DNA from: an uncultured Gammaproteobacteria bacterium | Lineage (GTDB): Bacteria; Patescibacteriota; Microgenomatia; UBA10105; UBA927 | Length of the DNA: 55,395 bases | Direction: 5' to 3' | Assembly (NCBI GenBank): GCA_964361785.1 | Contig: CAYIBX010000005.1 | Coordinates: 1-55,395, forward strand | In this document: positions 1 to 55,395 of the stretch, piece after piece | Layout: every line of letters begins with the position of its first letter | How positions within the stretch are numbered: the first letter of the stretch is position 1 | Program-made: the position numbers and the translations under genes | Notes under the pieces: model-generated | The model's database searches: none | What the model was told of the DNA's origin: nothing | What the model saw: the letters and a program-made list of their open reading frames with translations, nothing else

Positions 1-855
1 GAAGTTATCCAATATGGCTATAACAAAAAAGATGAGAACGTTCGCTATGTCTTTGCCGAAAACGGCGGGTGGGTAAAGTATGTAGACCTGTCCCCAAGCA
101 CGGTTGAAAACCTGATTGAGATTCCCTGGGCATTGGCTGAAAACGGATACGCCCAAAACGCCATGTGTGCTCTAAACTATGCAGAAAACCCAAAGATATC
201 TCCCGATGCGGTTGTCCCTCATTATGGAGTAAATGTTTTTAAAAATAATATTTTCATGACTTTTCAAACTCGTGGAACAGAAGAGACAACAACATCTAAT
301 GAGGAATTATTGCAAACAAAATTTGATATAGCGACTCAGCCTTTTGCTTGGACGGGATTTATGAAGACAACCGATCCCCAGGGGCAGGAATTCGTGATTT
401 TATGCCAAACTAGGAAAAATCCAACAAAAGAAAAGAAAGATCAATTAATTAATATGTTTTTTTGGATGAGTAAATCTCGATATGATGAACTTGTAAATTT
501 GCCAGATAATTACATGATGGATATGAGCAATATGATCAACAATAACACGTTTGATATTGCCCCCGTCCTAACTCCAACCTCAGTGATTGATGGCATAGAT
601 ATACCTTGGAATTCAAATGCTTGGCAAGATACGGGTGAGCGGAATGATTCTGCAGTTGCCAAAATGCAAAAAAGAGGTGAATTAATAGATTTATTTACCC
701 CTGAAGAAAAAATTCAAATAGAAAAAATAATAGCAGCCTTCTATACAAATAATGTAAAATGGATAGGAGTATCAATTGATCATATTCCAGAAGAATTTGC
801 ACTTGAACCTCTTCTTACAAACTTTGAGTCATGGATTTATCCCCCTGGGAAGTAA
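1..855 (+). CDS. Hypothetical protein, 5'-truncated by the window
   Basis: The frame of ORF 133..855 is open back to position 1 (EVIQYGYNKKDENVRY...); no recognisable motif. Confidence 0.6.
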   Translation, partial: EVIQYGYNKKDENVRYVFAENGGWVKYVDLSPSTVENLIEIPWALAENGYAQNAMCALNYAENPKISPDAVVPHYGVNVFKNNIFMTFQTRGTEETTTSNEELLQTKFDIATQPFAWTGFMKTTDPQGQEFVILCQTRKNPTKEKKDQLINMFFWMSKSRYDELVNLPDNYMMDMSNMINNNTFDIAPVLTPTSVIDGIDIPWNSNAWQDTGERNDSAVAKMQKRGELIDLFTPEEKIQIEKIIAAFYTNNVKWIGVSIDHIPEEFALEPLLTNFESWIYPPGK

Positions 856-906
856 TAGTCCGGCTTCGTCATTGTTTTACCTCTCCTTTTTTGTTATTCT
901 TTTTAC

Positions 907-3462
907 ATGAGGCGGTTTTTCAATGCATGGGTTACATGGGGAGTATTGATCGGATTGGTAGTATTTGTTTACGCTCTCCAACCTTCTCCTATCCAAGCGG
1001 CAGTGTGTAATTCCTGCATTAGAAATAATTGTTGCGGGGACGTTTGTGGGGCTGGTTACTCATGTGGTGGTGGGAGTGGAATAATGAATGAATGTTATTG
1101 TGTGGCAAACGCACCTACTTCTCCTCCTGAACCTACTGATCCACCGCCAGAAACATGCCCTAGTTATACAAATTTATGTACTGGTACAAAAGATTGTAGT
1201 CAATTTGGTTCAGGAAGCTTTGCAGTGTGTAAGACCTATGGTTATCCTCAGTGTAAATATGATTGGGTTTGTACTCAATCAGATCCAAATAATAACTGTA
1301 CAAGTTGGTCTGCATGGTCACCTTCCATATGCTATGCGCCAGATTTGCAAACGAGGTATTGTACAGCCCCAGCAGGTGTAAATATAGGTCAGGCTCAGAC
1401 GTGTCCGCCTAATCCCGGCGGCGGGAATAATCCACCCACAGGGTCGCTTAGTTGTCCGTCTCAAATTACGTTAGGGCAAAGCGGTAGTTTTACGATAAAC
1501 GGCAGTGATGTAGATGGTAATCTCGCTTCTGCTGGTTTATATTATTCTTCCACAAGCTCTCAGCATTGGTATCGCAATGATGGTAGTGACTGTAATATAT
1601 CTCCGTACTGCCCTGCTAATATCAGTTGCACCGGTGCTAGTTGTACATCTTCCCATAATTGGACGCCACTTGCAGTCGGAACGTATTATATGGCGGTAAA
1701 TTATTATGATAGCGCGGGCGGAAAATGCAGTGGGAATCCTTTTGGTATACCCGCCGGTTGGGGCGATTGTGGACCAAATGATTATTGTACGGTGACGGTA
1801 AATCCTGTTCCTACCCCTACTCCTACTACCGCGCCAAAGAGCTACACGATAAATAGCCAAATAGTGTGTACGACAGGTGTGCTAGATTCGAGCGTTGCTA
1901 CACGGCAATGGGGCGTGGTATATTTTCCCAGTGTATCTTCCGTCGGTACATTGTCTACAGGCGTGCATACCAAGACATTTACCAGTAACATCACCGGTCA
2001 GCGCGTGGATGTGGGGATGGATGATGGTACGGATACGGGCAATCTAAATTTATATGGTTCGCCGCCCAATGCAGCTATTACGTACGGTACGTATTTTGGC
2101 GCGCCGGGAGCCAACTGGAGCCGAGACGTATTGCCAGCCGGCACGTATACCATAAATTTTCAAGCACCGGCATCTGCGTGTTTTCAACCGATAACTGGCG
2201 CTTGTTCTAGTCCAGCTGCCCATTACACCTGTAGTTCTCTAGCGGCAAGTACCAACAATGTCAATGGGGCGACTTCTTACACCTGGTACTGTCCGGGTTC
2301 GTACGGCGGAGCAACGAGTCCACAATGTATAGAATACAAACCAGTTACTATACAAGTACGTGGCGTGAGCTTGTCATCCACTCCGCAAACATGTAGTGAA
2401 ATAACCAGTGGCACATCATATCGTTCTGGTTCTGTATTTGATGTTACCAAAAACGGTACGTCTATCGGACAACAAACCCAGTCTGGATCTTCGTATCTGA
2501 CATGGACAAATACTGCTGCCACGTATGTCGCTTCGTCTGTAGAAGCGCCTACGTCGATAGTACAGTATTGCCGTACGCAAAATGGAACGAGCGTCTTTGG
2601 ATCTTCAAGTGTGACTGCTGCCTCTGGATCTACCACGACGTTTGATGTCTCGTTTAGTCCGTATGGACCATGGTTTCAAGCAAAAGGCGGTGGAGATGTG
2701 TATGCTGGGGGTAGGCTTGTCTCCAGCATCCCAGCATCTGCCACTACGCGGCGGTTTATCCTCGATGACGGCCCCGTAGGCGCTCTTTTTCCGAGCATGG
2801 CAATATATGGGTCAACCGGCGTAATCCCGTATGATTTTGATCAGGCATCCACAAATCAGGGAGAGACCATCGTTTCCAGTAAAAATTGGCTTGTACAGCA
2901 TCAAAATAGTACGTTAGATTTGTATAGCATGTTTTATGCCAAATTTGGTTCTCCAACGACTGCTGACTACACCAACCCACCCTCCCCTATTACAAAACCA
3001 GCCAGTCGTGCGACACCGTATTATGTTTCTGGAGATGTCACGACGACTGGTGATTGGAGTGTGGGAAATGGTGAGCAATTGATCCTTCTTGTGGATGGCA
3101 GTATAACTATTGGGGGTGAAATGCACACGTCAGGCACAGGGGTCATCGTCGTAATCGCAAAAAATGATATCTCGTTTGCGCCGGCAGTTGGTGTGGCTGT
3201 GGCAAGCTCTACTCCATCAGTAGAAGGCGTGTATATAGCGGGAGTTACGTTACATACAGGGACAAGTGTTGCAGGGTCAGAACGGTTTGTAGGCAGCGGC
3301 ATGTTTTTTGGCAATACCATATCATTAGAACGAAATTTATTAGCAGCTGGGGGAAACCAGCTTATGCCGGCGGAAACTTTTATGTATGATCCATCGTTTT
3401 TAGTGAATTTGCCTGAAGATATGAAAGATACGCCAGTAAGTTGGCAAGAGGTGGCACCATGA
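907..3462 (+). CDS. Large secreted Cys-rich surface protein, pilus-associated adhesin candidate
   Basis: N-terminal hydrophobic signal, many Cys-rich modules, Pro/Thr linkers, beta-rich C-terminus ending WQEVAP; ATGA overlap with the pilX-like gene. Confidence 0.65.
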   Translation: MRRFFNAWVTWGVLIGLVVFVYALQPSPIQAAVCNSCIRNNCCGDVCGAGYSCGGGSGIMNECYCVANAPTSPPEPTDPPPETCPSYTNLCTGTKDCSQFGSGSFAVCKTYGYPQCKYDWVCTQSDPNNNCTSWSAWSPSICYAPDLQTRYCTAPAGVNIGQAQTCPPNPGGGNNPPTGSLSCPSQITLGQSGSFTINGSDVDGNLASAGLYYSSTSSQHWYRNDGSDCNISPYCPANISCTGASCTSSHNWTPLAVGTYYMAVNYYDSAGGKCSGNPFGIPAGWGDCGPNDYCTVTVNPVPTPTPTTAPKSYTINSQIVCTTGVLDSSVATRQWGVVYFPSVSSVGTLSTGVHTKTFTSNITGQRVDVGMDDGTDTGNLNLYGSPPNAAITYGTYFGAPGANWSRDVLPAGTYTINFQAPASACFQPITGACSSPAAHYTCSSLAASTNNVNGATSYTWYCPGSYGGATSPQCIEYKPVTIQVRGVSLSSTPQTCSEITSGTSYRSGSVFDVTKNGTSIGQQTQSGSSYLTWTNTAATYVASSVEAPTSIVQYCRTQNGTSVFGSSSVTAASGSTTTFDVSFSPYGPWFQAKGGGDVYAGGRLVSSIPASATTRRFILDDGPVGALFPSMAIYGSTGVIPYDFDQASTNQGETIVSSKNWLVQHQNSTLDLYSMFYAKFGSPTTADYTNPPSPITKPASRATPYYVSGDVTTTGDWSVGNGEQLILLVDGSITIGGEMHTSGTGVIVVIAKNDISFAPAVGVAVASSTPSVEGVYIAGVTLHTGTSVAGSERFVGSGMFFGNTISLERNLLAAGGNQLMPAETFMYDPSFLVNLPEDMKDTPVSWQEVAP

Positions 3463-4274
3463 AAAAACAAAATGGTCAGATCGTGTTGATGACGCTTCTG
3501 GTGCTTACAGTGGCGATTACATTGGTACTAGCTTTTATCGGGCGTACAACCGTCAATACTGCGATTAGCTCGCAACTAGAGGATTCTGCCCGCGCGTTTA
3601 ATGCTGCTGAGGCAGGCATTGAGTCATCGCTGAAAAGTGGTATTGGATCGTCTCTGGTGTTATCAAGCGGCGCAAAGGTTGACACCGTTGTTACTACTAT
3701 CGGTGGAGCCGCAAATGTTTATACCTTCCCCAAACAAACGTCGACTACAACTACCGAGACGCTTTGGTTGGTAGATCATAATGCGGATGGGAGTCTAAAT
3801 GAGGCCAGTTCGTTTAACACTAATCTTGTCACACTTTGCTGGACACAAGAAGCGACCGTCCCTGCTCTTTCGGTAGCAGTCATCTATAAAAGAAGTGGTA
3901 CGTATTATGTGGCGCGCGGCGGCTATGATCAGAGTGCGGCTAGTCGAGCAAATAATTTTTCGTCCCCTACTTTAGCAGGTTCTGGCTGTGGAACATCGAA
4001 TGTGTACGCAAAGTCGATAAATTTTAGTACGGATTTTGGGATAAACGTCGCGACAGATACATTGCTGATGCTTCGTGTGAGGCCCTATTATAGCGGTACG
4101 ACTATTTCTTTTGATCCGGGAGCCGGGAGTTTGCCTTTACAAGCCAAACGCATAGAGTCGTCAGGATCTGTATCCTCAGGGACGACGAGAAAAATAGAAG
4201 TGTATCAACAATATAAATCTCCATCTTCATTATTTGATGCGGTGCTTTATAGTCAGTCGGATATTATTCAGTAA
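3459..4274 (+). CDS. PilX-like minor pilin / pilus assembly protein
   Basis: Prepilin-like MKKQNG|QIVLMTLLVL start and AFNAAEAGIE PilX-N motif; ATG at 3459 overlaps the upstream TGA. Confidence 0.75.
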   Translation: MKKQNGQIVLMTLLVLTVAITLVLAFIGRTTVNTAISSQLEDSARAFNAAEAGIESSLKSGIGSSLVLSSGAKVDTVVTTIGGAANVYTFPKQTSTTTTETLWLVDHNADGSLNEASSFNTNLVTLCWTQEATVPALSVAVIYKRSGTYYVARGGYDQSAASRANNFSSPTLAGSGCGTSNVYAKSINFSTDFGINVATDTLLMLRVRPYYSGTTISFDPGAGSLPLQAKRIESSGSVSSGTTRKIEVYQQYKSPSSLFDAVLYSQSDIIQ

Positions 4275-4345
4275 GAACAGATTCTCTATTCCCCTTGATA
4301 GTTTTTTGCGAATATCCCATACTTAAAGTGCAAGGAGTAATACAT

Positions 4346-5377
4346 ATGGCAAAGTCACTCTTAGGGTTAGACATCGGCTCTCATAGCATAAAGCTTATCG
4401 AGATAGCACAAGAAGGTGGCAAAAAAGTGCTGCTGGCCGCAGGATCTATCCCGACACCTCCCAAAGCGCTTGCGTCTCCCCTTTCTGGAGATCATCAAGC
4501 GATCGCTACCGTTATTCGGCAACTTATAAAAGAAACAGGCGTAAAAACGAGCTCAGTAGCGCTTGCCCTCCCTGAATCGCAAGTATTTACCCGTGTCATA
4601 GAAGTGCCAGCACTCTCGACTCGCGAGTTATCCTCTGCCATTAGCTGGGAGGCTGAGCAGTATATACCGCTTCCCCTTGATCAAGTAAATATAGATTACT
4701 CGATTCTTCGTGACGCCAAAGAAACAGGGACTGACAAGATGGATGTCTTGCTTGTAGCATGTCCTAAAACGTTACTCGAAAAATATCTCTCTATAGTGGA
4801 ACTCTCAGAGCTTATCCCAGTAGTCGCTGAGACAGAAATTATTGCCGCATCGCGATCTATTGTCGCTTCTGTGTCTAACATAAAGGGGGCGGTACTTGTG
4901 GCATCACTTGGGGCGCAGACGACTGATTTAGCAATTCTTCGAAATGGCGTCATCGCATTTACCCGCTCTATCGCCGCAGGCGGAGAGGCGCTATCTCGGG
5001 CATTGGTCTCAGGACTTGATTTTAATGCTTCACAGGCAGAAGAATTTAAGCGCACGTATGGTGTGGAGCAAAACATACTACAAGGGAAAATTGTGACTGC
5101 CGTCAAGCCCATTATGGACACAATCGTTGGCGAAATGAAACGCGCTGTAGCATTTTATACGCAAAAATATACGGGTGAAAAAATAGAAGCGGCTGTGTTG
5201 TCTGGCGGCACCGCAAAATTGCCCGGTATGGTCGTCTACATGGCGCAGAGTTTAGGGGTGGAAGTGCAGCTTGCTAATCCATGGGCAGGGGTTACACGCG
5301 ACGCGCGGTTTACCGTGCTTGATAATGAGGGAACCACGTTTGCCGTCGCTACAGGACTCGCGCTTCGGGATCAGTAG
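4346..5377 (+). CDS. pilM: Type IV pilus assembly protein PilM
   Basis: LGLDIGSHSIK, WEAEQYIP and LSGGTAKLPG actin-like motifs; SD AAGGAG before ATG 4346. Confidence 0.92.
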   Translation: MAKSLLGLDIGSHSIKLIEIAQEGGKKVLLAAGSIPTPPKALASPLSGDHQAIATVIRQLIKETGVKTSSVALALPESQVFTRVIEVPALSTRELSSAISWEAEQYIPLPLDQVNIDYSILRDAKETGTDKMDVLLVACPKTLLEKYLSIVELSELIPVVAETEIIAASRSIVASVSNIKGAVLVASLGAQTTDLAILRNGVIAFTRSIAAGGEALSRALVSGLDFNASQAEEFKRTYGVEQNILQGKIVTAVKPIMDTIVGEMKRAVAFYTQKYTGEKIEAAVLSGGTAKLPGMVVYMAQSLGVEVQLANPWAGVTRDARFTVLDNEGTTFAVATGLALRDQ

Positions 5378-5388
5378 GAGTGAACGAT

Positions 5389-5931
5389 ATGGCCAAATCA
5401 GAAATTAATCTTCTAAGTAAAGCATCAGGAAATCAGGCAACGGTTGTCATACTGGAAAAAATCCTTTCAAAGCTGACATGGGGATTTCTTACAGTACTTT
5501 GTGTTTTGGGGGTGATTATAGGATCGTTGTATCTTTACGCCTCTACCCAGCAAAAACGACAAGATGTGCGCAAAGCACAGCTTGTAGCGTCTATAAAAGA
5601 ATTGGCCTCGAAAGAAGGAATTCTCGTTTCGTTAAAACAGCGTTCAGCAATTGCAGCCAAAGCCTTAAGCGCCGCTCGACCGTATGGCGAGTTGTTTCCG
5701 CTCCTTACGCGCATAGGCCCGCCAGAGTATTTTACAAATCTTTCTATAGACGAGGTGGGTAGGTCAACGGTCACGTTAACTCTGCCATCTGTGGATGAGG
5801 CGGTAACCGTCATTTCGAATGTATTGGTGCAATTTGATGAGAAAAAGATACGAAGTCCTCAATTATCATCATTTTCGCTGAAGGAAACAGGGATTGTACA
5901 ACTTTCATTATCGTTTTTAGCTAATTTATAA
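5389..5931 (+). CDS. PilN-like protein
   Basis: N-terminal INLL motif, TM helix, coiled coil; follows pilM; SD AGGAG at 5376-5380. Confidence 0.7.
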   Translation: MAKSEINLLSKASGNQATVVILEKILSKLTWGFLTVLCVLGVIIGSLYLYASTQQKRQDVRKAQLVASIKELASKEGILVSLKQRSAIAAKALSAARPYGELFPLLTRIGPPEYFTNLSIDEVGRSTVTLTLPSVDEAVTVISNVLVQFDEKKIRSPQLSSFSLKETGIVQLSLSFLANL

Positions 5932-5939
5932 AGATATCT

Positions 5940-6677
5940 ATGGATGTAAAACATATACTACGTACATATCAGGCAGTAGCAATCTCGATAGCCATACTAT
6001 TGTTTTGTGTCATAGCGTTATTGTATGGAGTCATCCCCTCTTTTAAAAACGTCGGTGAACTCATTGTATCCATGCAGGTATTGGAAAAAGATAATGCATC
6101 GCTTACCAACAAAATTGAAATCCTCGATAGATATGACGAAACTGACCTGAAAGAAAAGCTCGGCGTGGTGCTTTCGGCAGTTCCGGGAGATAAGGGGTTG
6201 CCAGCGCTTTTTGGTACAGTAGAAGAAGTAGCAGGTCAAGCAGGAGTAACGCTTGCAGATATGAATGTCTCCGGTGGATTAGTGTCTACAGCGTCAGCGA
6301 CGAAACAATCACCACTTGAAAAACAATTAGGGACAAGGGCGTTGCCATTTACCGTCACAGTGGTAGGTGGCTTATCAAACATGCAAGAGTTTATTACTAA
6401 AGTGGCGTTGGTACGTAGACTTATGAGAATTCGAGCGTTTTCCATAACATTTCCCAAAAATGATAAACCGCTTACTATTTCGCTGTCTCTGGATGCATTT
6501 TACGAGCCGTATATTACGTCTCTTGGCGGTGTAACTGCGGTGATTTCGCCTCTTAGCGATGAAGAATTAAGTACTATAGATACGCTTACGAGTTTCCCAC
6601 TTATGGCGTCTTCAACAGAAGCTGTGCCTCTTTCTCCTATCACGGGCACGACAAAAGCAAATCCGTTTGTCCGTTAA
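5940..6677 (+). CDS. PilO-like protein
   Basis: TM plus coiled coil, RRLMRI segment, C-terminal NPF; position after pilMN. Confidence 0.7.
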   Translation: MDVKHILRTYQAVAISIAILLFCVIALLYGVIPSFKNVGELIVSMQVLEKDNASLTNKIEILDRYDETDLKEKLGVVLSAVPGDKGLPALFGTVEEVAGQAGVTLADMNVSGGLVSTASATKQSPLEKQLGTRALPFTVTVVGGLSNMQEFITKVALVRRLMRIRAFSITFPKNDKPLTISLSLDAFYEPYITSLGGVTAVISPLSDEELSTIDTLTSFPLMASSTEAVPLSPITGTTKANPFVR

Positions 6678-7357
6678 AGGAGGTCTGGTCGTTTTCTTTT
6701 CGTTTTATGAAGAGCTTGCCATTGTTGCCATGCTGCAATTTTTTTGTGATCGCCTGATCGTAACACCTCTGGCACTGATTTGTCGTTGTACATTTCTGGC
6801 TTTGTGTATTGCGGATATTCAAGAAGATTGTTTGTGAACGATTCATGTGTTGTGGCTTCCGGTTTTGAGAGTACGCCGGAAACTAGCCGTGTGACGCTAT
6901 CAACGATAACCATTGCAGGAATTTCGCCTCCTGTCAGTACATAGTCACCAATTGAAATTTCTTCGTCGACTAATGATCGCACGCGTTCATCTACCCCTTT
7001 ATAATGTGCACAAAGTAAGATTATGTGATCATAATTTTTCGCGAGATTATGTGCGATTGATTGTTTGTATGGTGTGCCCTGAGGGTCAAGTAATATCGTT
7101 TTTGTTTGGGTCTTGGGTTTTGTGATTTGAGATTTGACGTGCTTTAAAGCACGGTCTACGATATCTACTCGAAGTATCATGCCGATTCCCCCGCCGTACG
7201 GTCTGTCATCGACTGATTTATAAGCGTCAGTAGCAAAATCTCTCAGGTTGATGAGGTCAATTTCTATGAGTTGTTTAGAAACAGCACGCTTAATGATTGA
7301 ATACTCAAACGGACCAGTAAACATGTCCGGAAAGAGAGTGATGATGGAGAATTTCAT
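6674..7357 (-). CDS. trmD: tRNA (guanine37-N1)-methyltransferase
   Basis: VDDRPYGGG, SIGDYVLTGGE and LEYPQYTKP motifs. Confidence 0.97.
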   Translation of the reverse strand: MKFSIITLFPDMFTGPFEYSIIKRAVSKQLIEIDLINLRDFATDAYKSVDDRPYGGGIGMILRVDIVDRALKHVKSQITKPKTQTKTILLDPQGTPYKQSIAHNLAKNYDHIILLCAHYKGVDERVRSLVDEEISIGDYVLTGGEIPAMVIVDSVTRLVSGVLSKPEATTHESFTNNLLEYPQYTKPEMYNDKSVPEVLRSGDHKKIAAWQQWQALHKTKRKRPDLL

Positions 7358-7609
7358 TTAAGACGCAGGAACTTTGTTGTCTTCTGCGATTTCGACATCG
7401 ACGTACAAATTCTTCTTGGCTGCCAAGATTTTGATCAGATCGCGGATTGCACGGATGATTCTCCCGCTTTTCCCGATTATTTTTCCCATATCTTCCTGAT
7501 GGACATGGATGGTAAATACGATCATATCCTCGACGTTTCGTTCATCTATAACGACATCGTCTGGGTGATCAACGATTGCTCTGACAAGGTAGTCAAGTGT
7601 GTCTTTCAT
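7358..7609 (-). CDS. khpA: KH-domain RNA-binding protein
   Basis: DMGKIIGKSG KH motif; lies between rpsP and trmD. Confidence 0.88.
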   Translation of the reverse strand: MKDTLDYLVRAIVDHPDDVVIDERNVEDMIVFTIHVHQEDMGKIIGKSGRIIRAIRDLIKILAAKKNLYVDVEIAEDNKVPAS

Positions 7610-7839
7610 GAGGGGTGGGTAAGAAGTTTTGAAACGCCTATTGTGATGACAGCCCCTTGAGATTTCCAGTATTTGAGGCGGTCTTCATCTATTTTAAATT
7701 GCGCGGGTTTTACGAGTGGATTGTAAAATCCTAAGATTTCAACAGGTTTGCCATTGCGGCGTTTATTTTCGTCCATAGCCACTATGCGAAACGTTCGTCT
7801 ATTTTTGGAGCCGTATTGCGCGAGTCTAATCTTTAACAT
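7606..7839 (-). CDS. rpsP: 30S ribosomal protein S16
   Basis: MLKIRL...FRIVA...EILGFYNP. Confidence 0.95.
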   Translation of the reverse strand: MLKIRLAQYGSKNRRTFRIVAMDENKRRNGKPVEILGFYNPLVKPAQFKIDEDRLKYWKSQGAVITIGVSKLLTHPS

Positions 7840-7851
7840 GATCCTATTCTA

Positions 7852-8538
7852 TCATTTCTTGTTTCTCTTCTCAAGAGCTGTCGTGGCTGCATCCTGTTCT
7901 GCTTCTTGTTTGGACTTCCCTTTTCCTTGTGCAAGTGGAGTCTCCCCCATCATAACCGCTACATAAAATGTTTTGTCATGGTCCGGTCCTTCGCTTTTTA
8001 TCACGGTATACGTTGGAGATATTTTGGTTTCTTCTTGAACGAGTTCTTGCAACAAGCTTTTGTAATCGATGTAGCTTTTATTTTTTATGATGCTTTCCGT
8101 TTTATACAGCAATACTTTTTCTACAAATTGCTTGGCTATTTCTATCCCTTGATCTAAAAATATGGCGCCGAGTAACGCCTCAAAGCTATCAGCTAACAGT
8201 GATTGGTTTGTCCTGCCTCCAGAGCTTTCCTCTCCGCGTGAGAGAAGAAGGAGTTGTCCTAATGCTAGTTCTGTTCCTGTGATAGCTAAACTTGTGGTTT
8301 TGACCAGTGTTGAGCGGATATTGGTAAGCGTGCCTTCAGGGTATTGGGGGTATGTTCGGAAAAGATACTGCGACGTAATAAATGATAATATAGCATCCCC
8401 CAAAAATTCTAACCGTTCGTTTGACTCAGGAAATTCTTTGGATTCATTAAGGTATGATCTATGGACGAACGCTTGTTTTAACAGTTTTTGATCGTTAAAC
8501 GATACGCCGATATTTTTTTGAAGTGAATCTAAAGTCAT
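7852..8538 (-). CDS. rnc: Ribonuclease III
   Basis: NERLEFLGDA signature plus C-terminal dsRBD. Confidence 0.97.
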   Translation of the reverse strand: MTLDSLQKNIGVSFNDQKLLKQAFVHRSYLNESKEFPESNERLEFLGDAILSFITSQYLFRTYPQYPEGTLTNIRSTLVKTTSLAITGTELALGQLLLLSRGEESSGGRTNQSLLADSFEALLGAIFLDQGIEIAKQFVEKVLLYKTESIIKNKSYIDYKSLLQELVQEETKISPTYTVIKSEGPDHDKTFYVAVMMGETPLAQGKGKSKQEAEQDAATTALEKRNKK

Positions 8539-8547
8539 ATACGTGTA

Positions 8548-8901
8548 TTATGTTCCTTCCTTTACTATAGTACCAAGAACGCCGTTTACAAATTTTGCAC
8601 TTTGGTCGTTGCCAAACTCTTTGGCTAGCTCAACAGCTTCATCTATAATTACTTTCATGGGTGCTTGTTTTTTATAGAGAAGTTCAAAGACTGCAAGTCG
8701 CAAGATGGCCGTATCAATTTTGGCAATTTTTGCGATTGGCCATTCCGGTGCGGCTTTTTCTATCTTTTGATCTATTTCAGATATTTTTTCTAGAATTGGG
8801 TCTATCGTTTTGTGGTTGCGTTGGTCATTGAAGCTGTAGGAAAATAGTGCTTGCATCAAATTGATGCGATGCTGATGACGTGGATCTTGCGAAGTTTTCA
8901 T
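8548..8901 (-). CDS. nusB: Transcription antitermination factor NusB
   Basis: ILRLAVFEL, IDEAVELAKEFG, FVNGVL. Confidence 0.93.
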   Translation of the reverse strand: MKTSQDPRHQHRINLMQALFSYSFNDQRNHKTIDPILEKISEIDQKIEKAAPEWPIAKIAKIDTAILRLAVFELLYKKQAPMKVIIDEAVELAKEFGNDQSAKFVNGVLGTIVKEGT

Positions 8902-9095
8902 TTCTTCACTTTTTTTGTTTTAGGTGCTACGACTACTCTATCATTGTAGTATCCGCAATAGCGGCACATGCGGTGAGGCATGCGACCCTTGCCGCATTGT
9001 GGGCATGCTGAAATCTTTAATAAAGATACGAATAAAGCGGCTCGTCGTTTGCCTTTTCTTCGTGTTGAATGTTTGCGTTTTGGTAGTGGTGCCAT
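8898..9095 (-). CDS. rpmF: 50S ribosomal protein L32
   Basis: PKRKHS start; CPQCG...HRMCRYCGYY zinc ribbon. Confidence 0.95.
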   Translation of the reverse strand: MAPLPKRKHSTRRKGKRRAALFVSLLKISACPQCGKGRMPHRMCRYCGYYNDRVVVAPKTKKVKK

Positions 9096-9098
9096 ACG

Positions 9099-11150
9099 TT
9101 AATCTTTAATAGATTCAATTTTACTCTCTTTGCGTATTTCACTCAAGAGGGGAATAGTAGCATGATCAACTTGCGATGCAAAAAGTATGTCTACCTCCGT
9201 TTTCGCAGCGTGTACAAGTGAGGCATTCGTATACGAGGCAATTTTTAGGTCCGGCAACCCGTGTTGACGTGTCCCGAAGAGTTGGCCGGGCCCACGAAGA
9301 GTCAAATCGAGCTCTGCAAGCTCTGGTCCGCTGTGGGTAGTTTCCAGTGCTTTTAATCGTTTGATGGAGAGTTCTTGTATACTCTCTGTAAATAGTAAAC
9401 AATATGAAGACAAATCGTTTCTTCCTACGCGACCTCGTAGTTGATGAAGTTGCGATAATCCAAATCGATCTGCAGCCTCAATAACCATGATGGTGGCATT
9501 GGGGATATCGATACCCACTTCTACCACTGGGGTGGAGACGAGAATATCGATTTTTTTGGCACGAAAGTCAGCTAAAAGCGTATCTTTTTCTTTCGGTTTC
9601 ATCCGGCCGTGCAAAAGTCCCACGCGAAAATCTTTAAATTCATGAGCTTTCAAGTGTTCATATTCAGATGTAGCAGCTTTGACCGTGACTAAGGTATCGG
9701 ATTCTTCTATAAGCGGACACACGATAAACGCTTGTGTTTTATGTGTCGCAAGCTCTTTTCGTATCCATTCGTATCCCGCCATTCGCTTCTCTTCTGGCAC
9801 CACCCACGTGGTCACAGGTTTTCTTCCTGATGGCATGTGTGTGAGCGTTGAGAGATCCATTTCGCCATACACCACGCGCGCGAGGGTGCGCGGTATTGGT
9901 GTGGCTGTCATGGTGAGCAAATGCGGTGTGGATTTGGCTTTGCTAGTACCTAATAAAATATTGCGTTGTGACACGCCAAAGCGTTGTTGTTCATCAATCA
10001 CGACGAGTCCTACGTTGTTGATACTTTCATTCGTAGAAAGGAGTGCGTGTGTGCCAATCGTAATATGGGCAATGTTTATCCCTTCGTAATTTTTTTGTTC
10101 TTTTTTTTGTCCTGTAATTAATCGGATGTGAATAAGGAGTTTTTCAAAAAGCTTTGTGATCGTTTGATAATGTTGGCTAGCGAGTATTTGCGTGGGTGCC
10201 ATCAGGATTGAGGGAAATCCACTCGTGTGAGCTATATACATAGCTATTGCTGCGACCACCGTTTTCCCTGATCCCACGTCTCCCTCAAGAAGTCTATTCA
10301 TGGGAATATTTTTGCCTATATCCTGTCGTATTTCTTTGATCGACTGTAATTGATCGTCAGTTAAGCCAAATGGTAATCGTGTGATAATCGTTTCAAGTGG
10401 TGCATCATGTATTGTTAATATTGGTGCGTGGGTAAGAAGCTCACGTTGCTTCTTTCTGTATGCTGATTTGGCGATAAGAAGAAACATTTCATCAAATGCG
10501 AGTCTTGCTTTGGCTGTTTGCGCCTCGTCAAGTGTTGTTGGAAAATGGACATTTTGTAATGCTCTCGTAAGTGGTATGAGTTTTTGACGAGTAAGAATAT
10601 CTTGTGAGAGTGATTCTTCTAACTTTGGGAGACACGTTTGCAATATAAAATTTACGCGACCCCGCAGCCATTTGGATGTGACGCCTGCGGTCTCTGGATA
10701 TATCGGTACAAGGCGACCAGTGTGTAGATGTGCATCTATTCCGTCCATCGGTTCATAGACTGGGGATTCTAATACGAGTTTGGACGCAAACCAATTGGCT
10801 TTGCCAGAAACACTCACGGTAGTTTGTGGTTTGAGTATTTTGGTGAGAAACATTTGGTTGTACCATACGCATTCTATGTGTCCCGTCTCATCTGATAACA
10901 CTGCTCTCTGCATGCGTTTGCCTGATTTGGTGAAAATGTTAACGATCGATTCGATCGTCCCGACGACGGTCACCGAATCCTGCGGACGTATGCCACTAAT
11001 GTTGGTTGTGTGGCGATAATCGTCGTAGCGAAATGGAATATGGTAGAGAAGATCACGTACCGTGTATATGCCAAGTTTTTCTAACTTCTCTGCCATCGCA
11101 GGACCGACGCGCGGGATATATTGTGCAGGAGATGAAAGTTCTAGTTGCAT
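9099..11150 (-). CDS. recG: ATP-dependent DNA helicase RecG
   Basis: GDVGSGKT, DEQQRFG, MTATPIPRT, QLRGRVGR motifs; wedge OB domain. Confidence 0.96.
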   Translation of the reverse strand: MQLELSSPAQYIPRVGPAMAEKLEKLGIYTVRDLLYHIPFRYDDYRHTTNISGIRPQDSVTVVGTIESIVNIFTKSGKRMQRAVLSDETGHIECVWYNQMFLTKILKPQTTVSVSGKANWFASKLVLESPVYEPMDGIDAHLHTGRLVPIYPETAGVTSKWLRGRVNFILQTCLPKLEESLSQDILTRQKLIPLTRALQNVHFPTTLDEAQTAKARLAFDEMFLLIAKSAYRKKQRELLTHAPILTIHDAPLETIITRLPFGLTDDQLQSIKEIRQDIGKNIPMNRLLEGDVGSGKTVVAAIAMYIAHTSGFPSILMAPTQILASQHYQTITKLFEKLLIHIRLITGQKKEQKNYEGINIAHITIGTHALLSTNESINNVGLVVIDEQQRFGVSQRNILLGTSKAKSTPHLLTMTATPIPRTLARVVYGEMDLSTLTHMPSGRKPVTTWVVPEEKRMAGYEWIRKELATHKTQAFIVCPLIEESDTLVTVKAATSEYEHLKAHEFKDFRVGLLHGRMKPKEKDTLLADFRAKKIDILVSTPVVEVGIDIPNATIMVIEAADRFGLSQLHQLRGRVGRNDLSSYCLLFTESIQELSIKRLKALETTHSGPELAELDLTLRGPGQLFGTRQHGLPDLKIASYTNASLVHAAKTEVDILFASQVDHATIPLLSEIRKESKIESIKD

Positions 11151-11160
11151 GATTTGTTTT

Positions 11161-11307
11161 CTATCTTGGTGTAAGTGCTTCGGTAAGTGCGTGGCTCATG
11201 AGATTTTCTAATTGAGCATAGTCGCCAGCGTCAGCGGCTTGCATCGCAGTAAGATCAGTTTCTTTGTATGAGGTTGCGCCCTTGGGTTTTGTGCTAGATC
11301 GTTTCAT
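11161..11307 (-). pseudogene. 48-aa ORF, probable internally deleted Fic-family toxin remnant
   Basis: Hand translation MKRSSTKPKGATSYKETDLTAMQAADAGDYAQLENLMSHALTEALTPR; ATGA-coupled to the upstream antitoxin-like ORF; no HPFxxGNGR motif. Confidence 0.45.
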
Positions 11308-11489
11308 CGTTTAACTAAAAGAGAGCGAATGGACTTGCAGGTAACCGATTCTCCCTCAAGTTTTGTAGTTCGGAATATGAGTTCCGGCATAAATGCACGA
11401 AATAGGGATAAAAGAGATTGTTTACTCTGCTTTGCTTTTCGAAAGCTCTTATATCGTCTCTGTAACGTAGTTCGTTGCTTGACTGTCAT
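11304..11489 (-). CDS. Small protein, candidate VbhA-like Fic antitoxin
   Basis: 61 aa containing TTKLEG, which fits the (S/T)xxxE(G/N) Fic-inhibitory motif; TATACT -10 just upstream. Confidence 0.5.
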   Translation of the reverse strand: MTVKQRTTLQRRYKSFRKAKQSKQSLLSLFRAFMPELIFRTTKLEGESVTCKSIRSLLVKR

Positions 11490-11524
11490 ACGTGAGGTTT
11501 AGTATAGCACAAAGTTGTTGAAAT

Positions 11525-11635
11525 TTACTTCAATCCGCCGGAGAGAAGTGGGATAAACGATGTCGCAACGAGTGCAAGTGATGCAATAACCACAATCACT
11601 TTCCAAATCATTTCATGTTTTCGAAAAAAGTTCAT
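11525..11635 (-). CDS. 36-aa single-TM small protein
   Basis: MNFFRKHEMIWKVIVVIASLALVATSFIPLLSGGLK; ATG 1 nt after the tyrS stop; below the ORF-track cutoff. Confidence 0.55.
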   Translation of the reverse strand: MNFFRKHEMIWKVIVVIASLALVATSFIPLLSGGLK

Positions 11636-11636
11636 A

Positions 11637-12845
11637 TTACTTTTTAATAACTTTAAGAATCGTATGGGGTCCAATATTTATTATATCATTATTATTTAGG
11701 AGAGTGCCATCATTTTCTCTTAGCAATGTTGAGTTGTTTATGTCTATGCTTCCTGATGTAATCAAACGTTTCACTTCAGACTTGCTTTTGTTGTATGGAG
11801 CAGCCCCGAGTGCTTCATATATGGTTGCATTGCTTATTAATACAACAGGTTTTGCAATAGCTGCTTTTGCTGATACGGTTTGTTGCGTGGTGTGTGAGAA
11901 GGCTTGTTCAAACGAACATTGTGCTCTTTCAGCATCCATTTCTGAATTAAATGATTTCGTAAGCTCAAAGGCTAAGCGTTTTTTCCATACCATAGGGTTA
12001 TCCCCTGCTTTTATTTTCTTTTTCATCGTATCTATGGCGTCCATGGGTGTATCAGTAAGTAACGTAAAACATGGGATGATTGCGTCGTCTCCCAAAGACA
12101 TAATTTTGCCATAAAAATCCGTTGGCTCGTCTGCAAGTCCTATGACGTTTCCCTCCGTTTTGCCAATTTTTGTACCCTTGCTATCAGTCAGAAGTGGCAC
12201 AGTCATTACAAATTTTTCTCTGTGTTGAATTTGAGAAACCAATTTTCTTCCCGCGATCATGTTAAACATTTGATCAGTCCCACCGAGTTCTAGATCGATG
12301 TTCATAGCCACTGAGTCGTACCCCACCATAAGGGGGTATAAAAATTCGTGAAGTCCGATTTGATCAGAGCGTTTGATTCTGGCTTGGAACATATCGCGTT
12401 CGATCATTTGTTGTACGGTGAAGTGTGACGCCAAGCGTATGACATCTGCAAATGATAGTTTTGATAACCATTCGTTATTAAACAATACTTCGACAGGATT
12501 ATCTCCATCAAATTTAAGTATTTTTGACGCTTGCCTTTGATATTCTTTTGCGTTTTCTAACACTTGCTCATGGGTAAGGATTGGTCGAGCATCTGCTTTC
12601 CCAGATGGATCGCCAATAGTTGCAGTAAAATCTCCAATAAGAAATATGACTTTGTGTCCTAATTCTTGGAATTTGCGTAATTTACGCATGGCGACGGAGT
12701 GTCCTATATGAAGTCGCGCGCCAGTAGGATCAAATCCTTGGTAGAGGCGAAGTTTTTGGTCGCTTCTTAAAACTTTTTCCAGCGCTTCTTTGCTTGGCAA
12801 TATTGTGTCTACGCCTCGAGATAATAAATGATCTATAGCATCCAT
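11637..12845 (-). CDS. tyrS: Tyrosine--tRNA ligase
   Basis: GFDPTGARLHIGH, GDFTATIGDPSGK, GGTDQMFN, KIGKT motifs; C-terminal S4-like domain. Confidence 0.96.
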   Translation of the reverse strand: MDAIDHLLSRGVDTILPSKEALEKVLRSDQKLRLYQGFDPTGARLHIGHSVAMRKLRKFQELGHKVIFLIGDFTATIGDPSGKADARPILTHEQVLENAKEYQRQASKILKFDGDNPVEVLFNNEWLSKLSFADVIRLASHFTVQQMIERDMFQARIKRSDQIGLHEFLYPLMVGYDSVAMNIDLELGGTDQMFNMIAGRKLVSQIQHREKFVMTVPLLTDSKGTKIGKTEGNVIGLADEPTDFYGKIMSLGDDAIIPCFTLLTDTPMDAIDTMKKKIKAGDNPMVWKKRLAFELTKSFNSEMDAERAQCSFEQAFSHTTQQTVSAKAAIAKPVVLISNATIYEALGAAPYNKSKSEVKRLITSGSIDINNSTLLRENDGTLLNNNDIINIGPHTILKVIKK

Positions 12846-12874
12846 AATTTTCTCCTTTACTATACCATAGTTAT

Positions 12875-13756
12875 TTAGCTATGAGTAGAAAGATCAATAA
12901 TAAATTGTATTTTCTCCGCGAGTGTTTCTTTTGGAATACGAATAAAGAGTGATTCAAACAGTCGCACGATGCTTCCCATATGATTGAGTGCCGCGCGAGC
13001 CATCTCATCATCTTTTCGTGTAGAGAAGAGATCGAGTTTTTCTTTCACATTTTCATTAGGTGATAAAAGTATTCGGGACTCCCCTTCTATAGAAATGTAG
13101 GGTGATGCTTTTGGACGATTACTATCAAAAGTTTTACCAGCTTTACAATGCAAAAATGATAACGGCAATGCATGAGCGTCACGAATTTGTGAGTCAAAAA
13201 ATCGTTCATCATGACCCTGCGGAATTGGATCATTATTGATGGACCAGCCAAGTTTGAGTCTGACATTTTTGACGTTCGTAAACCATGTCATATCTGCGAT
13301 TTCTTTTTGTAGGTATTGATTTGGCATATTTGGCATAGTTTCTAAGATGGTTTGAAATTGAGGGTCCGTATGAATATCAGAGCTTAAGATAACGGTAAAA
13401 TTTTTAAGACGCAGATTTCTTATAACTTTTATACAGGTAGATTTCATTTCGTTTGTGCGTTTTTGTATTATTTCATCGGTCATGAATGTATTTGTTCTCG
13501 CATGCTCATCTGCGATAAGTACAAAGATAGTATCGAGTGAGAGTTCTCGTTGCAATTTTTCGGCTAAAAAGAAAAAGGAAAGAATGTCAAAAGGGATGGC
13601 GGTAGCTGGCTCTTTACTGGTGCAGAGTCCGATGCCAAAAAATAATGATGGATTCACAGTGGACAAAAGCAAGTCCCAATCTATGAAATCCGACGAAAGA
13701 CCCTCTATAAAAAGTGGCTCTTCCTTTAGGATCGATAAAAGTTTTTCTTTTTTCAT
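12875..13756 (-). CDS. Uncharacterised class Ic aaRS-like (TyrRS/TrpRS-fold) protein with no HIGH motif
   Basis: FVLIADEHA, YLQKEIAD (YxxxQ/ExxD spacing), GHDE and KASPY occur in the same order as the TyrRS core motifs. Confidence 0.55.
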   Translation of the reverse strand: MKKEKLLSILKEEPLFIEGLSSDFIDWDLLLSTVNPSLFFGIGLCTSKEPATAIPFDILSFFFLAEKLQRELSLDTIFVLIADEHARTNTFMTDEIIQKRTNEMKSTCIKVIRNLRLKNFTVILSSDIHTDPQFQTILETMPNMPNQYLQKEIADMTWFTNVKNVRLKLGWSINNDPIPQGHDERFFDSQIRDAHALPLSFLHCKAGKTFDSNRPKASPYISIEGESRILLSPNENVKEKLDLFSTRKDDEMARAALNHMGSIVRLFESLFIRIPKETLAEKIQFIIDLSTHS

Positions 13757-13759
13757 AGG

Positions 13760-13844
13760 TGCTGAGACTAGGATTCGAACCTAGGAAGCTCTTTCGAGCG
13801 ACAGATTTACAGTCTGTAGCGATTGACCACTCCGCCATCTCAGC
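13760..13844 (-). tRNA. tRNA-Tyr(GTA)
   Basis: Cloverleaf with GCTGAGA/TCTCAGC acceptor stem, anticodon loop CTGTAAA, long variable arm, GTTCGAATC; CCA not encoded. Confidence 0.96.
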
Positions 13845-13852
13845 TTTTTAAC

Positions 13853-13910
13853 AAAAAAAACACCCGTGTACGTCCCCTTCAATAAAGAAAGAGATATACA
13901 AGGGTGTTTT
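13853..13910 (-). terminator. Intrinsic terminator of the Tyr T-box
   Basis: AAAACACCCTTGTATATCTCTTTC...GAAGGGGACGTACACGGGTGTTTTTTTT. Confidence 0.85.
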
Positions 13911-14185
13911 AGACAAACACGGTACCACCTTGTTTTACTAGGAGTTATGGATTTTTAGCCATAAAAAATCCCGCCGAGACGGGATAACCTAGTCTCATTT
14001 GTATGCTCCGCTTATGGCGACACATACATTCTGCTATTACGGGCGTATCCGGATTGACTTACTTTTATTTTCAGTCTTTCAGCTCGTGGAGGGTATTTCA
14101 AAAAATAAAATTCGGCAAGTCTTGCATCACCCGCTTGCTTTCTTTTTGTCACTTTTATCTTTTTACTTCAGTCTCCGTCAGTGCT
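13853..14185 (-). promoter_or_regulatory. Tyr T-box riboswitch
   Basis: Stem I with TGACGGAG...CTCCACGAG, AGTA and GAAA-TAC specifier (14093-14095); stem II; CAAGGTGGTACCGTG T-box (13918-13932); U-tailed terminator. Confidence 0.92.
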
Positions 14186-14207
14186 TTTCGTATTAACTTG
14201 TCGTTAG

Positions 14208-14249
14208 TTTATAGCACACGTTGTCATCGTTGTCAAACGACAGTACAAT
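14208..14249. promoter_or_regulatory. Overlapping divergent sigma70 promoters for the T-box leader and the PBP gene
   Basis: Minus strand TTGACA(14236-14231)-17 nt-TATAAA(14213-14208); plus strand TTGTCA(14221)-17 nt-TACAAT(14244-14249). Confidence 0.7.
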
Positions 14250-14257
14250 AGTGTTGT

Positions 14258-16810
14258 ATGTATCAATTGTATTTAGAACGTCAACAAAGAAAGTTATTTG
14301 GGTCGCGATCGGCAAGAATTAAAACGATGAGTATTGTCGCATTTGGGAGTTTTTTTCTTCTTATTTTTGGACTCCTGTGTGTCGCTATATTATTTGCGTG
14401 GTATGCTAAAGATCTACCTCGTCCGGATAAAGTACAGCGGAAAGATGGCTTATCTACCATTATTCTCGATCGGAATGGAGAGAAATTGTATGACATATTT
14501 GCCGATGCTAATAGGATTCCTGCTAAATGGGAAGAAGTGCCACAGTGCTTAAAGGATGCCACAGTGGCTGTAGAAGATAAAGATTTTTATAAACATCAGG
14601 GATTATCGACCACTGGAATTTTGCGCGCTCTTATCCGCACAGTCCTTTTTCATGATACACAAGGTGGATCGACACTGACACAGCAATTGGTGAAAAATGT
14701 TTTACTCTCTACCGAGCAAACATTGCCTCGTAAAATGAAGGAAGCAATTCTTTCTATCCAAATAGAACGAAAGTACTCAAAAAACGATATTCTTCTCATG
14801 TATTTAAATGAAGTGCCATATGGCGGTACGGCTATAGGAGTAAAAGCTGCAGCGGAACACTACTTTAGTAAAGACGTCAAAAATTTGTCTATGCCAGAAT
14901 GCGTGATGCTTGCGGGTCTGCCACAGTCCCCTACGACCTATTCGCCATTTACCGGTGAGCCCAAAGCGTATATCAGTCGCACTACCCAAGTATTGCGACG
15001 TATGAGAGAGGACGGATATCTTACCGTAGTTTCAGAAGGAGAAATACGAAAGGCTCTGGATACAGTTGTATTTTCTGCAGGTGATGGTAATTTACGCGCT
15101 CCGCACTTTGTCGCATATGTCAAAGATTTGTTGGTACAAAAATTTGGTGAAAAAATGGTAGAAACAGGCGGGCTCAAGGTGACGACCACGCTCGATTGGA
15201 AACTGCAGGAAACCAGCCAGATAGCTGTGAAAGAGGAGGTAGATAAAGCAAAAAAGTTAAAAGTAGGAAACGGTGCAGCTGTTGTTTTGGATCCAAATAC
15301 AGGTGAAATTCTTACCATGGTAGGAAGCAAAGATTATGGCGCGACGGAAAGTTCTGGATTTAAGTTTAACGTCGTAACGCAAAGCTTACGGCAACCCGGT
15401 TCTGCGATAAAGCCATTTGTCTATGCTGCAGCGTTTACTAAGGGGTATACACCTTCATCGCTTCTTCTAGATGTAGATACCAAGTATCCTTCAGGAGATG
15501 TAAACAAGCCCGAATATAATCCAAAAAATTATGATAGTAAGTATAGAGGTCCTGTGCAACTTCGGTACGCACTCGGCAATTCCATAAACACTATAGCAGT
15601 AAAGACGACAGCACTGGCAGGGGTAAAGGAAGTATTACGACTGAGCTTTGCATTAGGACTTACGACGCTAGAGCCTACCAATGATAATCTCAAACGATTA
15701 GGTCTGTCACTGGCTCTCGGTGGTGGCGAGGTACACATGCTTGATCTGGCTAGTGCTTATGGCGTCTTTGCGACAGGCGGCAAACGCGCGGACCCTGTGG
15801 CAATACTTAGGGTAGAAAATAGTACAGGAAAGGTTATCTTTGAACAAAAATTTGCAACGCTACGTGAAGAACTTGATCCACCTGTCGCATTTCTTATCTC
15901 ATCAATTCTTTCGGACAATGAAGCGCGCAAAGATACGTTTGGATTGAAGTCTTATCTTTTTATCTCAGGGAAAACGGTAGCCGCCAAGACCGGAACAACG
16001 GATGACAAGCGGGACAACTGGACCGCAGGATACACGCCCAAACGCGTGGTCGTGACGTGGGTTGGAAATAATGATAATACGCCCATGCATCCGTCACTTG
16101 CATCTGGTATCACGGGGGCAGCTCCTATCTGGAATCGCATTGTGCGCGAAGCATTGAAGGATTTGCCTGACGAGAATTTTTTGCGCCCAGATGAAATAAT
16201 TGAAATGGACATAGACGGTTTTGGTGGTGGTACGCCTGTAGATGGACAGCCAACGCGAAAAGAGTTTTTTGTGAAAGGCACAGAACCGACTGGCCCTTCA
16301 GCAATTTATCAAAAGTTAAAAATTTCTCGTAAAGACAATTCTAAATTAGCAAATAGTGTAGAGGTCGCCACAGGCGATTATGAAGAAAAACTCTATATTG
16401 TCTTTGCTGAAGACGATCCGGTCTCCGGAGATGGCAAAAATAGATGGCAAGAAGGGATCAATGGATGGATAGTGGGACAAGATAGTAAATATAGGCCGCC
16501 CACAGAGACCCAATCAGGGACAGATCAGGTAGTCGTGAGCATTAAAAAGCCACAGGATGGGGAGAGAATAGATGATAATACCGTTACTATTGAGATAGAA
16601 ACATTTACCACAGAAGATATCGAACGGGTAGAAATCTTTGTGGATGGAGACAAAAAGAAAGAGCGACAGGAGAAATCATTTAGTGAAACTATCACAGTAT
16701 CAAATGGATCACATACGATAACGGTAAAGGCGACGAATAAAAAAGGAAGAACGGATGAGCGAACGATTCATGTGGGGATCAAAGAACCCTACGCGACCCC
16801 TACCCCTTGA
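14258..16810 (+). CDS. Class A bifunctional penicillin-binding protein (PBP1A family)
   Basis: EDKDFYKHQG and GGSTLTQQLVKN (GT51); SAIK, SIN, KTGT transpeptidase motifs; C-terminal Ig-like domain. Confidence 0.95.
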   Translation: MYQLYLERQQRKLFGSRSARIKTMSIVAFGSFFLLIFGLLCVAILFAWYAKDLPRPDKVQRKDGLSTIILDRNGEKLYDIFADANRIPAKWEEVPQCLKDATVAVEDKDFYKHQGLSTTGILRALIRTVLFHDTQGGSTLTQQLVKNVLLSTEQTLPRKMKEAILSIQIERKYSKNDILLMYLNEVPYGGTAIGVKAAAEHYFSKDVKNLSMPECVMLAGLPQSPTTYSPFTGEPKAYISRTTQVLRRMREDGYLTVVSEGEIRKALDTVVFSAGDGNLRAPHFVAYVKDLLVQKFGEKMVETGGLKVTTTLDWKLQETSQIAVKEEVDKAKKLKVGNGAAVVLDPNTGEILTMVGSKDYGATESSGFKFNVVTQSLRQPGSAIKPFVYAAAFTKGYTPSSLLLDVDTKYPSGDVNKPEYNPKNYDSKYRGPVQLRYALGNSINTIAVKTTALAGVKEVLRLSFALGLTTLEPTNDNLKRLGLSLALGGGEVHMLDLASAYGVFATGGKRADPVAILRVENSTGKVIFEQKFATLREELDPPVAFLISSILSDNEARKDTFGLKSYLFISGKTVAAKTGTTDDKRDNWTAGYTPKRVVVTWVGNNDNTPMHPSLASGITGAAPIWNRIVREALKDLPDENFLRPDEIIEMDIDGFGGGTPVDGQPTRKEFFVKGTEPTGPSAIYQKLKISRKDNSKLANSVEVATGDYEEKLYIVFAEDDPVSGDGKNRWQEGINGWIVGQDSKYRPPTETQSGTDQVVVSIKKPQDGERIDDNTVTIEIETFTTEDIERVEIFVDGDKKKERQEKSFSETITVSNGSHTITVKATNKKGRTDERTIHVGIKEPYATPTP

Positions 16811-18743
16811 GGGTCACACCAAATGATTGTTTTGCCAGAGTGATGAGTTTATTGCGAATAGGTGTTACATCCTCTGATGTCAGATTTTTTTCTCTATCTT
16901 GATACACAATATGAAGCGTTCGTACGTTTTCATGGACATCGAGAAGGGTTACTGATTGTATCAAAGAATCTGTAGATTTTAATGCCGCCATAAGAGGACC
17001 TATCGCAAACTTTTCCGGCACTATAAATGCCAGATCTTCCATAATGCTTGGATATTTTGGCATGGGAGTATAAGAACGTTTTGCCGAAGCAGTGTTTACT
17101 AAGCGATCGATATATAAATTAAGAATGGTTATGGATTGGTCGTGTATTTCGTTTATAGAGCCATATGTCTCAAGTGTTTCAGGAAATGAAATGCCAAAAA
17201 TATCAAAGATGGCTTGTGCTAATCCTTTTGCTTCCAAAAATTTATGACCTGACCATGCGACGCATAATACTGGTCGTTCTAAAGGCAAGTTTTGTTCTCT
17301 ATATTCATAAATTATACTGAGTTCAAAAAGTTTAAGCGATTCTTTATGGTACATATTTTGTTTTACACTTGATATCACGCTTGGGACTAGAGTCGGACGC
17401 ATATAAACCCACTCGTTGGATAATGGATTTTCGATTTTGTATGCTTTTGTACAATCAAGTTGCCACTGGTCCATCTGTTGTTTGGACAGCATGGAGTATG
17501 TATACGTTTCTGTATATCCCCAATCGCGAAGTCTTACTTTGATTTCTTCTTCCCAATGAAGCGTGGGATTTTCAATCACGACGGGCATTTCACCATCTGG
17601 TAATCTATTTTTGATGGTATGATATCCATAAATACGAGCAACTTCTTCGATGATATCGACATCTATTTCTATATCACGCCGGAAGCTTGGTACGATGACT
17701 TCGATTGTTGAATCTTTAATCGTGGGCATAAGCCCTAAAGATACGAGAATGTCTTTGATTTGTTTGGTTTCAAGTGATGTGCCTAAATATGTGTTTAATT
17801 TTGTTCGAGTACACAAAATCGTAATTGGTTTGTATGGTTTAGGATAGATGTCTGTAATTAAACTCGCGATTTTTCCACCAGCAATTTCTTGTAATAATTC
17901 AATTCCAAGAAGAAGGGCTGGCAATACAAGTTCACTGTCTATCCCCTTTTCAAATAACGATCCGGCATCGGTTCTATGAGAGAGTTTCATCATCGTCTTT
18001 CGGATATGCACAGGTTCATAGTTTTGGGTAAAAAGAACAATCGTTTTTGTATTGTTTGTTATAGAAGAACTCTCACCTCCCATGATGCCGCAAAGATCCA
18101 TAAGTTTGCCGGTTCCATCCTCTATAACGATGTCATCTTCCCACAGAGTGTGTGATTTGCCATCCAGTGTTTTGAGTTTTTCACCTTTCTTGGAGGCGCG
18201 AAGTTTCATCCATGGAATACCGTTTTTTTTACCAATTCGGTCATAATCAAACGCGTGACAAGGTTGTCCAAAAGCTATCATCAGATAGTTTGTCACATCG
18301 ACAATCGTATTTATTGGCCGAACACCAGCTTTGTTTAGAAGATCCTGCAGCCAAATTGGCGAATCAGTCGCGTACACATTGTCTACAATAATACTTGTCC
18401 ATCGTGGGTTAAGATCTGAATTTGTTTCTATGTGAATTTGTTTGATATCTGTTGGCCGTAAATGTTTTGTTTCGAGTTTGGTATCTATCTTATGTGGGTC
18501 ATCAATAAGCTCTGCTTTGATTCCAAAACGCGGTAAGATGACCGATGCCTCACGAGCTATTCCAAACACAGACATGGCGTCAGGCCTGTTGGTGGTAATT
18601 TCTACATCGTAGACAGGATCTAAATCTTTTGATACACGTTCGATAGATGGTCCACAAAGTGATAAATATTTTATTAATTGCTCAGGAGTGGCCTTTGTAA
18701 TCAAAAATTTTTTCAGCCAACTGTCAGGTATTAGGATATTCAT
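16800..18743 (-). CDS. pheT: Phenylalanine--tRNA ligase beta subunit (short form)
   Basis: EITTNRPD, INTIVDVTNY...GQPCHAFD, DIIEEVARIYGY; the B2 OB domain appears absent. Confidence 0.93.
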   Translation of the reverse strand: MNILIPDSWLKKFLITKATPEQLIKYLSLCGPSIERVSKDLDPVYDVEITTNRPDAMSVFGIAREASVILPRFGIKAELIDDPHKIDTKLETKHLRPTDIKQIHIETNSDLNPRWTSIIVDNVYATDSPIWLQDLLNKAGVRPINTIVDVTNYLMIAFGQPCHAFDYDRIGKKNGIPWMKLRASKKGEKLKTLDGKSHTLWEDDIVIEDGTGKLMDLCGIMGGESSSITNNTKTIVLFTQNYEPVHIRKTMMKLSHRTDAGSLFEKGIDSELVLPALLLGIELLQEIAGGKIASLITDIYPKPYKPITILCTRTKLNTYLGTSLETKQIKDILVSLGLMPTIKDSTIEVIVPSFRRDIEIDVDIIEEVARIYGYHTIKNRLPDGEMPVVIENPTLHWEEEIKVRLRDWGYTETYTYSMLSKQQMDQWQLDCTKAYKIENPLSNEWVYMRPTLVPSVISSVKQNMYHKESLKLFELSIIYEYREQNLPLERPVLCVAWSGHKFLEAKGLAQAIFDIFGISFPETLETYGSINEIHDQSITILNLYIDRLVNTASAKRSYTPMPKYPSIMEDLAFIVPEKFAIGPLMAALKSTDSLIQSVTLLDVHENVRTLHIVYQDREKNLTSEDVTPIRNKLITLAKQSFGVTLKG

Positions 18744-18744
18744 A

Positions 18745-19839
18745 TTAAAATTGTTCTAAAAATCGAATGTCATTATTATAAATCAGTCGAATGTCATCAA
18801 TTTTTGTATTGTTTTTCATCATATATGCCCGTTCTACTCCCCATCCAAATGCAAATCCTGAGTATACATTTGGATCTATGCCTCCTGCCTTCAAAACATT
18901 TGGATGCACCATGCCGCTTCCTGCCATTTCTAGCCATCCTGATTTACAGAGTCTACATTTTTGGCCGTTTGGTAACATACTTTTTCCAAGACAAATACCG
19001 CAGTTTATATCTACCTCAAATGATGGTTCAGTAAACTGAAAATGAAAAGGCCGCAACCGAATAGTTCTGTCAGGACCGTAAAATTGTTTTACAAAATAGT
19101 CAAACACACCCTTGAGATGTGAAATAGAGACATCTTTATCAATATAGAGTCCTTCAAATTGATGAAACATTGGGGTATGAGAGACGTCGATTTGTCTTCT
19201 GTAGCACTTGGCAATGTTTATCATACGGATTGGAAGTTTACCTTTCTCCATTTCTCGTACCTGACCGTTAGAGGTGTGAGGTGTCAATACGATTTTGCCT
19301 CGCCTCGCCGAAGCCTTGGCGAAGGAGGGTTTCCCCGGATAATCAATAAAAAACGTTTCCCATTCATCTCTTGCTGGATGATTGGCTGGCATATTGAGTG
19401 ATTCAAATGCATAATAATCCCAATCGACTTCTGGGTGTCGTACGCGTGTAAATCCAATTTTGTTAAATATATCGGTAATTTCCATAATCGCTTGCGTCAC
19501 TATATGCAGGTGCCCCACGGGCGGCAAAATGCCCGGCATCGTGACATCAAACCATGGTGAGTTCTGAGTGCCAAGTTCTGGGTGCCGAGTTTGTACGAGT
19601 GCTTCTTCTATCGCATTTTTTACTTCATTTATCACGACTCCCACGGCTTGCCTATCGGCCGGTGCTATGGATTTCATTTGTTTGGTGAAATTGGCGAAGT
19701 CGCTTTTGGGACCAAGTACTTCTATGCGGAGAAGATCAATCGGTTTATCACTTTCGGCAATTGTCGTTATCGCATCATCTTTGGCAGATAAGAGTGCACC
19801 GATAAGTTGTGATGATGCTGAAGCGATTGTGTCTGTCAT
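18745..19839 (-). CDS. pheS: Phenylalanine--tRNA ligase alpha subunit
   Basis: HPARD, HTPMFHQFEG, FQFTEPS, GFAFGWGVER. Confidence 0.96.
   Translation of the reverse strand: MTDTIASASSQLIGALLSAKDDAITTIAESDKPIDLLRIEVLGPKSDFANFTKQMKSIAPADRQAVGVVINEVKNAIEEALVQTRHPELGTQNSPWFDVTMPGILPPVGHLHIVTQAIMEITDIFNKIGFTRVRHPEVDWDYYAFESLNMPANHPARDEWETFFIDYPGKPSFAKASARRGKIVLTPHTSNGQVREMEKGKLPIRMINIAKCYRRQIDVSHTPMFHQFEGLYIDKDVSISHLKGVFDYFVKQFYGPDRTIRLRPFHFQFTEPSFEVDINCGICLGKSMLPNGQKCRLCKSGWLEMAGSGMVHPNVLKAGGIDPNVYSGFAFGWGVERAYMMKNNTKIDDIRLIYNNDIRFLEQF
19298..19328. repeat. Palindromic insert read in-frame in pheS (PSFAKASARR)
   Basis: GC-rich imperfect hairpin CCTCCTTCGCCAAGGCTTCGGCGAGGCGAGG (minus strand) in the loop between ETFF and VLTPHTS. 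Confidence 0.65.
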
Positions 19840-19878
19840 ATCTTACTCCATTGTAATTTTTTTGTATAATGTTGGCAA

Positions 19879-19912
19879 GAAGAGACCCGCCTGCAGGCAG
19901 ACAGGTCTCTTC
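19879..19912. repeat. Hairpin containing a CCTGTCTGCCTGCAGGCGGG palindromic element; possible terminator
   Basis: GAAGAGACC / GGTCTCTTC 9-bp stem. Confidence 0.5.
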
Positions 19913-19920
19913 ATAATTTT

Positions 19921-20133
19921 CTACCTACTTAGTCTCTGCAATGTTATCTTTTGATTTTGTCTTGCTCGTCGATGATTCCCGCTCCACAATGCAACCTTTT
20001 GTTCGTTAATCATTTGTTGTAATGATGGCCTGAGAGATTCATCAATTGATTGATGAATTTTTCTACCGATTGAAATTAATTCGATTCTGGTTCGGGCCGC
20101 ATTAAGCTTGTCTTTAATGGTCATATTTTTCAT
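19921..20133 (-). CDS. Hypothetical basic protein of about 70 aa
   Basis: ORF with AAGGAG SD, between the Phe attenuator and pheS. Confidence 0.45.
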   Translation of the reverse strand: MKNMTIKDKLNAARTRIELISIGRKIHQSIDESLRPSLQQMINEQKVALWSGNHRRARQNQKITLQRLSR

Positions 20134-20195
20134 CTCCTTTCAAAATATTCCGTTAAGCGGAATTATTGTGATTGGAGATGTTTACTTCATAGCAC

Positions 20196-20219
20196 AAAAA
20201 ATCCCGCTTTTGGCGGGAT
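20196..20219 (-). terminator. Attenuator terminator
   Basis: ATCCCGCCAAAAGCGGGAT followed by a T run on the minus strand. Confidence 0.8.
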
Positions 20220-20264
20220 CTTGGTGCTTATTTTTAAATAGGTTTATGCATCCAAAGATACCCG

Positions 20265-20312
20265 CTAGAGCGAGGTAAAGTTGAATGCAAAAAATTGTAC
20301 TTGGTTTATCAT
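20265..20312 (-). CDS. Phe-rich leader peptide (pheM-like)
   Basis: MINQVQFFAFNFTSL* has 4 Phe in 6 codons and is followed by antiterminator and terminator sequences upstream of pheST. Confidence 0.75.
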   Translation of the reverse strand: MINQVQFFAFNFTSL

Positions 20313-20343
20313 ATTTATATTATTTTATCACTTTATGATTTAT

Positions 20344-20526
20344 TTACAATAGCTTTTTCGAGTCCTTTTGTTTTATAAGATTTGAATGGATTGTTTTCCA
20401 ATTTGTTTTATTTTGAAAACAATGAATACAATACACTGAAGATTGAATTTTAAACCAACCAGATACGCTAATTGTATTTTCGTAGGAAATTTCTTTATGA
20501 CACATGTCACAGAAGTGCTTTGTCAT
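20344..20526 (-). CDS. Small zinc-ribbon hypothetical protein
   Basis: CDMC...CIHC, 60 aa. Confidence 0.55.
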   Translation of the reverse strand: MTKHFCDMCHKEISYENTISVSGWFKIQSSVYCIHCFQNKTNWKTIHSNLIKQKDSKKLL

Positions 20527-20535
20527 GAACTCATC

Positions 20536-20886
20536 TTAATTCACAGTCCTTATTTCGTCAACGACAGCAGTGAAGGCTTCCGGATGCTCCGTCACTAAGT
20601 AGGATAATGATTTTCTATCAAGCTCAATATTGTTTTCTTTGAGTTTGTGGATAAAACCGTTGTAGTTTAAGCCTCGAAGTTTAATAGCCTCACCGATACG
20701 CGTGATCCAAAGTTGACGAAAATTTCTTTTCCGATTTTTGCGACCTGCAAACGCGTATTCTCCTGCATGAAGATGTGCTTCTATAGCGACCGAAATTAAT
20801 CGGCGCTTTGTCATCCGATAGCCTTTGTTGTCTTTAAAAATTTTATTGTGCTTGGCTTTGCTGGTAACGCCTCGTGTAACTCTCAT
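20536..20886 (-). CDS. rplT: 50S ribosomal protein L20
   Basis: MRVTRG, KRNFRQLWITRI, LDRKSL. Confidence 0.96.
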   Translation of the reverse strand: MRVTRGVTSKAKHNKIFKDNKGYRMTKRRLISVAIEAHLHAGEYAFAGRKNRKRNFRQLWITRIGEAIKLRGLNYNGFIHKLKENNIELDRKSLSYLVTEHPEAFTAVVDEIRTVN

Positions 20887-20895
20887 AGAATCTCC

Positions 20896-21096
20896 TTATC
20901 CACTGTATGGCAAAAATGATTTGATATTTTGTACAAAATTTTGGGCTAGTTGTTTGGGATTGTCTTGTCTCCGTTGTCTTACCTTACTTTTTTTGCGGCG
21001 TAAGTGCCGAGACCCCTGTACGCGGTGCATGAGTTTGCCGGTTGGAGTTACCCGAAACCGTTTGGCCACCATTTTTTTTGTTTTCATTTTCGGCAT
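20896..21096 (-). CDS. rpmI: 50S ribosomal protein L35
   Basis: MPKMKT...KRFRVTPTGK. Confidence 0.95.
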   Translation of the reverse strand: MPKMKTKKMVAKRFRVTPTGKLMHRVQGSRHLRRKKSKVRQRRQDNPKQLAQNFVQNIKSFLPYSG

Positions 21097-21126
21097 AGTA
21101 TTGTATACGTAATGTTTTTCTATGAA

Positions 21127-21684
21127 CTATTCACTGGCCTTACTGTTTTCTATCTCCACGTCAGTCTTCTTCTCATGTACCACCATCGCGGCTAAACTTC
21201 TGCCTTCCATGCGTGGTTCTCGTACTAATTTTACGACTCCTAAATCTTTTATAAATCGGTTCAGCACTTCAAATCCGAATTGTTTTCGTCCCAATTCTCG
21301 GCCTTTGTACAGAACAGTAATTTTGACTTGATTCCCATCAGCGAGAAATTCGTTGGCTCTTTTGAGTCTCGTGTCAAAATCATGCTGACCTATGAATGGA
21401 CGCAATCGAATTTCTTTTACCCCGACGTTTTTTTGCGTTTTTTTACTTTCCCGCTCTTTTCTAGCCTCTTGGTACTTAAATTTTTTGTAATCAATAAGTT
21501 TTGCTACCGGCGGCTTCGCGCTTGCGGATATTTCTACCACATCAAGCCCCAGCTCTTTGGCTTTCTGCAGTGCTTCAATTTTTGAAACGATGCCGATTTG
21601 TGCACCTTTATCATCCAGTAGCCGAATCGTCGGACTTTGGATCTGATAATTGATTTTATAAAATTTAAGTTGTTTTCCTTTCAA
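21127..21684 (-). CDS. infC: Translation initiation factor IF-3
   Basis: PPVAKLIDYKKFKY and KEIRLRP; non-ATG (TTG) start overlapping the thrS end. Confidence 0.95.
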   Translation of the reverse strand: MKGKQLKFYKINYQIQSPTIRLLDDKGAQIGIVSKIEALQKAKELGLDVVEISASAKPPVAKLIDYKKFKYQEARKERESKKTQKNVGVKEIRLRPFIGQHDFDTRLKRANEFLADGNQVKITVLYKGRELGRKQFGFEVLNRFIKDLGVVKLVREPRMEGRSLAAMVVHEKKTDVEIENSKASE

Positions 21685-23455
21685 TCTCGTCGGTTAACTT
21701 GGTGATAAATGTACTAAGGGGCATGCCCTTTAGCTCTTCACCACTTCTTGTACGCACAGAAACAGTGTTTGATTCTATTTCCGTATCCCCAATTATAGCC
21801 ATGTATGGCGTCTTTTGCAATGTGTGATATCGTATTTTAGCTCCCATTGGCTCACCTTTCGTATCTGCCTCCGCACGAATTTCTACTTTTTTTAATTCAT
21901 CTACTATTTGTTCTGCCTGCTTATTATGACGTTCGGCAATTGGGATTACAGCTACTTGTAAAGGTGAAAGCCAAAGAGGAAAAGCTCCGGTATAGAATTC
22001 GATAAGAAACGCTATGGTTCGTTCTATGGCTCCAACAGATGATCTATGGATGACGATAGGTTCTTGTTTGACACCGGTTTCGTTGGTGTATTCCAATGCA
22101 AAACGTTTTGGCATGACAAAGTCATATTGGACCGTAAAGGCAGTTTCTTCTTTCCCGTGAATGTTTTTCATTTGCACATCAATTTTCGGTCCATAAAAAG
22201 CTGCTTCGTTTGGTGCTTCATAATATTCTGCATTGCGGTCAATGAGCACCTTTCGTAATACCTGTTCAGCCCTGTCCCATGACGTATCGTCTGGAAAATA
22301 TTTTTTATCATCCTTTCTGTCTCCTAGAGATAGTCTATATCGGTAGTGTGTCCCCTGTTTCAGTCCAAAGGTATTAGATGCAAAATCTATAAGATCCAAA
22401 ACGCCATTGATTTCGTCAGTAGCCTGCTCCTTTGTCGCGATGATATGTGCATCTGCTAGACAGAAACTGCGGACACGCATGAGGCCTGATAGTTCGCCTG
22501 ATTTTTCAAAGCGATACAGTTTTGCTACTTCTGCTATTCGCATTGGTAATTCGCGATAACTCCTCGGTTGACTTCGATAGAGTTCAAAATGATGTGGACA
22601 TGTCATTGGGCGAAGCATGTATTCTTCATCCTCAATGTTAATAGGCGCATACATTGTATCTTTGTAATATGGATAATGACCGCTCGTTTTGTAAAGTGCT
22701 AGATTTGCTATATCTGGGGTGTATACGTGGCTATATCCTCGTTTTATTTCTTCATCGATAATAAATCGTTCTAAAATCCGACGAATAGTTGCTCCTTTTG
22801 CGGTCCAGAGGGGTAATCCTTTGCCAACAAGATCAGAAAAGACAAATAATCCAAGCTCAGTGCCTAGTTTTCGATGATCGCGTTTTTTGGCCTCTTCTTG
22901 CTGCAAGAGATATGTATCGAGTTCTGTTTTTTTCGGGAAGCACGTGCCGTAAATACGCGTCAGCATTTTGTTTTTCTCACTTCCCCGCCAATATGCTCCT
23001 GCAACAGAGAGGAGCTTAAAGTGTTTCAAATCATTATTGGGATGTGGACAATGGCCCCCTCGACAAAGATCCGTGTAGTCGCCAGATTTATAGAGCGTCA
23101 ATGTTTGACCTTCTAAACTAAATTCTTCTATAAGTTCTTTTTTGTACTCATTGTCTTTGAAAAATTTCATTGCTTCAGTTTTATTTGCTTCTATTCGTTC
23201 AAATCCTTTCCAAGACTTCACGAGTTCATGCATTTTTTGTTCAATTTTTTCAAAGTCTGCTTCTGAAACTTTTGTATCACCTCGGCCAGAGGCTGATCGT
23301 CCTTTGGACGAGAAGTCGAAATCATAATAAAAGCCGTGCTCTATTGCCGGCCCAATCGTTCGTTTGGCATCAGGATACAACTCCATTATTGCTGCTGCCA
23401 AAAGATGCGCACAGGAATGGCGAAGACATTCTAATTTTTTGTTATTATCTTCCAT
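21665..23455 (-). CDS. thrS: Threonine--tRNA ligase
   Basis: RHSCAHLLA, DLCRGGH, RDHRKLG, PMTCPHH, AFYGPKID; start 23455 has an AAGGAG SD. Confidence 0.97.
   Translation of the reverse strand: MEDNNKKLECLRHSCAHLLAAAIMELYPDAKRTIGPAIEHGFYYDFDFSSKGRSASGRGDTKVSEADFEKIEQKMHELVKSWKGFERIEANKTEAMKFFKDNEYKKELIEEFSLEGQTLTLYKSGDYTDLCRGGHCPHPNNDLKHFKLLSVAGAYWRGSEKNKMLTRIYGTCFPKKTELDTYLLQQEEAKKRDHRKLGTELGLFVFSDLVGKGLPLWTAKGATIRRILERFIIDEEIKRGYSHVYTPDIANLALYKTSGHYPYYKDTMYAPINIEDEEYMLRPMTCPHHFELYRSQPRSYRELPMRIAEVAKLYRFEKSGELSGLMRVRSFCLADAHIIATKEQATDEINGVLDLIDFASNTFGLKQGTHYRYRLSLGDRKDDKKYFPDDTSWDRAEQVLRKVLIDRNAEYYEAPNEAAFYGPKIDVQMKNIHGKEETAFTVQYDFVMPKRFALEYTNETGVKQEPIVIHRSSVGAIERTIAFLIEFYTGAFPLWLSPLQVAVIPIAERHNKQAEQIVDELKKVEIRAEADTKGEPMGAKIRYHTLQKTPYMAIIGDTEIESNTVSVRTRSGEELKGMPLSTFITKLTDEIERKTT
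23282..23311. repeat. 30-nt double-hairpin element read in-frame in thrS (SSKGRSASGR)
   Basis: TCGGCC-AGA-GGCTGA TCGTCC-TTT-GGACGA; near-identical copy at 49597-49626. Confidence 0.85.
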
Positions 23456-23471
23456 AAGTCTCCTTTGCAAT

Positions 23472-23610
23472 AAAAAAGTCACCCGTTCTTGTTGGAGCCC
23501 TTCAATTTCTCTAAAGGACGGTTCCATCCAACTTTGGTGACTTACTTTTCTATACTTCGCAATAGTGGCGCTCAGCTTTAGAGTTGGTTAGTCCCTATAC
23601 AAACGTTGAG
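23472..23610 (-). promoter_or_regulatory. Atypical compact Thr T-box leader
   Basis: TTGGATGGAACCGTCC T-box-like bulge with complementary GGGCTCCAAC; short 5' stem-loop whose loop ACTAACCAA holds Thr codons; U tract; TTGACA promoter at 23644-23649. Confidence 0.65.
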
Positions 23611-23645
23611 ATTAAAATTATTTTATAGTCAGTGTGGTATATCTG

Positions 23646-23852
23646 TCAAGCAAAAGACGGAAAACCACCCACATTCTTTTCGAGCTGATCAAGTCGTTTT
23701 TCGTGCAGGTTTAAAAGTGGAATAACATTATCTTGCATATAATCGGCAATATTATTGACTATTTCTTTTTTAAGTCTTTTTTCCATCGTCCCTAAATCCT
23801 CTTTTGTGGCGAATACCGCTTTTAATTTTTTAATATCTGCATCGGTAATCAT
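23646..23852 (-). CDS. Small coiled-coil hypothetical protein
   Basis: MITDADIKKLKAVFATKEDL, an ATKxD-type small protein. Confidence 0.6.
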   Translation of the reverse strand: MITDADIKKLKAVFATKEDLGTMEKRLKKEIVNNIADYMQDNVIPLLNLHEKRLDQLEKNVGGFPSFA

Positions 23853-23932
23853 GATAATGAGTGTAGCTTTCGAAAAATAATTTGTCAACTTCCCTCTTTC
23901 ACTTTTCTTTTCCACATCGGGATTCGTTGGAA

Positions 23933-24454
23933 TTATTTTTTTGGAATGCGGAAGGCGTAGATATGGTTGATTTCGTCTTTATCAACGATTTTCCAGTTGG
24001 GGAATATAAAGCTGTTGGAGACGATCAAAGTCCCTACTTTTAATTCAGACGATAGTTTTTTGGCCAGCTCCTCCATTCGCCACGGTAATAGATAGATAAA
24101 TACGACATCAGCATCTGAAATTCGTGCTTTCCAAAGATTGGTCCAAGAGACTGAAACAGAGCCCCTGTAATGGCCAAATAACGCCCTCAATTGGGTGAGG
24201 AGCACTAAGTAGGGATTGATCTCAAAACCAGTAGCACTTGCTCCTTGTTTGGCTGCTAAAAAGAGAAGTCTCCCGTCCCCGCTCCCTAAGTCTATTACTC
24301 TGGTGTCTTTTTTAAGTTTTGAAAGCCGTATCATCGCTTCTGCTGCTCTTTTATTGGATGGGACATACGGTGCGCCTGATACAAATGCTAGGCAAAGGAA
24401 GAAAAATAAACTTGCAAAGAGAAGCTGAATACCAATAAAATAAATCCCTGACAT
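23933..24454 (-). CDS. Membrane-anchored class I SAM-dependent methyltransferase
   Basis: GAPYVPS, DLGSGDGR, GFEINP, DVVFIYL. Confidence 0.85.
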   Translation of the reverse strand: MSGIYFIGIQLLFASLFFFLCLAFVSGAPYVPSNKRAAEAMIRLSKLKKDTRVIDLGSGDGRLLFLAAKQGASATGFEINPYLVLLTQLRALFGHYRGSVSVSWTNLWKARISDADVVFIYLLPWRMEELAKKLSSELKVGTLIVSNSFIFPNWKIVDKDEINHIYAFRIPKK

Positions 24455-24464
24455 GATTATTACA

Positions 24465-25022
24465 TTATACTGATTTTTTGGGGAGAGAAGAAACAGTGTT
24501 TGGATCCACAATCGCTGTGACGACAAACCGTTTGGAGTCAAAAAATCCTGTACAGGTGTAAATTGTCAGTCTTATGTCATTGGTGTTTTGTTGGACATGC
24601 GTCTCGTTTGCGGAAACTACATTGATAAACGCGACAGTAAATCTGGTGATCTTGTTGCCTTGCTCGACAACGATCAAATCTCCTGTTTTTATTTTTGGCA
24701 AATCGCCAAGTAGGTTTGGCCAATTATGTCCGTACATCACACTGTTTCCGATGGTACCAGGAAGAGGGGTCGACGCTAAATATGACACGCCATCGTTGGT
24801 TGTTTGAAATTGATTGTTTGTAAACTGAGAAGGAATAATAGGCAATTTTACTCCAATGGATGGGATGCGGATACTTGTGGGATATATTGCGTGTGTAGCA
24901 CTACTTTCTGACAGAAGTGGACGAGGTGCATAGCGCTGCCACACTAATATGCTAGAAAGTATAAGAAATACAAATCCAGAAGCTATAAGAATGCCATTTA
25001 TACTTCTATTTAGGCCTTCCAT
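24465..25022 (-). CDS. Sortase
   Basis: N-terminal TM, IRIPSIG, GNSVMYGH, LTIYTC, RFVV (His/Cys/Arg triad). Confidence 0.88.
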   Translation of the reverse strand: MEGLNRSINGILIASGFVFLILSSILVWQRYAPRPLLSESSATHAIYPTSIRIPSIGVKLPIIPSQFTNNQFQTTNDGVSYLASTPLPGTIGNSVMYGHNWPNLLGDLPKIKTGDLIVVEQGNKITRFTVAFINVVSANETHVQQNTNDIRLTIYTCTGFFDSKRFVVTAIVDPNTVSSLPKKSV

Positions 25023-25645
25023 GAGGCAAGACTCCTTCGAATTCCTAAAATGAGCAAAGAGAGCGCCAAGAAGAATGTACCGGCGATTACCGGCATATTA
25101 CCAGTAGTTGCTAGCCCCAGTACTTGTCCTGTGGATGCGCCGAGAATTTCTCCTCCACCAATTCCTCCACGTCCATCACTTCTTCCGTCACTTCTTCCGT
25201 CACTTCTGCCATCCCCTGGCCCCCCTGTATTTGTCGTTGTTGATAAACAGCTATAGGTAGAATTGCTAGCAACGTACGGATCTTCCTCTAGGCCCCAAAG
25301 GCTACCTGTAGGCACATAAAACCATCCTTCTTTTTTCAGTGTATTCACTTGATCCTCAGAAAGAGAAAAAGCATTCCACCAATTGGTTTGTATGCCATTG
25401 CCATCTGTCGAACAAAAACACTGTGTCAATGTATCTTGACTTAATGTGTACACAGCGTCACGGCCAGTGTATGTTTCTGTACTCCCTACGATACCATGCG
25501 TTCCTTCTGAGTAAGATACTTTGATATCACCCTGAGGACTAGTACAAACAGGAAAACTTGGGATAGTTACTGCATGCACGGGGTTACCTGTAGCAAATAA
25601 CAGAGTGAGGATAAGTACGCCAGTCCAAAAAGTATTTTTCATCAT
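25010..25645 (-). CDS. Secreted protein with a sortase-type C-terminal sorting signal
   Basis: Signal peptide, (DGRS)n linker, VLGLATTG followed by TM and RR tail; overlaps the sortase gene. Confidence 0.7.
   Translation of the reverse strand: MMKNTFWTGVLILTLLFATGNPVHAVTIPSFPVCTSPQGDIKVSYSEGTHGIVGSTETYTGRDAVYTLSQDTLTQCFCSTDGNGIQTNWWNAFSLSEDQVNTLKKEGWFYVPTGSLWGLEEDPYVASNSTYSCLSTTTNTGGPGDGRSDGRSDGRSDGRGGIGGGEILGASTGQVLGLATTGNMPVIAGTFFLALSLLILGIRRSLASWKA
25173..25212. repeat. 12-bp coding tandem repeat, about 3 copies (DGRS)
   Basis: CCGTCACTTCTT repeated. Confidence 0.7.
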
Positions 25646-25723
25646 AAAAATAGGTGTTCGACAGAACAAAAAGTTATAGGATGAAATATACCACAACTAT
25701 GGGTTGTTATGCAAGTAGAGAGT

Positions 25724-26974
25724 TTAGAGGAATAGACTGTTGATGTAATCTATAGCTGCTTGGAGAAATGAACTATGAGATTTTTGTATAATTATTTTTG
25801 TAGTATCGGTAAAATTAGCAATTTGCGTCGTCGTATCAGCGTAATCAGGTGACGACACATAAAGGGTGTTATCTTGTAAATATATAGGCAATGCGAAGCG
25901 TCCTGACGTGTCAGTAGTCGTTTCTCTATACATCGATTTCACTTTTGCTTTTGTTATAGGTTTACTAAACTGATTTACTACGCTTCCCTGCACCTGTTTC
26001 GGAGTATAAAAATCAGTGATTGTTTTCACTGCAGGTCTTGCAGTAGTTTCATTCCAAAGTTCTGTAGAACCCCCGACGTTTACCCAGTAATTAACACCGA
26101 TAAGTGACGGTTCTTTGATAAGATTTTCGAGTGCATCACGTATCCATGCGGATTGCTGATCTGCAGATAATTTTCCATGAATATCAGGAATCGGAACGCC
26201 AAATTCTCCTAAAAATACCTTGCCTCCAGACGATGCTGCAATAGACGCTATATCAGACGCGAGCCTTTTCGGGCTTTTGACATAGTGATCTATGGCGACG
26301 ATCCCGCCTAATGCTTTGGTTGTCGGTTTATCCATAATGAGTTTGGCGACATCGTAGTTCATAGAATGGAGAGCCGGGGATACCTTTTTATTAATTTTGG
26401 CAAATGAAGAAATCGCGACATTGTACTCGCGTATCAAAAATTGTCGATGTCCTTCTGTGTCTCCTGTTTGTCGAGGATCTCCAAGTCCACCATTTTCGCA
26501 CTCCGGACATGCAGTAAAGAAATCACCATCTTCAAACAATTCTTTGTGGTTTACAATAAATTTTTCTAACAGAGCTGTGTGCTCCTCACGCGTAATCGCT
26601 TTATGGTCAAACCATTTCTCCCACCCAGAAAAGTTACCACGAAACCATACATGGAGGTTGTGTTTCCTTGCCGCTAGTACCCACCGCGTAAGCATTGGGA
26701 CAAATTCTTCATCGTATGGCGTGGCAATTGCTACATGAGTCGAGCCAAGTGTTGCAATGTCACTGATTTGCTTGTCTATAACCGTATCAAAGGATGGATT
26801 GTCCATCATTTGTGCAGTCATATCTCTTGAGTACTTCATCGTATCGACAGACTGTATAGACCACCATGTGGGAGAGGAAAGTAAAGAAGCATTTTGCTGA
26901 TACGAACGCACCCAAAATTGTATAAGAATAATGAAGAATATACATGCGATGATGATAAAAGCTAAACGTTTCAT
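25724..26974 (-). CDS. Secreted glycoside hydrolase-like (clan GH-A TIM barrel) protein with a C-terminal carboxypeptidase-regulatory-like domain
   Basis: ACPECE acid/base-like and FLGEFG nucleophile-like motifs; TTTDTSGRF beta-sandwich. Confidence 0.55.
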   Translation of the reverse strand: MKRLAFIIIACIFFIILIQFWVRSYQQNASLLSSPTWWSIQSVDTMKYSRDMTAQMMDNPSFDTVIDKQISDIATLGSTHVAIATPYDEEFVPMLTRWVLAARKHNLHVWFRGNFSGWEKWFDHKAITREEHTALLEKFIVNHKELFEDGDFFTACPECENGGLGDPRQTGDTEGHRQFLIREYNVAISSFAKINKKVSPALHSMNYDVAKLIMDKPTTKALGGIVAIDHYVKSPKRLASDIASIAASSGGKVFLGEFGVPIPDIHGKLSADQQSAWIRDALENLIKEPSLIGVNYWVNVGGSTELWNETTARPAVKTITDFYTPKQVQGSVVNQFSKPITKAKVKSMYRETTTDTSGRFALPIYLQDNTLYVSSPDYADTTTQIANFTDTTKIIIQKSHSSFLQAAIDYINSLFL

Positions 26975-26975
26975 A

Positions 26976-28604
26976 TTATTTTTGTTTCCCTAAATTTGCT
27001 TCAAGGTTTAGGTTTCCGGACATCGACGCTTGGAGCTGATAGACATCAGCAAAGGGATATGCTGCCACTTTATCATAAAACTGAAATCCTTTGGTTTTGC
27101 TCACTCCTCTCCACGTAAGATCACCATCGTCGTACGTGCGCATCACGATCCATTTGGCCCAGCGGTCAGGAAGGGCTAGTGCATTTTCCCAATACAGTCC
27201 TGTACCTTCATGGATGAAGCGCTTCATGGGAAGGAGAGAAGAAAAAATAATTGCGTCATGCGAAGCGGCAGAGATCAAGATAAATCCTTTTTCATTTTTG
27301 GCATGTTGGTTAAGATATCCGGAAACTTCTGATACGTTTTTTTGGCTACTTCCCACTCGGGCATCATCAATGGCAACCGCATCGCCGTTGGCGAATGCAA
27401 AAAATAAAACAAACAGCAGCGACCCAATTAACAACATGCGAAATTCTTTTGCGCGATCGACCAGATATCCGATAAATATAGCGATAGTGGGGGCCAACAT
27501 GACGCCGTAGCGGATATTAAACCACGTATCGCCTGAGATTCCTTGTACATAAATGACAGAAAATCCAAGGTATAGTGCCAAGATATTAAAAAATAAAGGA
27601 GCCAATAATGCCACTGTCCCCCATTTGGTAAAGCGTAATAGCGCTTGGTCACGCCAAAGTACGATAGCGCCAATAGCTGCGAGGATGGCAGGATACGTAT
27701 AGGTGTTATAGAGAAGTGAATATAGGTATACCTTGATGGATAATAATAGATTGTGTTTGGTGGGTAAGGCTCCCGCAGCCTCCATGATAAGCTGTTGTGT
27801 GTGAGCGGAAAATGGCCCGAGCGCAAAATAGAGTGCATCACCAAAGATAAGTTGATTCCATACAAACCACCCTAATATGCCCAGAGTTGCTAGGGAGGCA
27901 AAAAGAATAGTCACGCCCTCTACCTTGCTCCATCCGGTTTTCCACCCTTCCACGCGCACGTGGCGAGCCCACACTTGTCGAATCACCAGAAGTCCCGCGA
28001 GTCCCAAAAGAAACCAACCGTCATATCGTACGAGTGTCGCCAGCATGATCCAAAACGCGGATTTAATCAGATCCAGCATGGTGTCTTCCGAATGCCATAT
28101 AAGCAGGTAGTAGCACCCCATGGTCATGGTAAAAAGCAAAATGATTTCCGTCATGGCTGTGGATTGGAGGTACAATACATTCAAGTTTGCAGCAAAGATA
28201 ACGACTCCCGTAATTCGTCCCAATAGTCCCACATGCAGTTTCCGTAAAAACGCATAGATAACAAGTCCTGTGCCCACAAACGAGATCATGTTCCAAATAG
28301 CTCCGGCAAAACCTGTATGCCAAGCCCAATCATTCCAAACAAGCGGGATCATGAGTATATGGTTTAAGGGAAGCCATACAGAGCCTAATTGAGCAAGGCC
28401 AGGTTTGAGCCCTTCTACGACACGCCGCCCGATGTCCAGATGGCTTCGCGCGTCGTTATAGCTTAAACCAAGACCATTATTTAAATAGTACATGTAGTAA
28501 TAAAGTGAAATAATAGAGAGAATCAGCGTCACAAAAGATAGAGTGTGACGAGTCAGCCACTCTCTAAGCTTAGGGTTACTTGGAAAAGTAATAGACCAAA
28601 TCAT
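26976..28604 (-). CDS. GT-C fold (GT39/ArnT-like) membrane glycosyltransferase
   Basis: Polytopic membrane protein; YNDARSHL, VWLPL, MTE, RYDGW. Confidence 0.75.
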   Translation of the reverse strand: MIWSITFPSNPKLREWLTRHTLSFVTLILSIISLYYYMYYLNNGLGLSYNDARSHLDIGRRVVEGLKPGLAQLGSVWLPLNHILMIPLVWNDWAWHTGFAGAIWNMISFVGTGLVIYAFLRKLHVGLLGRITGVVIFAANLNVLYLQSTAMTEIILLFTMTMGCYYLLIWHSEDTMLDLIKSAFWIMLATLVRYDGWFLLGLAGLLVIRQVWARHVRVEGWKTGWSKVEGVTILFASLATLGILGWFVWNQLIFGDALYFALGPFSAHTQQLIMEAAGALPTKHNLLLSIKVYLYSLLYNTYTYPAILAAIGAIVLWRDQALLRFTKWGTVALLAPLFFNILALYLGFSVIYVQGISGDTWFNIRYGVMLAPTIAIFIGYLVDRAKEFRMLLIGSLLFVLFFAFANGDAVAIDDARVGSSQKNVSEVSGYLNQHAKNEKGFILISAASHDAIIFSSLLPMKRFIHEGTGLYWENALALPDRWAKWIVMRTYDDGDLTWRGVSKTKGFQFYDKVAAYPFADVYQLQASMSGNLNLEANLGKQK

Positions 28605-29506
28605 TTGATGCCTTTCATATATTGCAAAAAGTTTTTAACTGCTTGGGTTGATATCACTACGTCTGCTTCGTGAGTATACCCTGCAATATGAGGGGTGATT
28701 ATTAGATTTTTAAGTGTAAAAAGTCGCGAATTGATGTTTGGTTCTCCAATAACCACATCAATCGCTGCTCCCATGATTTGGTTATGAGACAAAGCTCGAA
28801 TTAAAGATTTTTCATCAATTATTTCACCTCTTGAAACATTTATTAGATAGCAAGTTGTTTTCATTAGCGAAAATTGCTTATCTCCTATCATGTTAATTGT
28901 CTCTTTCGTTAATGGGATTTGGATTGAAACAACATCAGAAGTAGAGAGAAGTGAATCAAGAGAACTATGAATAATACCATTGCTCTCAAATTTATTTAAA
29001 TCGGGGTTTTTTGTAAATCCAAGAATTTTGACATCAAACGCTTGTAATAATTTGGACAAAGCTAGACCTACCGCTCCACATCCGACCAATCCAATAGTTT
29101 TTCCAGAAAGTTCAGAACCGAGTAGAGATCGTTCACGCCAACGTCCTAGCATTAAATTAGAGTTGTGGCCTTTTATATTTTTAAGAAGCATAAGCATTAA
29201 AGTGAGTGCGTGTTCTGCAACCGAAATGGCGTTAGCGCCAGGAGAATTAAATACTTTAATGTTACGACTATTGCATTCATTTAAATCAATATTGTCCAGC
29301 CCTGAACCTGCCCTCATGATCACTGAAAGCGACGGGAATTGATCTAAATATTTATTGTCTACTTTTGTATAGGTACGGATAAATAGACCACGAATTGAAG
29401 AGTCTTTGTCGCCTGAAAATTTTGTTACGAGTTCATGTCCATTCACTTTGAGAAGTTCAAGGGATTCCGTTGATATTTCTTGTGGTTCAGATAGAAAAAT
29501 TTTCAT
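28601..29506 (-). CDS. D-isomer-specific 2-hydroxyacid dehydrogenase (SerA-like, no ACT domain)
   Basis: RAGSGLDNID, GLVGCGAVG, INVSRG, ITPHIAG. Confidence 0.88.
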   Translation of the reverse strand: MKIFLSEPQEISTESLELLKVNGHELVTKFSGDKDSSIRGLFIRTYTKVDNKYLDQFPSLSVIMRAGSGLDNIDLNECNSRNIKVFNSPGANAISVAEHALTLMLMLLKNIKGHNSNLMLGRWRERSLLGSELSGKTIGLVGCGAVGLALSKLLQAFDVKILGFTKNPDLNKFESNGIIHSSLDSLLSTSDVVSIQIPLTKETINMIGDKQFSLMKTTCYLINVSRGEIIDEKSLIRALSHNQIMGAAIDVVIGEPNINSRLFTLKNLIITPHIAGYTHEADVVISTQAVKNFLQYMKGIK

Positions 29507-31059
29507 ATTTTCCTCCGAGAAAATTCTACTGTACAAAGAACAACCAAAACCCCCGTGATAACACTTGAAACATATATATAATATTGCCAAGGTGTCAATG
29601 TATTTTGAAGATATGTTTCGTAGATAAATGATTTGGATTTACCGTTTTGCAATAATTCTATATTGCGATCGAAACTATATCGCTCGCGGCGACCAGTCAA
29701 AGCCTCCAAGCCCAATACTTCTACTTGAGGAGGATTGGCAATTGAACTTACTGCACCCGCTGTATTTACATAAATTGAGTAACCGCCAAAAATAAGAATG
29801 GCAGATAAGAATAGAATGCTACGACGGTAATGAGTTGTGGCTATGCCTATTAGGATGGATAGAATTGAAAACGCGGGAATTAGATAACGTGGTCCAAATG
29901 CCCATCCTCCCCACGGATCGCTTCGCATCGAATATAGTAAAATATTTAGACAAATAACTGCGAGCAAAGTTTGAGTTAGATGACGGTTCGTGCGATAGAG
30001 AACCACCAGTCCTACAATGCCAAGGAGCATTACCGGGGTAAAAACAAATACTCCACGATCGGGGCTAACACTAAAGGCATATACGCCGTTTAGTAAATGA
30101 CGAGTTTTGAAAAAATTGAAAGCGTTACGCTTTCGTGCTCCTAGGTTTTGCGCATCACTTATAGCTCGCTCATCTGCTCCTCGACCTGCTACCGGGGTGC
30201 CTTGATCGTCGAGCGCTTGGATATGAGAAACAGTATTGCTTAGCTGGAGCACGTTCCCATACGAGAAGTAATTAATCGCCAAATATAGGGAAAGCGGGAT
30301 AGTAATAGCGAGCGCGGAAATAAAGACCAAAGGGTTCAGTATTAACATCAAATTATTTTTGTTTTTGATCACAGATAAAAATGGTAATGAAGAATAAATA
30401 ATTATCGGTGACATGAAAAATGCATTCGGATAATCGATGATGATTGAAAATCCGAATAAGAAATAAATGACAGCTAGCCTCCATAATTTTGGAGGCAATA
30501 CTGCAACTAAAACAGAAAACAAGATGACAAATGTTGAGAGGTGGTGCTGATAAATAACTCCAGCATAAGTAAAGGCTGGGGTTGAAGCCAGAAAAATTAG
30601 CGACCCAATGAGTCCAGCAATATGTGAGCCGCCAAGACGTTTAATAATTAAATATATCAACCAAGTATTAAGCAGGGCAAAAAATCCAATGGTGAGCGTT
30701 GCTCCTAGATGGGATGCGCCATATATCTTGCCGAGTAAATATCCAGGAATCATAATGAGTGAAGTGCCTGGGGCAAAGAGAGAGACAAAATGACCGTTTT
30801 TGTATCCCAAATCTGGAGTGGCTAAACGAGCGACATCGGTGCTGAACTGGAATGATTTGTTCTCGACAATCGAGTAAAGCAAAGCATAACGAGCACGCTC
30901 TGGAGAAAGCTCGAGTGGGCCAGACTCGAGCCACGCTGATGTATTTAACTCACCAATGGTTGGATTACCCAGTTGTGATTTCGTACCCACCAAAATAACA
31001 GCTATAATAAAAAGACTGGCTGCTATGGTGGAGAAAAATAATTTAAATATTTTTGGCAT
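29503..31059 (-). CDS. Polytopic GT-C-like membrane protein
   Basis: Multiple TM segments; WGGWAFGPRYLIP. Confidence 0.65.
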   Translation of the reverse strand: MPKIFKLFFSTIAASLFIIAVILVGTKSQLGNPTIGELNTSAWLESGPLELSPERARYALLYSIVENKSFQFSTDVARLATPDLGYKNGHFVSLFAPGTSLIMIPGYLLGKIYGASHLGATLTIGFFALLNTWLIYLIIKRLGGSHIAGLIGSLIFLASTPAFTYAGVIYQHHLSTFVILFSVLVAVLPPKLWRLAVIYFLFGFSIIIDYPNAFFMSPIIIYSSLPFLSVIKNKNNLMLILNPLVFISALAITIPLSLYLAINYFSYGNVLQLSNTVSHIQALDDQGTPVAGRGADERAISDAQNLGARKRNAFNFFKTRHLLNGVYAFSVSPDRGVFVFTPVMLLGIVGLVVLYRTNRHLTQTLLAVICLNILLYSMRSDPWGGWAFGPRYLIPAFSILSILIGIATTHYRRSILFLSAILIFGGYSIYVNTAGAVSSIANPPQVEVLGLEALTGRRERYSFDRNIELLQNGKSKSFIYETYLQNTLTPWQYYIYVSSVITGVLVVLCTVEFSRRKI

Positions 31060-32233
31060 ATGATTGAACTATCTGTAGATACGTATAGTGCATAGCTTTG
31101 GCGGTTTCGGTCCAACTAGGAAAGTGCATAGTATGCAAATTGGTTTGGATAATTTTGATAATCTTTGTTGATTTGCCTTTGTGTATCGACGTTAATATAT
31201 GTGCTAGTTTCACCGAATCAAAAGTAGGCGTACTGATCCCTGTTTTATTATTTTTTATGAGTGAGCTAAGGGCGGTATTATCTGCTACAACACAGATTTT
31301 ACCAAGACTCATGGCTTCGTATACTACATTACAAAAACTTTCCCATTTCGCCATATGGATAAATAGTAATGCTTGGGTAACTAAATAGTATTTGTCTGAT
31401 CCCCTGATTACTCCTAAGAATATTACTCGATCCGAAACGCTCAACTTTCGTGCAAGATGCTCGAGTGAGGCTCGATACTTTTCGTTCTGAACGGGACCTA
31501 TAATGACGAGTTTGAGTTTTGAGGGAATCAGGCTAATCGCTTTGATTATAGTTTCGTAGTTTTTAATCGGGGCGATGCGCCCAATACTAATAATATACGT
31601 TTTCAAGTCATGGGTTAAATGTTTGATTTTGGGAGATACGAGACTCGAATGGGGTAGACGCGCACTTGGATCTAGTCCATTTTCAATCAGGACAATTTTT
31701 CTCGATTTTACACAGACTTTGGCTAAGGCTTGTTTTTCCCAATTTGATATCGCTCTTACTCCGTCTGTCATTTGGTTGATCATGATTAAACCAAATGTTG
31801 AATGATATAACCACTTCAGTACCCGAGATAGTAAAGAGAATGTAGGCCATTCGGGAGTGAATCCCCCATGGGGGGTGAGGAATATCCCATAAGATTTTGT
31901 ACTAGTTAGTTGATGAAATGTTGCTCTCAATAAAATGAATAAGTGCGGGAAAATATCAAAGTTGTGTAAGCAAATTAAATTGGTTTTGCGATAATCAATA
32001 ATGGGTGTAAAACCAAAATAGTGGGAAGGATAGCGCATTATTTTAATCCCCCTATTCATTTCGTTACTTCTTAAAATATTAACTTCGTTTAACGTAGACT
32101 TTGTCGTGTGAACTGTCACTGACCAACCCATTTTTGCGAGCACGCTATACGTTTCGATAATATTACTTTCTATCCCAGCAGTTACGGGGTAAAAGTATTT
32201 TGTAATGACATCAATATGTCTTCGGTTTTTCAT
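31043..32233 (-). CDS. Glycosyltransferase family 4
   Basis: IGRIAPIKN and ESFCNVVYEAM (Ex7E). Confidence 0.88.
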   Translation of the reverse strand: MKNRRHIDVITKYFYPVTAGIESNIIETYSVLAKMGWSVTVHTTKSTLNEVNILRSNEMNRGIKIMRYPSHYFGFTPIIDYRKTNLICLHNFDIFPHLFILLRATFHQLTSTKSYGIFLTPHGGFTPEWPTFSLLSRVLKWLYHSTFGLIMINQMTDGVRAISNWEKQALAKVCVKSRKIVLIENGLDPSARLPHSSLVSPKIKHLTHDLKTYIISIGRIAPIKNYETIIKAISLIPSKLKLVIIGPVQNEKYRASLEHLARKLSVSDRVIFLGVIRGSDKYYLVTQALLFIHMAKWESFCNVVYEAMSLGKICVVADNTALSSLIKNNKTGISTPTFDSVKLAHILTSIHKGKSTKIIKIIQTNLHTMHFPSWTETAKAMHYTYLQIVQSYAKNI

Positions 32234-33129
32234 AAACTTTTAGTACTTTCACTTGGACGCCACACCGCTTGTGTGTGTTGTTCATGATATCGCAGAGTAA
32301 TAGCCGAAATGATATGTATGGATAGGTATGCTGCGGCGTACACCGGATGTGCTGCGGCAGCAGCAAGCCATAAGGTGAGTGCGCCGTGGTCCGGGAGACG
32401 ATAGGCAGACTTGAGGGTCGCTGGATTGAAATACAATGCAAGCTCACGCTTGCCGCGGATAAACCGCTGGCTTTGCAGGAAATGATCTCGAAGTGTTGCC
32501 GGTGACCGGAAATATACGCGTGCATCTAAGGCGTAGGCAAAACGGTATTTCAGCGCTTTAGCGCGAAGATAGGAGTACGCGTCTTCTGCGATTATTTTGG
32601 GGAACGCCAGTTGGGTATAGAGTTTTTTGGAGAAAATTCTCGCCCGTCCATGACACAGATAAATCGAATGCAAATTTTTTTCATACATGCTGGTTTTGAC
32701 CATATGGCTCCAGTTAATGGTTTTTTCTATGAATGTTGTAGCGGGAAGCGGGATAACGCGTGCCGATACCAGCCCGACGTTAAGCGAGGAACGAAACGGC
32801 ATGAGTGTAGCATCGATAAAATCCGCATCTTTGATGCGGACATCCGCGTTGAGGAGAAGTAAATAATCAGAGGATGTCCGCTTGATAATCAGATTTTGTG
32901 CGTATGCTTGCCCATATCGCTTAGGTGTATGGACCAGGAGCACGTTTTCATTCGCAAATTTATTAACTAGCCGCGGGGTGGCATCGGTGCTACCGTCAGA
33001 AATAACAATGATTTTTTCTAATCGATAAGTCGATTGCCTGTTATGTAGAAGATCCGTCAAAAGACGCACGATATTTTTTTCTTCGTTGTATGCCGGGATG
33101 CCGATGGTGAGCGTTGGTCGTTTTTTCAT
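32230..33129 (-). CDS. Glycosyltransferase family 2
   Basis: IGIPAYNEE, SDGSTD, LNADV, AED. Confidence 0.88.
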   Translation of the reverse strand: MKKRPTLTIGIPAYNEEKNIVRLLTDLLHNRQSTYRLEKIIVISDGSTDATPRLVNKFANENVLLVHTPKRYGQAYAQNLIIKRTSSDYLLLLNADVRIKDADFIDATLMPFRSSLNVGLVSARVIPLPATTFIEKTINWSHMVKTSMYEKNLHSIYLCHGRARIFSKKLYTQLAFPKIIAEDAYSYLRAKALKYRFAYALDARVYFRSPATLRDHFLQSQRFIRGKRELALYFNPATLKSAYRLPDHGALTLWLAAAAAHPVYAAAYLSIHIISAITLRYHEQHTQAVWRPSESTKSL

Positions 33130-36100
33130 AATCTGTTTGCGGTTTTGAGTATGTAGATAAAGTCACTCACGCGCGTCGGATGATATTTCGGATCGGTTAA
33201 GCCCAATAAGATGTAATAGATAGAAAGCGACTTAAATTGCGCCCAGGAAAGCGCATCCCACTGATGGGTATTTTTTATGTGCTTAAGAAATGAAGATCCT
33301 AAGTGCCGGTCGCGGCTCAGACTTCTCCAGGCTCCGACTAATTCGTACACCGGGAGGGTAAGCGCGACATATTGCCAATCAATAAGATATATATACTTTG
33401 ATGTGACAATAATATTGTCCGCCCCCAAATCCCGATGTGCCAGCTTGAGTTTGCCCCGCAGCAAATTCACGGAATTCATGGCGAAATGAAACGCTGATGT
33501 GAGAAAGAGTAATGCGAATTTTGGACGCAACTTAGCGGCTTTAACTAGAATATACGGAAATGTCGCAAGCAAATAACTGCCTGGCCGTTTGACCGTCGAG
33601 TGCTTCGGCATGTCGGTTTGTTCAAGAGCAGAGAGCACCTGCTTATATACCGCAAGTTGTTTTGTTTCCTTAAAGCCGTTCAACGTCTTTCCCTCAATGT
33701 ATTCCAGCCCAACGTTTAGGGTTTGTCCCACCCTGTCGACAAACAAGAGTTTTGGCAAACGCACTTTACCGGTAAGATTCGTTGCAAGATTGCGGTACGC
33801 ATGCACCTCATTAAATGCAGACTGCGGCGGGTTTACCCACGACTTAACAAATATGGTTTTCCCCTGATAGTCGGCGGTGCCGAGCGTCAGGTGCTTGGGA
33901 TAACTTGGACTTTTGGCGCTTTTTATCCACGTAAATTCATGTTGCATGCCCTGCGTATCTTTCAGCGCTTTCATGGTGGCTGCCGCACTCGTATCCCAAT
34001 CAAATTTAGATGCCCATAGGCATGATTCTTGAGACATTTTCATACGTACATTTTTGTCGGTAAGCAGATGCTGAATCTTGGCGGTAAATTCTCGAACGTT
34101 ACTGTATGGAACAAGAAAACCAGAGTGTTCGTCATATACGGCATCCCGTAAACCGGCAACATTGCTTGCGACTACTGGTGTGCCGGAGGCATTGGCTTCT
34201 ATGGTCGTAATCCCCCATCCTTCGATCAGGGATGGATTTACAAATACCCATGTATTTTGATAGAGTCGTATTTTTTCCTGTTCGCTTACACGTCCGACAA
34301 AGGTAATAATATGATCCAAATTAAGTTTTTTGGTTAAGCGCTCGAGTGATTTTTTAGCGGGTCCGTCCCCTGCTATAGTGACCTGTATATCGGGTATCGA
34401 TGCGATAAGCGATTTGACCGAATGAATGAGAACGTGAACGCTTTTTGCAGGTGAAAGCCTTCCGAGATAAAGAATGGATGGAGTATTAGATTTTGTGCCT
34501 GGTACGTATATTGAACGATCCACCCCGTTATAAATAACGTGCGGATCACGTACCGTCAGTTTGTTTAGGAGAATATCGTGTTTACTGCTCGGGCTTACGG
34601 TTATGACATCCGTATGACGGTATACGATCGGCATGACCCGGCGTTCCAAAAATAATGCCAACCAGGAAAATGGCGGTATTAGGCTTCTTCTGAATACTTC
34701 CTGATGAACGTGGTGGATAAGCAATAATACCGGTTCGCTGACATAGAGCGGTGTAAAAAATGGAATGCCGTTTTCACTGTCGATGATGACATCGTAGCGC
34801 CCTCTTAGCCTTAGAAAATAATAAAGGAATGCCCACAGGTACACGAGATAGAATCCGCCGCGTCGGATTAGGCGTACCCCATCGATGCGCTCAAAACGAG
34901 CGCTTTGTCCGTCATTACCGGAGAATATGGTTACTTCGTGGCCCTGACTGACCCAACGTTTGGCAAGTTCATGAATATACACTTCTGCTCCCCCCGCCCA
35001 TTTGTGACGCAAATCGCGCCAGTTGAAAATAAGTATCCGGAGCGTACCGTCTGTATTCGGACTTATCGGCGGAAGCGGTTTGAATAAACCGATGAAGTCT
35101 ATGAATGCATGGAATACATCGACGACCACGCCATAGAATCTTGTAAGCAATAGCACACCAACTAGAGAGATGACGCTTGCGATAGAAACGACAAGCACTA
35201 TCTCCCCGATTGAATGATGTTCAAGATACATGCCAACGATCATAAGCAGGGCCAATAGGAACGCCATAATCGGGAAGAAGTGGCGGCCACGGATTTGTTG
35301 ATAGGTGATGATTACCGATGTCGTGGAAAAGAGTGCCATGGCAAGTGCGTAGGCCGGCAGATACCGGATGATGAGGATAGCCTTGCTGCCCCACAATAAC
35401 GGTGCGGTGATATAACCGAATGCGCCGAAAATAAGGAATGCCGCAAGATTGACCAGCGATATAAGAATCAGTAGCCGCCGAAACGATTGTTTGGGCGATG
35501 TTCCAGCCCCCAAATCGCGGCTGACATATGGAATCAGAAACTGACTCACTGTAGAGCTCAGGAAATAGACCATTTTACCCGCGAGCGACAAGTAGCTATA
35601 TGCCCCCGCTTCGACCGGTGTTAAAAAGTGTTTGGCCAGAATTAGATCAAGGCTTAAGTACGTCGCTTTCGTAAGGGATGTCAGAATTGAAGTGAAATAG
35701 AATTTTCGTGATAGCAGCAGATCTCCTGCCTTGGGGGATTTTGCCGGATTATTATTGGGAAGACGGCTTATAGACCACCATTCCACAAGCATAACCAGGA
35801 GCAGTGACAATGGGATTGAGGCGTAGACATACTGATGAAGATTAGTGCCGACAAACCCCGCGGTAAATGCGAATTTAGTAGCAGATTCGAGTACTGCGGT
35901 GATGGCGGTTGTGGTAAACAACAGATTGCCGTTTAAGAAACCTCCATTTATCGCATTGAACGACCCGATGACCCAAACTGGCGTAAATATAATAAAGGGC
36001 AAGGCGCTATCTATGCGGAAGAACCGCATGAGGAGTGGGGTGATCACTAGCCAAAGGAGTGAAACGCCGATTGAATACACCAATGTCCGTTGTTTGAGAG

Positions 36101-38585
36101 ATGCCCAGAACGGTTTCACCGGCAAGCCAAATTTCCCCAAGAGAAACGCGCTGGTATGGGTAACCGTACGGGAAAGTGCGGATAGCGGGACGGCGGATAA
36201 CGAGAGCAAGCTTCCGAACAAGCTTATTTCCCCGAAATCTTCGAGGGTGAGATGTCTTCCCAAATAAGTGTTGTAGAGGAAGTTCATGACGTTGCCGATC
36301 ATGGACGATGCGACCAGTAGTCCTCCGCCCAGAATTTGTTTTGATTGGATCAGATCAGCGAGGCGTTGTAACCGGTTTGCACGATTCGTAGAAGCAGCCA
36401 GGCGCAATAGTTCTTTTTCCTTCTTGGCTTCTTCGTGAGCCAAATGCAGTCCGTGGATGGTTTTTTCCCAATAATGCGGTTTGAATACAAGCTGATAGAC
36501 GGCGATAACTGCACCCCAACTCATCATGAGCCAGTAAAACGGAATGAAAAAAGTATATTTTATCAAGTCCCAGTGTCCCCGCTTGGCACAGCCGATCATG
36601 TAGTTATATAAATAGATGAAGTTTCCGAATACGAGCGATGAGACGGCCATGTAGAACACCACCGTGGGATACAAAGATTCAATCGTCGGACCGACTAACC
36701 AATACAGCGTAAAGTACGAGATGGTGATCGCCCACAAAATTGGGTTTATCAACATAAACGAAATTCTTCCACCCACGATTAACTGAAAGATCAAGGCATG
36801 GACGCCGTGGGAACGGAAAAAAAGAACTGGATCGCGCATTTGCACCAAATACGTTTGGATGTATCCTTTGATCCAGCGGGATCGCTGGCGGAACCAGTTT
36901 TTGGCGTTACCATTGGCTTCTTCCAGTGTCGTCGAATCGATAATGGCGGTCTTGTACCCGCTGGCAAAAAGTCTGGCGCCCAAATCACAATCTTCTGTCA
37001 CATTAAACGGATCCCAACCTTGTAACTCTATAAGTTTTGCCGCACGGAAATGATTACTCGTGCCCCCAAGCGGGATCGTCGTATTGATAGATTGCAATCC
37101 CGGAAGAATCACATCAAACCACAACGAATACTCTGCGGTAAAAAGTCGGGTCAGCAGATTGTCATGCGGGTTGTAGTAATTCAGCTTGGCTTGCAGACAG
37201 ACGACATGTTCTTTCTGTTTTGAAAATGCGATATACGCGATTTTTAGCTGTTTGGGATCCGGTTTATCTTCTGCATCATAGACGACTACATATTCACCTT
37301 TTGCTATAGCCAGACCATAATTGCTGGCTTTTGGTTTGGTTTTGGGTTCGCTGTGCGGCACCACGACCACTTTGACATACTCGGGCAATTGCATGGTGCG
37401 GGCGGCATCTATCGTGTGCTGGTCATCCTCCTCCAACAGAAGTAACACATCGAGATTGGCTTTGGGCCAATCCATTTGACTCATAGCATCCACGAACTGC
37501 GGAAGTACTTTGGCCTCGCGGTACAATGGGCACAATATGGTGTAGATAGGTAGCTCTGAGTCTCTGAGTTTGGCTATAGCGTCATCCTCGATTTGAATTT
37601 CCGGAGGAAAATGCAGACTTTTTAAAACCACATAGAGATTAAACAGCACATCCAGAAAGTATATGGAACTTAATATGCCGATAAAAATTATTGCAGTCTG
37701 CATCCAGTTCGTCGCGACCCCATAGAAAAGACCGGCCACAATGATGATAAGAAGCGCTTGTTGCCAACCAATCATGGTAACCATGGCTGATTTATGATGC
37801 GGCAGAGATGTGTGGGTCGTAAACCGCTTGCGTTTGTACGCAAATCCGCTCCCAAGCATAGACGTATCAGAAGAAGGTTTATATACGTGCACCCTTGTAT
37901 GAAAGAGCTTCGTCTTTATGGCCCCTTTTGCAATTTCCCAGGAAGTTTTCAAAAGATCTACTTTGCTTTCTCCCCCGTCCCGTGGTTGAAAATCAATATC
38001 GACGTGTCCCGGCTTTAGTCCCAGTTCATAGGCCATGTGAATAAGCGGGATATCGATAGCCCATGAAGAAATAAGTTTAGGATTAAGATGCTCAAAAACT
38101 TCGTGTGGAAAAATTTTCATTCCTGATTGGACGTCTGTTGTAAGATTCAATAATAATTTGCCAAAGACAAATGCGTTCGCACGAGAAAGAATACGGCGTA
38201 GGGTATTGTTTGCGTATGTTTTGCGGTTCGCGACGCCAAATCCAAACTTTTTCGCTTGTTTGTAAAGTTCTGGCAATATTTCTGGTGGATATTGTAGATC
38301 TGCATCAAGCATTGCTATGTAGTCATACGTCGTGTGCCTGAATCCCTCCAGAAGTGAATATCCTTTGCCCTTTTTGCCCTGTTTGATAAGTACGGATACG
38401 GGGTGAGCGTTTGAAAGATTTATTGCTATACGTCGTGTAGCATCAGTAGAGTTATCATCGACGAAGATAATTTCAAATGGTGTGTTCGTCAGCTCCATTG
38501 CGTTGGAAATACGTGTGACAAGTTCTTCGACAGATTCAGCTTCGTTATAGGTAGGCACGATGATAGAGAGGCCGTGTAATGTCAT
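33126..38585 (-). CDS. 1819-aa fusion: GT2 + processive GT2 + flippase + GT4 + kinase-like domain
   Basis: IVPTYNE/DADLQYPP; YDAED/TED/QRSRW; multi-TM MOP-like block; EGWGITTIEA; HRDLGADNI...LIDW. Confidence 0.85.
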   Translation of the reverse strand: MTLHGLSIIVPTYNEAESVEELVTRISNAMELTNTPFEIIFVDDNSTDATRRIAINLSNAHPVSVLIKQGKKGKGYSLLEGFRHTTYDYIAMLDADLQYPPEILPELYKQAKKFGFGVANRKTYANNTLRRILSRANAFVFGKLLLNLTTDVQSGMKIFPHEVFEHLNPKLISSWAIDIPLIHMAYELGLKPGHVDIDFQPRDGGESKVDLLKTSWEIAKGAIKTKLFHTRVHVYKPSSDTSMLGSGFAYKRKRFTTHTSLPHHKSAMVTMIGWQQALLIIIVAGLFYGVATNWMQTAIIFIGILSSIYFLDVLFNLYVVLKSLHFPPEIQIEDDAIAKLRDSELPIYTILCPLYREAKVLPQFVDAMSQMDWPKANLDVLLLLEEDDQHTIDAARTMQLPEYVKVVVVPHSEPKTKPKASNYGLAIAKGEYVVVYDAEDKPDPKQLKIAYIAFSKQKEHVVCLQAKLNYYNPHDNLLTRLFTAEYSLWFDVILPGLQSINTTIPLGGTSNHFRAAKLIELQGWDPFNVTEDCDLGARLFASGYKTAIIDSTTLEEANGNAKNWFRQRSRWIKGYIQTYLVQMRDPVLFFRSHGVHALIFQLIVGGRISFMLINPILWAITISYFTLYWLVGPTIESLYPTVVFYMAVSSLVFGNFIYLYNYMIGCAKRGHWDLIKYTFFIPFYWLMMSWGAVIAVYQLVFKPHYWEKTIHGLHLAHEEAKKEKELLRLAASTNRANRLQRLADLIQSKQILGGGLLVASSMIGNVMNFLYNTYLGRHLTLEDFGEISLFGSLLSLSAVPLSALSRTVTHTSAFLLGKFGLPVKPFWASLKQRTLVYSIGVSLLWLVITPLLMRFFRIDSALPFIIFTPVWVIGSFNAINGGFLNGNLLFTTTAITAVLESATKFAFTAGFVGTNLHQYVYASIPLSLLLVMLVEWWSISRLPNNNPAKSPKAGDLLLSRKFYFTSILTSLTKATYLSLDLILAKHFLTPVEAGAYSYLSLAGKMVYFLSSTVSQFLIPYVSRDLGAGTSPKQSFRRLLILISLVNLAAFLIFGAFGYITAPLLWGSKAILIIRYLPAYALAMALFSTTSVIITYQQIRGRHFFPIMAFLLALLMIVGMYLEHHSIGEIVLVVSIASVISLVGVLLLTRFYGVVVDVFHAFIDFIGLFKPLPPISPNTDGTLRILIFNWRDLRHKWAGGAEVYIHELAKRWVSQGHEVTIFSGNDGQSARFERIDGVRLIRRGGFYLVYLWAFLYYFLRLRGRYDVIIDSENGIPFFTPLYVSEPVLLLIHHVHQEVFRRSLIPPFSWLALFLERRVMPIVYRHTDVITVSPSSKHDILLNKLTVRDPHVIYNGVDRSIYVPGTKSNTPSILYLGRLSPAKSVHVLIHSVKSLIASIPDIQVTIAGDGPAKKSLERLTKKLNLDHIITFVGRVSEQEKIRLYQNTWVFVNPSLIEGWGITTIEANASGTPVVASNVAGLRDAVYDEHSGFLVPYSNVREFTAKIQHLLTDKNVRMKMSQESCLWASKFDWDTSAAATMKALKDTQGMQHEFTWIKSAKSPSYPKHLTLGTADYQGKTIFVKSWVNPPQSAFNEVHAYRNLATNLTGKVRLPKLLFVDRVGQTLNVGLEYIEGKTLNGFKETKQLAVYKQVLSALEQTDMPKHSTVKRPGSYLLATFPYILVKAAKLRPKFALLFLTSAFHFAMNSVNLLRGKLKLAHRDLGADNIIVTSKYIYLIDWQYVALTLPVYELVGAWRSLSRDRHLGSSFLKHIKNTHQWDALSWAQFKSLSIYYILLGLTDPKYHPTRVSDFIYILKTANRL

Positions 38586-38770
38586 ATGATAGTTTGAGTA
38601 GAATGCTCCAGCATAAATTGGGTAAGGTCTTCCTGCTTAATGCGATAGTAGCGACCTAATTTGATCGCTTTGAGCGTTTTGAGACGAATGTAGTCATACA
38701 CCGTAATGGGATTTAATTTAAGATAGTCGGCAGTTTCTCTGACGGTGAGAAGATGATCCAGTGCATTCAT
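38582..38770 (-). CDS. Excisionase-like (HTH_17) DNA-binding protein
   Basis: LLTVRETADYLKLNPITVYDYI...LKAIKLGRYYRI; ATGA overlap with the fusion gene. Confidence 0.85.
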   Translation of the reverse strand: MNALDHLLTVRETADYLKLNPITVYDYIRLKTLKAIKLGRYYRIKQEDLTQFMLEHSTQTII

Positions 38771-38939
38771 AACAATAATTTCTAAAATAATGAAAAAAAC
38801 GAGCATACGCTCGTTTTATGCCATCCGTTTGTGATATGCACAGACAGAGGTGTTGTGTATTCTATATGTCCTATAACTAATTGTCAATGGACATGAGTGG
38901 TTTAGTCTAGTTGAGTATAGGTGTCTTTTGACCGAGAGG

Positions 38940-40079
38940 TTAGAGAAGTTTGGTAAGCTCTTTTATAATGTGATCTTGTTCTAAACGTGTAATATCAGCA
39001 AATAACGGCAATCGTAAGAGCTGTTGGCTTATAGAAGTGGTCACTGGCAACGCTTCTTTATCACCACCGGATTTTTTGCCTTGCGGGCTCGAGTGGAGCG
39101 GAATGTAATGAAATGATGCGCCTATGCCGTTTTTTCGTAAGGAGGCTAGTACCTCATCACGTTTTTTAGCCGTTGGCAAGAGAATATAGAAAATATGGGC
39201 ATTGTGTTTGGCCCCTTTGGGAATAGTGGGAAGTTGAAAGAGCCCCTTTTTCTCATAGGGCGATAGTTTCTTCCTATAATACTCATACGCTTTTTTGCGA
39301 AGAGACGTAATTTTATCGATCTTTTCCAGTTGCGCGTAGAGGTACGCCGCTAGCAGGTCACTTGGCAGGTAGCTACTCCCCACATCCATCCATGTATATT
39401 TGTCTACGAGTCCTCGAAAAAATTTGCTTCTATTCGTCCCCTTTTCGCGTATGATTTCTGCTTGTTCTATAATCTTTACATTTTTCGTATTGATAAAGAG
39501 TGCGCCACCTTCACCACACGTGATATTTTTCGTGTCATGAAAACTCAGGCATCCAAAATCGCCAAACGTACCAAGCTGCTTTCTTTTGTATGTGCTCTCT
39601 ATAGCTTGTGCTGCGTCCTCAACGACTTTTAGTTTGTGCTCTCTTGCGATTTTCATTATTGCGTCCATGTCACAAGCGACGCCTGCATAGTGGACGACCA
39701 GTAACGCTTTTGTCTGTGGAGTAATTTTCCGTTTGATATCGTTGGGATCTATGTTTAGCGTATGTGGGTCTACGTCTGCAAATACTGCTTTTAATCCGTG
39801 TTGAAGAAGTATGGCATTGGCAGTTGAGGAGAATGTAAATGATGGCACGATCACCTCGTCGCCCTCGTTTAGATTAAGGAGTCTTACTGCCATCTCAAGC
39901 GCAGTCGTGCCAGACGTGGTCAGAAGTACTTTGGGTACTCCATAGCGTTTTTCAAACCATGCATGAACTTTTTTTGTGTACTCTCCATCTCCCGCCATAT
40001 CCTTCCGGTTATCAACAATATTTCTGATATATTTTATTTCGTTGCCTGTGATGTAGGGCTTGAAAAATGGAATGTTCAT
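38940..40079 (-). CDS. wecE: dTDP-4-amino-4,6-dideoxygalactose transaminase (DegT/DnrJ family)
   Basis: VEDAAQ, SFHDTKN, GEGG, REKGTNRSKFFRG.VDKYTW. Confidence 0.88.
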   Translation of the reverse strand: MNIPFFKPYITGNEIKYIRNIVDNRKDMAGDGEYTKKVHAWFEKRYGVPKVLLTTSGTTALEMAVRLLNLNEGDEVIVPSFTFSSTANAILLQHGLKAVFADVDPHTLNIDPNDIKRKITPQTKALLVVHYAGVACDMDAIMKIAREHKLKVVEDAAQAIESTYKRKQLGTFGDFGCLSFHDTKNITCGEGGALFINTKNVKIIEQAEIIREKGTNRSKFFRGLVDKYTWMDVGSSYLPSDLLAAYLYAQLEKIDKITSLRKKAYEYYRKKLSPYEKKGLFQLPTIPKGAKHNAHIFYILLPTAKKRDEVLASLRKNGIGASFHYIPLHSSPQGKKSGGDKEALPVTTSISQQLLRLPLFADITRLEQDHIIKELTKLL

Positions 40080-40081
40080 AT

Positions 40082-40108
40082 GTGGATCGTGTAGGATTTG
40101 AACCTACA
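40082..40108 (-). pseudogene. Isolated tRNA 3' fragment (T-arm plus acceptor strand)
   Basis: GTAGGTTCAAATCCTAC-ACGATCCA, about 18 nt downstream of tRNA-Val. Confidence 0.7.
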
Positions 40109-40126
40109 TTATATAAGATCCTTAAG

Positions 40127-40198
40127 TGGTCGGTGCAGGATTTGAACCTGCGACATCTGCAATGTGAATGCAGCGCTCTACCGCTGAGCTAACCGACC
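40127..40198 (-). tRNA. tRNA-Val(CAC)
   Basis: GGTCGGT/ACCGACC acceptor; CTGCA-TTCACAT-TGCAG anticodon arm. Confidence 0.95.
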
Positions 40199-40206
40199 AT
40201 ATCTTT

Positions 40207-40294
40207 ATGTGAATACAATGCTCTTCACCCGCGCCCGAACAAATTTGTTTTCAAATTTGCGCGGGTTCGGGTAAACCACTTCAGCTAGACGTCC
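40207..40294 (-). repeat. Degenerate tRNA-Val 5' half with a 50-nt palindromic insert in the D-loop
   Basis: GGACGTCTAGCTGAAGTGGT[TTACCCG...CGGGTGA]AGAGCATTGTATTCACAT. Confidence 0.75.
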
Positions 40295-40551
40295 TTCAAA
40301 TAATTTTTTAGTACTCTCTGTAAATAATTTCGTCCCCACTGCGTTTTAAAGAATTGTTCTCTACTCGTAGCATCTTGTTGATGCAAATACGCTTCGTAAT
40401 AGATTAGAATAAATGGCTTTCTATGTTTAGTACTTTCCACTTTGCCAGAGTTGTGATCTTGAAACCGACGCTTAAGGTTATCTGTATACCCTGAATAGTG
40501 TTTGTTATCGATTAAACTTCGTAAAATATATGTATAGTACACAGAATGCAA
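40285..40551 (-). CDS. Small GIY-YIG endonuclease
   Basis: YYTYIL...HYSGYT.NL.RR...HN.G...ST, ILIYYE, A..RE...K; start TTG 40551 or GTG 40542. Confidence 0.9.
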   Translation of the reverse strand: MHSVYYTYILRSLIDNKHYSGYTDNLKRRFQDHNSGKVESTKHRKPFILIYYEAYLHQQDATSREQFFKTQWGRNYLQRVLKNYLKDV

Positions 40552-40619
40552 CGCTCTTCACCCGTTCAAATTTTTGCATAGCAAAAACTTGTTCGGGTAA
40601 ACCACTGAGCTACAAGTCC
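40544..40619 (-). repeat. Degenerate tRNA-Val 5' half with a 43-nt palindromic insert in the D-loop
   Basis: GGACTTGTAGCTCAGTGGT[TTACCCG...CGGGTGA]AGAGCGTTGCATTC. Confidence 0.75.
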
Positions 40620-40651
40620 TCTAGAGCGTATTATATAAGGAAGATTTATAC

Positions 40652-41251
40652 TTATCCAGCTGCTGTAGCGAGAGAACGTTCATTGGAGAGTCCGAATGTG
40701 GTGCCGTGTTTTTTAAACATGCCCCAGTAGCCTAATTTCTTTTTGCGCCCCACACTCATATTGAGCCACACGCGACTGTCTTCAATTTGCTGGCGAAGAA
40801 CATGGATAAATGTACGCAGTTGATCGTAGTAGTTTATGTGATATATGCCCGGTGCCACAGGCGTTTGTTCTATAGCAGATTGCACGTCTTGACTTAGGTT
40901 TTTCAGAGACTGGGAAAGCGCCTTTAATTCTTGGCGTACTGCCTCAAGCTGTTGTCTAGTTTGTTCGGTGATAGCGTCGATAGATGTATTAGATACTTCC
41001 ATTTTTGGTGCTTCCATTTGCGGTTTGGCTACTTCCTGTACTTGAACGCCTAGTTCTATCGTTTGATTGGGCTGAAGCTCTCCTGATACTGGTAGAGCGC
41101 CACCAACTAGAGAAGAAAATATAGTTTCGCCGATAGTTGTAGCCATAGTTGCCGTATTGATTGCCACGTCAGAACTTACGCCGCGAAGCTGCTCGAGCAC
41201 ATTATCGTTTTTGAAATTGACAGGCTTATTTTTTGGAGTCGTTTTGGTCAT
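40652..41251 (-). CDS. DUF5660-like protein
   Basis: GIYHINYY...IEDSRVWL...YWGMFKKHGTTFGLSNER C-terminus (family recalled, not searched). Confidence 0.65.
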   Translation of the reverse strand: MTKTTPKNKPVNFKNDNVLEQLRGVSSDVAINTATMATTIGETIFSSLVGGALPVSGELQPNQTIELGVQVQEVAKPQMEAPKMEVSNTSIDAITEQTRQQLEAVRQELKALSQSLKNLSQDVQSAIEQTPVAPGIYHINYYDQLRTFIHVLRQQIEDSRVWLNMSVGRKKKLGYWGMFKKHGTTFGLSNERSLATAAG

Positions 41252-41312
41252 GTGGCGCAATTATACTACATGAGCGCAAATAAAACAAAAAAATTTAACG
41301 CGAATAAATTTC

Positions 41313-42161
41313 CTAGAGGGTCGAGAGGAAATCAAGTGTTTTTTGGCGTCGCAGCATATTCACGAGGTAATATTTTTGCTCCTCAAATTGTTTCTTTTCG
41401 GCATCTGTTTTGGCTGTAGCTAACATTTTTGCAAGATCTGCATCTTCTACCGTGATTTTTTCTTTATCAGCCACAACTTCAAGAGTAAATTCGAGAGTGA
41501 GTGCTCGCGTCGCATTTGCTGCATATTCTTGGCGTACTGACTCGGCGGTACGGTTGGTAGAAGCCAAGTACTGCTCGACCGTAAGGCCAAGTTTTTTGGT
41601 TTGATCGACGAGTTGCGAGAGCTGATGGGTAACTTCGTGCTCGATAAGAATAGAGGGAATAGTAGCTTTCGTGACCTGTATAAGCTTGGTGATGATCTCA
41701 TCAAGTGTCGCTTTTTTATCTTCGGGTTTCAACTCTTCTTTTCCAGGGAGTATAAGTGTATTTTCTTTTTCACGCTTTAGTTCTTGGATGACTTTTTTGT
41801 ACTCCCCCACTTCTACTATTGGTTTTTCACAAGTTTTAGCTAAGACAATCCAATCTGATTGTTCTTTCGCTTCCTTAAGCTCGATTTGGGGCATGAGGAT
41901 TGGTTTTATGTTGTGTTTTTCTACCGCATCTGCATATACTTTAGGAATCAAGCGTTTGATTGCTTCCTCGTAAACCGTATTTTTATTCAGGCTGTCTTCT
42001 ACCATTTTTCTTGGAGCCTTGCCTTTTCTAAATCCAGCAAGTTCTGCATCTTTCACAAAATCATCCACCACCATTTCATACGTGGATTGTATCGTGTTCC
42101 ACGGGATTATAAACGTAAGCTCAATTGTGCCATCAGAGGTAATTGTTTTGGTAGAATTCAT
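41313..42161 (-). CDS. tig: Trigger factor, apparently lacking the PPIase domain
   Basis: GFRKGKAP ribosome-binding loop; only about 282 aa. Confidence 0.85.
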   Translation of the reverse strand: MNSTKTITSDGTIELTFIIPWNTIQSTYEMVVDDFVKDAELAGFRKGKAPRKMVEDSLNKNTVYEEAIKRLIPKVYADAVEKHNIKPILMPQIELKEAKEQSDWIVLAKTCEKPIVEVGEYKKVIQELKREKENTLILPGKEELKPEDKKATLDEIITKLIQVTKATIPSILIEHEVTHQLSQLVDQTKKLGLTVEQYLASTNRTAESVRQEYAANATRALTLEFTLEVVADKEKITVEDADLAKMLATAKTDAEKKQFEEQKYYLVNMLRRQKTLDFLSTL

Positions 42162-42205
42162 TCCCAAAGTGTATCACATGAAGCTATGTGTAGCCAAGTC
42201 CTGTA

Positions 42206-42619
42206 TTAATCGTTTATTCCAAGATCCAAATCAAGGGTTGGTGGCGTAAAAAGACCTTCCTGAAACGTAAAGTTGCTGATCTCTGCAGAAAATGATGCAT
42301 TTTTAATGCTAAACGCTATAAATGCATCAGTAGTAGACAGAGCTGATGGCTTACGAATTGGTGTCGGGGTGGGAGCAGCGGTAGGAGTGACGATGACTTG
42401 TTCTGTCGGCGCATTTTCCTTTCTGTTTTGAAGAAATACTGCGATCAGCGTAATGATGAGAATAAGAATAATACTTACGAGTATCACAAGTATCGGCAAA
42501 GGCTTTTTTGTGATTGTATTGGTAGGTGGAGACACTGGTGGCAGCGTGATATTAGGAGTTTCTGGTCCTTTAGTCGGTGGCGTTGGTATCGTTTGTGTAT
42601 CTTCCATATTAGTCATCAT
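42206..42619 (-). CDS. Hypothetical single-TM Pro/Thr-rich protein
   Basis: ORF composition. Confidence 0.6.
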   Translation of the reverse strand: MMTNMEDTQTIPTPPTKGPETPNITLPPVSPPTNTITKKPLPILVILVSIILILIITLIAVFLQNRKENAPTEQVIVTPTAAPTPTPIRKPSALSTTDAFIAFSIKNASFSAEISNFTFQEGLFTPPTLDLDLGIND

Positions 42620-43415
42620 ACGTTAACGCTTTTTCAATTTCTGTAATAAATGATGAGCCCTCTCCCAAATACTGCCGAGCAGAAGAAAGATCTTGTAAAA
42701 GTACGACAAATTTACGATCCTGGTCAGCGACGTCTCCGGTAAGTTTAAATGTACCGGTTCTGACGCCATCGACTTTTTGTTGATATAAGCTGCGCTTATT
42801 AGAAAGAGCTAAGATGAAGCGATCGAGTGTCGCTCGTTTGGTGTCTGTCATAGAAGAGCGATTTGCATTGACTATTGCTTGCGCTTGACTGGCAAGTGTA
42901 TCAAACTGCTTGGCAAAATAGCGTAAGTAGCCGAGTTGGACTGCTATGATAGTTTGTCGGTAAGAAGACTGCAGTATGGGATAGTGTTTGATAAATTCAC
43001 TAGACATTTTTTCTACATCAGCCAAAGAGGAGAGTGATGGCGCCATAGATGTTTCTTGATCAAGGAATGCGATTTCATTGGTAATAATTTTTTGATAAAG
43101 ATCAAGTTCAGCAGGAGGCATGGATGGACTTTCCGTAAGCATTTCGTTTAAAAACAAAAAGTACGTGCGTGCAACTTGATTTCGTTGGCCCACAGCAGTT
43201 TTTACCTTTTCTAGGGCGTCTTGCTCACTGGAGAGTGAGCCATATTTTTTAAATTCTCCGAGTGCGACGCGGTAGTCACCAAATATCTGACGATAGATAT
43301 CGAATTGAAATTGGAAGTCTTGATATGCCTGTACAGACGTTGCCTTTACGCTAGAGGTAAAAGACAACCCCAGAATAAAGAGTGCCGCATATATAAAAAT
43401 TCGTTTGAAAACCAT
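42609..43415 (-). CDS. Hypothetical secreted helical protein
   Basis: Signal peptide from MVFKRIF; the longer upstream ORF extension overlaps a tRNA. Confidence 0.65.
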   Translation of the reverse strand: MVFKRIFIYAALFILGLSFTSSVKATSVQAYQDFQFQFDIYRQIFGDYRVALGEFKKYGSLSSEQDALEKVKTAVGQRNQVARTYFLFLNEMLTESPSMPPAELDLYQKIITNEIAFLDQETSMAPSLSSLADVEKMSSEFIKHYPILQSSYRQTIIAVQLGYLRYFAKQFDTLASQAQAIVNANRSSMTDTKRATLDRFILALSNKRSLYQQKVDGVRTGTFKLTGDVADQDRKFVVLLQDLSSARQYLGEGSSFITEIEKALTYDD

Positions 43416-43466
43416 ACTTTTATAGTACGAAGTGTGGGGGAAAAGAGCAAGCGAGCATCTTATTTG

Positions 43467-43548
43467 TGCCGGGAAGAGGAATCGAACCTCCAAGAGTTGC
43501 CTCACAGGTTCCTAAAACCTGCGCGTCTACCAATTTCGCCATCCCGGC
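43467..43548 (-). tRNA. tRNA-Leu(TAG)
   Basis: CAGGT-TTTAGGA-ACCTG anticodon arm; long variable arm. Confidence 0.95.
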
Positions 43549-43575
43549 ATAATACCCGCTTGTATTATATCGTGG

Positions 43576-44124
43576 TTAGATAGTAACTGCTAGATCGCCG
43601 ACTGCTTTTGGCGCAAAGCCATCGATGGCATTTAAAAAGAAATGTACGTTTGTGGCCCATCGAGGGGAAGCTGCATAAATACGGCCTATTTGTTCGATAG
43701 TAGTAGCACCTTTGTCCATATACTTATAACGCAGGCCTTCAGATACGGTGGTAATGCCATCTTTCCATGAGACAAAATGTTTGCCGTCATTATGTCCCGT
43801 GAATATAGCCCACCCCCACGCGTTGTAGGAATTTGAGGGTATACGTTTGCCAAACGTCGATTCAGTGCCAGCTATGGCAGCTACAAGCTTCCAATCAAGA
43901 TTTAGCCGATCTGCTTCCTTGATGAGAAAGCCAGCTTCACTTGCCAGAGGAGAATTGTGTGAACGAAGATAGGCTTCTAGTTGGACTGCTCGCTGGTCGA
44001 TTGTAATCATAGCAAAGCTCGCAATAGCAGATGTCCCAGCGACTTGTGAAAAATGCGCATGAATAGCTTTGGCAGATGCCAAAAGCATGAGAGTAAGTGC
44101 AATAATGGTTAGGGCGTTTTTCAT
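43576..44124 (-). CDS. Secreted lysozyme-like / glucosaminidase-family protein
   Basis: LVAAIAGTESTFG, YNAWGW, IGRIYA. Confidence 0.7.
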   Translation of the reverse strand: MKNALTIIALTLMLLASAKAIHAHFSQVAGTSAIASFAMITIDQRAVQLEAYLRSHNSPLASEAGFLIKEADRLNLDWKLVAAIAGTESTFGKRIPSNSYNAWGWAIFTGHNDGKHFVSWKDGITTVSEGLRYKYMDKGATTIEQIGRIYAASPRWATNVHFFLNAIDGFAPKAVGDLAVTI

Positions 44125-44292
44125 AAAACAAAAAATCCTAAAGCAAACTAATAAATTAGTAAACCTTAGGATCTAGAAGAGAATATACCCTATAATTAAT
44201 CGTTTGTCAAGTATTATGGGCTTATCGTGGTAGAAAAGAAGCACTTCTATAGTAGTCTATATGAGGCTAATTGGCAGTTCTATGGGCTATAT

Positions 44293-44892
44293 TTAGAGCA
44301 TTTCATTCATGAAAAAATGCACACAGTTTGCCCAAGAGTTGCCGTTCTGGACAGATGGTGGAGCCCATTTGGCACCAATATCGGTAAGCTCTGTAAGTCC
44401 ATGCTCATAATATTTTTCTTTGATGTATTTGCTGACCCAATCAATAGCATACATCCAATTTATAAATTTAGCTCCTGTAAGCTGACCCGTGTAGACAGAA
44501 ATACCCCATGCGTTATAGGAATCTTTTGTCGGAATTCGTTTGCCGCCCCCAGATTCACACATTGCGATAGCGGGCACTAGGCGATAGTCGAGGCCGTACT
44601 GCTCTGCTCGGTCAATGATATAGGGAGCATACGCACTCAGTGGCGATTCTTGTTTAGAAAGGTATGAGGCAAGAAGGAGTGCTCGAGCGTCCCCTGCCTG
44701 TATTGTGGCGCCCAAGACTTGCTCGCTTCCATCAATTGTCGATGCAGCCACTGGAGAATGATAGAGATGATTAGTAGTGTTTGAGTACTTGGTCGTGTTT
44801 TTGTTTATGGAGGAAAGGGCTAAAAGGTTACAAATCAATAACCCAAGTGTAAGCGGAAACCACAACAATACTAACGAGATTTTTGAACCCAT
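44293..44892 (-). CDS. Secreted lysozyme-like protein, paralog of its neighbour
   Basis: LVPAIAMCESGGG, YNAWG, IGAKWAP. Confidence 0.7.
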   Translation of the reverse strand: MGSKISLVLLWFPLTLGLLICNLLALSSINKNTTKYSNTTNHLYHSPVAASTIDGSEQVLGATIQAGDARALLLASYLSKQESPLSAYAPYIIDRAEQYGLDYRLVPAIAMCESGGGKRIPTKDSYNAWGISVYTGQLTGAKFINWMYAIDWVSKYIKEKYYEHGLTELTDIGAKWAPPSVQNGNSWANCVHFFMNEML

Positions 44893-44948
44893 GTATCCAT
44901 AGTGGCATAGGGATGGTTTTGTGTCAATGTAAAAAGTGAAGCAGCTTG

Positions 44949-45686
44949 TCAGAGGCGGAAAAACGTTCCGACAAAATAGGCGACACTTGCAGAAATTCCA
45001 CCGACAAATAGTGTTTCCATTATAGCCCTGACAGATTTTTGCTGTGAGACAATTCCTCGAAGGATGCCTAAAAGAAGGAGTGCCGCCAAGGTAGAGAAAA
45101 GAGATGCTTTAAAGAGATACTCTTTAGGCAAAGGCGTTATATACGGAAGAAGCGGTATAATTCCGAAAATTACGAAAGAAATGAAGGTTGCCATTGCGAC
45201 GTAGATGGGATGTTCTGTTTCAGGGTCTTTCATTTCCAGTTCATCCTTCATCATAAATTCGAGCCAATACGAAGGATTTAATCGATAGAGGCGTGCTATG
45301 GTGCGCGCGTCTGGTTTTGTAAATTTTTTGCGCAACAGTATCTCTACTGTTTCACTAAATTCATTGTCAGGGTCATGTATGATTTCGTGTTGCTCCTTAC
45401 TCTTGTTCATTTTATATACATCTTTATCAGCCCGGAGAGAAAGAAAGCTTCCGAGCCCCATGGATATGCCGTCTGCCAGTAAATTTGCTAATCCAAACAA
45501 TAAGACTGATAAAATTGGGACAGCTGAGGAGGTAGGGCTCGTTTGTGCGCCGGCAAATCCGGCAACCACTGCAAATGTGGTGACAATTCCATCGTTGCCG
45601 CCATAGACAATCTCCCGCAAGTATTCACTAAGCGCTGTTTTTTTGTGTTCTACCGCTAGATGTCTTTCAAGGTTAAATCTGTGCAT
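44949..45686 (-). CDS. VIT1/CCC1 family transporter
   Basis: VYGGNDGIVTTFAVVAG, ANLLADGISMG. Confidence 0.92.
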   Translation of the reverse strand: MHRFNLERHLAVEHKKTALSEYLREIVYGGNDGIVTTFAVVAGFAGAQTSPTSSAVPILSVLLFGLANLLADGISMGLGSFLSLRADKDVYKMNKSKEQHEIIHDPDNEFSETVEILLRKKFTKPDARTIARLYRLNPSYWLEFMMKDELEMKDPETEHPIYVAMATFISFVIFGIIPLLPYITPLPKEYLFKASLFSTLAALLLLGILRGIVSQQKSVRAIMETLFVGGISASVAYFVGTFFRL

Positions 45687-45698
45687 ATTTTAATTTAG

Positions 45699-45770
45699 TG
45701 GGCGCGCTGGGATTTGAACCCAGGACCAATTGCTTAAGAGGCAACTGCTCTACCGCTGAGCTACACGCCC
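45699..45770 (-). tRNA. tRNA-Lys(CTT)
   Basis: GTTGC-CTCTTAA-GCAAT anticodon arm. Confidence 0.95.
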
Positions 45771-45774
45771 TTTG

Positions 45775-45846
45775 CGCCCTCGGGAGGAATCGAACCTCCA
45801 TCACTTGTTCCGAAGACAAGCACTTTATCCGTTAAGCTACGAGGGC
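45775..45846 (-). tRNA. tRNA-Arg(TCG)
   Basis: CTTGT-CTTCGGA-ACAAG anticodon arm. Confidence 0.95.
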
Positions 45847-45847
45847 T

Positions 45848-45926
45848 TGGGGTGACTGAAGGGATTCGAACCCTCGACATCCTTCTCCACAGGAAGGCGC
45901 TCTAACCAGACTGAGCTACAGCCACC
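45848..45926 (-). tRNA. tRNA-His(GTG)
   Basis: CCTTC-CTGTGGA-GAAGG anticodon arm; encoded G-1, C73 and CCA. Confidence 0.95.
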
Positions 45927-45936
45927 ATACTACCTA

Positions 45937-47652
45937 TTATATCGTAATAAATAGTCGGAGTATATCGCGAGGCGGCAAGGTGAGCATGGTCACGATGTCA
46001 GAAAGTGTAAATGCGCCGTCGCCGTTTACGTCGATTGGATACATTCTGGGCATGAGAATCGTTGACCCCTCTACCTTAATTGTTGCGATCGTTTGTCTTG
46101 GTAGGTACTGAGGAACGAGTAATACAACACGATAGGAATTGTTTGGCATGACATTTGTTAAATCAGAGATGATACCGATGCCATTTGCTATCAAGACTCC
46201 GTGTATTTTATGAATAACCTCGTCTTTATCGTAAATCAATACCGTGGCGTCTTTTGTATCGGTTCTTTTCTTCCATCCCAGTTGTACATGAAGTTTCACC
46301 GATGGCGGTGGAATGAGTGTTATTGTGCCAGTTTGCAGAGTGACGCCTCGGTTATAGTGAGTGATGGAGAGAGTGTAGGGGAAAGTCCCTTCAATATTTG
46401 GTACGCGAAGATGAAGGCGAACTTCGCCAGTTTCCCCTGGTTCTATGGTTGGCAATGAGTCAGTAATTGAGATAAATTCCTTTGGGCCATCAATCTGTAG
46501 TGTATATCCATCTTTATGCGAAATGATAGATTGTCCTGTGTTTGAAATTTTTGACGTGAGAGTGACGGATGAATTTTTGACAAGTGCGTCAGGTATCATA
46601 GGATAATCGAGTTTGTACGATTCTCTCTGAAACGGTGTGCCGCGTGTTTTTGGTATCGTTTGATACGCAAAGTAGTGTGCGTAAAAATCGTTTGAATCTA
46701 ATTTTTTCCAAGAAAAATGATCAAACGGTAATCCTTGGTAGTTAAAGATAAATGGGGTGATTGCGACAATGGATTTATCTGCCCACGCAAAGGCAGCGGC
46801 TTGCTTGAGTGCTTCCCCTACTGCATCTGGCGACAAGAGTCCATAATTTGATGAAACACCAAACGAGTGAACCCACCCAGTTTCAGTGATGAAGATAGGA
46901 TACGCTTTAGTTACACCGAGAGATCGAAGATACGCTTGTTCCCATGCGAAGGATTGCACTGTGCCTTTTCCTGAAGCATATGCTGAACCAGAAAAGGCAG
47001 GGTTAGGATAGGAGTGAGACGTCCATCCATCCAATACTTTAAATAGCTCTGGTGTAGTGGTAAACATTGTTTTCAAATACGTTGATGCTTCAAGGGATTT
47101 ATCATCAGATGCTGCTGAGACATCAAGACCTGCTGGTAAAACGAAATAATCCTCAGAAGCACGATGAAGCGCTATTGTAAATGCGAGTGCAATTTCTGCA
47201 TATCCTTGAGGATCAATTTTTCTTCCCCACTCGTTGGCATGATTCGGTTCATTAAACAAGATTATATATCTGTTTTCTATTGGCCAATTTAGTGAGTTGA
47301 GAAATGATACCCAATCTTTTATGCCATCAACACCCGGTTTTTTCCATGCATCGCCATCTATCGTTGTTGCAAGCCGTATAATTGGAATAAGGTGATCTCG
47401 ACGCATGGTGTTAAAGACGGCCTGCCATTTTTCTTTGTTTCTATCATCTTCTTGAATAACGAGCGTCACGTATCCCCAATCACCTTCATTGCTATTTACC
47501 AACGAACTGATTTCAGAGATATCGTTTGGATCGACGATGTGTATTCCGAATTTATTATTTGGCGTATCTGAGGGATTAAACTTAGCGTTAGCTACTGGTG
47601 AAATGAAGAAAAATAGTATGAGCAGGATAAAATAATTAGCGATGCATTGCAT
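45937..47652 (-). CDS. Secreted GH-A-like glycoside hydrolase with Ig-like and dockerin/EF-hand-like tail
   Basis: FNEPN, SHSYP, FITETGW, DVNGDG. Confidence 0.7.
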   Translation of the reverse strand: MQCIANYFILLILFFFISPVANAKFNPSDTPNNKFGIHIVDPNDISEISSLVNSNEGDWGYVTLVIQEDDRNKEKWQAVFNTMRRDHLIPIIRLATTIDGDAWKKPGVDGIKDWVSFLNSLNWPIENRYIILFNEPNHANEWGRKIDPQGYAEIALAFTIALHRASEDYFVLPAGLDVSAASDDKSLEASTYLKTMFTTTPELFKVLDGWTSHSYPNPAFSGSAYASGKGTVQSFAWEQAYLRSLGVTKAYPIFITETGWVHSFGVSSNYGLLSPDAVGEALKQAAAFAWADKSIVAITPFIFNYQGLPFDHFSWKKLDSNDFYAHYFAYQTIPKTRGTPFQRESYKLDYPMIPDALVKNSSVTLTSKISNTGQSIISHKDGYTLQIDGPKEFISITDSLPTIEPGETGEVRLHLRVPNIEGTFPYTLSITHYNRGVTLQTGTITLIPPPSVKLHVQLGWKKRTDTKDATVLIYDKDEVIHKIHGVLIANGIGIISDLTNVMPNNSYRVVLLVPQYLPRQTIATIKVEGSTILMPRMYPIDVNGDGAFTLSDIVTMLTLPPRDILRLFITI

Positions 47653-47668
47653 GATAAAAACTATTCTG

Positions 47669-47740
47669 CGCTCCCAGAAGGAATCGGACCTTCATCTACT
47701 CTTTAGAAGAGAGTTGCTCTATCCATTGAGCTATGAGAGC
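47669..47740 (-). tRNA. tRNA-Arg(TCT)
   Basis: ACTCT-CTTCTAA-AGAGT anticodon arm; T-loop reads TCCGATT. Confidence 0.9.
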
Positions 47741-47771
47741 AGTATTTGTATTATACTGTATTAGTAGGTAT

Positions 47772-49484
47772 TTAATGAAGATCAGCCCTTCGTTCTTTAA
47801 GATATTTGCTCCAACTTTCAATAAAATCAAGAATTACCACCATCGGTGTTTCAATCAAAAAGGTAAAGAGTATTGCTACAATATTATATTCTTTCCATTT
47901 GGCTGCTAAAAATGAGCCTACGCGGGCAATAGGCACAGAAAGCATGTCCATAAAAAATTCAAAGATGCTAGACGAGTCATCTACTGTAAGTTCTTTGGAT
48001 TTGTTTCGGATTAAGACTGCAGCAAAAAATGTGAGTGCTATGGTAAACGTATCAAAGATGACTGATGTGATAGGAAGTTTGGCGATATAGAATATATATC
48101 CAGCACCTCCCAATACCCCAAACATCATAAACGTATAGAGTATACTAGCAAAAAGATTGAAGAATTTGTTTCTTCGCTTTTTAAGATAGACGTCATAAAG
48201 CATCATCTTTTCTCCAGAATATGTGCTTTGTGTCACTGCGGTAAGTACGCTTTTTATATTCTCGGCTCCGGGTGCTTTGATGATTGAAACTAAAAGCGCC
48301 ATGACGACAGTGGGAACGACGAAATCAATCGTTGCAGTAAACCAATTAAAGCCTTCGTAAAATATGGACGCTAGTGGTATCTCAACGATAAAAAATGTAG
48401 CCCAATTGGATAAAAACACGGAAAGTGTCGAGAAAATTGCAAGCCGCATAAGCCGAGACTTCAAGGAATGATAGCGTTTATCATAGGCAGTAGTTATTTC
48501 TTCTAGGTATCGTTCTTTGTTGCCAAATAATTTTTGTAGCTCCTCTGTCTTATCTTTATAGGTATCCAAAAGATCACCGATAAGCATATAGACAGTGTCC
48601 ATACGCTCACAAATCGCGTAAAATTGTCGAGCGAGAGGGTGTTCGAGTACATGGCTCGATCCTTCCCAAAGTGCCGGTATGTCTTTCGTATAGAGAGCGA
48701 GGTCTTCTTCTGATGGCATACTCCACGATTTGTAGGAAAATTTAATGAGTTGCGCCATGATAAATGTATCATCCAAATCAAAAAGTGTGCGGCAGACTGC
48801 TATGTAGACCTGAGTTTTTTTCTCATCGTCATTCATAGTTCCGTCTGGTCGTACTCGAATCCTGTCACTCATCATTTTCGTCATTGTTTCTAGAAGTACG
48901 CGTTCTTTGACTGGCGTGGTAAGGATTTCCTCAATTTCGCACGCGGCAAGTTCAATAATAAACATGGCAAAATTGATTTGCTGTTTTAATGGGATGTGCT
49001 CAAATTTTGTAAATTTGGCATGCGCGAGGATGTATAAATATTTTTTGAGAGCAGTCTCAATTACAACGACACTTTCTTCCGGTATTTCATCGTTTAGAAG
49101 ATGTCCGCCGCGAATAAGGTCAGCTGTGATGGTATAGGCTACTCGATAGGTATCCACGTTTGGGGTGAGGGTGAGTTTAGAAAGTTTGGGAAACAATGTG
49201 CGCTTAAGGACTCTCTCTGTAGCACTTCGACGGAGTGCGTTATCCTCTTTCCAGTCGACAACCTTTCGTATCATTTCGTAAAATTTGGCGACACGAAGGG
49301 CAATATCATCTATATGGATTGGTGTAACTGCTTTTTTTGCCAAATTTAGCCCCGAGATGTAGTCATCAAGCATTTTCTGAATATGGGGAAGGAGCTCACG
49401 TATAGGCGCACCTTCTTCAACTGCAACAAGGGGCAAAATTTCGCGGGTCTCTCCTTTTTCTTCGTGGTCTTTTGTGTCTGACAT
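47772..49484 (-). CDS. Hypothetical membrane protein
   Basis: Long ORF with helical N-terminal part and several C-terminal TM segments. Confidence 0.7.
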   Translation of the reverse strand: MSDTKDHEEKGETREILPLVAVEEGAPIRELLPHIQKMLDDYISGLNLAKKAVTPIHIDDIALRVAKFYEMIRKVVDWKEDNALRRSATERVLKRTLFPKLSKLTLTPNVDTYRVAYTITADLIRGGHLLNDEIPEESVVVIETALKKYLYILAHAKFTKFEHIPLKQQINFAMFIIELAACEIEEILTTPVKERVLLETMTKMMSDRIRVRPDGTMNDDEKKTQVYIAVCRTLFDLDDTFIMAQLIKFSYKSWSMPSEEDLALYTKDIPALWEGSSHVLEHPLARQFYAICERMDTVYMLIGDLLDTYKDKTEELQKLFGNKERYLEEITTAYDKRYHSLKSRLMRLAIFSTLSVFLSNWATFFIVEIPLASIFYEGFNWFTATIDFVVPTVVMALLVSIIKAPGAENIKSVLTAVTQSTYSGEKMMLYDVYLKKRRNKFFNLFASILYTFMMFGVLGGAGYIFYIAKLPITSVIFDTFTIALTFFAAVLIRNKSKELTVDDSSSIFEFFMDMLSVPIARVGSFLAAKWKEYNIVAILFTFLIETPMVVILDFIESWSKYLKERRADLH

Positions 49485-49512
49485 AGAGTACTCTTTAAAA
49501 GAAAATCTTGTG

Positions 49513-49583
49513 AGCGGATGAAGGGAATCGAACCCTCGTCACCAGTTTGGAAAACTGGCGCTCTACCATTGAGCTACACCCGC
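49513..49583 (-). tRNA. tRNA-Gly(TCC)
   Basis: CCAGT-TTTCCAA-ACTGG anticodon arm; U73. Confidence 0.95.
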
Positions 49584-49586
49584 AAT

Positions 49587-49638
49587 TCTACCATTGTCAG
49601 CCCAAGGCTGATCGTCCTTTGGACGAAGCTACACCCGC
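49587..49638 (-). repeat. Duplicated tRNA-Gly 5' end interrupted by the 30-nt double-hairpin element
   Basis: GCGGGTGTAGCT[TCGTCCAAAGGACGATCAGCCTTGGGCTGA]CAATGGTAGA, 3 nt upstream of the intact GCGGGTGTAGCTCAATGGTAGA. Confidence 0.9.
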
Positions 49639-49686
49639 TGAGTGTCTTAGGTATTATATCTTGTTTTTCCATCCTTGTCTTTTTCA

Positions 49687-50124
49687 CTACCGATCGAGAA
49701 ATTGCACCGAATCTCCTATGTTGATGCCCGTTGATTGGATAATTCCTGCATTTACTTCAAGTATTTTATCAGCTACTGTATCGGGCTTAACGATAGCTGG
49801 CAAAAGGCCTGTGGGGGCAGGTATATTTTCGCGCAAGTCAACCACTGTATTATCTTTTATCCAGATAAAATCGAGAGGAAACTTCATGCCTTTCATCCAA
49901 AACTCATATTTTTCTTTGTGATCGTACACAAAAAGCATGCCATGATTTGAAGCGAGACTGTCCCTACCGCCTAAACCTTTCATTTTTTCAAAAGAAGTCA
50001 CGGCAACATCGACAGAGAATGTGTGTGTGCCTATGCGTACTTTTGCTATCAATGGATTTTTTCGATAGTAGAGCCCGTAAAGCAAAAGAATACTTACGAT
50101 AATAACGATTACATAGAGTTTCAT
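49687..50124 (-). CDS. DUF192 family protein
   Basis: GLGGR...GMLFVY...FWMKGMKFPLDFIWI...LEVNAG. Confidence 0.9.
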   Translation of the reverse strand: MKLYVIVIIVSILLLYGLYYRKNPLIAKVRIGTHTFSVDVAVTSFEKMKGLGGRDSLASNHGMLFVYDHKEKYEFWMKGMKFPLDFIWIKDNTVVDLRENIPAPTGLLPAIVKPDTVADKILEVNAGIIQSTGINIGDSVQFLDR

Positions 50125-50128
50125 ATGA

Positions 50129-51094
50129 TTATTCCTCCCGCATGCCGCAAAATTCGATAAGTTCTTTTAATGTTTGTTTGTAGATATTCTCGATTGGCAG
50201 TTTCTGGAGAGTTTGTTTCGCCAGATCTTCATAATGCTTCATTATTTTTTGAATTAGAATAAATGCAGTACTCTTCGGATAGTCTGCTGAATTTTCTTCT
50301 TGAAGAAATAAGCGGATAAGGGTTTGCTTCTTATTTTTTTCATCTGATCCAATTGGTTTACCGGTCTTTATAATGTCCCCCATGACGCTGAGCTCATCGT
50401 CACGAATTTGAAAGAGTATACCTATAGACTGTCCGAGTGATTCTAAGATTTTAAGTGTAGATACGTCAGTGTTTGCTAATAGTCCTCCCATAATAAGAGG
50501 CAAAGAAAATGTGTATCGTGCTGTTTTGGTGCGATATAACGAAATAATTTCTTCTTCGGTTGATTTATACGGAAGATATGATGACGCGACATCAAACTGT
50601 TGTGCGACCGTTACAGTCGCAAATTCTTGACTTGCGAGAGAAATAAGGTAAGACGAATTTGGTGAAGTTATTTTGGAAAACTGTTCAAATGCCAAAAAGA
50701 AACACAAATCACCTATATTTATCGCCATACCTTCACCAAAGTGTTTGTCAGTAGAAAACTGATCAAATTGTCTGTGCATCGATTTTAGATGACGTCTCAT
50801 GTCATCTTGATCCATAATGTCGTCGTGGATAAGAGCGCCAGCGTGAATGAATTCGAGACCCGCTGCTAAGGGGAGAGCAATCTTTATCTGGTTACTTTTT
50901 GCAAACATATTGTAGGAGAAAAGCGCCAAACACCCTCTTACACTTTTACCTGCGGTAATAAAGGGCAATAGTCGAGTAATACTTTCTTTTCCCCATGAGT
51001 TTATGCCACCCAGTGCTGTTTTTTTTTCGGTAAGAAATGCAGTGAGATACTCGTCTAGGACTTTTTTATGGGCAAATAGATTATCAAGAACCAT
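50129..51094 (-). CDS. Polyprenyl diphosphate synthase
   Basis: GKSVR, LIHDDIMDQDDMRR, KTA.Y, FQIRDD. Confidence 0.92.
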   Translation of the reverse strand: MVLDNLFAHKKVLDEYLTAFLTEKKTALGGINSWGKESITRLLPFITAGKSVRGCLALFSYNMFAKSNQIKIALPLAAGLEFIHAGALIHDDIMDQDDMRRHLKSMHRQFDQFSTDKHFGEGMAINIGDLCFFLAFEQFSKITSPNSSYLISLASQEFATVTVAQQFDVASSYLPYKSTEEEIISLYRTKTARYTFSLPLIMGGLLANTDVSTLKILESLGQSIGILFQIRDDELSVMGDIIKTGKPIGSDEKNKKQTLIRLFLQEENSADYPKSTAFILIQKIMKHYEDLAKQTLQKLPIENIYKQTLKELIEFCGMREE

Positions 51095-51153
51095 AGTACC
51101 GTTATTGTATAAGGTTTGGTACAATAATGCAGTACGCGGGACAAAAAATATTT

Positions 51154-51218
51154 CGGGACGCAAGTTTCTTCCAGAGGGCTATCAACCTTTGGTTGAAGCC
51201 TATGGTTGACAGTTGGTA
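51154..51218 (+). repeat. Duplicated tRNA-Pro 5' end interrupted by a 43-nt triple-hairpin insert
   Basis: CGGGACGCAAGTT[TCTTCCAGAGGGCTA TCAACCTTTGGTTGA AGCCTATGGTTGA]CAGTTGGTA versus intact CGGGACGTAGTTCAGTTGGTA. Confidence 0.75.
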
Positions 51219-51227
51219 CATATATAT

Positions 51228-51303
51228 CGGGACGTAGTTCAGTTGGTAGAATGCGCGCTTTGGGAGCGTGAGGTCGAGAGTTCGAATCTCTCCGTCCCGA
51301 CCA
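51228..51303 (+). tRNA. tRNA-Pro(TGG)
   Basis: CGCGC-TTTGGGA-GCGTG anticodon arm; CCA encoded. Confidence 0.95.
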
Positions 51304-51312
51304 AACACCAAA

Positions 51313-51630
51313 TCAAACGAAATGATAGAGCTGTGCTGATAAATCTACCTTGTTTGATGAAATAAAGGTTATGCCTTCAAGTTCCAATCGATTTTTCTGT
51401 TCATCTGGTCCCCCAAATACGTATCCAGATGCAAGTCTGCCATCGGAAAATACGACGCGATGACAGGGCACAGTCGTAGCGTCAGTATTTGCATGCAGCG
51501 CATGACCCACGCGCCGAGCGTCTTTAGTTCCCATTGCCTTTGCTATTTCTCCGTACGTGGTGACATACCCCACAGGAACACGTTTCACGAGTGTATAGAC
51601 GCGTTGGAAAAATGGCAACGTTGTATCCAT
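51313..51630 (-). CDS. O6-alkylguanine DNA alkyltransferase-family (MGMT) protein
   Basis: TTYGEIA, ARRVG, VPCHRVV. Confidence 0.88.
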   Translation of the reverse strand: MDTTLPFFQRVYTLVKRVPVGYVTTYGEIAKAMGTKDARRVGHALHANTDATTVPCHRVVFSDGRLASGYVFGGPDEQKNRLELEGITFISSNKVDLSAQLYHFV

Positions 51631-51640
51631 GAACGTATTG

Positions 51641-52315
51641 TTATACTAACGTATTACCAAATGCAAACATTTTATCGACCAACTGTTGTTTTAGATCCAT
51701 ATCAGCCTTGCCAGGTATTTCTGGATTGAGAACCCGATCTGATTTATGATCCATGATAAGCCAACGCATAGAAAATCCTGTGTCGTGATGCCCAAGTATT
51801 GGTGTGTGGATATATCCTTTTTCTACGTGCAGGGCCAATTTTTTGTCGGCTGGATCATCAATACCGGTAAAAAGGCTCGCGTTGGTTTGCGTAACCAAAT
51901 TTCGATATACTTGTAATTGCTCGTGAGACAAACTGTGAGAATCATACATATAAAATGACGTACGTCGGTCAGGATCTTCGTGAAACGCAATACAGAGTGA
52001 GAATGCAAACGGTTCTAAAATTTTTATGGCCGTTATAACTTCTGGATCAGTTGGGTTATGGACGAATTCACGATTCAAATCGTGTCCGAACATATTGCGT
52101 CTCGTTTTTAACCTTACTGCGGAGGGGCTTAATTTAGGAATATAGACGTAATCAGGGAGTGAAGGTTGATGCGAGTCTATGTACTCTGTCACACAGCCAG
52201 TCACTTCCAATTCATCACCATGAGTGCCGGACAATATCAACAGTTTTGGATGAGCGCCGCGAACATGGTATGAAGTTTGTTTTAAAGTGCGCGTGACAAT
52301 TGGCATGGTTGACAT
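51641..52315 (-). CDS. M14-type metallopeptidase / succinylglutamate desuccinylase-aspartoacylase family protein
   Basis: GTHGDE, RRN...DLNR, FHED; real start lies downstream of tRNA-Leu. Confidence 0.75.
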   Translation of the reverse strand: MSTMPIVTRTLKQTSYHVRGAHPKLLILSGTHGDELEVTGCVTEYIDSHQPSLPDYVYIPKLSPSAVRLKTRRNMFGHDLNREFVHNPTDPEVITAIKILEPFAFSLCIAFHEDPDRRTSFYMYDSHSLSHEQLQVYRNLVTQTNASLFTGIDDPADKKLALHVEKGYIHTPILGHHDTGFSMRWLIMDHKSDRVLNPEIPGKADMDLKQQLVDKMFAFGNTLV

Positions 52316-52322
52316 ATTTTTG

Positions 52323-52407
52323 TGCCGGGGGTGGGACTCGAACCCACACGAGGGTTTAATCTCACAAGATTTTAAGTCTTGCGCGTATACCATTTCGCCA
52401 CCTCGGC
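52323..52407 (-). tRNA. tRNA-Leu(TAA)
   Basis: CAAGA-CTTAAAA-TCTTG anticodon arm; no intron. Confidence 0.95.
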
Positions 52408-52434
52408 ATTAGCTTTCGCTATTATACCAATAAA

Positions 52435-53421
52435 CTACTCTTGTGTAAGTATCTTTGGAATTGATGAGTGAATTTTCGTTAATTTGCCGATATAAAACCC
52501 TTCCATAGTAGGACTTGGGGTTACTCGTTTCGTTTGGACAATTGATTTATGATATTTTTTATCTCCCCAATTCACAAGCCCTTGTGTGAGCGGAGCGTTT
52601 TGAAGATCTATGGGGACAACTTGCACATTCCCCTTTTCTTTTTTAAGCACCCAATCTATGACTTGTTCGTTTTCTTCTGGAGAGAGTGTACAGGTTGAAT
52701 ACACAATGGTGCCGCCAGCTTTTGTGGCACTTATGGCTGAGCGTAATATCCATTTTTGCAAAGACATCATGTCTTTTATCTTTTTCAGAGACCAATCTTT
52801 ATAGGAGTCAGGTTGGTCACATGAAAACCTAGCTTCCATGCTACAAGGTACATCCGCGAGCGTGCAATCGAAGAATTCTGGATATTTTTGCCAGATACTT
52901 CTCGCATCATTTTCGACTATTCGTACGCTTCGGGCATCTTGACGTTCTCTATTGGCTTGTAATCGGTAAATTCTAATTCTACTTGAATCATTTGCCGTAA
53001 TACGACCACGATTTTTCATATAAACGGCGAGTTGTGTAGCTTTACTTCCGGGTGCTGCGCAAATATCCAACACCTTATCCGTGTCTTTGGGCGCGAGTAC
53101 AAGAGCGGGAATCATGCTTGATAAATTTTGAATATAAATTTGTCCTTTGGTATATTGCACAGTGTCAGTAAGTTCTCGAAGTGTTTTTGATTTGAGAATA
53201 AACGCTTCGTAGTACCATGCAACGGGTTCGGTTTCAAATCCTTGCGCATTAAGAGCTAGGATAACTTCATTTACCGATAATTTAATGGTATTTACACGAA
53301 ACGTCGTAGGCTTTGGCGCCTTGAATGTATCTAAGATTTGGTTGGTGCTATTTCCATAGAGCTGTGTGAGTCTTCGAATAAATTCTACAGGAAGTGGTGA
53401 TATGAGGTTTTGATCTGTCAT
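52435..53421 (-). CDS. RsmB/RsmF (NOL1/NOP2) RNA m5C methyltransferase
   Basis: YIQNLSSM, DICAAPGSK, DVPCS, YSTCTLSPEENE. Confidence 0.92.
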   Translation of the reverse strand: MTDQNLISPLPVEFIRRLTQLYGNSTNQILDTFKAPKPTTFRVNTIKLSVNEVILALNAQGFETEPVAWYYEAFILKSKTLRELTDTVQYTKGQIYIQNLSSMIPALVLAPKDTDKVLDICAAPGSKATQLAVYMKNRGRITANDSSRIRIYRLQANRERQDARSVRIVENDARSIWQKYPEFFDCTLADVPCSMEARFSCDQPDSYKDWSLKKIKDMMSLQKWILRSAISATKAGGTIVYSTCTLSPEENEQVIDWVLKKEKGNVQVVPIDLQNAPLTQGLVNWGDKKYHKSIVQTKRVTPSPTMEGFYIGKLTKIHSSIPKILTQE

Positions 53422-53479
53422 AGGTACTTCTATTGTACCGCGTTCGGATAGCGCGTTGCTATGGTATACTTTCGTCATA

Positions 53480-53561
53480 GCCGAAGTGGCGAAACTGGTA
53501 GACGCGCACGCTTCAGGTGCGTGTGGGGCAACCTTTGGAGGTTCGAGTCCTCTCTTCGGCA
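53480..53561 (+). tRNA. tRNA-Leu(CAG)
   Basis: CACGC-TTCAGGT-GCGTG anticodon arm. Confidence 0.95.
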
Positions 53562-53593
53562 CAAGGATTTTAAATGATATAATGCAAAATATT

Positions 53594-53664
53594 GCGGTTG
53601 TGGTTCAATGGTAGAACACGTCCTTGCCAAGGATGAGGCGGGAGTTCGATTCTCCTCAGCCGCT
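53594..53664 (+). tRNA. tRNA-Gly(GCC)
   Basis: CGTCC-TTGCCAA-GGATG anticodon arm. Confidence 0.95.
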
Positions 53665-53683
53665 CATGAAGTTGTATAAAAAA

Positions 53684-53759
53684 TGCCGAGTGGTGTAACG
53701 GTAACACGCCTGACTTTGGATCAGCGCGACTCTAGGTTCGAATCCTAGCTCGGCAGCCA
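53684..53759 (+). tRNA. tRNA-Gln(TTG)
   Basis: TGCCGAG/CTCGGCA acceptor; CTGA-CTTTGGA-TCAG; CCA encoded. Confidence 0.92.
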
Positions 53760-55253
53760 GTAAGAATTGGAAAGAGGTCGGGAGGTAGCGCTTTCCGCGC
53801 CCGCCTCCGCGGAAAGCGCGTCAAATCCGCCTTTTTTGAAACTTGCGGACAGCCGCCGATCCTTTAAAAAGAAGTTCGAGCCGACAGTTTTTGCCATGAT
53901 CGATAAATCATGGCAACTATTTTTTGCGCGCGCGAGTTTGTGCGCTGTAAGCGCACTATTTACGAATTCGGCAAAAGGTTCGAGCCATTCAACGCCGTTT
54001 TGAGAAATTTCCTTAATTTTGGAGTTAAGAAGCGATTTTGTTTCGACTAATTCATTTTTCTTTTTTTGATAATCCTCGGGAGAAATAATTTTATCTAAAT
54101 AACCCTCAAGCAAACGGTCTGTCTTTTCTTCTGTTTCTTTGAGTTGGAGTTGATAAGTTGAAACAATTCCCGATGATTTTTCTTTTTCTAGGCCTGCATC
54201 TTTACCTGCCCACTCAAGAAACTTTTTTGCGGCGGGCGGCGGCAAAGATGCTCGCAAAACAATATCCTTTAATTGTTTCTCAATCTCTTCTTTATCAATA
54301 TATTTTTGCGGGCAAGCACCCATTTTCTTAGAGCAACGGTAGTAGATATACTCGACTTTTCTATTTGTTCGTTTGTAATACTTGGTGTGCTTTTCTGCGG
54401 TGATTGCGCCGCAACACTCGCCACACTTAGCTAAACCCAGAAAATCAAACAAGTGTTTGTTATTCTTCACTTTGCGGCTTTTCAGCTTGACTACTTCCTG
54501 GCATTTATCAAAAAGTTTCTTGCTTATTAGGGGCGGATGTTGTCCCTCGTAAAGTTCGCCGCAAAATTTCATCACTCCGTAGTAAAACGGATCAGTCAAC
54601 ATTCTTTTGACTTTATCAAGGTGAAGTTCATGACCGGACTTGTTGAAAATTTTGTTTTGGTTGAAAAATTTGCGGATATCCGCATAGCCGTAGCCGCCGG
54701 TAGCAAAAAGCTGAAAAGCTTTTTGCACATACTTGGTTCGCTTCTTATCAACCTCTATTTTCTTGTTGATGTTTAAGTAGCCAAATGGCGCTTGATTCGG
54801 CCACTCGCCGCGGCGGAGTTTTTGGCGATTGCCCCGCTTTACATTTTCGGAAAGATTATCAACATAATATTTTGACTGACCAAAAGCGATATTAAGCATA
54901 AATTTCCCTTGAGGCGTATTTTCAAACCAAAAGGATGGAAATTTCAAGTCAAGTAATTTTCCAGTGTCCAATAAGTAGATAATCTTTCCGCCATCAACAG
55001 AATTTCTGGCCAAACGGTCGGGATGCCACGATAAAATTCCATCAGCTTTTCCGTCCTCAATTTCTTTTAGTACTTCTGCAAATTTTTCCCGACCGGGTTC
55101 TTTAGCGGTTTTGCTCTCGGTAATAAAAGAAACAATTTTCAAATTTTCTTTTGCGGCGAATTCTTCTAATTCTGCAACTTGAGCTTCAATAGACAAAATT
55201 TGTCTGTCAGGTTCATCGGTTGATTTTCTGTAATACGCAATATATTTGATCAT
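53745..55253 (-). mobile_element. Large serine recombinase of an element integrated at tRNA-Gln
   Basis: YYRKST catalytic Ser, DRLARN, recombinase domain, CGEC...YYRC zinc ribbon, coiled coil; stop codon lies inside the tRNA-Gln 3' end. Confidence 0.92.
53809..53858. repeat. Left arm of a perfect 50-bp inverted repeat
   Basis: GCGGAAAGCGCGTCAAATCCGCCTTTTTTGAAACTTGCGGACAGCCGCCG is the reverse complement of 55346-55395. Confidence 0.9.
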
Positions 55254-55345
55254 GTTTATATTTAATCTCTAAAAGTTCTTTAACGAACGATAGTGAGTGC
55301 CTTTCTTTCAAGAAAGGCTAATTTTTGCGTTTTTTCTTCTTTTTC

Positions 55346-55395
55346 CGGCGGCTGTCCGCAAGTTTCAAAAAAGGCGGATTTGACGCGCTTTCCGC
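55346..55395. repeat. Right arm of the inverted repeat (runs to the window end)
   Basis: Exact reverse complement of 53809-53858. Confidence 0.9.

Follow-up and report, generated by a model that had tools for sequence, protein, structure and literature searches.

The window, a stretch of 55,395 nucleotides from an uncultured groundwater bacterium, carries on its (-) strand a tyrosine T-box leader with its terminator, a tRNA-Tyr gene, an open reading frame of TyrRS fold (hereafter the ORF) and tyrS, flanked by recG and a divergent penicillin-binding protein gene, as follows:

9099..11150, (-): recG, conserved right neighbour of tyrS (RecG domains found in the orthologue of relative L044)
11637..12845, (-): tyrS, bacterial-type TyrRS with HIGH and KIGKT present (TIGR00234, 4.3e-101; PF00579, 1.7e-70)
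12875..13756, (-): the ORF, TyrRS fold without HIGH or KMSKS, 293 aa, ATG start
13758..13844, (-): tRNA-Tyr (GTA), bacterial type (ARAGORN; Rfam tRNA, 60 bits)
13854..13910, (-): T-box terminator formed by a long hairpin and a U8 run, its end some 10 nt short of the tRNA gene (RNA fold)
13897..14190, (-): T-box leader RNA (Rfam RF00230); GAAAUACC carries the Tyr specifier UAC, and AGGUGGUACCG is the conserved T-box sequence
14258..16810, (+): class A penicillin-binding protein gene, divergent, marking the conserved edge of the insertion site on the left (Transgly and Transpeptidase domains in the L044 orthologue)

The tyrosine module and its conservation

The reading frame, which a first-pass annotation had placed at these coordinates, was confirmed on the (-) strand with 293 codons. 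Its ATG lies 4 nt past the discriminator of tRNA-Tyr (A|CCT|ATG), and tyrS, which begins 29 nt past its stop codon, was found by tblastn to be the sole TyrRS gene of the genome, present in one copy. The tRNA that adjoins the ORF start codon has G1-C72, A73 and a long variable arm; the genome carries two tRNA-Tyr genes, of which the other is on contig C33. The tRNA-Tyr(GTA) gene at 13758-13844 (-) had been missed by the first-pass annotation. The tyrosine-specific regulation assumed by that annotation is borne out by the T-box leader. RF00230 matched the leader over model positions 1-219 of 219 with 86.6 bits (E 2e-19), just below the Rfam gathering score of 93, and related leaders in relatives scored 110.6 and 95.4 bits. 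The UAC specifier occupied the same aligned position in six of seven leaders, the specifier region of the seventh (L009) not being displayed. RNA folding of 13846-13935 (-) gave -33.1 kcal/mol (z -5.5), a stability equalled by none of 200 shuffles, and the 5' arm of the terminator overlaps the T-box sequence. Leader, specifier, T-box sequence and terminator all lie upstream of the ORF on the same strand, which is the arrangement of a tyrosine T-box regulon. A promoter scan, uninformative for this organism, detected no (-) promoter-like site between T-box and tRNA or upstream of the T-box. We believe it to be unusual that a T-box governs a tRNA gene and that a coding message starts 4 nt past a tRNA. 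A metatranscriptomic contig of 175 nt (run X9) was identical to 13481-13655, with DNA carry-over being possible, transcript ends not readable from such contigs and gaps in their coverage carrying no information.

Comparison with relatives revealed how the module is built. A match to the ORF family was noticed in 13 of the 87 genomes of the order and in one of the 17 other genomes of the genus. Among strong matches in the order, tRNA-Tyr was located upstream in every case having an upstream flank (8/8), and a TyrRS-type gene was located downstream in all (9/9); the association of homologues with tyrosine loci (Tyr T-box, tRNA-Tyr and tyrS), on which the earlier proposal depended, was therefore upheld by the neighbourhoods. 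At the same-genus tyrS loci lacking the ORF, both T-box and tRNA were absent in 16 of 16 with otherwise identical synteny, and the distance from the start of the penicillin-binding protein gene to the start of tyrS was 82-95 nt as against 1413 nt here. These observations showed that the ORF is the middle gene of an accessory module of about 1.3 kb (Tyr T-box, tRNA-Tyr, ORF) inserted directly before tyrS. The same layout was found in a MAG titled Paceibacterota, Tyr T-boxes precede two further branches of the family (L011 and L012/L013), and expanded modules in relatives include a TyrRS lacking the tRNA-binding S4 domain. Within 1.5 kb of a distant homologue (G227), which was not poor in tyrosine, neither a tRNA nor a T-box nor a TyrRS was found, and relative L046 retained only a 157-aa remnant of the ORF. 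Since TyrRS works without the ORF protein in 74 of the 87 genomes of the order, the ORF is dispensable.

Family, fold and active site of the ORF protein

The ORF is a real gene and defines a conserved family of 345 representative clusters (E<=0.001), for which Pfam and NCBIfam have no model. On the ORF, PF00579 gave E 0.16 and 11.7 bits against a cut-off of 21.1 and NF006330 gave E 0.09 and 11.8 bits against a cut-off of 220, in both cases over residues 76-143, while TIGR00234 gave no match; PF00579 was touched at E<0.1 by 8 of 102 family members. A profile of these 102 sequences searched against the PDB picked up TyrRS of archaea and human through the ADxHA segment, with sub-threshold E values of 0.08-1, TyrRS accounting for seven of the 12 matches listed, and PDB searches with the single ORF protein and with a 39-sequence profile returned nothing relevant. 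With alignments of bacterial-type TyrRS, HHalign assigned the family probabilities of 13% and 25.5%, the second half of the alignments being unreliable, and identity to archaeal/eukaryal-type TyrRS was 12-17%. The signal from PF00579, NF006330 and the ADxHA segment, weak as it is, is specific.

The structural comparison gave a much clearer picture. The AF2 model of the ORF protein (pLDDT 93.2, pTM 0.93) matched TyrRS of M. jannaschii and A. fulgidus in Foldseek (E ~4e-8), and VIA-align superposed it on 2cyb_B with Z 21.0 and rmsd 3.3 over 255 aligned residues, the best 50 entries all being TyrRS (50/50). In an unbiased structure search archaeal/eukaryal TyrRS (Z 18.5-20.1) ranked above archaeal/eukaryal TrpRS (Z 16-17), bacterial TyrRS (Z 15.6-16.3) and the cyclodipeptide synthases (CDPS) considered below. 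The TyrRS-like class Ic fold, which the first-pass annotation had deduced from motif order, is borne out by these models. Its statement that no clear anticodon-binding domain is present was found to be wrong, because residues 1-293 of the model align with residues 1-318 of the archaeal TyrRS chain 2cyb_B and include an archaeal-type C-terminal helical domain; the bacterial S4-like C-terminal domain is absent. By AF2 and VIA the predicted protein is shown to have the complete TyrRS architecture, with Rossmann fold, CP1 and C-terminal helical domain of the anticodon-binding type, and it matches archaeal/eukaryal-type TyrRS (2cyb, 2cya, 1j1u, 1n3l) over the whole length at Z 18.5-21, both being of about 300 aa. 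In the C-terminal domain no column was conserved at 90% in the 102-sequence alignment, so that anticodon recognition is not evident.

The motifs previously listed for the ORF were all present in the order given, and they fall on invariant columns of the 39-sequence alignment, a coincidence far beyond chance resemblance. The invariant columns are G41, G43, P55, D57, D83, H85, A86, N89, Y148, E152 and D155, and further K168, G170, W171, D183, E184, F187, D188, P219, Y220 and R228; ten columns remained invariant over the 102 diverse sequences, whose mutual identity is 23-66%, and ADxHA, YxxxExxD and DERFFD are nearly invariant in the family. Replacement of HIGH, which had likewise been noted before, was evident as I-P55-F56-D57 where the helix behind strand 1 begins, and the KMSKS/KFGKT position reads K-A-S-P219-Y220. 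In the 102 sequences P55 and the P-Y pair were invariant, D57 was at least 90% conserved and the Lys was not conserved. Neither of the two signatures of TyrRS is found in the ORF, and as its scores also fall below every curated threshold, activation of tyrosine by the ORF protein is not to be expected. The archaeal/eukaryal-type enzymes can be aligned with it at sequence level on the ADxHA segment, while differing from it in HIGH and KMSKS.

On the other hand, the motifs of the amino-acid and ribose side are invariant and more acidic in the family, whereas those for the ATP phosphates are gone. The tyrosine pocket of TyrRS employs a Tyr and an Asp for the phenol and a Gln pair for the amino group. 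Y148xxxE152xxD155 and D183-E184 are spaced as the TyrRS motifs are, and a Glu presumably stands where the tyrosine-binding motif of TyrRS has Gln. Judged by this motif spacing, Y148, E152, D155 and E184 would map onto the tyrosine-binding residues. So many strictly conserved acidic and polar residues in the pocket point to catalysis or to a specific ligand more than to a scaffold alone. The protein itself has just 2 Tyr in 293 aa, within the lowest 1.7% of 837 crude genes, and these are its two invariant tyrosines. Only 2-4 Tyr were found in 34 of the 39 A1 members of the family, and the TyrRS genes were alike in Tyr content whether module-linked (1.3-2.6%) or unlinked (1.5-2.9%). On the evidence of composition, the low tyrosine is a starvation signature which has been under selection in the ORF family.

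A tyrosine counterpart of the tryptophan-linked ORF1

ORF1 of the tRNA-Trp-ORF1-TrpRS-A operons of CPR/DPANN has been described without a function being assigned to it (Mukai et al. 2017, PMC5370408), and such an operon is also present in this genome. HHalign of the 102-sequence ORF family against a 39-sequence ORF1 alignment gave 96.5% probability and E 8e-10 over 213 columns, with identity of just 18%; judged by this profile comparison, the two families are homologous and form one superfamily. Each gene lies between a second tRNA gene and the gene of the cognate class Ic synthetase (tRNA-Trp was found upstream of ORF1 at 10/10 loci), and in this genome both show the A|CCTATG junction of tRNA and start codon. 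The motifs IADxxxxxN, K-x-G, ERF[FY]D, P-Y and R-I-x-L are common to them, and each avoids its cognate amino acid, Trp being absent from 39/39 members of the ORF1 family. The best structures for both are archaeal/eukaryal TyrRS, at Z 20.5 for ORF1 and Z 20.1-21 for the ORF, and the AF2 models of both contain a complete class Ic fold, unlike the SWISS-MODEL prediction for ORF1, in which the Rossmann fold was apparently missing (PMC5370408). They differ in that the ORF is tied to tyrosine and ORF1 to tryptophan, and in that the partners of the ORF are a bacterial-type TyrRS and a bacterial-type tRNA-Tyr whereas those of ORF1, which is reported to co-evolve with TrpRS-A (PMC5370408), are an archaeal-type pair; the ORF is not associated with TrpRS-A and tRNA-Trp(A73). 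Moreover, the ORF is under a T-box, whereas the ORF1 paper names none (0 occurrences, PMC5370408), and none was found when we looked for one at the Trp locus of this genome. In one genome (G431) ORF1 and TrpRS occupy a single open frame.

Our search of the literature on TyrRS paralogues and pseudo-synthetases and on Patescibacteria, CPR and Microgenomates yielded no account of the Tyr-linked family. The first-pass term 'undescribed' thus holds only in part: for the Tyr counterpart of ORF1 no description was found in this search, and its Trp-linked cousin had been described previously. To our knowledge TyrRS and TrpRS have no recognised accessory or editing partners and no known editing domain, and Table 1 of a 2022 review gives no paralogue function for either (PMC9437257). 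The little-noticed ORF1 now has a tyrosine counterpart. In both, an entire TyrRS-type fold is combined with a remodelled active site, and the tyrosine member is coupled to a riboswitch that senses the charging of tRNA-Tyr. This coupling provides a clear physiological setting, tyrosine limitation, with simple assays and a family of several hundred clusters to apply them to.

Possible roles of the ORF protein

The best reading of these data takes the ORF protein to be a paralogue of archaeal/eukaryal-type TyrRS which is functional and non-adenylating. We predict, with the chances about evenly balanced, that it derives from TyrRS and assists the supply or quality of tyrosyl-tRNA, and that it is not a consumer of aminoacyl-tRNA. 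Uncharged tRNA-Tyr would switch on transcription of the module, excision of the tRNA would leave a nearly leaderless ORF mRNA, and the protein, with its two tyrosines only, would still be translatable in tyrosine shortage; the retained pocket may bind tyrosine or a tyrosyl-adenosine-like ligand, with no synthesis of Tyr-AMP. In a more specific form, which is quite possible while falling short of probable, it would be a pseudo-synthetase partner, complexed with TyrRS or acting beside TyrRS on the same tRNA-Tyr, and would raise or secure the formation of Tyr-tRNA-Tyr at low tyrosine. We liken such a partner to the inactive half of the double-length trypanosomatid TyrRS, a pseudo-dimer of an inactive and an active unit (Larson et al. 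2011, as cited in PMC9437257 and PMC5370408). Structures of this pseudo-dimer (3p0h, 3p0j, 5usf) match the ORF at Z 17.4-19.3, and the ORF family likewise has rare TyrRS fusions, in both orders (P0066, P0200 and P0074), all being distant members known from protein sequences; a search with the ORF protein for longer, fused relatives gave none among 3526 candidates, a weak negative given how distant the known fusions are. Unlike the trypanosomatid unit, the ORF is almost always a separate gene and its inactive unit keeps a strictly conserved pocket, and its complex with TyrRS is hypothetical. A further parallel is TyrZ of Bacillus subtilis, a T-box-controlled auxiliary TyrRS proposed as a guard against D-Tyr (Williams-Wagner et al. 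2015, as cited in PMC9437257). Both are second TyrRS-family genes under tyrosine-responsive control, but TyrZ is an active synthetase, which the ORF protein cannot be.

We also considered proofreading in trans, in which the altered synthetic site would bind the aminoacyl-A76 end of mischarged tRNA-Tyr and hydrolyse it, the targets being D-Tyr or another aromatic amino acid, near-cognate, that gains the advantage under Tyr scarcity, with ORF1 doing likewise for tRNA-Trp. The loss of ATP-phosphate motifs beside invariant, acidic amino-acid-side motifs is consistent with this, and so is the occurrence of the family as mostly free-standing and at times synthetase-fused proteins, since known editing modules occur in both forms. 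That the two families serve Tyr and Trp is in its favour too, D-Tyr- and D-Trp-tRNA being classic substrates of D-aminoacyl-tRNA deacylase, an enzyme (PF02580) absent from this genome and from 83 of the 87 genomes of the order; furthermore, the bacterial-type TrpRS of this genome has two YbaK-type editing domains, and editing attached to a class Ic enzyme therefore occurs in the lineage. However, lack of PF02580 does not go with possession of the ORF: the deacylase was found in none of the 13 genomes that have the ORF and in 4 of the 74 that do not, and with so few deacylase genomes (4/87) the anti-correlation is uninformative. We know of no hydrolase that uses this synthetic site, and since a deacylase lowers the level of charged tRNA, it agrees less directly with induction through a T-box. 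The strict pairing and co-evolution of ORF1 with one TrpRS (PMC5370408) also resembles a subunit more than a general editor, and on balance we regard proofreading as doubtful. A dead TyrRS look-alike might instead soak up a TyrRS inhibitor, namely a tyrosyl-adenylate mimic, or bind uncharged tRNA-Tyr or tyrosine and so tune the T-box. Antibiotic resistance through a second copy of an aaRS is well documented according to the 2022 review (PMC9437257), which speaks for such a sink. The patchy, accessory distribution of the ORF described above would agree with it. A T-box turns on under TyrRS inhibition as well as under Tyr scarcity, which also speaks for it. But we know of no TyrRS-directed inhibitor that would suit this role, an adenylate mimic would also be bound less well without the phosphate-binding motifs, and nothing at the locus suggests the output of a sensor, all of which makes a sink or sensor improbable.

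The first-pass annotation had favoured an enzyme that uses Tyr-tRNA and had named CDPS among the class Ic-derived folds; the editing or accessory role that it listed besides stays among the candidate readings above. Such a transferase would be CDPS-like, or an adaptor passing Tyr-tRNA-Tyr to a transferase, with Tyr-tRNA as donor outside translation. CDPS (9j61, 2x9q, 4q24, 7qau) indeed share with the ORF a class Ic-derived Rossmann fold, the absence of HIGH and KMSKS and a YxxxE motif, and they are detectable structural relatives at Z 9.4-12.5; a distant family member (P0087) has an N-terminal PF13480 acetyltransferase (GNAT) domain, which we take to be related to the aminoacyl-tRNA-using Fem transferases, but it is a single cluster whose C-terminus resembles out-of-frame sequence. 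CDPS have no C-terminal domain and align with only 151-173 residues of the ORF (about 13-208, the Rossmann part), whereas TyrRS match its full length and are much nearer, the best CDPS giving Z 12.5 over 168 residues against Z 20.1 over 255 for TyrRS. The Pfam CDPS model gave no match to the ORF at E<=1. The catalytic serine of CDPS lies in a G-x-S motif after strand 1, and at its expected position, placed by motif order, the ORF has G41-I-G43 with G43 invariant. The neighbours are the penicillin-binding protein gene, tyrS and recG, with no tailoring genes nearby. The logic of regulation also runs the other way, since a protein that is induced by uncharged tRNA-Tyr and depleted of tyrosine is hard to reconcile with an enzyme draining Tyr-tRNA. 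A CDPS-like Tyr-tRNA consumer is consequently unlikely, and an aminoacyl-tRNA-dependent transferase of any of these kinds quite improbable. Finally, loss of the catalytic motifs and the remnant in L046 might suggest that an archaeal-type TyrRS gene was acquired laterally and that the ORF is a duplicate of it, without function and in decay. This is hardly credible, since the conservation data already speak against it: the ORF has an intact reading frame, the family is large with its ten invariant columns in divergent sequences, the replacement motifs and the gene order are conserved, the AF2 model is confident, and composition has been selected until just the two invariant tyrosines are left.

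Returning to the non-adenylating paralogue, the Tyr-linked family, the 'paralog 2' branch and ORF1 might together be a class Ic pseudo-synthetase superfamily that performs ATP-independent catalysis on the aminoacyl end of its own tRNA, a proposal that we put forward as speculative and rather unlikely. Such catalysis might, for example, serve TyrRS and TrpRS as proofreading of chirality or of near-cognate amino acids in lineages without D-aminoacyl-tRNA deacylase. The superfamily would be delivered as a self-contained module of a tRNA gene and a pseudo-synthetase with a tRNA-punctuated leaderless mRNA, here under a T-box, and tRNA/pseudo-synthetase pairs of this kind may serve as natural material for tRNA/synthetase engineering.

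The HIGH-less protein and its predicted fold

The ORF exists as the first-pass annotation described it (12875..13756 (-), 293 aa), and the motifs quoted there form the conserved core of a protein family. In a 39-sequence alignment G41, G43, P55, D57, L59, E66, D83, H85, A86, N89, Y148, E152, D155, K168, G170, W171, D183, E184, F187, D188, G207, P219, Y220 and R228 are invariant. Across 102 diverse members, 23-66% identical to the window protein, G41, G43, P55, Y148, K168, W171, E184, P219, Y220 and R228 are invariant, and D57, L59, A82, D83, H85, A86, D155, D183, D188 and G207 are conserved in at least 90%. Among 5.8 billion clustered proteins 59 relatives were detected, none of them with a name other than 'hypothetical', the organisms named being Candidatus Gottesmanbacteria and, once, Saccharibacteria. 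When 1.84 billion representatives were searched exhaustively, 345 passed E<=0.001, of which 255 reached <=1e-10 and 56 <=1e-30. Pfam and NCBIfam hold no model for the family; only PF00579 (E 0.16) and NF006330, which describes archaeal-type TyrRS (E 0.09), match residues 76-143, both below threshold. The 102-sequence profile reached archaeal and human TyrRS at E 0.08-1 only, every time on the ADxHA segment, TyrRS making up 7 of its 12 listed matches; eight of the 102 members touched PF00579 at E<0.1, and a protein-language-model atlas also pointed to PF00579 clusters. The ORF is present in one copy in its genome (1.11 Mb, 42 contigs, completeness 100) and is not a decaying gene. In one distant representative cluster (P0087) the family domain is fused to an N-terminal PF13480 acetyltransferase (GNAT), and the C-terminal ~100 residues resemble out-of-frame sequence.

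An AF2 model built on the family alignment reached pLDDT 93.2 and pTM 0.93. Foldseek against the PDB placed M. jannaschii and A. fulgidus TyrRS best (E about 4e-8), and VIA-align re-scoring against the latter gave Z 21.0 and rmsd 3.3 over 255 residues (model 1-293, chain 1-318), TyrRS accounting for 50 of the 50 entries listed. A Foldseek-independent search gave the following ranking.

Table. Z scores to the ORF model among 48,161 representative chains
Archaeal/eukaryal TyrRS: 18.5-20.1
Archaeal/eukaryal TrpRS: 16.1-17.2
Bacterial and mitochondrial TyrRS: 15.6-16.3
Bacterial TrpRS: 12.5-15.4
Cyclodipeptide synthases: 9.4-12.5 (151-173 aligned; 6 of 7 listed span only ~13-209)
PvcA: 8.9

Archaeal/eukaryal TyrRS ranked best and PvcA lowest of the classes tabulated, and all these comparisons bear out the TyrRS-like class I fold claimed earlier. 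Together with the full-length alignment, the ranking argues that the protein resembles an archaeal-type TyrRS over its entire length, C-terminal helical domain included, and is far nearer to TyrRS than to cyclodipeptide synthases (Z 18.5-20.1 vs 9.4-12.5). The statement that an anticodon-binding domain is absent was wrong, as the model contains this helical domain and lacks only the bacterial S4-like one. HIGH is indeed replaced, by P55-F-D57, and S-P219-Y220 stands in for KMSKS, both replacements being conserved in the family. From motif spacing, we tentatively take Y148xxxE152xxD155 and D183-E184 to correspond to the tyrosine-binding Tyr/Gln/Asp and the Glu-Gln of archaeal TyrRS, with Glu for Gln. 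Judged from these motifs, the ATP-phosphate signatures are gone while those of the amino-acid and ribose side appear retained, in more acidic form, and the protein is predicted to be incapable of acting as a synthetase.

A tyrosine T-box module in front of tyrS

The ORF lies between a tRNA gene and tyrS, behind a T-box, all on the minus strand:

13897-14190 (-), T-box leader; Rfam RF00230, entire model matched at 86.6 bits (just below the gathering score of 93), E 2e-19
within 13844-13910 (-), T-box terminator; hairpin of -33.1 kcal/mol, z -5.5, then eight U
13758-13844 (-), tRNA-Tyr(GTA); begins about 10 nt past the terminator U-run
11637-12845 (-), tyrS; TIGR00234 4e-101, HIGH and KIGKT present, start 29 nt past the ORF stop

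The T-box (sequence AGGUGGUACCG) carries UAC at the specifier position, which upholds the Tyr-specific regulation proposed from the sequence. As the tRNA-Tyr gene begins about 10 nt after the U-run, transcription of this gene seems to be governed by the riboswitch that senses its product, a possible positive feedback. The genome has a single TyrRS gene and, on another contig, a second, clearly different tRNA-Tyr gene. The ORF start codon stands exactly 4 nt past the tRNA discriminator A (A/CCT/ATG, window 13756-13760, -), a junction found in five of eight Tyr loci (window, L003, L006, L007, L009). No Shine-Dalgarno sequence fits at this junction, so that tRNA excision may leave a nearly leaderless, tRNA-punctuated mRNA. 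Expression has one weak sign only, a metatranscriptome contig that matches 13481-13655 exactly. Between tyrS and recG a 61-aa basic ORF (11304-11489 (-)), with an 86% identical copy in a same-genus genome (L031), may be a real small gene. Twelve of the 13 tRNA genes of the window cluster at 40126-53759, in its last 14 kb.

Of 401 genomes sampled throughout the phylum, two encode a family member, as do 13 of 87 in the order and 1 of 17 other genomes of the genus. The 13 order-level matches comprise nine strong ones (E<=1e-60), one intermediate (G409), two of a second branch (a second HIGH-less protein, 'paralog 2') and one of the Trp-linked branch. The neighbourhoods tie the homologues to tyrosine loci: tRNA-Tyr(GTA) lies directly upstream in 8/8 strong loci with upstream flank, the ninth being cut by a contig end, and a TyrRS-type gene directly downstream in 9/9. 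Within the short flank, four of these eight loci have a T-box (window, L003, L008, L009), and a fifth was seen in G446 (L042) once the flank was extended. Of seven aligned leaders, six carry UAC where the specifier aligns; the alignment displayed for the seventh does not cover that part. The arrangement PBP, T-box, tRNA-Tyr, ORF, TyrRS and RecG recurs in a MAG titled Candidatus Paceibacterota. The 16 tyrS loci from the same genus that lack the ORF have neither tRNA nor T-box and their flanking genes are unchanged, the distance from the divergent PBP gene start to tyrS being 82-95 nt vs 1413 nt in the window; thus T-box, tRNA and ORF are gained or lost together, at a fixed site and as a single unit of ~1.3 kb. 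One locus (L046, 3968-4986) shows apparent decay of this module, with a 157-aa C-terminal ORF remnant, then an NYN-domain gene and tyrS, and no tRNA. In G409 (L011, 1447-3582 (-)) a Tyr T-box (110.6 bits, UAC) directly precedes a member with a ~160-aa N-terminal extension, and the 1.5-kb flanks hold no tRNA or TyrRS gene.

Four relatives (G436, G446, G473, G448) have a larger module, in which a ~320-aa TyrRS with HIGH and KMSKS and no S4 domain lies between ORF and canonical tyrS. Two of them also encode paralog 2, which is homologous to the ORF family (HHalign 99.9%, E 5e-31) and which in two other genomes follows a Tyr T-box on its own. The expanded order (L004-L007, L042) reads T-box, paralog 2, tRNA-Tyr, ORF, S4-less TyrRS and canonical TyrRS, with up to four TyrRS-fold genes in series.

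The tryptophan-linked counterpart

Contig C3 of the same genome encodes tRNA-Trp(A73), a 292-aa HIGH-less ORF, an archaeal-type TrpRS and a bacterial-type TrpRS (L020, 2477-7383, -). It is a complete tRNA-Trp-ORF1-TrpRS-A1 operon as described in the available text of Mukai et al. 2017 (PMC5370408), according to which ORF1 is always found with, and co-evolves with, TrpRS-A, is suspected to be class I aaRS-like, has no function assigned, and might bind TrpRS-A or pair with it as a pseudo-dimer. ORF1 has 233 relatives; ten of the 87 genomes in the order encode it, in every case directly after a tRNA-Trp. Its AF2 model (pLDDT 88.4) again matched archaeal/eukaryal TyrRS best (Z 20.5), which corrects the earlier suggestion that a Rossmann fold is absent. 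ORF1 and the ORF family are homologous (HHalign 96.5%, E 8e-10, 213 columns) and share the motifs IADxxxxxN, K-x-G, ERF[FY]D, P-Y and R-I-x-L; their cassettes in this genome have an identical A/CCTATG junction between tRNA and start codon (contig C3 near 9808-9812; L020 about 7309-7313). After TrpRS-A1 follow a 160-aa ORF without Pfam match and the 780-aa bacterial-type TrpRS, of unusual architecture with two N-terminal YbaK-type editing domains (PF04073) and a C-terminal tRNA_bind domain (PF01588). The second tRNA-Trp of the genome (contig C25) has G73.

ORF1 is the closest published relative of the ORF family. In the accessible part of a 2022 review (PMC9437257) neither TyrRS nor TrpRS has a paralogue with a listed function, and our searches of the literature on TyrRS paralogues and CPR synthetases did not turn up a Tyr-linked family. 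Since the nearest protein in print is ORF1, already known and uncharacterised, what is new here is its tyrosine-specific, T-box-controlled counterpart.

Clues to function and possible roles

Control by a Tyr T-box would mean that the ORF is expressed when tRNA-Tyr is uncharged. The protein has two Tyr in 293 residues, precisely the two invariant ones; of 837 crude genes in the genome (mean 3.6%) it is among the 1.7% poorest in Tyr. Only 2-4 Tyr occur in 34 of 39 aligned relatives, and paralog 2 proteins have 0.7-1.2%. Tryptophan is absent from 39/39 ORF1 proteins, as also noted for theirs in the available text of Mukai et al. (PMC5370408). Distant family members without T-box show no Tyr depletion. 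Such depletion is probably a signature of proteins needed while the cognate amino acid is scarce.

We favour a role for the protein as an accessory of tyrosyl-tRNA formation, most likely as a pseudo-synthetase partner of TyrRS that would add tyrosine or tRNA binding at low tyrosine, a form which we put forward tentatively. Fusions with complete TyrRS occur, in both orders, in three distant representative clusters, and G431 has ORF1 and TrpRS in one open frame. Ranked next, and rather unlikely in our estimate, is proofreading in trans, by hydrolysis of mischarged tRNA-Tyr. Of the 87 genomes in the order 83 lack D-aminoacyl-tRNA deacylase, but the lack of this enzyme and the presence of the ORF do not go together. 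A decoy or sensor is less likely, and so is a transferase, since an enzyme spending Tyr-tRNA would be at odds with Tyr T-box control and a Tyr-poor composition. Of the roles first proposed, accessory factor is thus preferred and editing comes second, while transferase recedes.

In the YPLMxGYD motif of TyrRS one position presumably holds the amino-group-binding Gln. It is Val in two of six module-linked canonical TyrRS (window FLYPLMVGYD, 12320-12345 (-); L008), Met in all four S4-less TyrRS (L004-L007) and Gln in 13/13 pattern-matched, module-free TyrRS of the same genus; the pattern missed two unlinked enzymes and one linked, the latter reading Gln. As the sequences are related, this variation is only a hint.

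Follow-up and report, generated by a model that had tools for sequence, protein, structure and literature searches.

On the minus strand of the window, by which we mean the whole 55,395-nt stretch of DNA analysed, a promoter, a T-box leader with a UAC specifier and an intrinsic terminator, a tRNA-Tyr(GUA) gene, a 293-aa open reading frame (ORF) and tyrS follow one another in that order (Table 1). All the parts named in the original prediction were located, and their order was found again in independent assemblies, indicating that it is more than chance. The promoter ahead of the leader is putative; it is missing from our promoter scan because the scan demands a T at the last position of the -10 box. 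A single aquifer metatranscriptome run yielded a 175-nt contig with 100% identity to positions 13481-13655, inside the ORF, plus a 36-nt tRNA-like piece, and contained no read coverage of the leader, the junctions or tyrS; it says nothing for or against transcription of the operon.

Table 1. Features of the tRNA-Tyr/tyrS locus, in the order of transcription
Feature	Position	Strand	Details
Putative sigma-70-type promoter	14208..14236	(-)	-35 TTGACA 14236-14231, spacer 17 nt, -10 TATAAA 14213-14208; sequence reading
T-box leader, Stem I to antiterminator, Tyr-specific	13897..14190	(-)	RF00230 match, 86.6 bits
Specifier codon UAC (Tyr), specifier loop	14093..14095	(-)	covariance model (CM) alignment to RF00230 consensus
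Conserved T-box sequence AAGGUGGUACCGUG	13918..13931	(-)	bulge UGGU 13927-13924
Intrinsic terminator	13853..13906	(-)	18-bp hairpin 13906-13861 and U8 13860-13853; RNAfold -23.5 kcal/mol
tRNA-Tyr(GUA), long variable arm, G1-C72, A73	13758..13844	(-)	ARAGORN; Rfam tRNA 60 bits
293-aa TyrRS-fold paralogue (P0001)	12875..13756	(-)	lacks HIGH and KMSKS; Tyr-poor
Extended -10-like element TGGTATAGT	12859..12867	(-)	13 nt upstream of the tyrS ATG; sequence reading
tyrS, bacterial-type tyrosyl-tRNA synthetase (P0002, 402 aa)	11637..12845	(-)	TIGR00234 338.9 bits; PF00579 238 bits

At the level of sequence and predicted fold, the leader is confirmed as a Tyr T-box. In a 701-nt search it matches RF00230 over the full model (1-219; E 2.4e-19), and it is the top of four RF00230 matches in the genome (E 8.9e-20). 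Its 86.6 bits nevertheless fall short of the Rfam gathering score of 93, which is why a gathering-threshold scan gives no entry for it; the CM alignment traces the shortfall to insertions in the Stem III region, and homologous leaders of the same operon in relatives score 93.9-119.9 bits (L019, L033, L040, L027, L011 and L039). The UAC specifier lies in Stem I, the genome encodes two tRNA-Tyr(GUA), and GAA-N-UAC is present in 20 of 20 aligned leaders. The UGGU bulge is complementary to A73-CCA, with a discriminator A in both tRNA-Tyr copies. Within the Rfam match the terminator's 5' strand and the antiterminator's 3' strand share sequence, so that the two structures compete; the terminator hairpin also appears in the minimum free energy structure of the whole leader (z = -3.99 against shuffles), and a scripted call found a hairpin plus U-run in 19/20 leaders. 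Between the U-run and the tRNA lie 8 nt (13852-13845), as originally estimated, and 12 of 19 loci have a U-run that stops 1-10 nt ahead of tRNA position +1. Such a gap leaves no space for a separate tRNA promoter, and the independent promoter that the original prediction had named as a counter-indication is absent from it.

At the distal end of the unit, the extended -10 of tyrS is conserved: the upstream regions of tyrS in relatives carry TGnTATAGT in 8 and TGnTATAGA in 4 of 12 cases, and an extended -10 also occurs in 9 of 22 ORF-tyrS spacers. The element may have promoter activity. It had been predicted that tyrS possesses both its own -10 and its own Shine-Dalgarno (SD) sequence; the former is borne out by the relatives, but the latter is doubtful for that transcript, since the predicted start site falls within or past the SD. 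Because tyrS has this conserved -10 whereas the tRNA and the ORF both lie behind the terminator, these two may be the most T-box-dependent products, in line with the suggestion that they are the main T-box targets.

The arrangement recurs among relatives. With a 19-row alignment of the ORF product as query for related loci, tRNA-Tyr(GTA) turned up at 32 of the 39 loci that contain a homologue, most of them with tyrS downstream, and a T-box lies ahead of the tRNA-Tyr/ORF pair in 19 of the 23 other distinct loci scanned (L007, 7/9 and 11/13 loci). With an nhmmer profile of the leaders, just 1 of 27 relatives showed a T-box no more than 1.5 kb from tyrS, a misleading figure because the T-boxes of these relatives sit 2.0-2.9 kb upstream of tyrS. 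In a survey of synteny of the kind proposed earlier, the layout is present in many related uncultured bacteria. The tight arrangement, in the form of a strict pattern (T-box core, 55-85 nt, tRNA-Tyr 5' end, anticodon loop), occurs in G000 only among 401 phylum-wide genomes, and since the pattern is exact and narrow and few close relatives are sampled, this bounds the frequency only loosely. In same-genus relatives whose leaders precede other cargo, the gene behind the tRNA has a normal SD, and 5 of 12 of these leaders lack a tRNA altogether, indicating that the tRNA is dispensable for T-box function.

The 293-aa product had been labelled an orphan; it is in fact a full-length TyrRS-fold paralogue. 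By sequence the relationship is faint: the protein scores 11.7 bits against PF00579 (cut-off 21.1; E 0.16) and 11.8 bits against NF006330 (cut-off 220), no Pfam family exceeds its cut-off, and a search of its profile against the sequences of solved structures gave nothing useful, with a single chance match at E 0.89. Its AF2 model (pLDDT 93), which contains a Rossmann catalytic fold and a C-terminal helical domain, retrieves TyrRS chains on top in Foldseek (E 1.4e-8), and VIA aligns 257 residues of it with A. pernix TyrRS (Z 19.8, rmsd 3.5, model residues 1-293) and finds other TyrRS and TrpRS chains at Z 12.6-19.8. In an hhalign comparison with a 12-sequence bacterial TyrRS alignment (E 5.7e-5), LHIGH is aligned with KEPATA and the KIGKT loop falls in a gap, a register that is uncertain given the weak profile alignment (probability 66%); no conserved HIGH-like or KMSKS-like string occurs in the 25-sequence family alignment. 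The protein therefore probably lacks adenylation activity. The family alignment contains 25 invariant residues and the invariant motifs PFD, ADxHAxxN, GHDERFFD and SPY. Tyr accounts for 2 of the 293 residues of the protein, the genome median being 3.6%, and only 9 of 550 long ORFs in the genome are equally Tyr-poor. The family comprises 345 cluster representatives at E <= 0.001, and those of its members that are named by source are all called 'hypothetical protein'.

One explanation of such a protein is that it is a non-catalytic partner or regulator, as HisZ is for HisG, either forming a pseudo-dimer with TyrRS (or, at some loci, with a truncated TyrRS-like protein) or binding Tyr or tRNA-Tyr as a starvation factor. 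Fusions of the paralogue domain to a true TyrRS, seen in 3 of the 150 representatives listed (P0067, P0075 and P0201), favour this explanation, although they could be gene-calling read-throughs of neighbouring genes; so do the fold match to the double-length TyrRS of Leishmania (Z 17.6), the up to four TyrRS-superfamily genes per operon in some loci, and the extreme Tyr-poverty, which suits a protein made during Tyr shortage. The 25 invariant residues, including GHDERFFD, however, suggest a catalytic or ligand site of the paralogue's own. From a complex prediction of TyrRS residues 1-325 with the paralogue (score 0.00, mark 0.32) no conclusion is drawn. We hold the partner or regulator role to be a possible but tentative assignment. 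Like other catalytically altered class-I aaRS paralogues, namely the cyclodipeptide synthases (CDPSs) and, by what is generally reported, the Leishmania pseudo-dimer and HisZ, the paralogue combines a synthetase fold without HIGH/KMSKS chemistry with genomic linkage to a cognate tRNA and synthetase; it differs from all three in having its own invariant motifs.

The junction between the tRNA and the paralogue is tight. In the window the ATG begins 1 nt after the CC of the tRNA. Among 28 non-redundant loci, 18 have at most 2 nt between the tRNA and the start codon, the usual junction being GCAC(C)-U-AUG; in L038 one A belongs to both the encoded CCA and the AUG, and six loci with longer tRNA-ORF spacers carry purine-rich SD-like stretches. 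The short distance suggests that processing of the tRNA 3' end would create a near-leaderless mRNA. Start codons abutting tRNA 3' ends, with tRNA excision yielding leaderless mRNAs, reportedly characterize the mitochondrial tRNA punctuation described by Ojala et al. in 1981; unlike the mitochondrial case, the present one concerns a free-living or episymbiotic bacterium and one junction behind a riboswitch, at which excision of the tRNA would have that effect. RNase P RNA and a CCA-adding-enzyme family gene are present in the genome, and in most of its 46 tRNA genes the CCA end is not encoded. A search for RNase Z (TIGR02651) at E <= 1e-3 gave no match in this 100%-complete genome, which does encode MBL-fold proteins of beta-CASP and other types, among them a ComEC-like protein of 304 aa and a beta-CASP RNase of 449 aa.

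The same junction invites a more radical explanation, in which the tRNA is RNA punctuation and nothing else: cuts by RNase P and a 3' nuclease would remove the leader and create a leaderless paralogue mRNA, and decoding would be irrelevant. In addition to the ACC-U-AUG junctions, this would account for the degenerate tRNA copies in L043, G014 and G004, which retain the acceptor stem and T arm only, that is, the minimal substrate of RNase P and RNase Z, and for an identical junction after tRNA-Trp in contig C3. Against it, an ARAGORN-complete tRNA-Tyr with a GUA anticodon is present in 32 of 39 loci and its stems vary by compensating changes, a sign of selection on the tRNA as a whole; the window copy is also 88-91% identical to the stand-alone, unlinked tRNA-Tyr genes of relatives. 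A tRNA that serves solely as punctuation is rather doubtful, and we favour one that acts both as a gene and as a processing signal.

The original prediction had interpreted the arrangement as positive feedback or cis-sensing, the ligand being the first product of the regulated transcript and induction self-amplifying. The tRNA behind the terminator does have the GUA anticodon and A73 that the T-box needs, on a bacterial-type cloverleaf, the anticodon loops stay intact across diverged loci, and with a gap of 8 nt the regulated tRNA would arise by read-through only. By the known T-box mechanism, however, the terminator acts co-transcriptionally and the decision falls before the downstream tRNA is made, so that cis-sensing is mechanistically implausible; moreover, the gene encodes CC followed by U and lacks the CCA, so that pairing with UGGU would be possible only for a processed, CCA-repaired tRNA acting in trans. 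Nor is the regulated copy the sole source of ligand, since a check for other copies found a second tRNA-Tyr(GUA) elsewhere in the genome with its own TATAAT. The co-induced TyrRS would charge the new tRNA, and some relatives keep the T-box with the tRNA lost, mutated in the anticodon (G008) or cut to acceptor stem and T arm. Positive feedback in trans is possible, but as an explanation of the arrangement as a whole the self-amplifying reading is unlikely.

Less probable still is that the paralogue is an aminoacyl-tRNA-dependent enzyme, CDPS-like or the partner of a Fem-type transferase, that uses Tyr-tRNA-Tyr supplied by the operon. A class-Ic fold without ATP signatures is what CDPSs have, the gene is closely linked to tRNA-Tyr and tyrS, and in one listed representative the paralogue domain is fused to a PF13480 GNAT/FemAB-like domain. 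CDPS chains match the model at Z 8.9-12.5, but these matches are mostly limited to the Rossmann part, residues ~13-208, and lie well under the full-length TyrRS/TrpRS matches (Z 15-19.8), the paralogue keeping the full TyrRS length with the C-terminal helical domain; CDPS identity was ranked low on these grounds. The lack of a Pfam match over cut-off also speaks against such an enzyme, and a product that consumes Tyr during Tyr-tRNA shortage would be counter-intuitive. Transcription of tRNA-Tyr from a promoter of its own, independently of the T-box, for which the A/T-rich GTTAAAAA ahead of the tRNA might be adduced, is very improbable in view of the gap of 8 nt (1-10 nt in most loci), the TTTTGT at tRNA positions -12 to -7 in place of a -10, and the clear TATAAT boxes that stand-alone tRNA-Tyr genes have and the regulated copy lacks.

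We therefore propose, with a probability of roughly 65%, that a Tyr-specific transcriptional T-box attenuator governs a polycistronic precursor made up of a tRNA that is both gene and processing signal, a leaderless paralogue message, and tyrS with its own -10. This proposal builds on the elements, their order, spacing and conservation, and on the fold and composition of the paralogue. Uncharged tRNA-Tyr would stabilize the antiterminator in trans, allowing RNA polymerase to pass the terminator and to transcribe, in order, a complete tRNA-Tyr(GUA), the Tyr-poor TyrRS paralogue without HIGH/KMSKS, and tyrS. The tRNA would serve in two ways. It would supplement the other tRNA-Tyr gene with an inducible one, and it would direct processing: the RNase P cut would remove the T-box leader, and cleavage of the 3' end at or beside the discriminator, followed by CCA addition, would leave an mRNA with its AUG no more than 3 nt from the 5' end. 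Translation of the paralogue would use this leaderless or near-leaderless message, and tyrS would be expressed at a basal level from its conserved extended -10, with read-through adding to it.

The T-box mechanism is known from the work of Henkin and Grundy, and the tyrS leader of Bacillus subtilis is an example of RF00230. The present leader resembles it in the UAC of the Stem I specifier loop, the UGGU bulge matching A73-CCA, the mutually exclusive antiterminator and terminator, and the inclusion of tyrS in the regulated unit. Unlike in B. subtilis, the first gene past the terminator is the cognate tRNA and not a protein gene, a TyrRS paralogue stands between the tRNA and tyrS, and tyrS has an extra conserved -10. 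According to a survey of T-box targets, these comprise ligases, transporters and biosynthesis genes, with 8% others, and the available part of its text contains no occurrence of 'tRNA gene' (PMC2494555). A close parallel, as far as the available part of the article goes, is the tRNA-Trp(A73)-ORF1-TrpRS-A operon of CPR bacteria (Mukai et al. 2017, PMC5370408), in which a second cognate tRNA is likewise followed by an aaRS-like ORF and a class-Ic synthetase in Microgenomates-type CPR, and the proteins lack the cognate amino acid, as the paralogue nearly does in the Tyr locus; that text has no occurrence of T-box and does not mention the tRNA-AUG junction. Unlike those operons as described there, the present one is a Tyr system whose tRNA has bacterial identity (G1-C72, long arm) and whose ORF has a clear TyrRS fold. 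The genome analysed here has a Trp cassette as well, with 0 Trp in its 292-aa and 393-aa ORFs and the same ACC-U-AUG junction; the Tyr-locus ORF family and the Trp ORF1 family align weakly in hhalign (E 0.005). A literature search, covering few subscription journals, returned no T-box-controlled tRNA gene, no account of the paralogue family and no bacterial leaderless mRNA made via tRNA processing, nor did the parts available of PMC4681348 and PMC7778990 contain any of these.

More speculatively, the Tyr and Trp loci may exemplify starvation modules of ultra-small Patescibacteria, in which a T-box is followed by the cognate tRNA, a leaderless aaRS-like protein nearly free of the amino acid concerned, and the aaRS itself. 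The mRNA would be translatable only by way of tRNA punctuation, read-through would replace the tRNA sequestered by the leader, and the pseudo-synthetase would represent a novel type of starvation factor with tyrosine or tRNA-Tyr as its target. We put this forward tentatively; if it is true, replacement of the sequestered tRNA would matter in cells where each tRNA is present in no more than tens of copies.

The genes that T-boxes are known to switch are those of synthetases, transporters and biosynthesis. A T-box with the gene of its own ligand as first product extends this range by one class, and the feedback topology built into it is open to direct tests. The tRNA-AUG junction, which is conserved, would exemplify bacterial tRNA punctuation giving rise to a leaderless mRNA, so that a single transcript would unite control by a riboswitch, maturation of a tRNA and initiation of translation. 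The paralogue family, being genetically tied to tRNA-Tyr and TyrRS, thereby gives biochemistry a defined target, in a phylum whose regulation is little understood.

The promoter, T-box leader with UAC specifier, terminator, tRNA-Tyr(GUA), 293-aa ORF and tyrS named in the original prediction are every one correct. The proposed scan with RF00230 matched the leader over its full length; this match falls below the family's gathering score of 93, so a default Rfam scan does not show it, and the promoter is absent from the listing of our promoter scan, which demands T at the last base of the -10 element. The 5' strand of the terminator also belongs to the antiterminator, and the fold of the entire leader has z = -3.99. 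The tRNA gene encodes CC and then U at its 3' end.

Features of the locus and of other contigs (C numbers) of the same genome
Feature	Position	Strand	Remarks
Promoter -35, TTGACA	14236-14231	minus	predicted, sigma-70-type; 17-nt spacer to -10; read from sequence
Promoter -10, TATAAA	14213-14208	minus	read from sequence
T-box leader	13897-14190	minus	RF00230, whole model length, 86.6 bits, E 2.4e-19
Specifier UAC	14095-14093	minus	RF00230 CM alignment
Conserved T-box sequence AAGGUGGUACCGUG	13931-13918	minus	its UGGU fits A73-CCA
Terminator hairpin, 18 bp	13906-13861	minus	-23.5 kcal/mol, then U8
tRNA-Tyr(GUA)	13844-13758	minus	first base 8 nt past U-run
ORF, 293 aa	ATG 13756-13754, end 12875	minus	ATG directly after CC-U of tRNA gene
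ORF-tyrS spacer, 29 nt		minus	holds TGGTATAGT (12867-12859) and AAAGGAG
tyrS	12845-11637	minus	TIGR00234, 338.9 bits
Hydrophobic small ORF, ~36 aa	11525-11635	minus	begins 1-2 nt past tyrS stop codon; then -10-like TATACT ahead of next gene at 11489
Second tRNA-Tyr(GUA)	C33:5961-6049		TATAAT upstream
Trp cassette	C3:7855-10960	minus	outside the window
tRNA-Ser	C42:1295-1380		unusual anticodon ACU (ARAGORN)
tRNA-Ile	C13:12149-12221		unusual anticodon UAU (ARAGORN)
Weak T-box match, 35 bits	C35:7931-8111	minus	directly upstream of 953-aa ORF with IleRS-looking N-terminus
Weak T-box match, 25 bits	C24:12896-13081	minus	upstream of ORFs of 478 and 417 aa

The ORF had been regarded as an orphan enzyme; structural comparison identifies its product as a TyrRS-fold paralogue, although Pfam and NCBIfam give TyrRS matches below threshold only. 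Its AF2 model is confident (pLDDT 93, pTM 0.93) and retrieves TyrRS chains at the top of a Foldseek search (E 1.4e-8); an independent structure search aligned residues 1-293 with archaeal/eukaryal-type TyrRS (Z 19.8), ahead of TrpRS (Z about 17), bacterial TyrRS (Z 15-16) and cyclodipeptide synthases (Z 9-12.5, Rossmann part only), and a protein-atlas search was concordant. In the hhalign comparison of the family with TyrRS (E 5.7e-5, probability 66%) HIGH is unmatched and the KMSKS loop lies opposite a gap. The family has 25 invariant residues, among them the only two Tyr in the 293-aa protein. Tyr makes up at most 1.0% of 20 of the 25 aligned members, compared with a genome median of 3.6% and 1.7% in TyrRS, and only nine of 550 long ORFs contain as little as this one; so low a content fits synthesis while Tyr-tRNA is scarce. 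Among the matches listed, three representatives carry the domain fused to a true TyrRS, and in one the fusion partner is a PF13480 GNAT domain. It seems likeliest that the protein is a putative partner of TyrRS or a Tyr/tRNA-binding starvation factor; a putative aminoacyl-tRNA-dependent enzyme is less likely.

Homologues of the ORF number 59 at E <= 1e-3 in a word-indexed search and 345 cluster representatives in an exhaustive one (255 at E <= 1e-10), the named ones coming from Gottesmanbacteria and Saccharibacteria, which places the window's genome among the Patescibacteria (CPR); five of 60 relatives' genomes carry one, strong in three. ORF-bearing loci were found in species genomes (11) and metagenomes (22). 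tRNA-Tyr(GTA) is present in 32 of the 39 loci listed (duplicates counted), just upstream of the ORF in all but two, with tyrS downstream in most; the seven tRNA-less loci comprise three that begin inside the ORF, one partial ORF only, two distant homologues and one tRNA remnant (L043). Rfam places a T-box before the tRNA in 19 of 23 distinct loci (L007, 7/9 and 11/13 in three scans), with scores up to 119.9 bits. Of the other four, L016 has no upstream DNA, L025 shows the T-box core motif at its extreme edge, and L041 and L032 gave no Rfam T-box match at E <= 0.01. GAA-N-UAC occupies the same position in all 20 leaders read, and a script found a hairpin with U-run in 19 of 20 leaders, that of L040 being visible by eye; the terminator stems vary in sequence and keep their pairing. 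The U-run ends 1-10 nt before the first tRNA base in 12 of 19 loci and 131-1539 nt before it in six, where inserted small ORFs or another paralogue intervene. A separate promoter for the tRNA, past the terminator, would have spoken against control by the T-box; neither the 8 nt of the window nor the gap in most loci leaves room for one. The arrangement is conserved in related loci; a strict pattern search of 401 phylum genomes found it in tight form in only one. Operons L086 (genome G005), L014, L015, L025, L031 and L042 hold additional TyrRS-superfamily genes. One type, between paralogue and tyrS, encodes a bacterial-type TyrRS catalytic domain of ~310 aa that lacks the C-terminal S4 portion (33-37% identity with TyrRS; PF00579, 210 bits); L086 and L014 have a second distant paralogue upstream of the tRNA, and up to four such genes stand behind one T-box.

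Among 28 non-redundant loci, 18 have their first in-frame start at most 2 nt past the ARAGORN tRNA end, the junction almost always reading GCAC(C)-U-AUG; the same junction is seen by eye in L019 and the L043 remnant, and in L038 the A of the encoded CCA is the A of AUG. The conserved N-terminus, with NEPL ~12 residues in, confirms these AUGs as the genuine starts. SD-like purine runs occur in six loci with longer tRNA-ORF spacers, and the window junction has no place for one. We infer that tRNA 3' maturation would yield a leaderless or near-leaderless ORF mRNA (1-3 nt leader), CCA then being added to the released tRNA. The window's genome (1.11 Mb, 42 contigs) speaks for such processing with an RNase P RNA (65 bits, E 7e-20), a gene of the CCA-adding-enzyme family and ~36 of 46 tRNA genes without encoded CCA; against it, RNase Z was not found in this 100%-complete assembly, where the search brought up only beta-CASP and other MBL-fold proteins.

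A check for further copies showed that two of the 46 tRNA genes are tRNA-Tyr(GUA) by ARAGORN. Both carry A73, so either can serve as T-box ligand. Cis-sensing by the downstream tRNA, one of two mechanisms originally offered, is mechanistically implausible, since the order of events and the lack of an encoded CCA speak against it. Uncharged tRNA-Tyr would act on the T-box in trans; the positive feedback offered as the other mechanism is possibly inherent in the layout in this form, and would be damped by the constitutive tRNA-Tyr copy and the co-induced TyrRS.

Among 12 relatives, eight have TGnTATAGT 11-14 nt ahead of the tyrS ATG and the remaining four TGnTATAGA; a matching -10 element occurs in nine of 22 ORF-tyrS spacers, and six others, 11-14 nt long, have none. 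This conserved predicted -10 supports the proposal that tyrS could be expressed independently of the T-box. For a transcript from this -10 the SD also credited to tyrS is doubtful, because a start ~7 nt downstream would lie in or after the SD and leave a very short leader. No terminator separates the upstream genes from tyrS, so read-through should still add to its expression.

The same genome contains a Trp counterpart (L101), in the order T-box-like leader and terminator, two small ORFs, tRNA-Trp(CCA), a 292-aa ORF without Pfam match and a 393-aa PF00579 TrpRS-like protein. The leader is degenerate (19.7 bits in the genome scan, not recovered in a later scan), with the core motif visible. 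The tRNA carries A73 and meets the 292-aa ORF at ACC-U-AUG, like the Tyr locus, and both proteins are devoid of Trp; a second tRNA-Trp, on C25, has G73. The cassette matches the tRNA-Trp(A73)-ORF1-TrpRS-A operons of CPR described by Mukai et al. (PMC5370408), a paper in which no T-box is mentioned. Our literature search, incomplete in coverage, turned up neither a T-box-controlled tRNA gene nor the ORF family.

The window's linked tRNA-Tyr is 88-91% identical to relatives' stand-alone genes and about 70% to linked ones, a pattern that suggests recent replacement or conversion. Judged by their identity to the window enzyme, TyrRS enzymes of the same genus form two classes (58-63% vs 42-44%), and the closest (68%) belongs to another genus in which the paralogue is also present; this hints that the whole cassette may have been transferred or replaced. 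tyrS was found in 38 of 41 genomes, and in 12 of these the same strand carries a T-box 2.0-2.9 kb upstream of it. Behind the terminator of these 12 ORF-less loci stand four tRNA-Tyr(GUA), one Tyr-like tRNA (L079, G008) whose anticodon is GUU and which has a duplicated 5' fragment, two remnants and, in five, no tRNA. The remnants, just past the terminator (L076, G014; L078, G004), consist of acceptor stem and T arm without anticodon arm, as does that at the linked tRNA's place in L043 (750-842). The cargo that follows, each with a normal SD and with tyrS afterwards, comprises a methyltransferase with a Cys/Met PLP enzyme or MetE-like protein, a HAD protein with a nucleoside hydrolase, prephenate dehydrogenase, or an aminotransferase. 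The T-box-linked tRNA is a lineage feature that has been lost repeatedly and is kept almost always where the putatively leaderless paralogue follows.

What the first reader, a model, noticed from the sequence alone, without database searches (positions are those of the whole stretch)
40082..40640. GIY-YIG nuclease cassette bracketed by tRNA-Val 5' halves with palindrome-interrupted D-loops
Seen (minus strand, in order): TATAAT -10; tRNA 5' half 1 (40544-40619) with a 43-nt hairpin in the D-loop; a GIY-YIG ORF that starts in that half's anticodon arm and stops inside half 2 (40207-40294, with a 50-nt hairpin at the same position and the same TTACCCG...CGGGTGA ends); intact tRNA-Val(CAC); then a spare T-arm fragment. 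The halves share the Val anticodon-arm sequence but have acceptor strands different from the resident tRNA. Inference: this is an autonomous mobile unit, by analogy with REP/RAYT but GIY-YIG based. It would target tRNA genes, carry tRNA pieces acquired elsewhere, use the tRNA promoter, and may mobilise short palindromes.
Basis: partly seen in the sequence, partly recalled or inferred. Interest (0 to 1): 0.88.

Follow-up and report, generated by a model that had tools for sequence, protein, structure and literature searches.

The report
Nuclease cassette that overwrote a tRNA-Val gene
A tiny DNA-cutting enzyme gene with its own hairpin has lodged in a valine tRNA gene of an uncultured groundwater bacterium, leaving broken pieces of older tRNA copies beside a working replacement, so it looks like a small selfish element that invades tRNA genes.

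Summary
On the minus strand lie, in order: a promoter, tRNA-Val 5' piece 1 with a 43-nt D-loop hairpin, an 85-88 aa single-domain GIY-YIG ORF, 5' piece 2 with a 50-nt hairpin, an intact tRNA-Val(CAC), and a T-arm fragment. Comparison with relatives changes the reading. The T-arm fragment is the remnant of the ancestral resident tRNA-Val(CAC). The intact tRNA is an immigrant allele, identical to one beside a different GIY-YIG gene in relative G013. Piece 1 matches the 5' end of a tRNA-Val(GAC) that hosts the 74%-identical cassette in G023. Close relative G006 has the undisturbed site: promoter, tRNA, next gene. In this genome and 40 relatives, 26 of 35 GIY-YIG loci touch a co-oriented tRNA. In a broad sample only 14 of 80 do, but the six closest homologs all do, with the same hairpin. 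The hairpin also occurs alone, for example inside a glmS ribozyme. Best reading: a homing-type selfish cassette (Slx1/UPF0213-like nuclease, cognate hairpin, replacement tRNA) that repeatedly overwrote this tRNA gene. The insertion is well supported; the cutting mechanism is inferred. The scan has noted the same kind of cassette on other DNA. My five searches found no paper describing it.

The parts
40630..40658 (-). Sigma-70-like promoter (TGGATA-17-TATAAT) of the resident tRNA-Val gene. It now lies in front of piece 1 and the ORF.
   Evidence: the only promoter-like site found in 39900-40900. The same CCTTATATAAT box precedes the tRNA in G006 and G005.
40544..40619 (-). tRNA-Val 5' piece 1: acceptor strand GGACTTG, D arm, 5' strand of the anticodon stem, first loop bases. 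It is foreign to this locus.
   Evidence: It matches the 5' end of the G023 tRNA-Val(GAC), GGACTTGTAGCTCAGTTGGT, which flanks the 74%-identical cassette. G005 has the same piece.
40558..40600 (-). Hairpin A, 43 nt, inserted in the D loop of piece 1. Each arm reads ACCCG-NN-CAA(A/G)TTT.
   Evidence: I3; DNA fold -13 kcal/mol, z -5.2. The same family sits at the same position in G005, G023 and L106, L107, L110.
40285..40551 (-). GIY-YIG nuclease ORF, 88 aa from TTG 40551 (85 aa from GTG 40542). Single domain, Slx1/UPF0213-like.
   Evidence: Pfam PF01541 E 2.1e-14. PDB 1YWL E 8.3e-7 and 1ZG2 E 4.1e-5. AF2 model pLDDT 93, best folds 1ZG2 and Slx1. Invariant Y6 Y8 Y19 G21 R29 H33 and near-invariant E53. 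dN/dS 0.11 against the G005 ortholog.
40207..40294 (-). tRNA-Val 5' piece 2: GGACGTC, D arm with hairpin B, TTGTA, loop TTCACAT. It is a decayed copy of the tRNA that abuts the ORF in G005. The ORF stop TAG is its nucleotides 8-10.
   Evidence: G005 has an intact GGACACG tRNA-Val exactly here, followed by a hairpin-bearing copy that shares AGAGCATTG.
40225..40274 (-). Hairpin B, 50 nt, same family and same D-loop position as hairpin A.
   Evidence: I1; -16.5 kcal/mol, z -4.6.
40126..40198 (-). Intact tRNA-Val(CAC), allele 'D' (GGTCGGT...ACCGACC). It is an immigrant replacement copy and the only Val(CAC) gene in the genome.
   Evidence: It is identical over 73 of 73 nt to the tRNA beside a 32%-identical GIY-YIG in G013. 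It differs from the ancestral allele only by paired changes: 3 bp in the acceptor stem and 1 bp in the T stem.
40082..40121 (-). Remnant of the displaced ancestral resident tRNA-Val(CAC): its first 5 nt (GGATC), a TTATATAAT filler that looks like a -10 box, and its last 26 nt (T arm plus 3' acceptor strand).
   Evidence: The 26 nt equal the 3' end of the intact resident tRNA of G016 and G003, and lie directly before the same downstream gene as in G006. G005 and G011 keep a similar remnant.
49584..49638 (-). Second, ORF-less scar in the same window. After a promoter come tRNA-Gly(TCC) nt 1-12, two 15-nt hairpins (49626..49612 and 49611..49597) and D-loop residue, directly before the intact tRNA-Gly(TCC) at 49583..49512.
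   Evidence: The hairpins resemble those of GIY-YIG subgroup A.

Best explanation
The stretch is a layered insertion at the tRNA-Val(CAC) locus, made by a small selfish cassette.

**The unit.** It has three components:
- a single-domain, Slx1/UPF0213-like GIY-YIG nuclease gene;
- a cognate palindromic hairpin lodged in a loop of a broken tRNA copy;
- a complete replacement tRNA.

**How it most likely works (inferred).** The nuclease cuts structured DNA (hairpin or cloverleaf) of a tRNA gene. The break is repaired from a cassette-bearing copy by recombination through the tRNA-derived flanks, as in homing. The resident tRNA is left in pieces, and the cassette's own tRNA allele keeps the cell supplied. 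That allele differs from the resident only by paired changes in its stems. The ORF is read from the resident tRNA promoter.

**History at this locus.** At least two rounds happened.
- A G005-type cassette (piece 1, hairpin, ORF, its tRNA) arrived from a tRNA-Val(GAC) context.
- Its own tRNA later took a hairpin and was truncated, giving piece 2.
- A second replacement allele, shared with G013, now does the work.
- Only 5 + 26 nt of the ancestral gene survive.

**Shown:** the insertion, the foreign origin of the pieces, the replacement allele, the tRNA association within the lineage, an intact nuclease gene under purifying selection.

**Inferred:** what the nuclease cuts, how the cassette is copied, and what the hairpins do.
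For: **Empty and filled sites**
- In 20 of 23 loci of the same family, a DUF5660 gene is followed within 460 nt by tRNA-Val(CAC).
- The gap between them is 35-76 nt in 11 loci and 94 nt in 1. It is 133-457 nt in 8, including the window (457), G005 (360) and G013 (364).
- G006 has the undisturbed arrangement with the same flanking genes.

**Replacement alleles** (16 genus loci)
- The orthologous tRNA comes in four acceptor-stem types.
- The two rare types (C in G005, G010, G007; D in the window and G013) are each identical across genomes whose flanking DUF5660 proteins are only 54-60% identical.
- All 5 loci with a rare type also hold broken pieces of type A or B carrying hairpins.
- G013 shows the plainest case: resident 5' part, hairpin in place of the anticodon arm, ORF, new tRNA, then the resident 3' part. 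A 32-nt direct repeat flanks the insert.

**Origin of piece 1**
- It matches the tRNA-Val(GAC) of G023, where the 74%-identical ORF and the same hairpin sit.
- L106 repeats the layout with different 5' piece and intact tRNA, plus a 3' remnant.

**tRNA association**
- 5 of 6 paralogs in this genome lie beside tRNAs.
- Of 35 loci, 26 have a co-oriented tRNA within 160 nt. In 18 of these the tRNA begins at -22..+9 of the ORF stop (one of the 18, L046, is counted from the end of the protein match).
- In 12 of the 20 loci where a tRNA follows the ORF, the longest string shared between the tRNA and the upstream 350 nt starts at tRNA nt 1-2 and is 9-24 nt long.
- tRNA-Leu(GAG) and tRNA-Gly(CCC) sites filled in this genome are empty in G006, and in G005, G006 and G011 respectively.

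**Nuclease**
- Catalytic-type residues are conserved.
- dN/dS is 0.11 against G005.
- The fold is nearest to UPF0213 and to Slx1, a nuclease of branched DNA by its PDB entry titles.

**Hairpin and protein**
- Hairpin type co-varies with protein subgroup.
Against: - No cleavage, transcription or transfer data exist for this protein.
- In the broad sample of the 80 best homolog loci from species-representative genomes, only 14 have an adjacent co-oriented tRNA: 9 downstream, 5 upstream. The tRNA habit is therefore not general.
- In the window itself the ORF does not abut the intact tRNA; piece 2 lies between them. The 'ORF plus replacement tRNA' unit is inferred from G005, G013, G023 and L106.
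- The central 41 nt of all Val(CAC) alleles are identical. A nuclease that reads that part would also cut the replacement.
- The relatives are kin, so the counts overstate independent events. G000, G005 and G011 share the type-A 3' remnant and may share one ancestral disruption.
- At the tRNA-Leu(GAG) site I saw no clear 3' remnant (a 9-nt match only), and the tRNA differs from the empty allele by one base pair only. That fits a simple insertion with a 9-nt duplication as well as it fits replacement.
- Contigs of the source samples show no presence/absence variation.
Confidence: 0.6

Rival explanations
1. It is an Ssn-type system. The small GIY-YIG protein is a site-specific single-strand DNA nuclease that recognises its flanking hairpins. 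The cell keeps it to modulate DNA uptake or recombination. The tRNA gene is only a convenient, well-expressed landing place, and the tRNA pieces are by-products.
For: - The Ssn paper describes roughly 94-aa single-domain GIY-YIG proteins whose genes are flanked by 20-50-nt inverted repeats; SsnA cuts ssDNA near them (PMC11893778, abstract and passages).
- The window ORF is single-domain and has a hairpin of one family on each side.
- Hairpin type co-varies with protein subgroup.
- Hairpins also occur alone and in a tandem array.
Against: - The published SRM consensus matches nowhere near the cassette and only once in the whole genome.
- Only 3 copies of this hairpin exist in the genome, against the hundreds reported for Neisseria in the abstract.
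- Presence varies between congeners, each paralog sits at a different tRNA, and resident tRNAs are replaced. These features point to a selfish element, not a housekeeping one.
- The word 'tRNA' does not occur in that paper's main text.
Confidence: 0.2
2. The nuclease is a passive passenger. tRNA genes here are shuffled by ordinary recombination between tRNA paralogs and by uptake of foreign tRNA alleles. The ORF and hairpins are carried along, and the protein has an unrelated repair role.
For: - ORF-less replacements exist. G011 has an intact type-B tRNA followed by a type-A remnant. G010 and G007 have a type-C tRNA splitting a type-B gene with no ORF.
- G005 tRNA-Gly(CCC) has a 3' remnant and no ORF.
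- The window has an ORF-less hairpin scar at tRNA-Gly(TCC).
Against: - The ORF-stop-to-tRNA junction falls within a narrow range (tRNA start -22 to +9 of the stop) in 18 of 35 loci, at many different tRNAs.
- Hairpin and protein co-vary.
- The ORF is under purifying selection.
- ORF-less scars are what decayed copies of a mobile element would look like.
Confidence: 0.12
3. The function is at the RNA level. The hairpin-bearing tRNA pieces are made as RNAs, for example stabilising 5' structures for the mRNA or tRNA decoys, and the hairpins are structural modules of RNAs, not DNA elements.
For: - The pieces lie inside the tRNA transcription unit, downstream of the only promoter-like site.
- The same hairpin sits in peripheral loops of a glmS ribozyme, which still scores 66 bits.
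- It also sits in a cobalamin-riboswitch-like RNA (E 0.0012, below the family threshold). So it is tolerated in folded RNAs.
Against: - Near-identical hairpins in unrelated RNAs, and a tandem array of them in G005, indicate copying at the DNA level.
- The pieces lack 3' halves and are not recognised as tRNAs.
- No RNA data are available.
Confidence: 0.05
4. It is an assembly chimera: two strains joined within the conserved core of tRNA-Val.
For: Logan contigs of the likely source runs break inside the tRNA. No single listed contig spans the whole stretch.
Against: - The contigs on each side overlap by 12 nt (X1) and 27 nt (X2) and carry matching halves of the same allele: 5' GGTCGGT pairs with 3' ACCGACC.
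- G005, assembled independently, has the same promoter, piece 1 and ORF layout and the same kind of 3' remnant.
Confidence: 0.03

Closest known systems
Phage T4 SegB, a free-standing GIY-YIG homing endonuclease in the tRNA gene cluster (PMC2330249; abstract and passages read)
   Same: It is a GIY-YIG nuclease gene sitting among tRNA genes and is absent from close relatives. It recognises a conserved tRNA-gene motif (the T-psi-C stem-loop) and cuts tRNA genes. It spreads its own gene together with neighbouring tRNA genes, with loss of the recipient's markers.
   Different: - SegB is a phage enzyme said in the paper to recognise a 27-bp site. The window protein is 88 aa with one domain and scores below the cutoff of the group I intron endonuclease model (23.5 against 56 bits).
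- The paper passages I read mention no hairpins, no split resident tRNA and no abutting replacement tRNA.
Ssn family: SsnA with NTS/SRM hairpin repeats (Chenal et al. 2025, PMC11893778; abstract and passages read)
   Same: It is a single-domain GIY-YIG protein of about 90 aa whose gene is flanked by 20-50-nt inverted repeats. Repeat and protein form specific pairs. The authors note the IS-like layout and the parallel with REP/RAYT.
   Different: - The SRM consensus is not met.
- Hairpin copy number is very low here.
- The main text of that paper never mentions tRNA.
- Assignment to cd10448 could not be tested.
- Its supplementary tables of homologs, which might list tRNA-adjacent members, could not be seen.
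UPF0213 proteins BH0048 and EF2693, and the nuclease domain of Slx1
   Same: They are the best sequence matches in the PDB (1YWL E 8.3e-7, 1ZG2 E 4.1e-5) and the best fold matches (1ZG2, 7CQ2, 6SEI). Slx1 acts on branched DNA according to its entry titles.
   Different: - The UPF0213 proteins have no assigned function.
- Slx1 works with Slx4 and carries a further domain. No partner is evident here.
REP elements and RAYT transposases
   Same: A nuclease gene is flanked by short palindromes that also occur elsewhere in the genome.
   Different: - RAYTs are HUH/Y1 transposases that make covalent intermediates (my own knowledge). This is a hydrolytic GIY-YIG domain.
- There are only 3 palindrome copies in this genome.
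- The tight link to tRNA genes is not a REP/RAYT feature.
Synthetic cleave-and-rescue / home-and-rescue gene drives (recalled; no paper read)
   Same: A nuclease is linked to a recoded, functional copy of the essential gene it disrupts.
   Different: - Those drives are engineered, RNA-guided and work in sexual eukaryotes.
- Here the resistance of the replacement tRNA is only inferred from its paired stem changes.

Membership tests
GIY-YIG nuclease superfamily (Pfam PF01541) | Significant match to the domain model | tested here: met
   E 2.1e-14, 54 bits against a cutoff of 22.6, residues 5-73 of 88.
GIY-YIG nuclease superfamily (Pfam PF01541) | Conserved Tyr motifs, Arg and Glu of the active site (motif roles recalled from my own knowledge) | tested here: met
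   Invariant Y6, Y8, Y19, G21, R29, H33 and near-invariant E53 in 16 aligned members. The same pattern holds across 35 loci.
UPF0213 / Slx1-like single-domain GIY-YIG | Closest sequence and fold relatives are UPF0213 or Slx1, with no further domain | tested here: met
   1YWL E 8.3e-7 and 1ZG2 E 4.1e-5. Foldseek puts 1ZG2 first, then Slx1 chains, with I-TevI only at rank 22. The protein is 88 aa with one Pfam domain.
Ssn family (cd10448) | Assignment to CDD cd10448 | not testable with these tools
   No CDD search was available.
Ssn family (cd10448) | Gene flanked on both sides by SRM hairpin repeats matching the published degenerate pattern | tested here: not met
   Hairpins of one family do flank the ORF. 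The published SRM pattern, however, has 0 matches in 39900-40900 and 1 in the whole genome.
Ssn family (cd10448) | Site-specific cleavage of single-stranded DNA only | not testable with these tools
   Needs a biochemical assay.
Free-standing GIY-YIG homing endonucleases (Seg type) | GIY-YIG domain joined to a DNA-binding domain | tested here: not met
   Single domain. TIGR01453 scores 23.5 bits against a cutoff of 56.05 and matches only model positions 5-79 of 215.
Free-standing GIY-YIG homing endonucleases (Seg type) | Gene present or absent at the same site in close relatives | tested here: met
   G006 is empty; G005 and the window are filled. The tRNA-Leu(GAG) and tRNA-Gly(CCC) sites vary likewise.
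Free-standing GIY-YIG homing endonucleases (Seg type) | Cuts the ORF-less allele and is copied in with co-conversion of flanks | not testable with these tools
   Replacement of the adjacent tRNA allele is compatible with this but is not a test.
REP/RAYT | HUH (Y1) transposase | tested here: not met
   The only Pfam hit is GIY-YIG.
REP/RAYT | Many dispersed copies of the palindrome | tested here: not met
   3 copies in the 1.11-Mb genome. Relatives have 0 to 10 pattern matches each at one mismatch allowed.
Group I intron in a tRNA gene | Intron ribozyme between tRNA halves | tested here: not met
   At E up to 10, Rfam finds no intron or ribozyme family in 39500-41300. Both pieces are 5' halves, and about 330 nt leave no room for a ribozyme plus an ORF.

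The most novel reading that the evidence does not exclude
The cassette is a natural 'cut and replace' drive for tRNA genes.

- A structure-specific mini-nuclease recognises its own hairpin and the cloverleaf that a tRNA gene forms as single-stranded DNA.
- It releases or breaks DNA so that a segment bounded by tRNA-derived homology arms recombines into any related tRNA gene. This may happen after DNA uptake between cells.
- It brings a stem-recoded tRNA that escapes cutting.

Successive rounds would explain three observations:
- orthologous tRNAs in one genus have four different acceptor stems;
- loci become graveyards of hairpin-studded tRNA pieces;
- the same hairpins colonise loops of other structured-RNA genes (glmS ribozyme, cobalamin riboswitch).
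Probability: 0.25. Interest if true: 0.9.

Novelty: new variant of a known kind. Interest (0 to 1): 0.75.

Why it matters
If the reading is right, several things follow.

- **A very small mobile unit.** About 330 nt (one 85-88-aa nuclease and one hairpin) would be enough to invade essential tRNA genes without killing the host, because the unit brings a spare.
- **A function for mini GIY-YIG proteins.** It would give a biological role to part of the large class of uncharacterised mini GIY-YIG proteins.
- **An explanation for tRNA stem divergence.** It would explain the unusual divergence of tRNA stems between close relatives in these reduced genomes.
- **Candidate enzymes.** It would offer small nucleases whose specificity may be set by DNA hairpins or cloverleaf shapes.
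- **Annotation.** tRNA-like fragments with hairpins near small ORFs should not be read as odd tRNAs or introns.

Tried and rejected
- **Group I intron or split tRNA:** rejected. Rfam has no such hit, and both pieces are 5' halves.
- **Fragment 40082-40107 as a copy of the genome's tRNA-Val(GAC) on contig C35:** considered (25 of 26 nt). The ancestral Val(CAC) allele fits better: 26 of 26 nt, and the same position before the downstream gene.
- **SRM consensus of the Ssn paper:** no match near the cassette.
- **Expression:** no RNA holder listed.
- **Laying runs X1, X2, X5, X6:** contigs only.
  - No contig shows presence/absence variation in the likely source samples.
  - In X6, from another study, one contig of about 94% identity joins the ORF end to a tRNA through 'GGAC+ACG', the G005-type layout. 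Another joins the tRNA to the DUF5660 gene end.
  - Both have 30-nt sides and probably come from relatives, so I do not count them as evidence.
  - X5 covers only part of the downstream gene.
- **The search for related loci with the 16-member alignment:** failed for lack of a conserved stretch. A 6-member alignment worked.
- **NCBIfam:** only a sub-threshold hit.
- **Assembly chimera:** considered and judged unlikely (see rival explanations).
- **Complex prediction, protein atlas and the large protein searches:** not used. They would not have changed the reading.
- **Supplementary files:** closed, so I could not see whether the Ssn paper's homolog tables include tRNA-adjacent members.
Full report
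**1. What is there**

Read on the minus strand, the stretch holds the following, in order:
- A promoter-like site, TGGATA-17-TATAAT, at 40658..40630. It is the only one found in 39900-40900.
- A tRNA-like 5' piece at 40619..40544, with a 43-nt hairpin (40600..40558) in its D loop.
- An ORF from 40551 (TTG) or 40542 (GTG) to 40285. Its stop TAG is nucleotides 8-10 of the next piece.
- A second tRNA-like 5' piece at 40294..40207, with a 50-nt hairpin (40274..40225) at the same D-loop position.
- After 8 nt, an intact tRNA-Val(CAC) at 40198..40126.
- GGATC, TTATATAAT, and a 26-nt T-arm plus 3' acceptor strand at 40121..40082.
- The start of a DegT-type aminotransferase gene at 40079.

The hairpins fold far better than shuffles: z -5.2 and -4.6, with 0 of 200 shuffles as good. 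The two pieces share exact or near-exact repeats.

**2. The protein**

- The ORF is a single GIY-YIG domain: PF01541, E 2.1e-14, residues 5-73 of 88.
- Its nearest solved relatives by sequence are the UPF0213 proteins EF2693 and BH0048.
- An AlphaFold model built on 16 aligned members is confident (pLDDT 93). Its best fold matches are BH0048 and the nuclease domain of Slx1. I-TevI ranks only 22nd.
- The residues I recall as catalytic in this superfamily are conserved in 16 aligned members and across 35 loci.
- Against its ortholog in relative G005 (92% identical) dN/dS is 0.11. The gene is therefore maintained by selection.
- It falls below the cutoff of the group I intron endonuclease model and lacks that model's C-terminal part.

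**3. The locus in relatives**

*Spacing.* A DUF5660 gene followed by tRNA-Val(CAC) is conserved. In 20 of 23 loci of the same family the tRNA lies within 460 nt of the gene's stop.
- 35-76 nt in 11 loci.
- 94 nt in 1 locus.
- 133-457 nt in 8 loci.

*The undisturbed site.* I read the sequence in 16 genus members. G006, one of the three closest relatives, has the plain arrangement: promoter CCTTATATAAT, a 9-nt leader, a tRNA-Val(CAC) beginning GGATCGT, and 2 nt later the same aminotransferase gene.

*The fragment is the old resident.* The last 26 nt of this resident allele, as found intact in G016 and G003, are exactly the 'spare T-arm fragment' of the window, at the same place before the aminotransferase gene. 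GGATC is its first 5 nt. The fragment is therefore the remnant of the displaced resident gene.

*Four alleles at one locus.* The 16 loci carry four acceptor-stem types:
- Type A (GGATCGT): 3 loci.
- Type B (GGGCGCA or GCTCGC): 8 loci.
- Type C (GGACACG): 3 loci (G005, G010, G007), identical to one another.
- Type D (GGTCGGT): the window and G013, identical over 73 of 73 nt.

Types C and D occur only where broken pieces of A or B, studded with hairpins, lie around them (5 of 5 loci). Yet they are identical between genomes whose DUF5660 proteins are only 54-60% identical. Type D differs from A only by paired changes: three base pairs in the acceptor stem and one in the T stem.

*Other informative loci.*
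- G013 is the cleanest. It reads: resident 5' part; a 17-nt hairpin exactly replacing the anticodon arm; a different GIY-YIG ORF (32% identical to the window's); the type-D tRNA; then the resident 3' part. A 32-nt direct repeat flanks the insert.
- G010 and G007 have a type-C tRNA splitting a type-B gene, with no ORF.
- G011 has an intact type-B tRNA followed by a type-A 3' remnant, with no ORF.

**4. History of the window's copy**

The window and G005 align through the promoter, piece 1, hairpin and ORF. They part exactly where the tRNA after the ORF begins, and meet again at the type-A remnant.
- In G005 the ORF ends inside an intact type-C tRNA. That tRNA is followed by a further copy with hairpins in both the D loop and the anticodon loop.
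- Piece 2 of the window corresponds to that hairpin-bearing copy; both share AGAGCATTG.
- Piece 1 (GGACTTG...) belongs neither to the resident nor to the intact tRNA. It matches the 5' end of the tRNA-Val(GAC) of G023, a different genus. There the 74%-identical ORF sits behind the same D-loop hairpin and in front of the intact tRNA.

**5. How general it is**

*Within this genome.* Five of the six GIY-YIG paralogs lie beside tRNA genes.

*Within the lineage.* I took those six plus the 29 best loci from 40 relatives.
- 26 of 35 have a co-oriented tRNA within 160 nt.
- In 18 of the 35 the tRNA starts between -22 and +9 of the ORF's stop. Where the offset is -9, the stop is the tRNA's own T8-A9-G10.
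- Nine loci have no such tRNA: L006, L040, L042, L050, L054, L058, L060, L061, L063.

*Duplicated 5' pieces.* Twenty loci have a tRNA following the ORF. In 12 of them the longest string shared between the tRNA and the 350 nt upstream of the ORF starts at tRNA nucleotide 1 or 2 and is 9-24 nt long. String length alone is within the range of shuffles, but a start at position 1 would be expected about once in 70.

*Other sites.* Sites filled in this genome are empty in congeners:
- tRNA-Leu(GAG) is empty in G006.
- tRNA-Gly(CCC) is empty in G005, G006 and G011. G006 instead has a GIY-YIG gene before the neighbouring tRNA-Asp.

These genomes are kin, and several loci are orthologous, so the counts are not independent events.

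- The six closest (62-77% identity; records labelled Microgenomates, Daviesbacteria or Patescibacteria, plus three TPA assemblies labelled Gammaproteobacteria) are all linked to tRNA-Val or tRNA-Asp, with the TTTACCCG...CGGGT hairpin family (L108's copy is diverged) in or beside a D loop. ARAGORN shows this for five, and reading the sequence shows it for L109.
- A different arrangement holds in 32 of the 80: the ORF is bracketed by an inverted repeat, with compensatory changes between the arms.

**6. The hairpins**

- Each arm reads ACCCG-NN-CAA(A/G)TTT. The NN pair is mismatched in the copies I read.
- The genome holds three copies. The third lies inside a glmS ribozyme, in an 85-nt insert where the model has 10 nt.
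- In relatives the family occurs twice in a cobalamin-riboswitch-like RNA (G001 and G030; a weak match, E 0.0012) and as a tandem array in G005.
- Other GIY-YIG subgroups carry other hairpins, and hairpin type follows protein subgroup.
- In broken tRNA copies the hairpins sit in, or replace, natural stem-loops:
  - the D loop (window, G005, G023);
  - the anticodon arm (G013, L064);
  - the anticodon loop (G005);
  - the T loop (G005 tRNA-Gly remnant, L106).
- The window holds a second, ORF-less scar of this kind before tRNA-Gly(TCC), at 49638..49584.

**7. Mechanism**

*Shown.*
- It is an insertion with an empty site in a close relative.
- The tRNA pieces are foreign.
- The intact tRNA alleles are replacements.
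- The nuclease gene is intact and under selection.
- Protein and hairpin are paired.

*Inferred.* The nuclease is Slx1-like and lacks a DNA-binding domain, so I expect it to recognise DNA shape. The candidates are its hairpin and perhaps the cloverleaf a tRNA gene forms when single-stranded. A break in a tRNA gene would be repaired from a cassette-bearing copy through the tRNA-derived flanks, and the co-converted replacement tRNA would keep the cell viable. I put this at about 0.6 overall:
- about 0.9 that it is a mobile insertion;
- about 0.65 that the replacement tRNA travels with it;
- about 0.5 that the nuclease drives the process by cutting tRNA-gene DNA.

The main rival is an Ssn-type hairpin-guided single-strand nuclease with a host function.

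**8. Comparison with the literature**

- SegB of phage T4 is the nearest studied case of a GIY-YIG nuclease that cuts tRNA genes and spreads with neighbouring tRNA genes (PMC2330249; abstract and passages).
- The Ssn family is the nearest case of a mini GIY-YIG protein paired with flanking hairpins (PMC11893778; abstract and passages). Its main text never mentions tRNA, and its SRM pattern is not met here.
- Passages found by a term search in the 2006 survey of the superfamily (PMC1564403) mention tRNA only for a methyltransferase fusion.
- Five full-text searches found no paper describing mini GIY-YIG cassettes in bacterial tRNA genes. The library lacks most subscription journals, and supplements were closed.
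- Earlier notes of this scan describe the same kind of cassette on other DNA. I used them as leads only. One gave me the Ssn paper.

**9. Verdict**

This is a new variant of known kinds (free-standing homing nuclease; hairpin-paired mini GIY-YIG), with a replacement tRNA and hairpin-studded tRNA remnants as its distinctive features.

Noticed in passing
window 49584-49638 (minus strand), before tRNA-Gly(TCC) 49512-49583: An ORF-less scar. After a promoter come the first 12 nt of the tRNA, two 15-nt hairpins (TCGTCCAAAGGACGA and TCAGCCTTGGGCTGA) and D-loop residue, and then the intact tRNA. It looks like a cassette of another GIY-YIG subgroup that has lost its ORF.
   Followed up: partly
L066:947-986 (own genome, contig C7:35446-35485): A third copy of the TTTACCCG...CGGGT hairpin lies inside a glmS ribozyme, within an 85-nt insert where the Rfam model has 10 nt. 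The ribozyme still scores 66 bits.
   Followed up: partly
L089:1500-1620 (G001) and L080:1500-1600 (G030): Two hairpins of the same family sit at matching places in a conserved structured RNA. In G001 that RNA gives a weak cobalamin-riboswitch match (E 0.0012, below threshold).
   Followed up: partly
L094:1495-1730 (G005, contig C25): A tandem array of at least three or four 39-nt hairpin units of the same family, interrupted by a run of N.
   Followed up: no
L113-L143 and others (32 of the 80 loci L106-L185): A related GIY-YIG subgroup found in several phyla. The ORF is bracketed by an inverted repeat: CCCTGTTAAAT upstream, and ATTTAACAGGG forming the last codons. Changes between the arms are compensatory. 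By eye the arms resemble the arms of the window's hairpin.
   Followed up: partly
L005:1295-1380 (own genome, contig C42) and L004 (contig C3): ARAGORN calls a tRNA-Ser with anticodon ACT, which is unusual. This tRNA and the two tRNA-Ser genes on C3 are each followed by about 130 nt of GC-rich, hairpin-rich sequence sharing GGATTCGGCTCGG...CAGCGAGATAAATCCGC. A GIY-YIG ORF follows two of them.
   Followed up: no
L101:2222-2284 (G005) and L100, L102: The orthologous tRNA-Gly(CCC) has a different acceptor stem in each of four congeners. G005 keeps a 3' remnant of the G011-type allele with a hairpin in its T loop and no ORF nearby.
   Followed up: partly
whole genome: ARAGORN finds 46 tRNAs. It finds no tRNA-Asn, no tRNA-Ala(TGC) and only one CAT-anticodon tRNA. 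Some may be unassembled, or may be missed because of inserts like those described here.
   Followed up: no

Follow-up and report, generated by a model that had tools for sequence, protein, structure and literature searches.

A hairpin-split copy of the tRNA-Gly(UCC) 5′ end as the probable remnant of a selfish GIY-YIG nuclease cassette

The tRNA-Gly(UCC) gene and its leader

Here, we present an analysis of the tRNA-Gly(UCC) locus in the window, i.e., the whole stretch of DNA of 55,395 nucleotides that was analyzed; the genome to which it belongs comprises 1.11 Mb in 42 contigs with ~41% G+C. Read on the minus strand, positions 49638..49512 consist of nt 1-12 of tRNA-Gly(UCC), a 30-nt double hairpin, nt 13-22 of the same tRNA, the trinucleotide ATT, and the complete tRNA gene. 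In the direction of transcription, the features of the site are:

49653..49681, minus strand: promoter-like AAGACA, 17 nt, TATAAT; 10 of 12 matches, 14 nt 5′ of the dead copy
49627..49638, minus strand: dead tRNA-Gly(UCC) nt 1-12, GCGGGTGTAGCT; exact 12-mer, identical to 49583-49572
49597..49626, minus strand: type-1 double hairpin (DHE), 30 nt, TCGTCCAAAGGACGA-TCAGCCTTGGGCTGA; hairpin 1 at 49626-49612, hairpin 2 at 49611-49597
49587..49596, minus strand: dead tRNA-Gly(UCC) nt 13-22, CAATGGTAGA; exact 10-nt match to the tRNA
49584..49586, minus strand: spacer ATT, 3 nt; the position of the nuclease ORF in related cassettes
49512..49583, minus strand: intact tRNA-Gly(UCC), called by ARAGORN (anticodon tcc) and by the Rfam tRNA family

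The intact gene is the only one with its anticodon found in the 42 contigs. Positions 49513-49583 of the minus strand match RF00005 at 75 bits, compared with a gathering score of 29, and belong to the tRNA family, while the upstream 22-nt copy received no tRNA call. The tRNA family was the only one matched in an Rfam search of the window. The two 570-aa ORFs that flank the site are not paralogs and gave no match in Pfam. The original prediction that the first 22 nt of the tRNA are copied 3 nt upstream, with 30 nt inserted between positions 12 and 13, is confirmed by an exact match. If the insert boundary is shifted by a single base to either side, the match to the tRNA is lost; the boundaries are, thus, uniquely defined, and the insert shows no target duplication. 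Both 15-mers fold into perfect hairpins (stem of 6 bp, loop of 3 nt), and the 30-nt double hairpin folded as DNA has an energy of −10.3 kcal/mol (z = −3.08; 1 of 200 shuffles was equally good).

The promoter-like site precedes the dead 5′ copy and not the intact tRNA-Gly(UCC). The gap of 14 nt between the promoter and the dead copy corresponds to the normal spacing of a tRNA gene. Among relatives with an empty tRNA-Gly site, TATAAT is located 9-16 nt ahead of the tRNA start. The precursor RNA with its leader is predicted to fold at −52.7 kcal/mol (z = −2.84 relative to shuffles), and in this predicted fold the dead 5′ copy is paired with the 3′ acceptor strand of the tRNA. If real, this pairing would not be neutral but would burden the cell slightly.

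A chance origin of this structure is excluded. With at most 3 mismatches allowed, the window contains the 30-mer two times and none of 100 shuffles contains it, and the pattern TCNNCCNNNGGNNGA is present five times, compared with a shuffle mean of 0.31 and none of 100 shuffles reaching five. An assembly artifact is likewise ruled out, since in each of three sequencing runs a contig extends across the entire structure. These Logan contigs agree with the window at every position from within the tRNA (49554 or 49537), via ATT, the fragment, and the hairpins, to 49950, with zero joints or indels reported over the site; as the three runs come from two samples of one study, which may be the source of the assembly, they represent a second assembler on the same data and not an independent sample. 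The assembler uses a word size of 31, and both repeats of the site (12 nt and 10 nt) are shorter. No hairpin-free variant of the site was seen in the run contigs, which drop rare variants and are, thus, uninformative on minor alleles. None of the runs listed as containing the stretch is an RNA run.

GIY-YIG nuclease genes at tRNA 5′ ends

The genome contains six small GIY-YIG ORFs, of which four have an intact tRNA gene downstream. On contig C30, TATAAT is followed by nt 1-9 of tRNA-Leu(GAG), a double hairpin, GCGA, the ORF, AAAAAT, and the intact tRNA; on contig C4, nt 1-11 of tRNA-Gly(CCC) are followed by a different double hairpin, ACAC, the ORF, and the intact tRNA. A third cassette, at tRNA-Val(CAC), lies in the window itself (40638-40126), as does a decayed ORF-less version at tRNA-Pro(UGG):

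40544..40619, minus strand: tRNA-Val-like 5′ fragment (40619-40600), 42-nt hairpin insert (40599-40558), and continuation of the fragment (40557-40544); TATAAT at ~40630 upstream
40285..40551, minus strand: single-domain GIY-YIG ORF of 88 aa in the tRNA-Val(CAC) cassette; PF01541, 53.4 bits
40207..40294, minus strand: second hairpin-split tRNA-Val 5′ fragment, ORF-less and nested, followed by AAAGATAT and the intact tRNA-Val(CAC) (40198-40126)
51137..51227, plus strand: decayed ORF-less version before tRNA-Pro(UGG) (51228-51303), consisting of CGGGACGcAAGTT, three hairpin units of 13-15 nt, CAGTTGGTA (nt 13-21), and CATATATAT

The 88-aa ORF (40285..40551) ends on the TAG that forms nt 8-10 of the tRNA fragment behind it. 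The fourth case, on contig C3, is looser, with the ORF located between two tRNA-Ser genes. The two other ORFs stand after tRNA-Ser(ACT) (C42) and without a nearby tRNA (C10). ORF-less builds are present in the genome at tRNA-Pro(UGG), in the second tRNA-Val fragment, twice on contig C16, where two paralogous relics precede two tRNA-Arg genes, and at tRNA-Met. A seed search for 5′ copies near all 46 tRNAs gave 10 upstream, 8 downstream, and 5 on the reverse strand and is non-discriminating because neighboring tRNAs share D-arm words; 5′ copies were, therefore, judged by reading the sites.

The same arrangement recurs in relatives. A first set of 25 small GIY-YIG ORFs combined the six ORFs of the genome studied here with 19 ORFs from five other genomes; the latter had given 23 matches, from which the four frames of at least 328 aa were dropped. 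In nine of the 25, a tRNA on the same strand starts −20 to +9 nt from the stop codon; two have a tRNA at +53 or +87, three stand after a tRNA, and 11 have no tRNA. All 11 ORFs with a downstream tRNA have one or more hairpins upstream of the ORF, and for at least nine of these 11, the hairpins lie inside a recognizable 5′ fragment of the same tRNA type. Of 40 small GIY-YIG ORFs sampled without selection from genus relatives, 16 abut a tRNA on the same strand (−20 to +8), and half of these (8/16) stop on the tRNA's own T8-A9-G10. Three more have a tRNA at +60 to +121, and a split 5′ fragment is present in 14-15 of these 19 tRNA-linked ORFs. Altogether, the tRNA-linked cassettes involve at least 13 different tRNA species.

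Individual sites in relatives differ in how much of this build they hold. At tRNA-Arg(CCG) of G014, a genome of the same genus, nt 1-12, a hairpin of the same type, nt 13-21, TATATT, and the tRNA follow one another, and in G001, a bare, diverged 12-nt copy abuts the tRNA. In G015, the dead fragment has AT at positions 6 and 7 rather than the CG of its own tRNA; AT is what G000 has, which suggests, on this sequence match, a transfer between species. The presence or absence of a cassette at the same tRNA varies across relatives. At tRNA-Gly(UCC) itself, none of 17 genus relatives has a GIY-YIG ORF beside the gene, and none of the nine genus relatives in which the upstream region was read has the double hairpin.

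PF01541 spans nearly the full length of the cassette ORFs (84-112 aa), which makes them single-domain GIY-YIG proteins; this is a feature of the related cassettes, the site at tRNA-Gly(UCC) being ORF-less. By sequence, the nearest solved structures are the UPF0213 proteins 1ywl and 1zg2, and a search of the nuclease against NCBIfam returned only a sub-threshold match, to a group I intron endonuclease model. The nucleases linked to a tRNA separate from the unlinked ones (support 94/90) in a tree of 22 sequences, in which those adjoining type-1 hairpins form a clade (support 96/93). The seven complete ORFs beside a type-1 double hairpin (L173, L176, L178, L189, G017/P0001, L248, and L249) are mutual nearest relatives with 47-61% identity, and an eighth, from G422, is 58% identical to P0001; most of the type-1 cases were found via the hairpin itself, so that the pairing of hairpin and clade is partly ascertained through the hairpin. 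These type-1 cassettes occupy five tRNA types (Asp, Val, Pro, His, and Gly), the one in G017 being at tRNA-Pro(GGG). In the same genomes, other cassettes have other hairpins together with other nuclease lineages. Among the five hairpin-bearing genomes labeled outside Patescibacteria, the pairing held in one, the Chloroflexota-labeled MAG G422, in which the nuclease gene lies behind a tRNA-Val(GAC) fragment with two double hairpins. In the other four, the best match to P0001 is only 28-43% identical; one of these is a Kiritimatiellae MAG with 15 listed copies of the hairpin.

A metagenome scan for GTAGYT, a type-1 hairpin, and CAATGG in succession retrieved four stretches (L247-L250). L249 is syntenic with the site: the upstream DUF192 gene has 57% and the downstream ORF 51% amino acid identity, and the tRNA-Gly(UCC) is identical at 72 of 72 positions. 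With flanking genes just 51-57% identical, L249 is, thus, a distant ortholog. Its order is GGGTGTAGCT, a type-1 double hairpin at 12/13, CAATGGT, an 84-aa GIY-YIG ORF ending on the tRNA's TAG, and the tRNA. The ORF-bearing build accordingly exists at the syntenic locus, and the site in the window differs from it by the absence of the ORF, with ATT in its stead. The original prediction held that a nuclease gene is missing from the site, and L249, with a GIY-YIG ORF exactly where the site has ATT alone, bears this out. In L250, GCGGGTGTAGCT, the hairpin, and CAATGGTAGAG are followed by the start of an ORF and then the contig end. L248 has the same build at tRNA-His with the ORF present, and L247 is an ORF-less form at tRNA-Arg(CCT).

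The 30-nt double hairpin

A second copy of the double hairpin of the site lies in frame within a protein-coding gene of the window:

23282..23311, minus strand: copy of the double hairpin (27/30 identical) in thrS; adds SSKGRSASGR

The 10-residue insert SSKGRSASGR is present only in this genome among the 16 genus orthologs aligned, and one of the three differences from the 30-mer of the site converts an in-frame TGA to CGA. The hairpin, thus, inserts cleanly and without duplication and can be tolerated in an essential protein. The view put forward originally, that the double hairpin is a non-autonomous insertion element, is supported by this clean, in-frame copy, which is absent from all 15 other genus orthologs. 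More generally, the double hairpins of this genome consist of two 15-nt units (stem of 6 bp, loop of 3 nt), most of which conform to TCnnnC-nnn-GnnnGA. Fifteen were taken as real, and eight of them lie inside open frames of at least 300 aa; in seven of these eight, the phase is such that each unit starts with Ser and ends with Arg or Gly. The element occurs in both orientations.

The same 30-mer pattern is found in at least 115 stretches of genome contigs from several phyla. Among the matches listed (80 loci), 39 are labeled as Patescibacteria lineages, 15 belong to the Kiritimatiellae MAG and 16 to MAGs labeled Gammaproteobacteria, and Chloroflexota, Bacteroidota, and others are also represented; several of the matches listed have tRNA D-arm flanks, and four lead directly into a small GIY-YIG ORF. 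In 79 of 82 copies, the two sides of the stem are complementary at the free position, compared with 40 expected if the sides were independent; the hairpin itself is, thus, maintained or recognized. The flanks of 81 copies have T at −1 in 57, T at −2 in 57, and A at −4 in 45.

The element had also been proposed to hit the D-stem. The hairpin does lie repeatedly in the D-arm of tRNA 5′ copies, and the 12/13 position was seen again at other tRNAs: at tRNA-Arg of G014, at tRNA-Pro of G017, on contig C16, and in L178, L247, L248, and L249. On contig C16, one relic has the double hairpin at GTAGTT|CAATGGA, and the paralogous relic is free of it, arguing that the arrival of the hairpin can be a separate, later, and clean event. 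A class-level scan for TAGYT, the hairpin, and CAATGG found four sites in 3 of 401 genomes, and the reversed control found none. This form is rare, and the scan pattern is narrow. A family-level scan for the TCTGGC/TCAGGC double hairpin found it in 2 of 46 genomes, a sample with just two further genomes of the genus.

One part of the original prediction is not supported as it was worded, namely that the hairpin struck a working tRNA that was then rescued by duplication of its 5′ end. The insertion in thrS made no duplication, C16 has relics both with and without the hairpin, and the 5′ fragment is a constant part of nuclease cassettes. Because the duplication is constant in these cassettes and the insertion of the hairpin is duplication-free at thrS, we conclude that the duplication belongs to the cassette and that the hairpin sits in a copy that was already dead.

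Origin of the site and relation to known systems

We consider it likely that a selfish cassette that occupies the 5′ ends of tRNA genes left this stretch behind as a remnant without its ORF. In complete cassettes, the tRNA's own promoter precedes a dead 5′ copy, which comprises the first 13-37 nt of the tRNA and is interrupted by one or two short hairpin modules; a single-domain GIY-YIG gene of ~84-112 aa starts right behind this fragment, and its stop codon lies at most ~10 nt from the complete tRNA copy, often on T8-A9-G10. The ORF would be expressed from the borrowed tRNA promoter, and RNase P would free the tRNA. By analogy with the Ssn nucleases, we infer that the nuclease would bind or cut the hairpin as single-stranded DNA; in the dead copy, the hairpin may interrupt the direct repeat or the target of the nuclease there. 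The spread to empty tRNA sites could occur by nuclease-driven copying and break repair or by recombination after DNA uptake. For a cassette that moves to a new tRNA type, a chimeric acceptor stem would be expected from simple repair models. At tRNA-Gly(UCC), the nuclease gene would have been deleted, leaving nt 1-22, the hairpin at 12/13, and ATT; such a loss would be the expected end of the life cycle of a selfish nuclease gene. Today, the remnant is probably just part of a ~60-70-nt 5′ leader removed by RNase P. Speaking against a remnant, the site holds no trace of an ORF, only ATT, and taken from the locus alone, it may have had an ORF-free history. The hairpin may also have arrived after the loss of the ORF, as the C16 relic with the double hairpin and its paralog without it illustrate.

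It is possible, and we advance this tentatively, that the site belongs to a widespread, hitherto undescribed class of selfish cassettes at tRNA 5′ ends in Patescibacteria and at least one Chloroflexota-labeled genome. Such cassettes would combine a promoter-riding, minimal GIY-YIG nuclease, regeneration of the tRNA via a 5′ duplication, a frame ending on T8-A9-G10, and clade-specific 15-nt hairpins as single-stranded DNA recognition sites. As 30-nt mini-elements that preserve the reading frame, these hairpins would have become independent, adding Ser/Gly/Ala/Arg-rich decapeptides to essential proteins (e.g., ThrRS) and crossing phyla.

Several features of the hairpin fit an element independent of the nuclease, i.e., a selfish mini-element moved by another enzyme (e.g., a Y1/HUH REP-type transposase) into an unrelated 5′ tandem duplication at a site where the nuclease never was. 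The thrS insertion is clean, in frame, and duplication-free; eight of the 15 double hairpins lie in open frames of at least 300 aa; paralogous relics on C16 occur with and without the hairpin; and some genomes have many copies and lack the nuclease clade. The short preferred flank context (T at −1, T at −2, and A at −4 across 81 copies) also fits, since short target words are typical of IS200/IS605 elements, which this context resembles. Moreover, the genome has two Y1_Tnp genes, of which one scores 40.8 bits against the REP-associated tyrosine transposase model, i.e., below the cutoff of 80 bits. However, the hairpin beside one of these Y1 genes is a different one, GCAAGGGGCCCCCTTGC (C34), and beside the other none was found (C11); a single nuclease clade is present in 8 of 8 ORF-bearing type-1 cassettes. 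In the syntenic L249, an ORF accompanies the same hairpin, likewise at 12/13, and split 5′ fragments with ORFs recur at many tRNAs. We, therefore, regard an independent mini-element as unlikely at this site.

Still less probable, in our view, is an origin in one step, in which insertion of the hairpin into the working tRNA would itself have made the 5′ duplication, by staggered cuts and fill-in or by template switching, and so regenerated the tRNA. The recurrence of ORF-less forms with very short spacers (ATT, TATATT, ATAC, CATATATAT, and AAAGATAT) would be accounted for in this way, and the bare, diverged 12-nt copy in G001, like the short spacers, resembles the footprint of a regular process. 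Yet, at thrS, where the empty site is known, insertion made no duplication; the hairpin lies within the first copy and not between the copies, unlike in a staggered-cut duplication; the fragment end ranges from ~nt 13 to 37, even inside one nuclease clade; and the same locus has ORF-bearing forms. A leader with dead copy and hairpins kept because it is useful, as a signal for processing or stability of the tRNA precursor or as a decoy, could explain why the precursor fold is steadier than those of shuffles (−52.7 kcal/mol; z = −2.84) and why stem pairing is conserved in 79 of 82 copies. Against it, the structure is missing at the same tRNA in the nine genus relatives read, the hairpin is also present in protein-coding genes and in both orientations, no Rfam family besides tRNA was matched in the window, and stem conservation is equally expected of a recognition element at the DNA level. 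This makes a useful leader very improbable, and the remnant of a nuclease cassette is the reading that we favor.

Among described systems, the Ssn family of single-domain GIY-YIG single-stranded DNA nucleases with hairpin repeats comes closest (Chenal et al., Nat Commun 2025, PMC11893778). Ssn proteins are single-domain GIY-YIG proteins of ~90-100 aa, and their gene is flanked by ~30-nt NTS/SRM hairpin repeats that are also dispersed in the genome; the authors remark on the IS-like layout of repeat, gene, and repeat (PMC11893778). The words "tRNA" and "Patescibacteria" have no occurrence in the main text of that paper (PMC11893778). Measured against this account of Ssn, the cassettes related to our site likewise combine a single-domain GIY-YIG gene with hairpin repeats, dispersed copies included. 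Unlike in Ssn as there described, the cassette gene follows a dead 5′ tRNA fragment split by hairpins and precedes an intact tRNA, on whose own TAG it often ends, and the hairpins are two 15-nt units with 6-bp stems and a sequence unrelated to NTS. They lie upstream of the gene, with hairpins on both sides not being the rule, and copies here stand in frame in coding genes. Among solved structures, the cassette nucleases are nearest to UPF0213 proteins; their likeness to Ssn (cd10448) lies in size, single domain, and hairpin repeats.

SegB, on the account given in PMC2330249, is a free-standing GIY-YIG homing endonuclease encoded in the tRNA gene cluster of phage T4 and is thought to promote the inheritance of its own region. 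As far as this account goes, the cassettes share with it a GIY-YIG nuclease gene lodged among tRNA genes. Enzymes of the SegB type are described as having DNA-binding parts beyond the catalytic domain, and we know of neither a hairpin module nor a duplicated tRNA 5′ fragment at segB.

Short palindromes with other movers are also known, and the Discussion of PMC11893778 mentions REP/BIME with RAYT (Y1) as well as IS200/IS605. With REP/RAYT and IS200/IS605, the hairpins share their short, dispersed nature, duplication-free insertion by a short preferred word, and the presence of Y1 genes in the genome. Unlike REPs, which are extragenic, 8 of the 15 double hairpins lie in long open frames; moreover, the Y1 genes have no type-1 hairpin flanking them within 600 nt, and the hairpin co-occurs with the GIY-YIG clade. 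An identity with REP/RAYT was rejected on the intragenic repeats, the lack of flanking of the Y1 genes, and the match to the RAYT model below the cutoff. Relative to IS200/IS605 miniature elements, the hairpins make no target duplication and agree only partially with a preferred context of A-N-Y-T, and an autonomous element with ends matching the double hairpin was not found in the genome. Rickettsia palindromic elements, yeast mitochondrial GC clusters, and fungal mitochondrial double-hairpin elements are small palindromes that insert into genes, including in frame, and the mitochondrial elements occur near mobile endonuclease ORFs that bring partial host-gene duplications. The Rickettsia elements are ~100-150 bp, compared with 30 nt for the double hairpin here, and the hosts differ; to our knowledge, no organelle or Rickettsia palindrome is a fixed module of a nuclease cassette at tRNA 5′ ends. 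In a literature search, the term "double-hairpin elements" led to organelle-genome papers only; in the openly accessible papers searched, neither GIY-YIG genes with split tRNA 5′ fragments nor the 30-nt element in bacteria were found.

GIY-YIG genes with repeats are known from Ssn; what would be new is a selfish single-domain GIY-YIG nuclease with hairpin repeats tied to the tRNA 5′ end. tRNA genes are known landing sites of integrases, at their 3′ end. Here, the landing site would be the 5′ end, where a nuclease gene makes use of the tRNA promoter and a functional tRNA is retained. If the pairing of nuclease and hairpin is true, there would be many natural pairs of a tiny nuclease and a short hairpin with differing specificities, and the Ssn work proposes such nucleases as single-stranded DNA tools (PMC11893778). 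In Patescibacteria, whose genomes are very small, the cassettes would also account for odd leaders and pseudo-fragments before tRNA genes, which can confuse tRNA annotation and disrupt assemblies, and their hairpins would account for 10-residue inserts in conserved proteins.

ORF ends and tRNA fragments in the cassettes

Nucleotides T8-A9-G10 of the tRNA (TAG) serve as the stop codon of many of the cassette-borne GIY-YIG nuclease ORFs, namely in relatives of the same genus (L212-L243) and also at the locus L176, on contig C4 of the source genome and on L249, the ORF-bearing metagenome contig that is syntenic with the finding's locus. In a sample from the genus relatives, the ORF stopped at these nucleotides in 8 of 16 abutting cases; thereby, the acceptor stem encodes the final two or three codons of the nuclease. 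Two further tRNA genes of the window are associated with split fragments:

40126-40638, minus strand: complete tRNA-Val(CAC) cassette (promoter, split Val-like fragment, 88-aa GIY-YIG ORF, second split fragment without an ORF, intact tRNA)
51137-51227, plus strand: decayed, hairpin-split 5' fragment of tRNA-Pro(UGG)

In the tRNA-Val(CAC) cassette, the stop codon of the 88-aa ORF is the TAG that the second fragment carries at positions 8-10. Upstream of the tRNA-Pro(UGG) fragment, an additional CGGGAC copy is present at 51137.

We compared the tRNA-Gly(CCC) cassette of the relative G015 (L212) with that on contig C4. The dead fragment in G015 is GCGGGATTAGT, while the genome's own tRNA reads GCGGGCG...CGCCCGC; therefore, the fragment has a separate history, a hint of transfer between species.

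The leader of tRNA-Gly(UCC)

Hairpin-rich, unrelated filler of 12 to ~95 nt separates the promoter from tRNA-Gly(UCC) at five loci:

L002, G010
L003, G015
L005, G012
L009, G001
L050, G004

In G001, the start of the tRNA is present as an additional, diverged copy of 12 nt. In six other relatives, the distance from promoter to tRNA is 9-16 nt. The region between the promoter and tRNA-Gly(UCC) seems to be a hot spot for gain and decay. For the precursor (49509-49650, minus strand), the minimum-energy structure is predicted to pair the 3' acceptor strand of the tRNA with the dead GCGGGUG copy rather than with the true 5' end.

Hairpin copies at other sites

The double hairpin also occurs in frame within a protein-coding gene of the window:

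23282-23311, minus strand: in-frame 30-nt double hairpin inside thrS (ORF 21665-23527)

By this insertion, threonyl-tRNA synthetase gains SSKGRSASGR between DFDF and GDTKVSE, a stretch missing in all 15 of the 15 genus orthologs; one base change in this copy abolishes an in-frame TGA.

In a Kiritimatiellae-labelled MAG (L055, L068, L074 and others), the same 30-mer is embedded in a larger repeat, in which CAGCCCTT precedes and ACGGGCTTGAC follows the hairpin, at at least 8 of the 15 loci listed, and other copies lie within tandem repeats resembling ACTTGCTCGGGA. This genome yielded no close relative of the nuclease clade. In another family, two hairpins interrupt a tRNA-like stretch (L029, G304:C9:375-470) at position 12/13, and an extra TCCGCC hairpin occupies the expected place of the anticodon arm; ARAGORN called no tRNA in this stretch, and no intact copy was seen in the 1.9 kb of sequence covered.

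Transposase-like and recombinase genes

The source genome and the window contain the following genes:

C34:7187-7963, plus strand: Y1 (HUH) transposase-like gene
C11:14089-14322, minus strand: Y1 (HUH) transposase-like gene
Window 53745-55253, minus strand: ORF of a large serine recombinase with Resolvase, Recombinase and zinc-ribbon domains
Window 53684-53759, plus strand: tRNA-Gln

One of the Y1 genes matches the REP-associated tyrosine transposase model, with a score below the cut-off. Close to the contig end, the serine recombinase ORF shares 15 nt with the 3' end of tRNA-Gln, and this overlap may mark the edge of an integrated element. GCAAGGGGCCCCCTTGC hairpins are located upstream of, within and downstream of the Y1 gene on C34.
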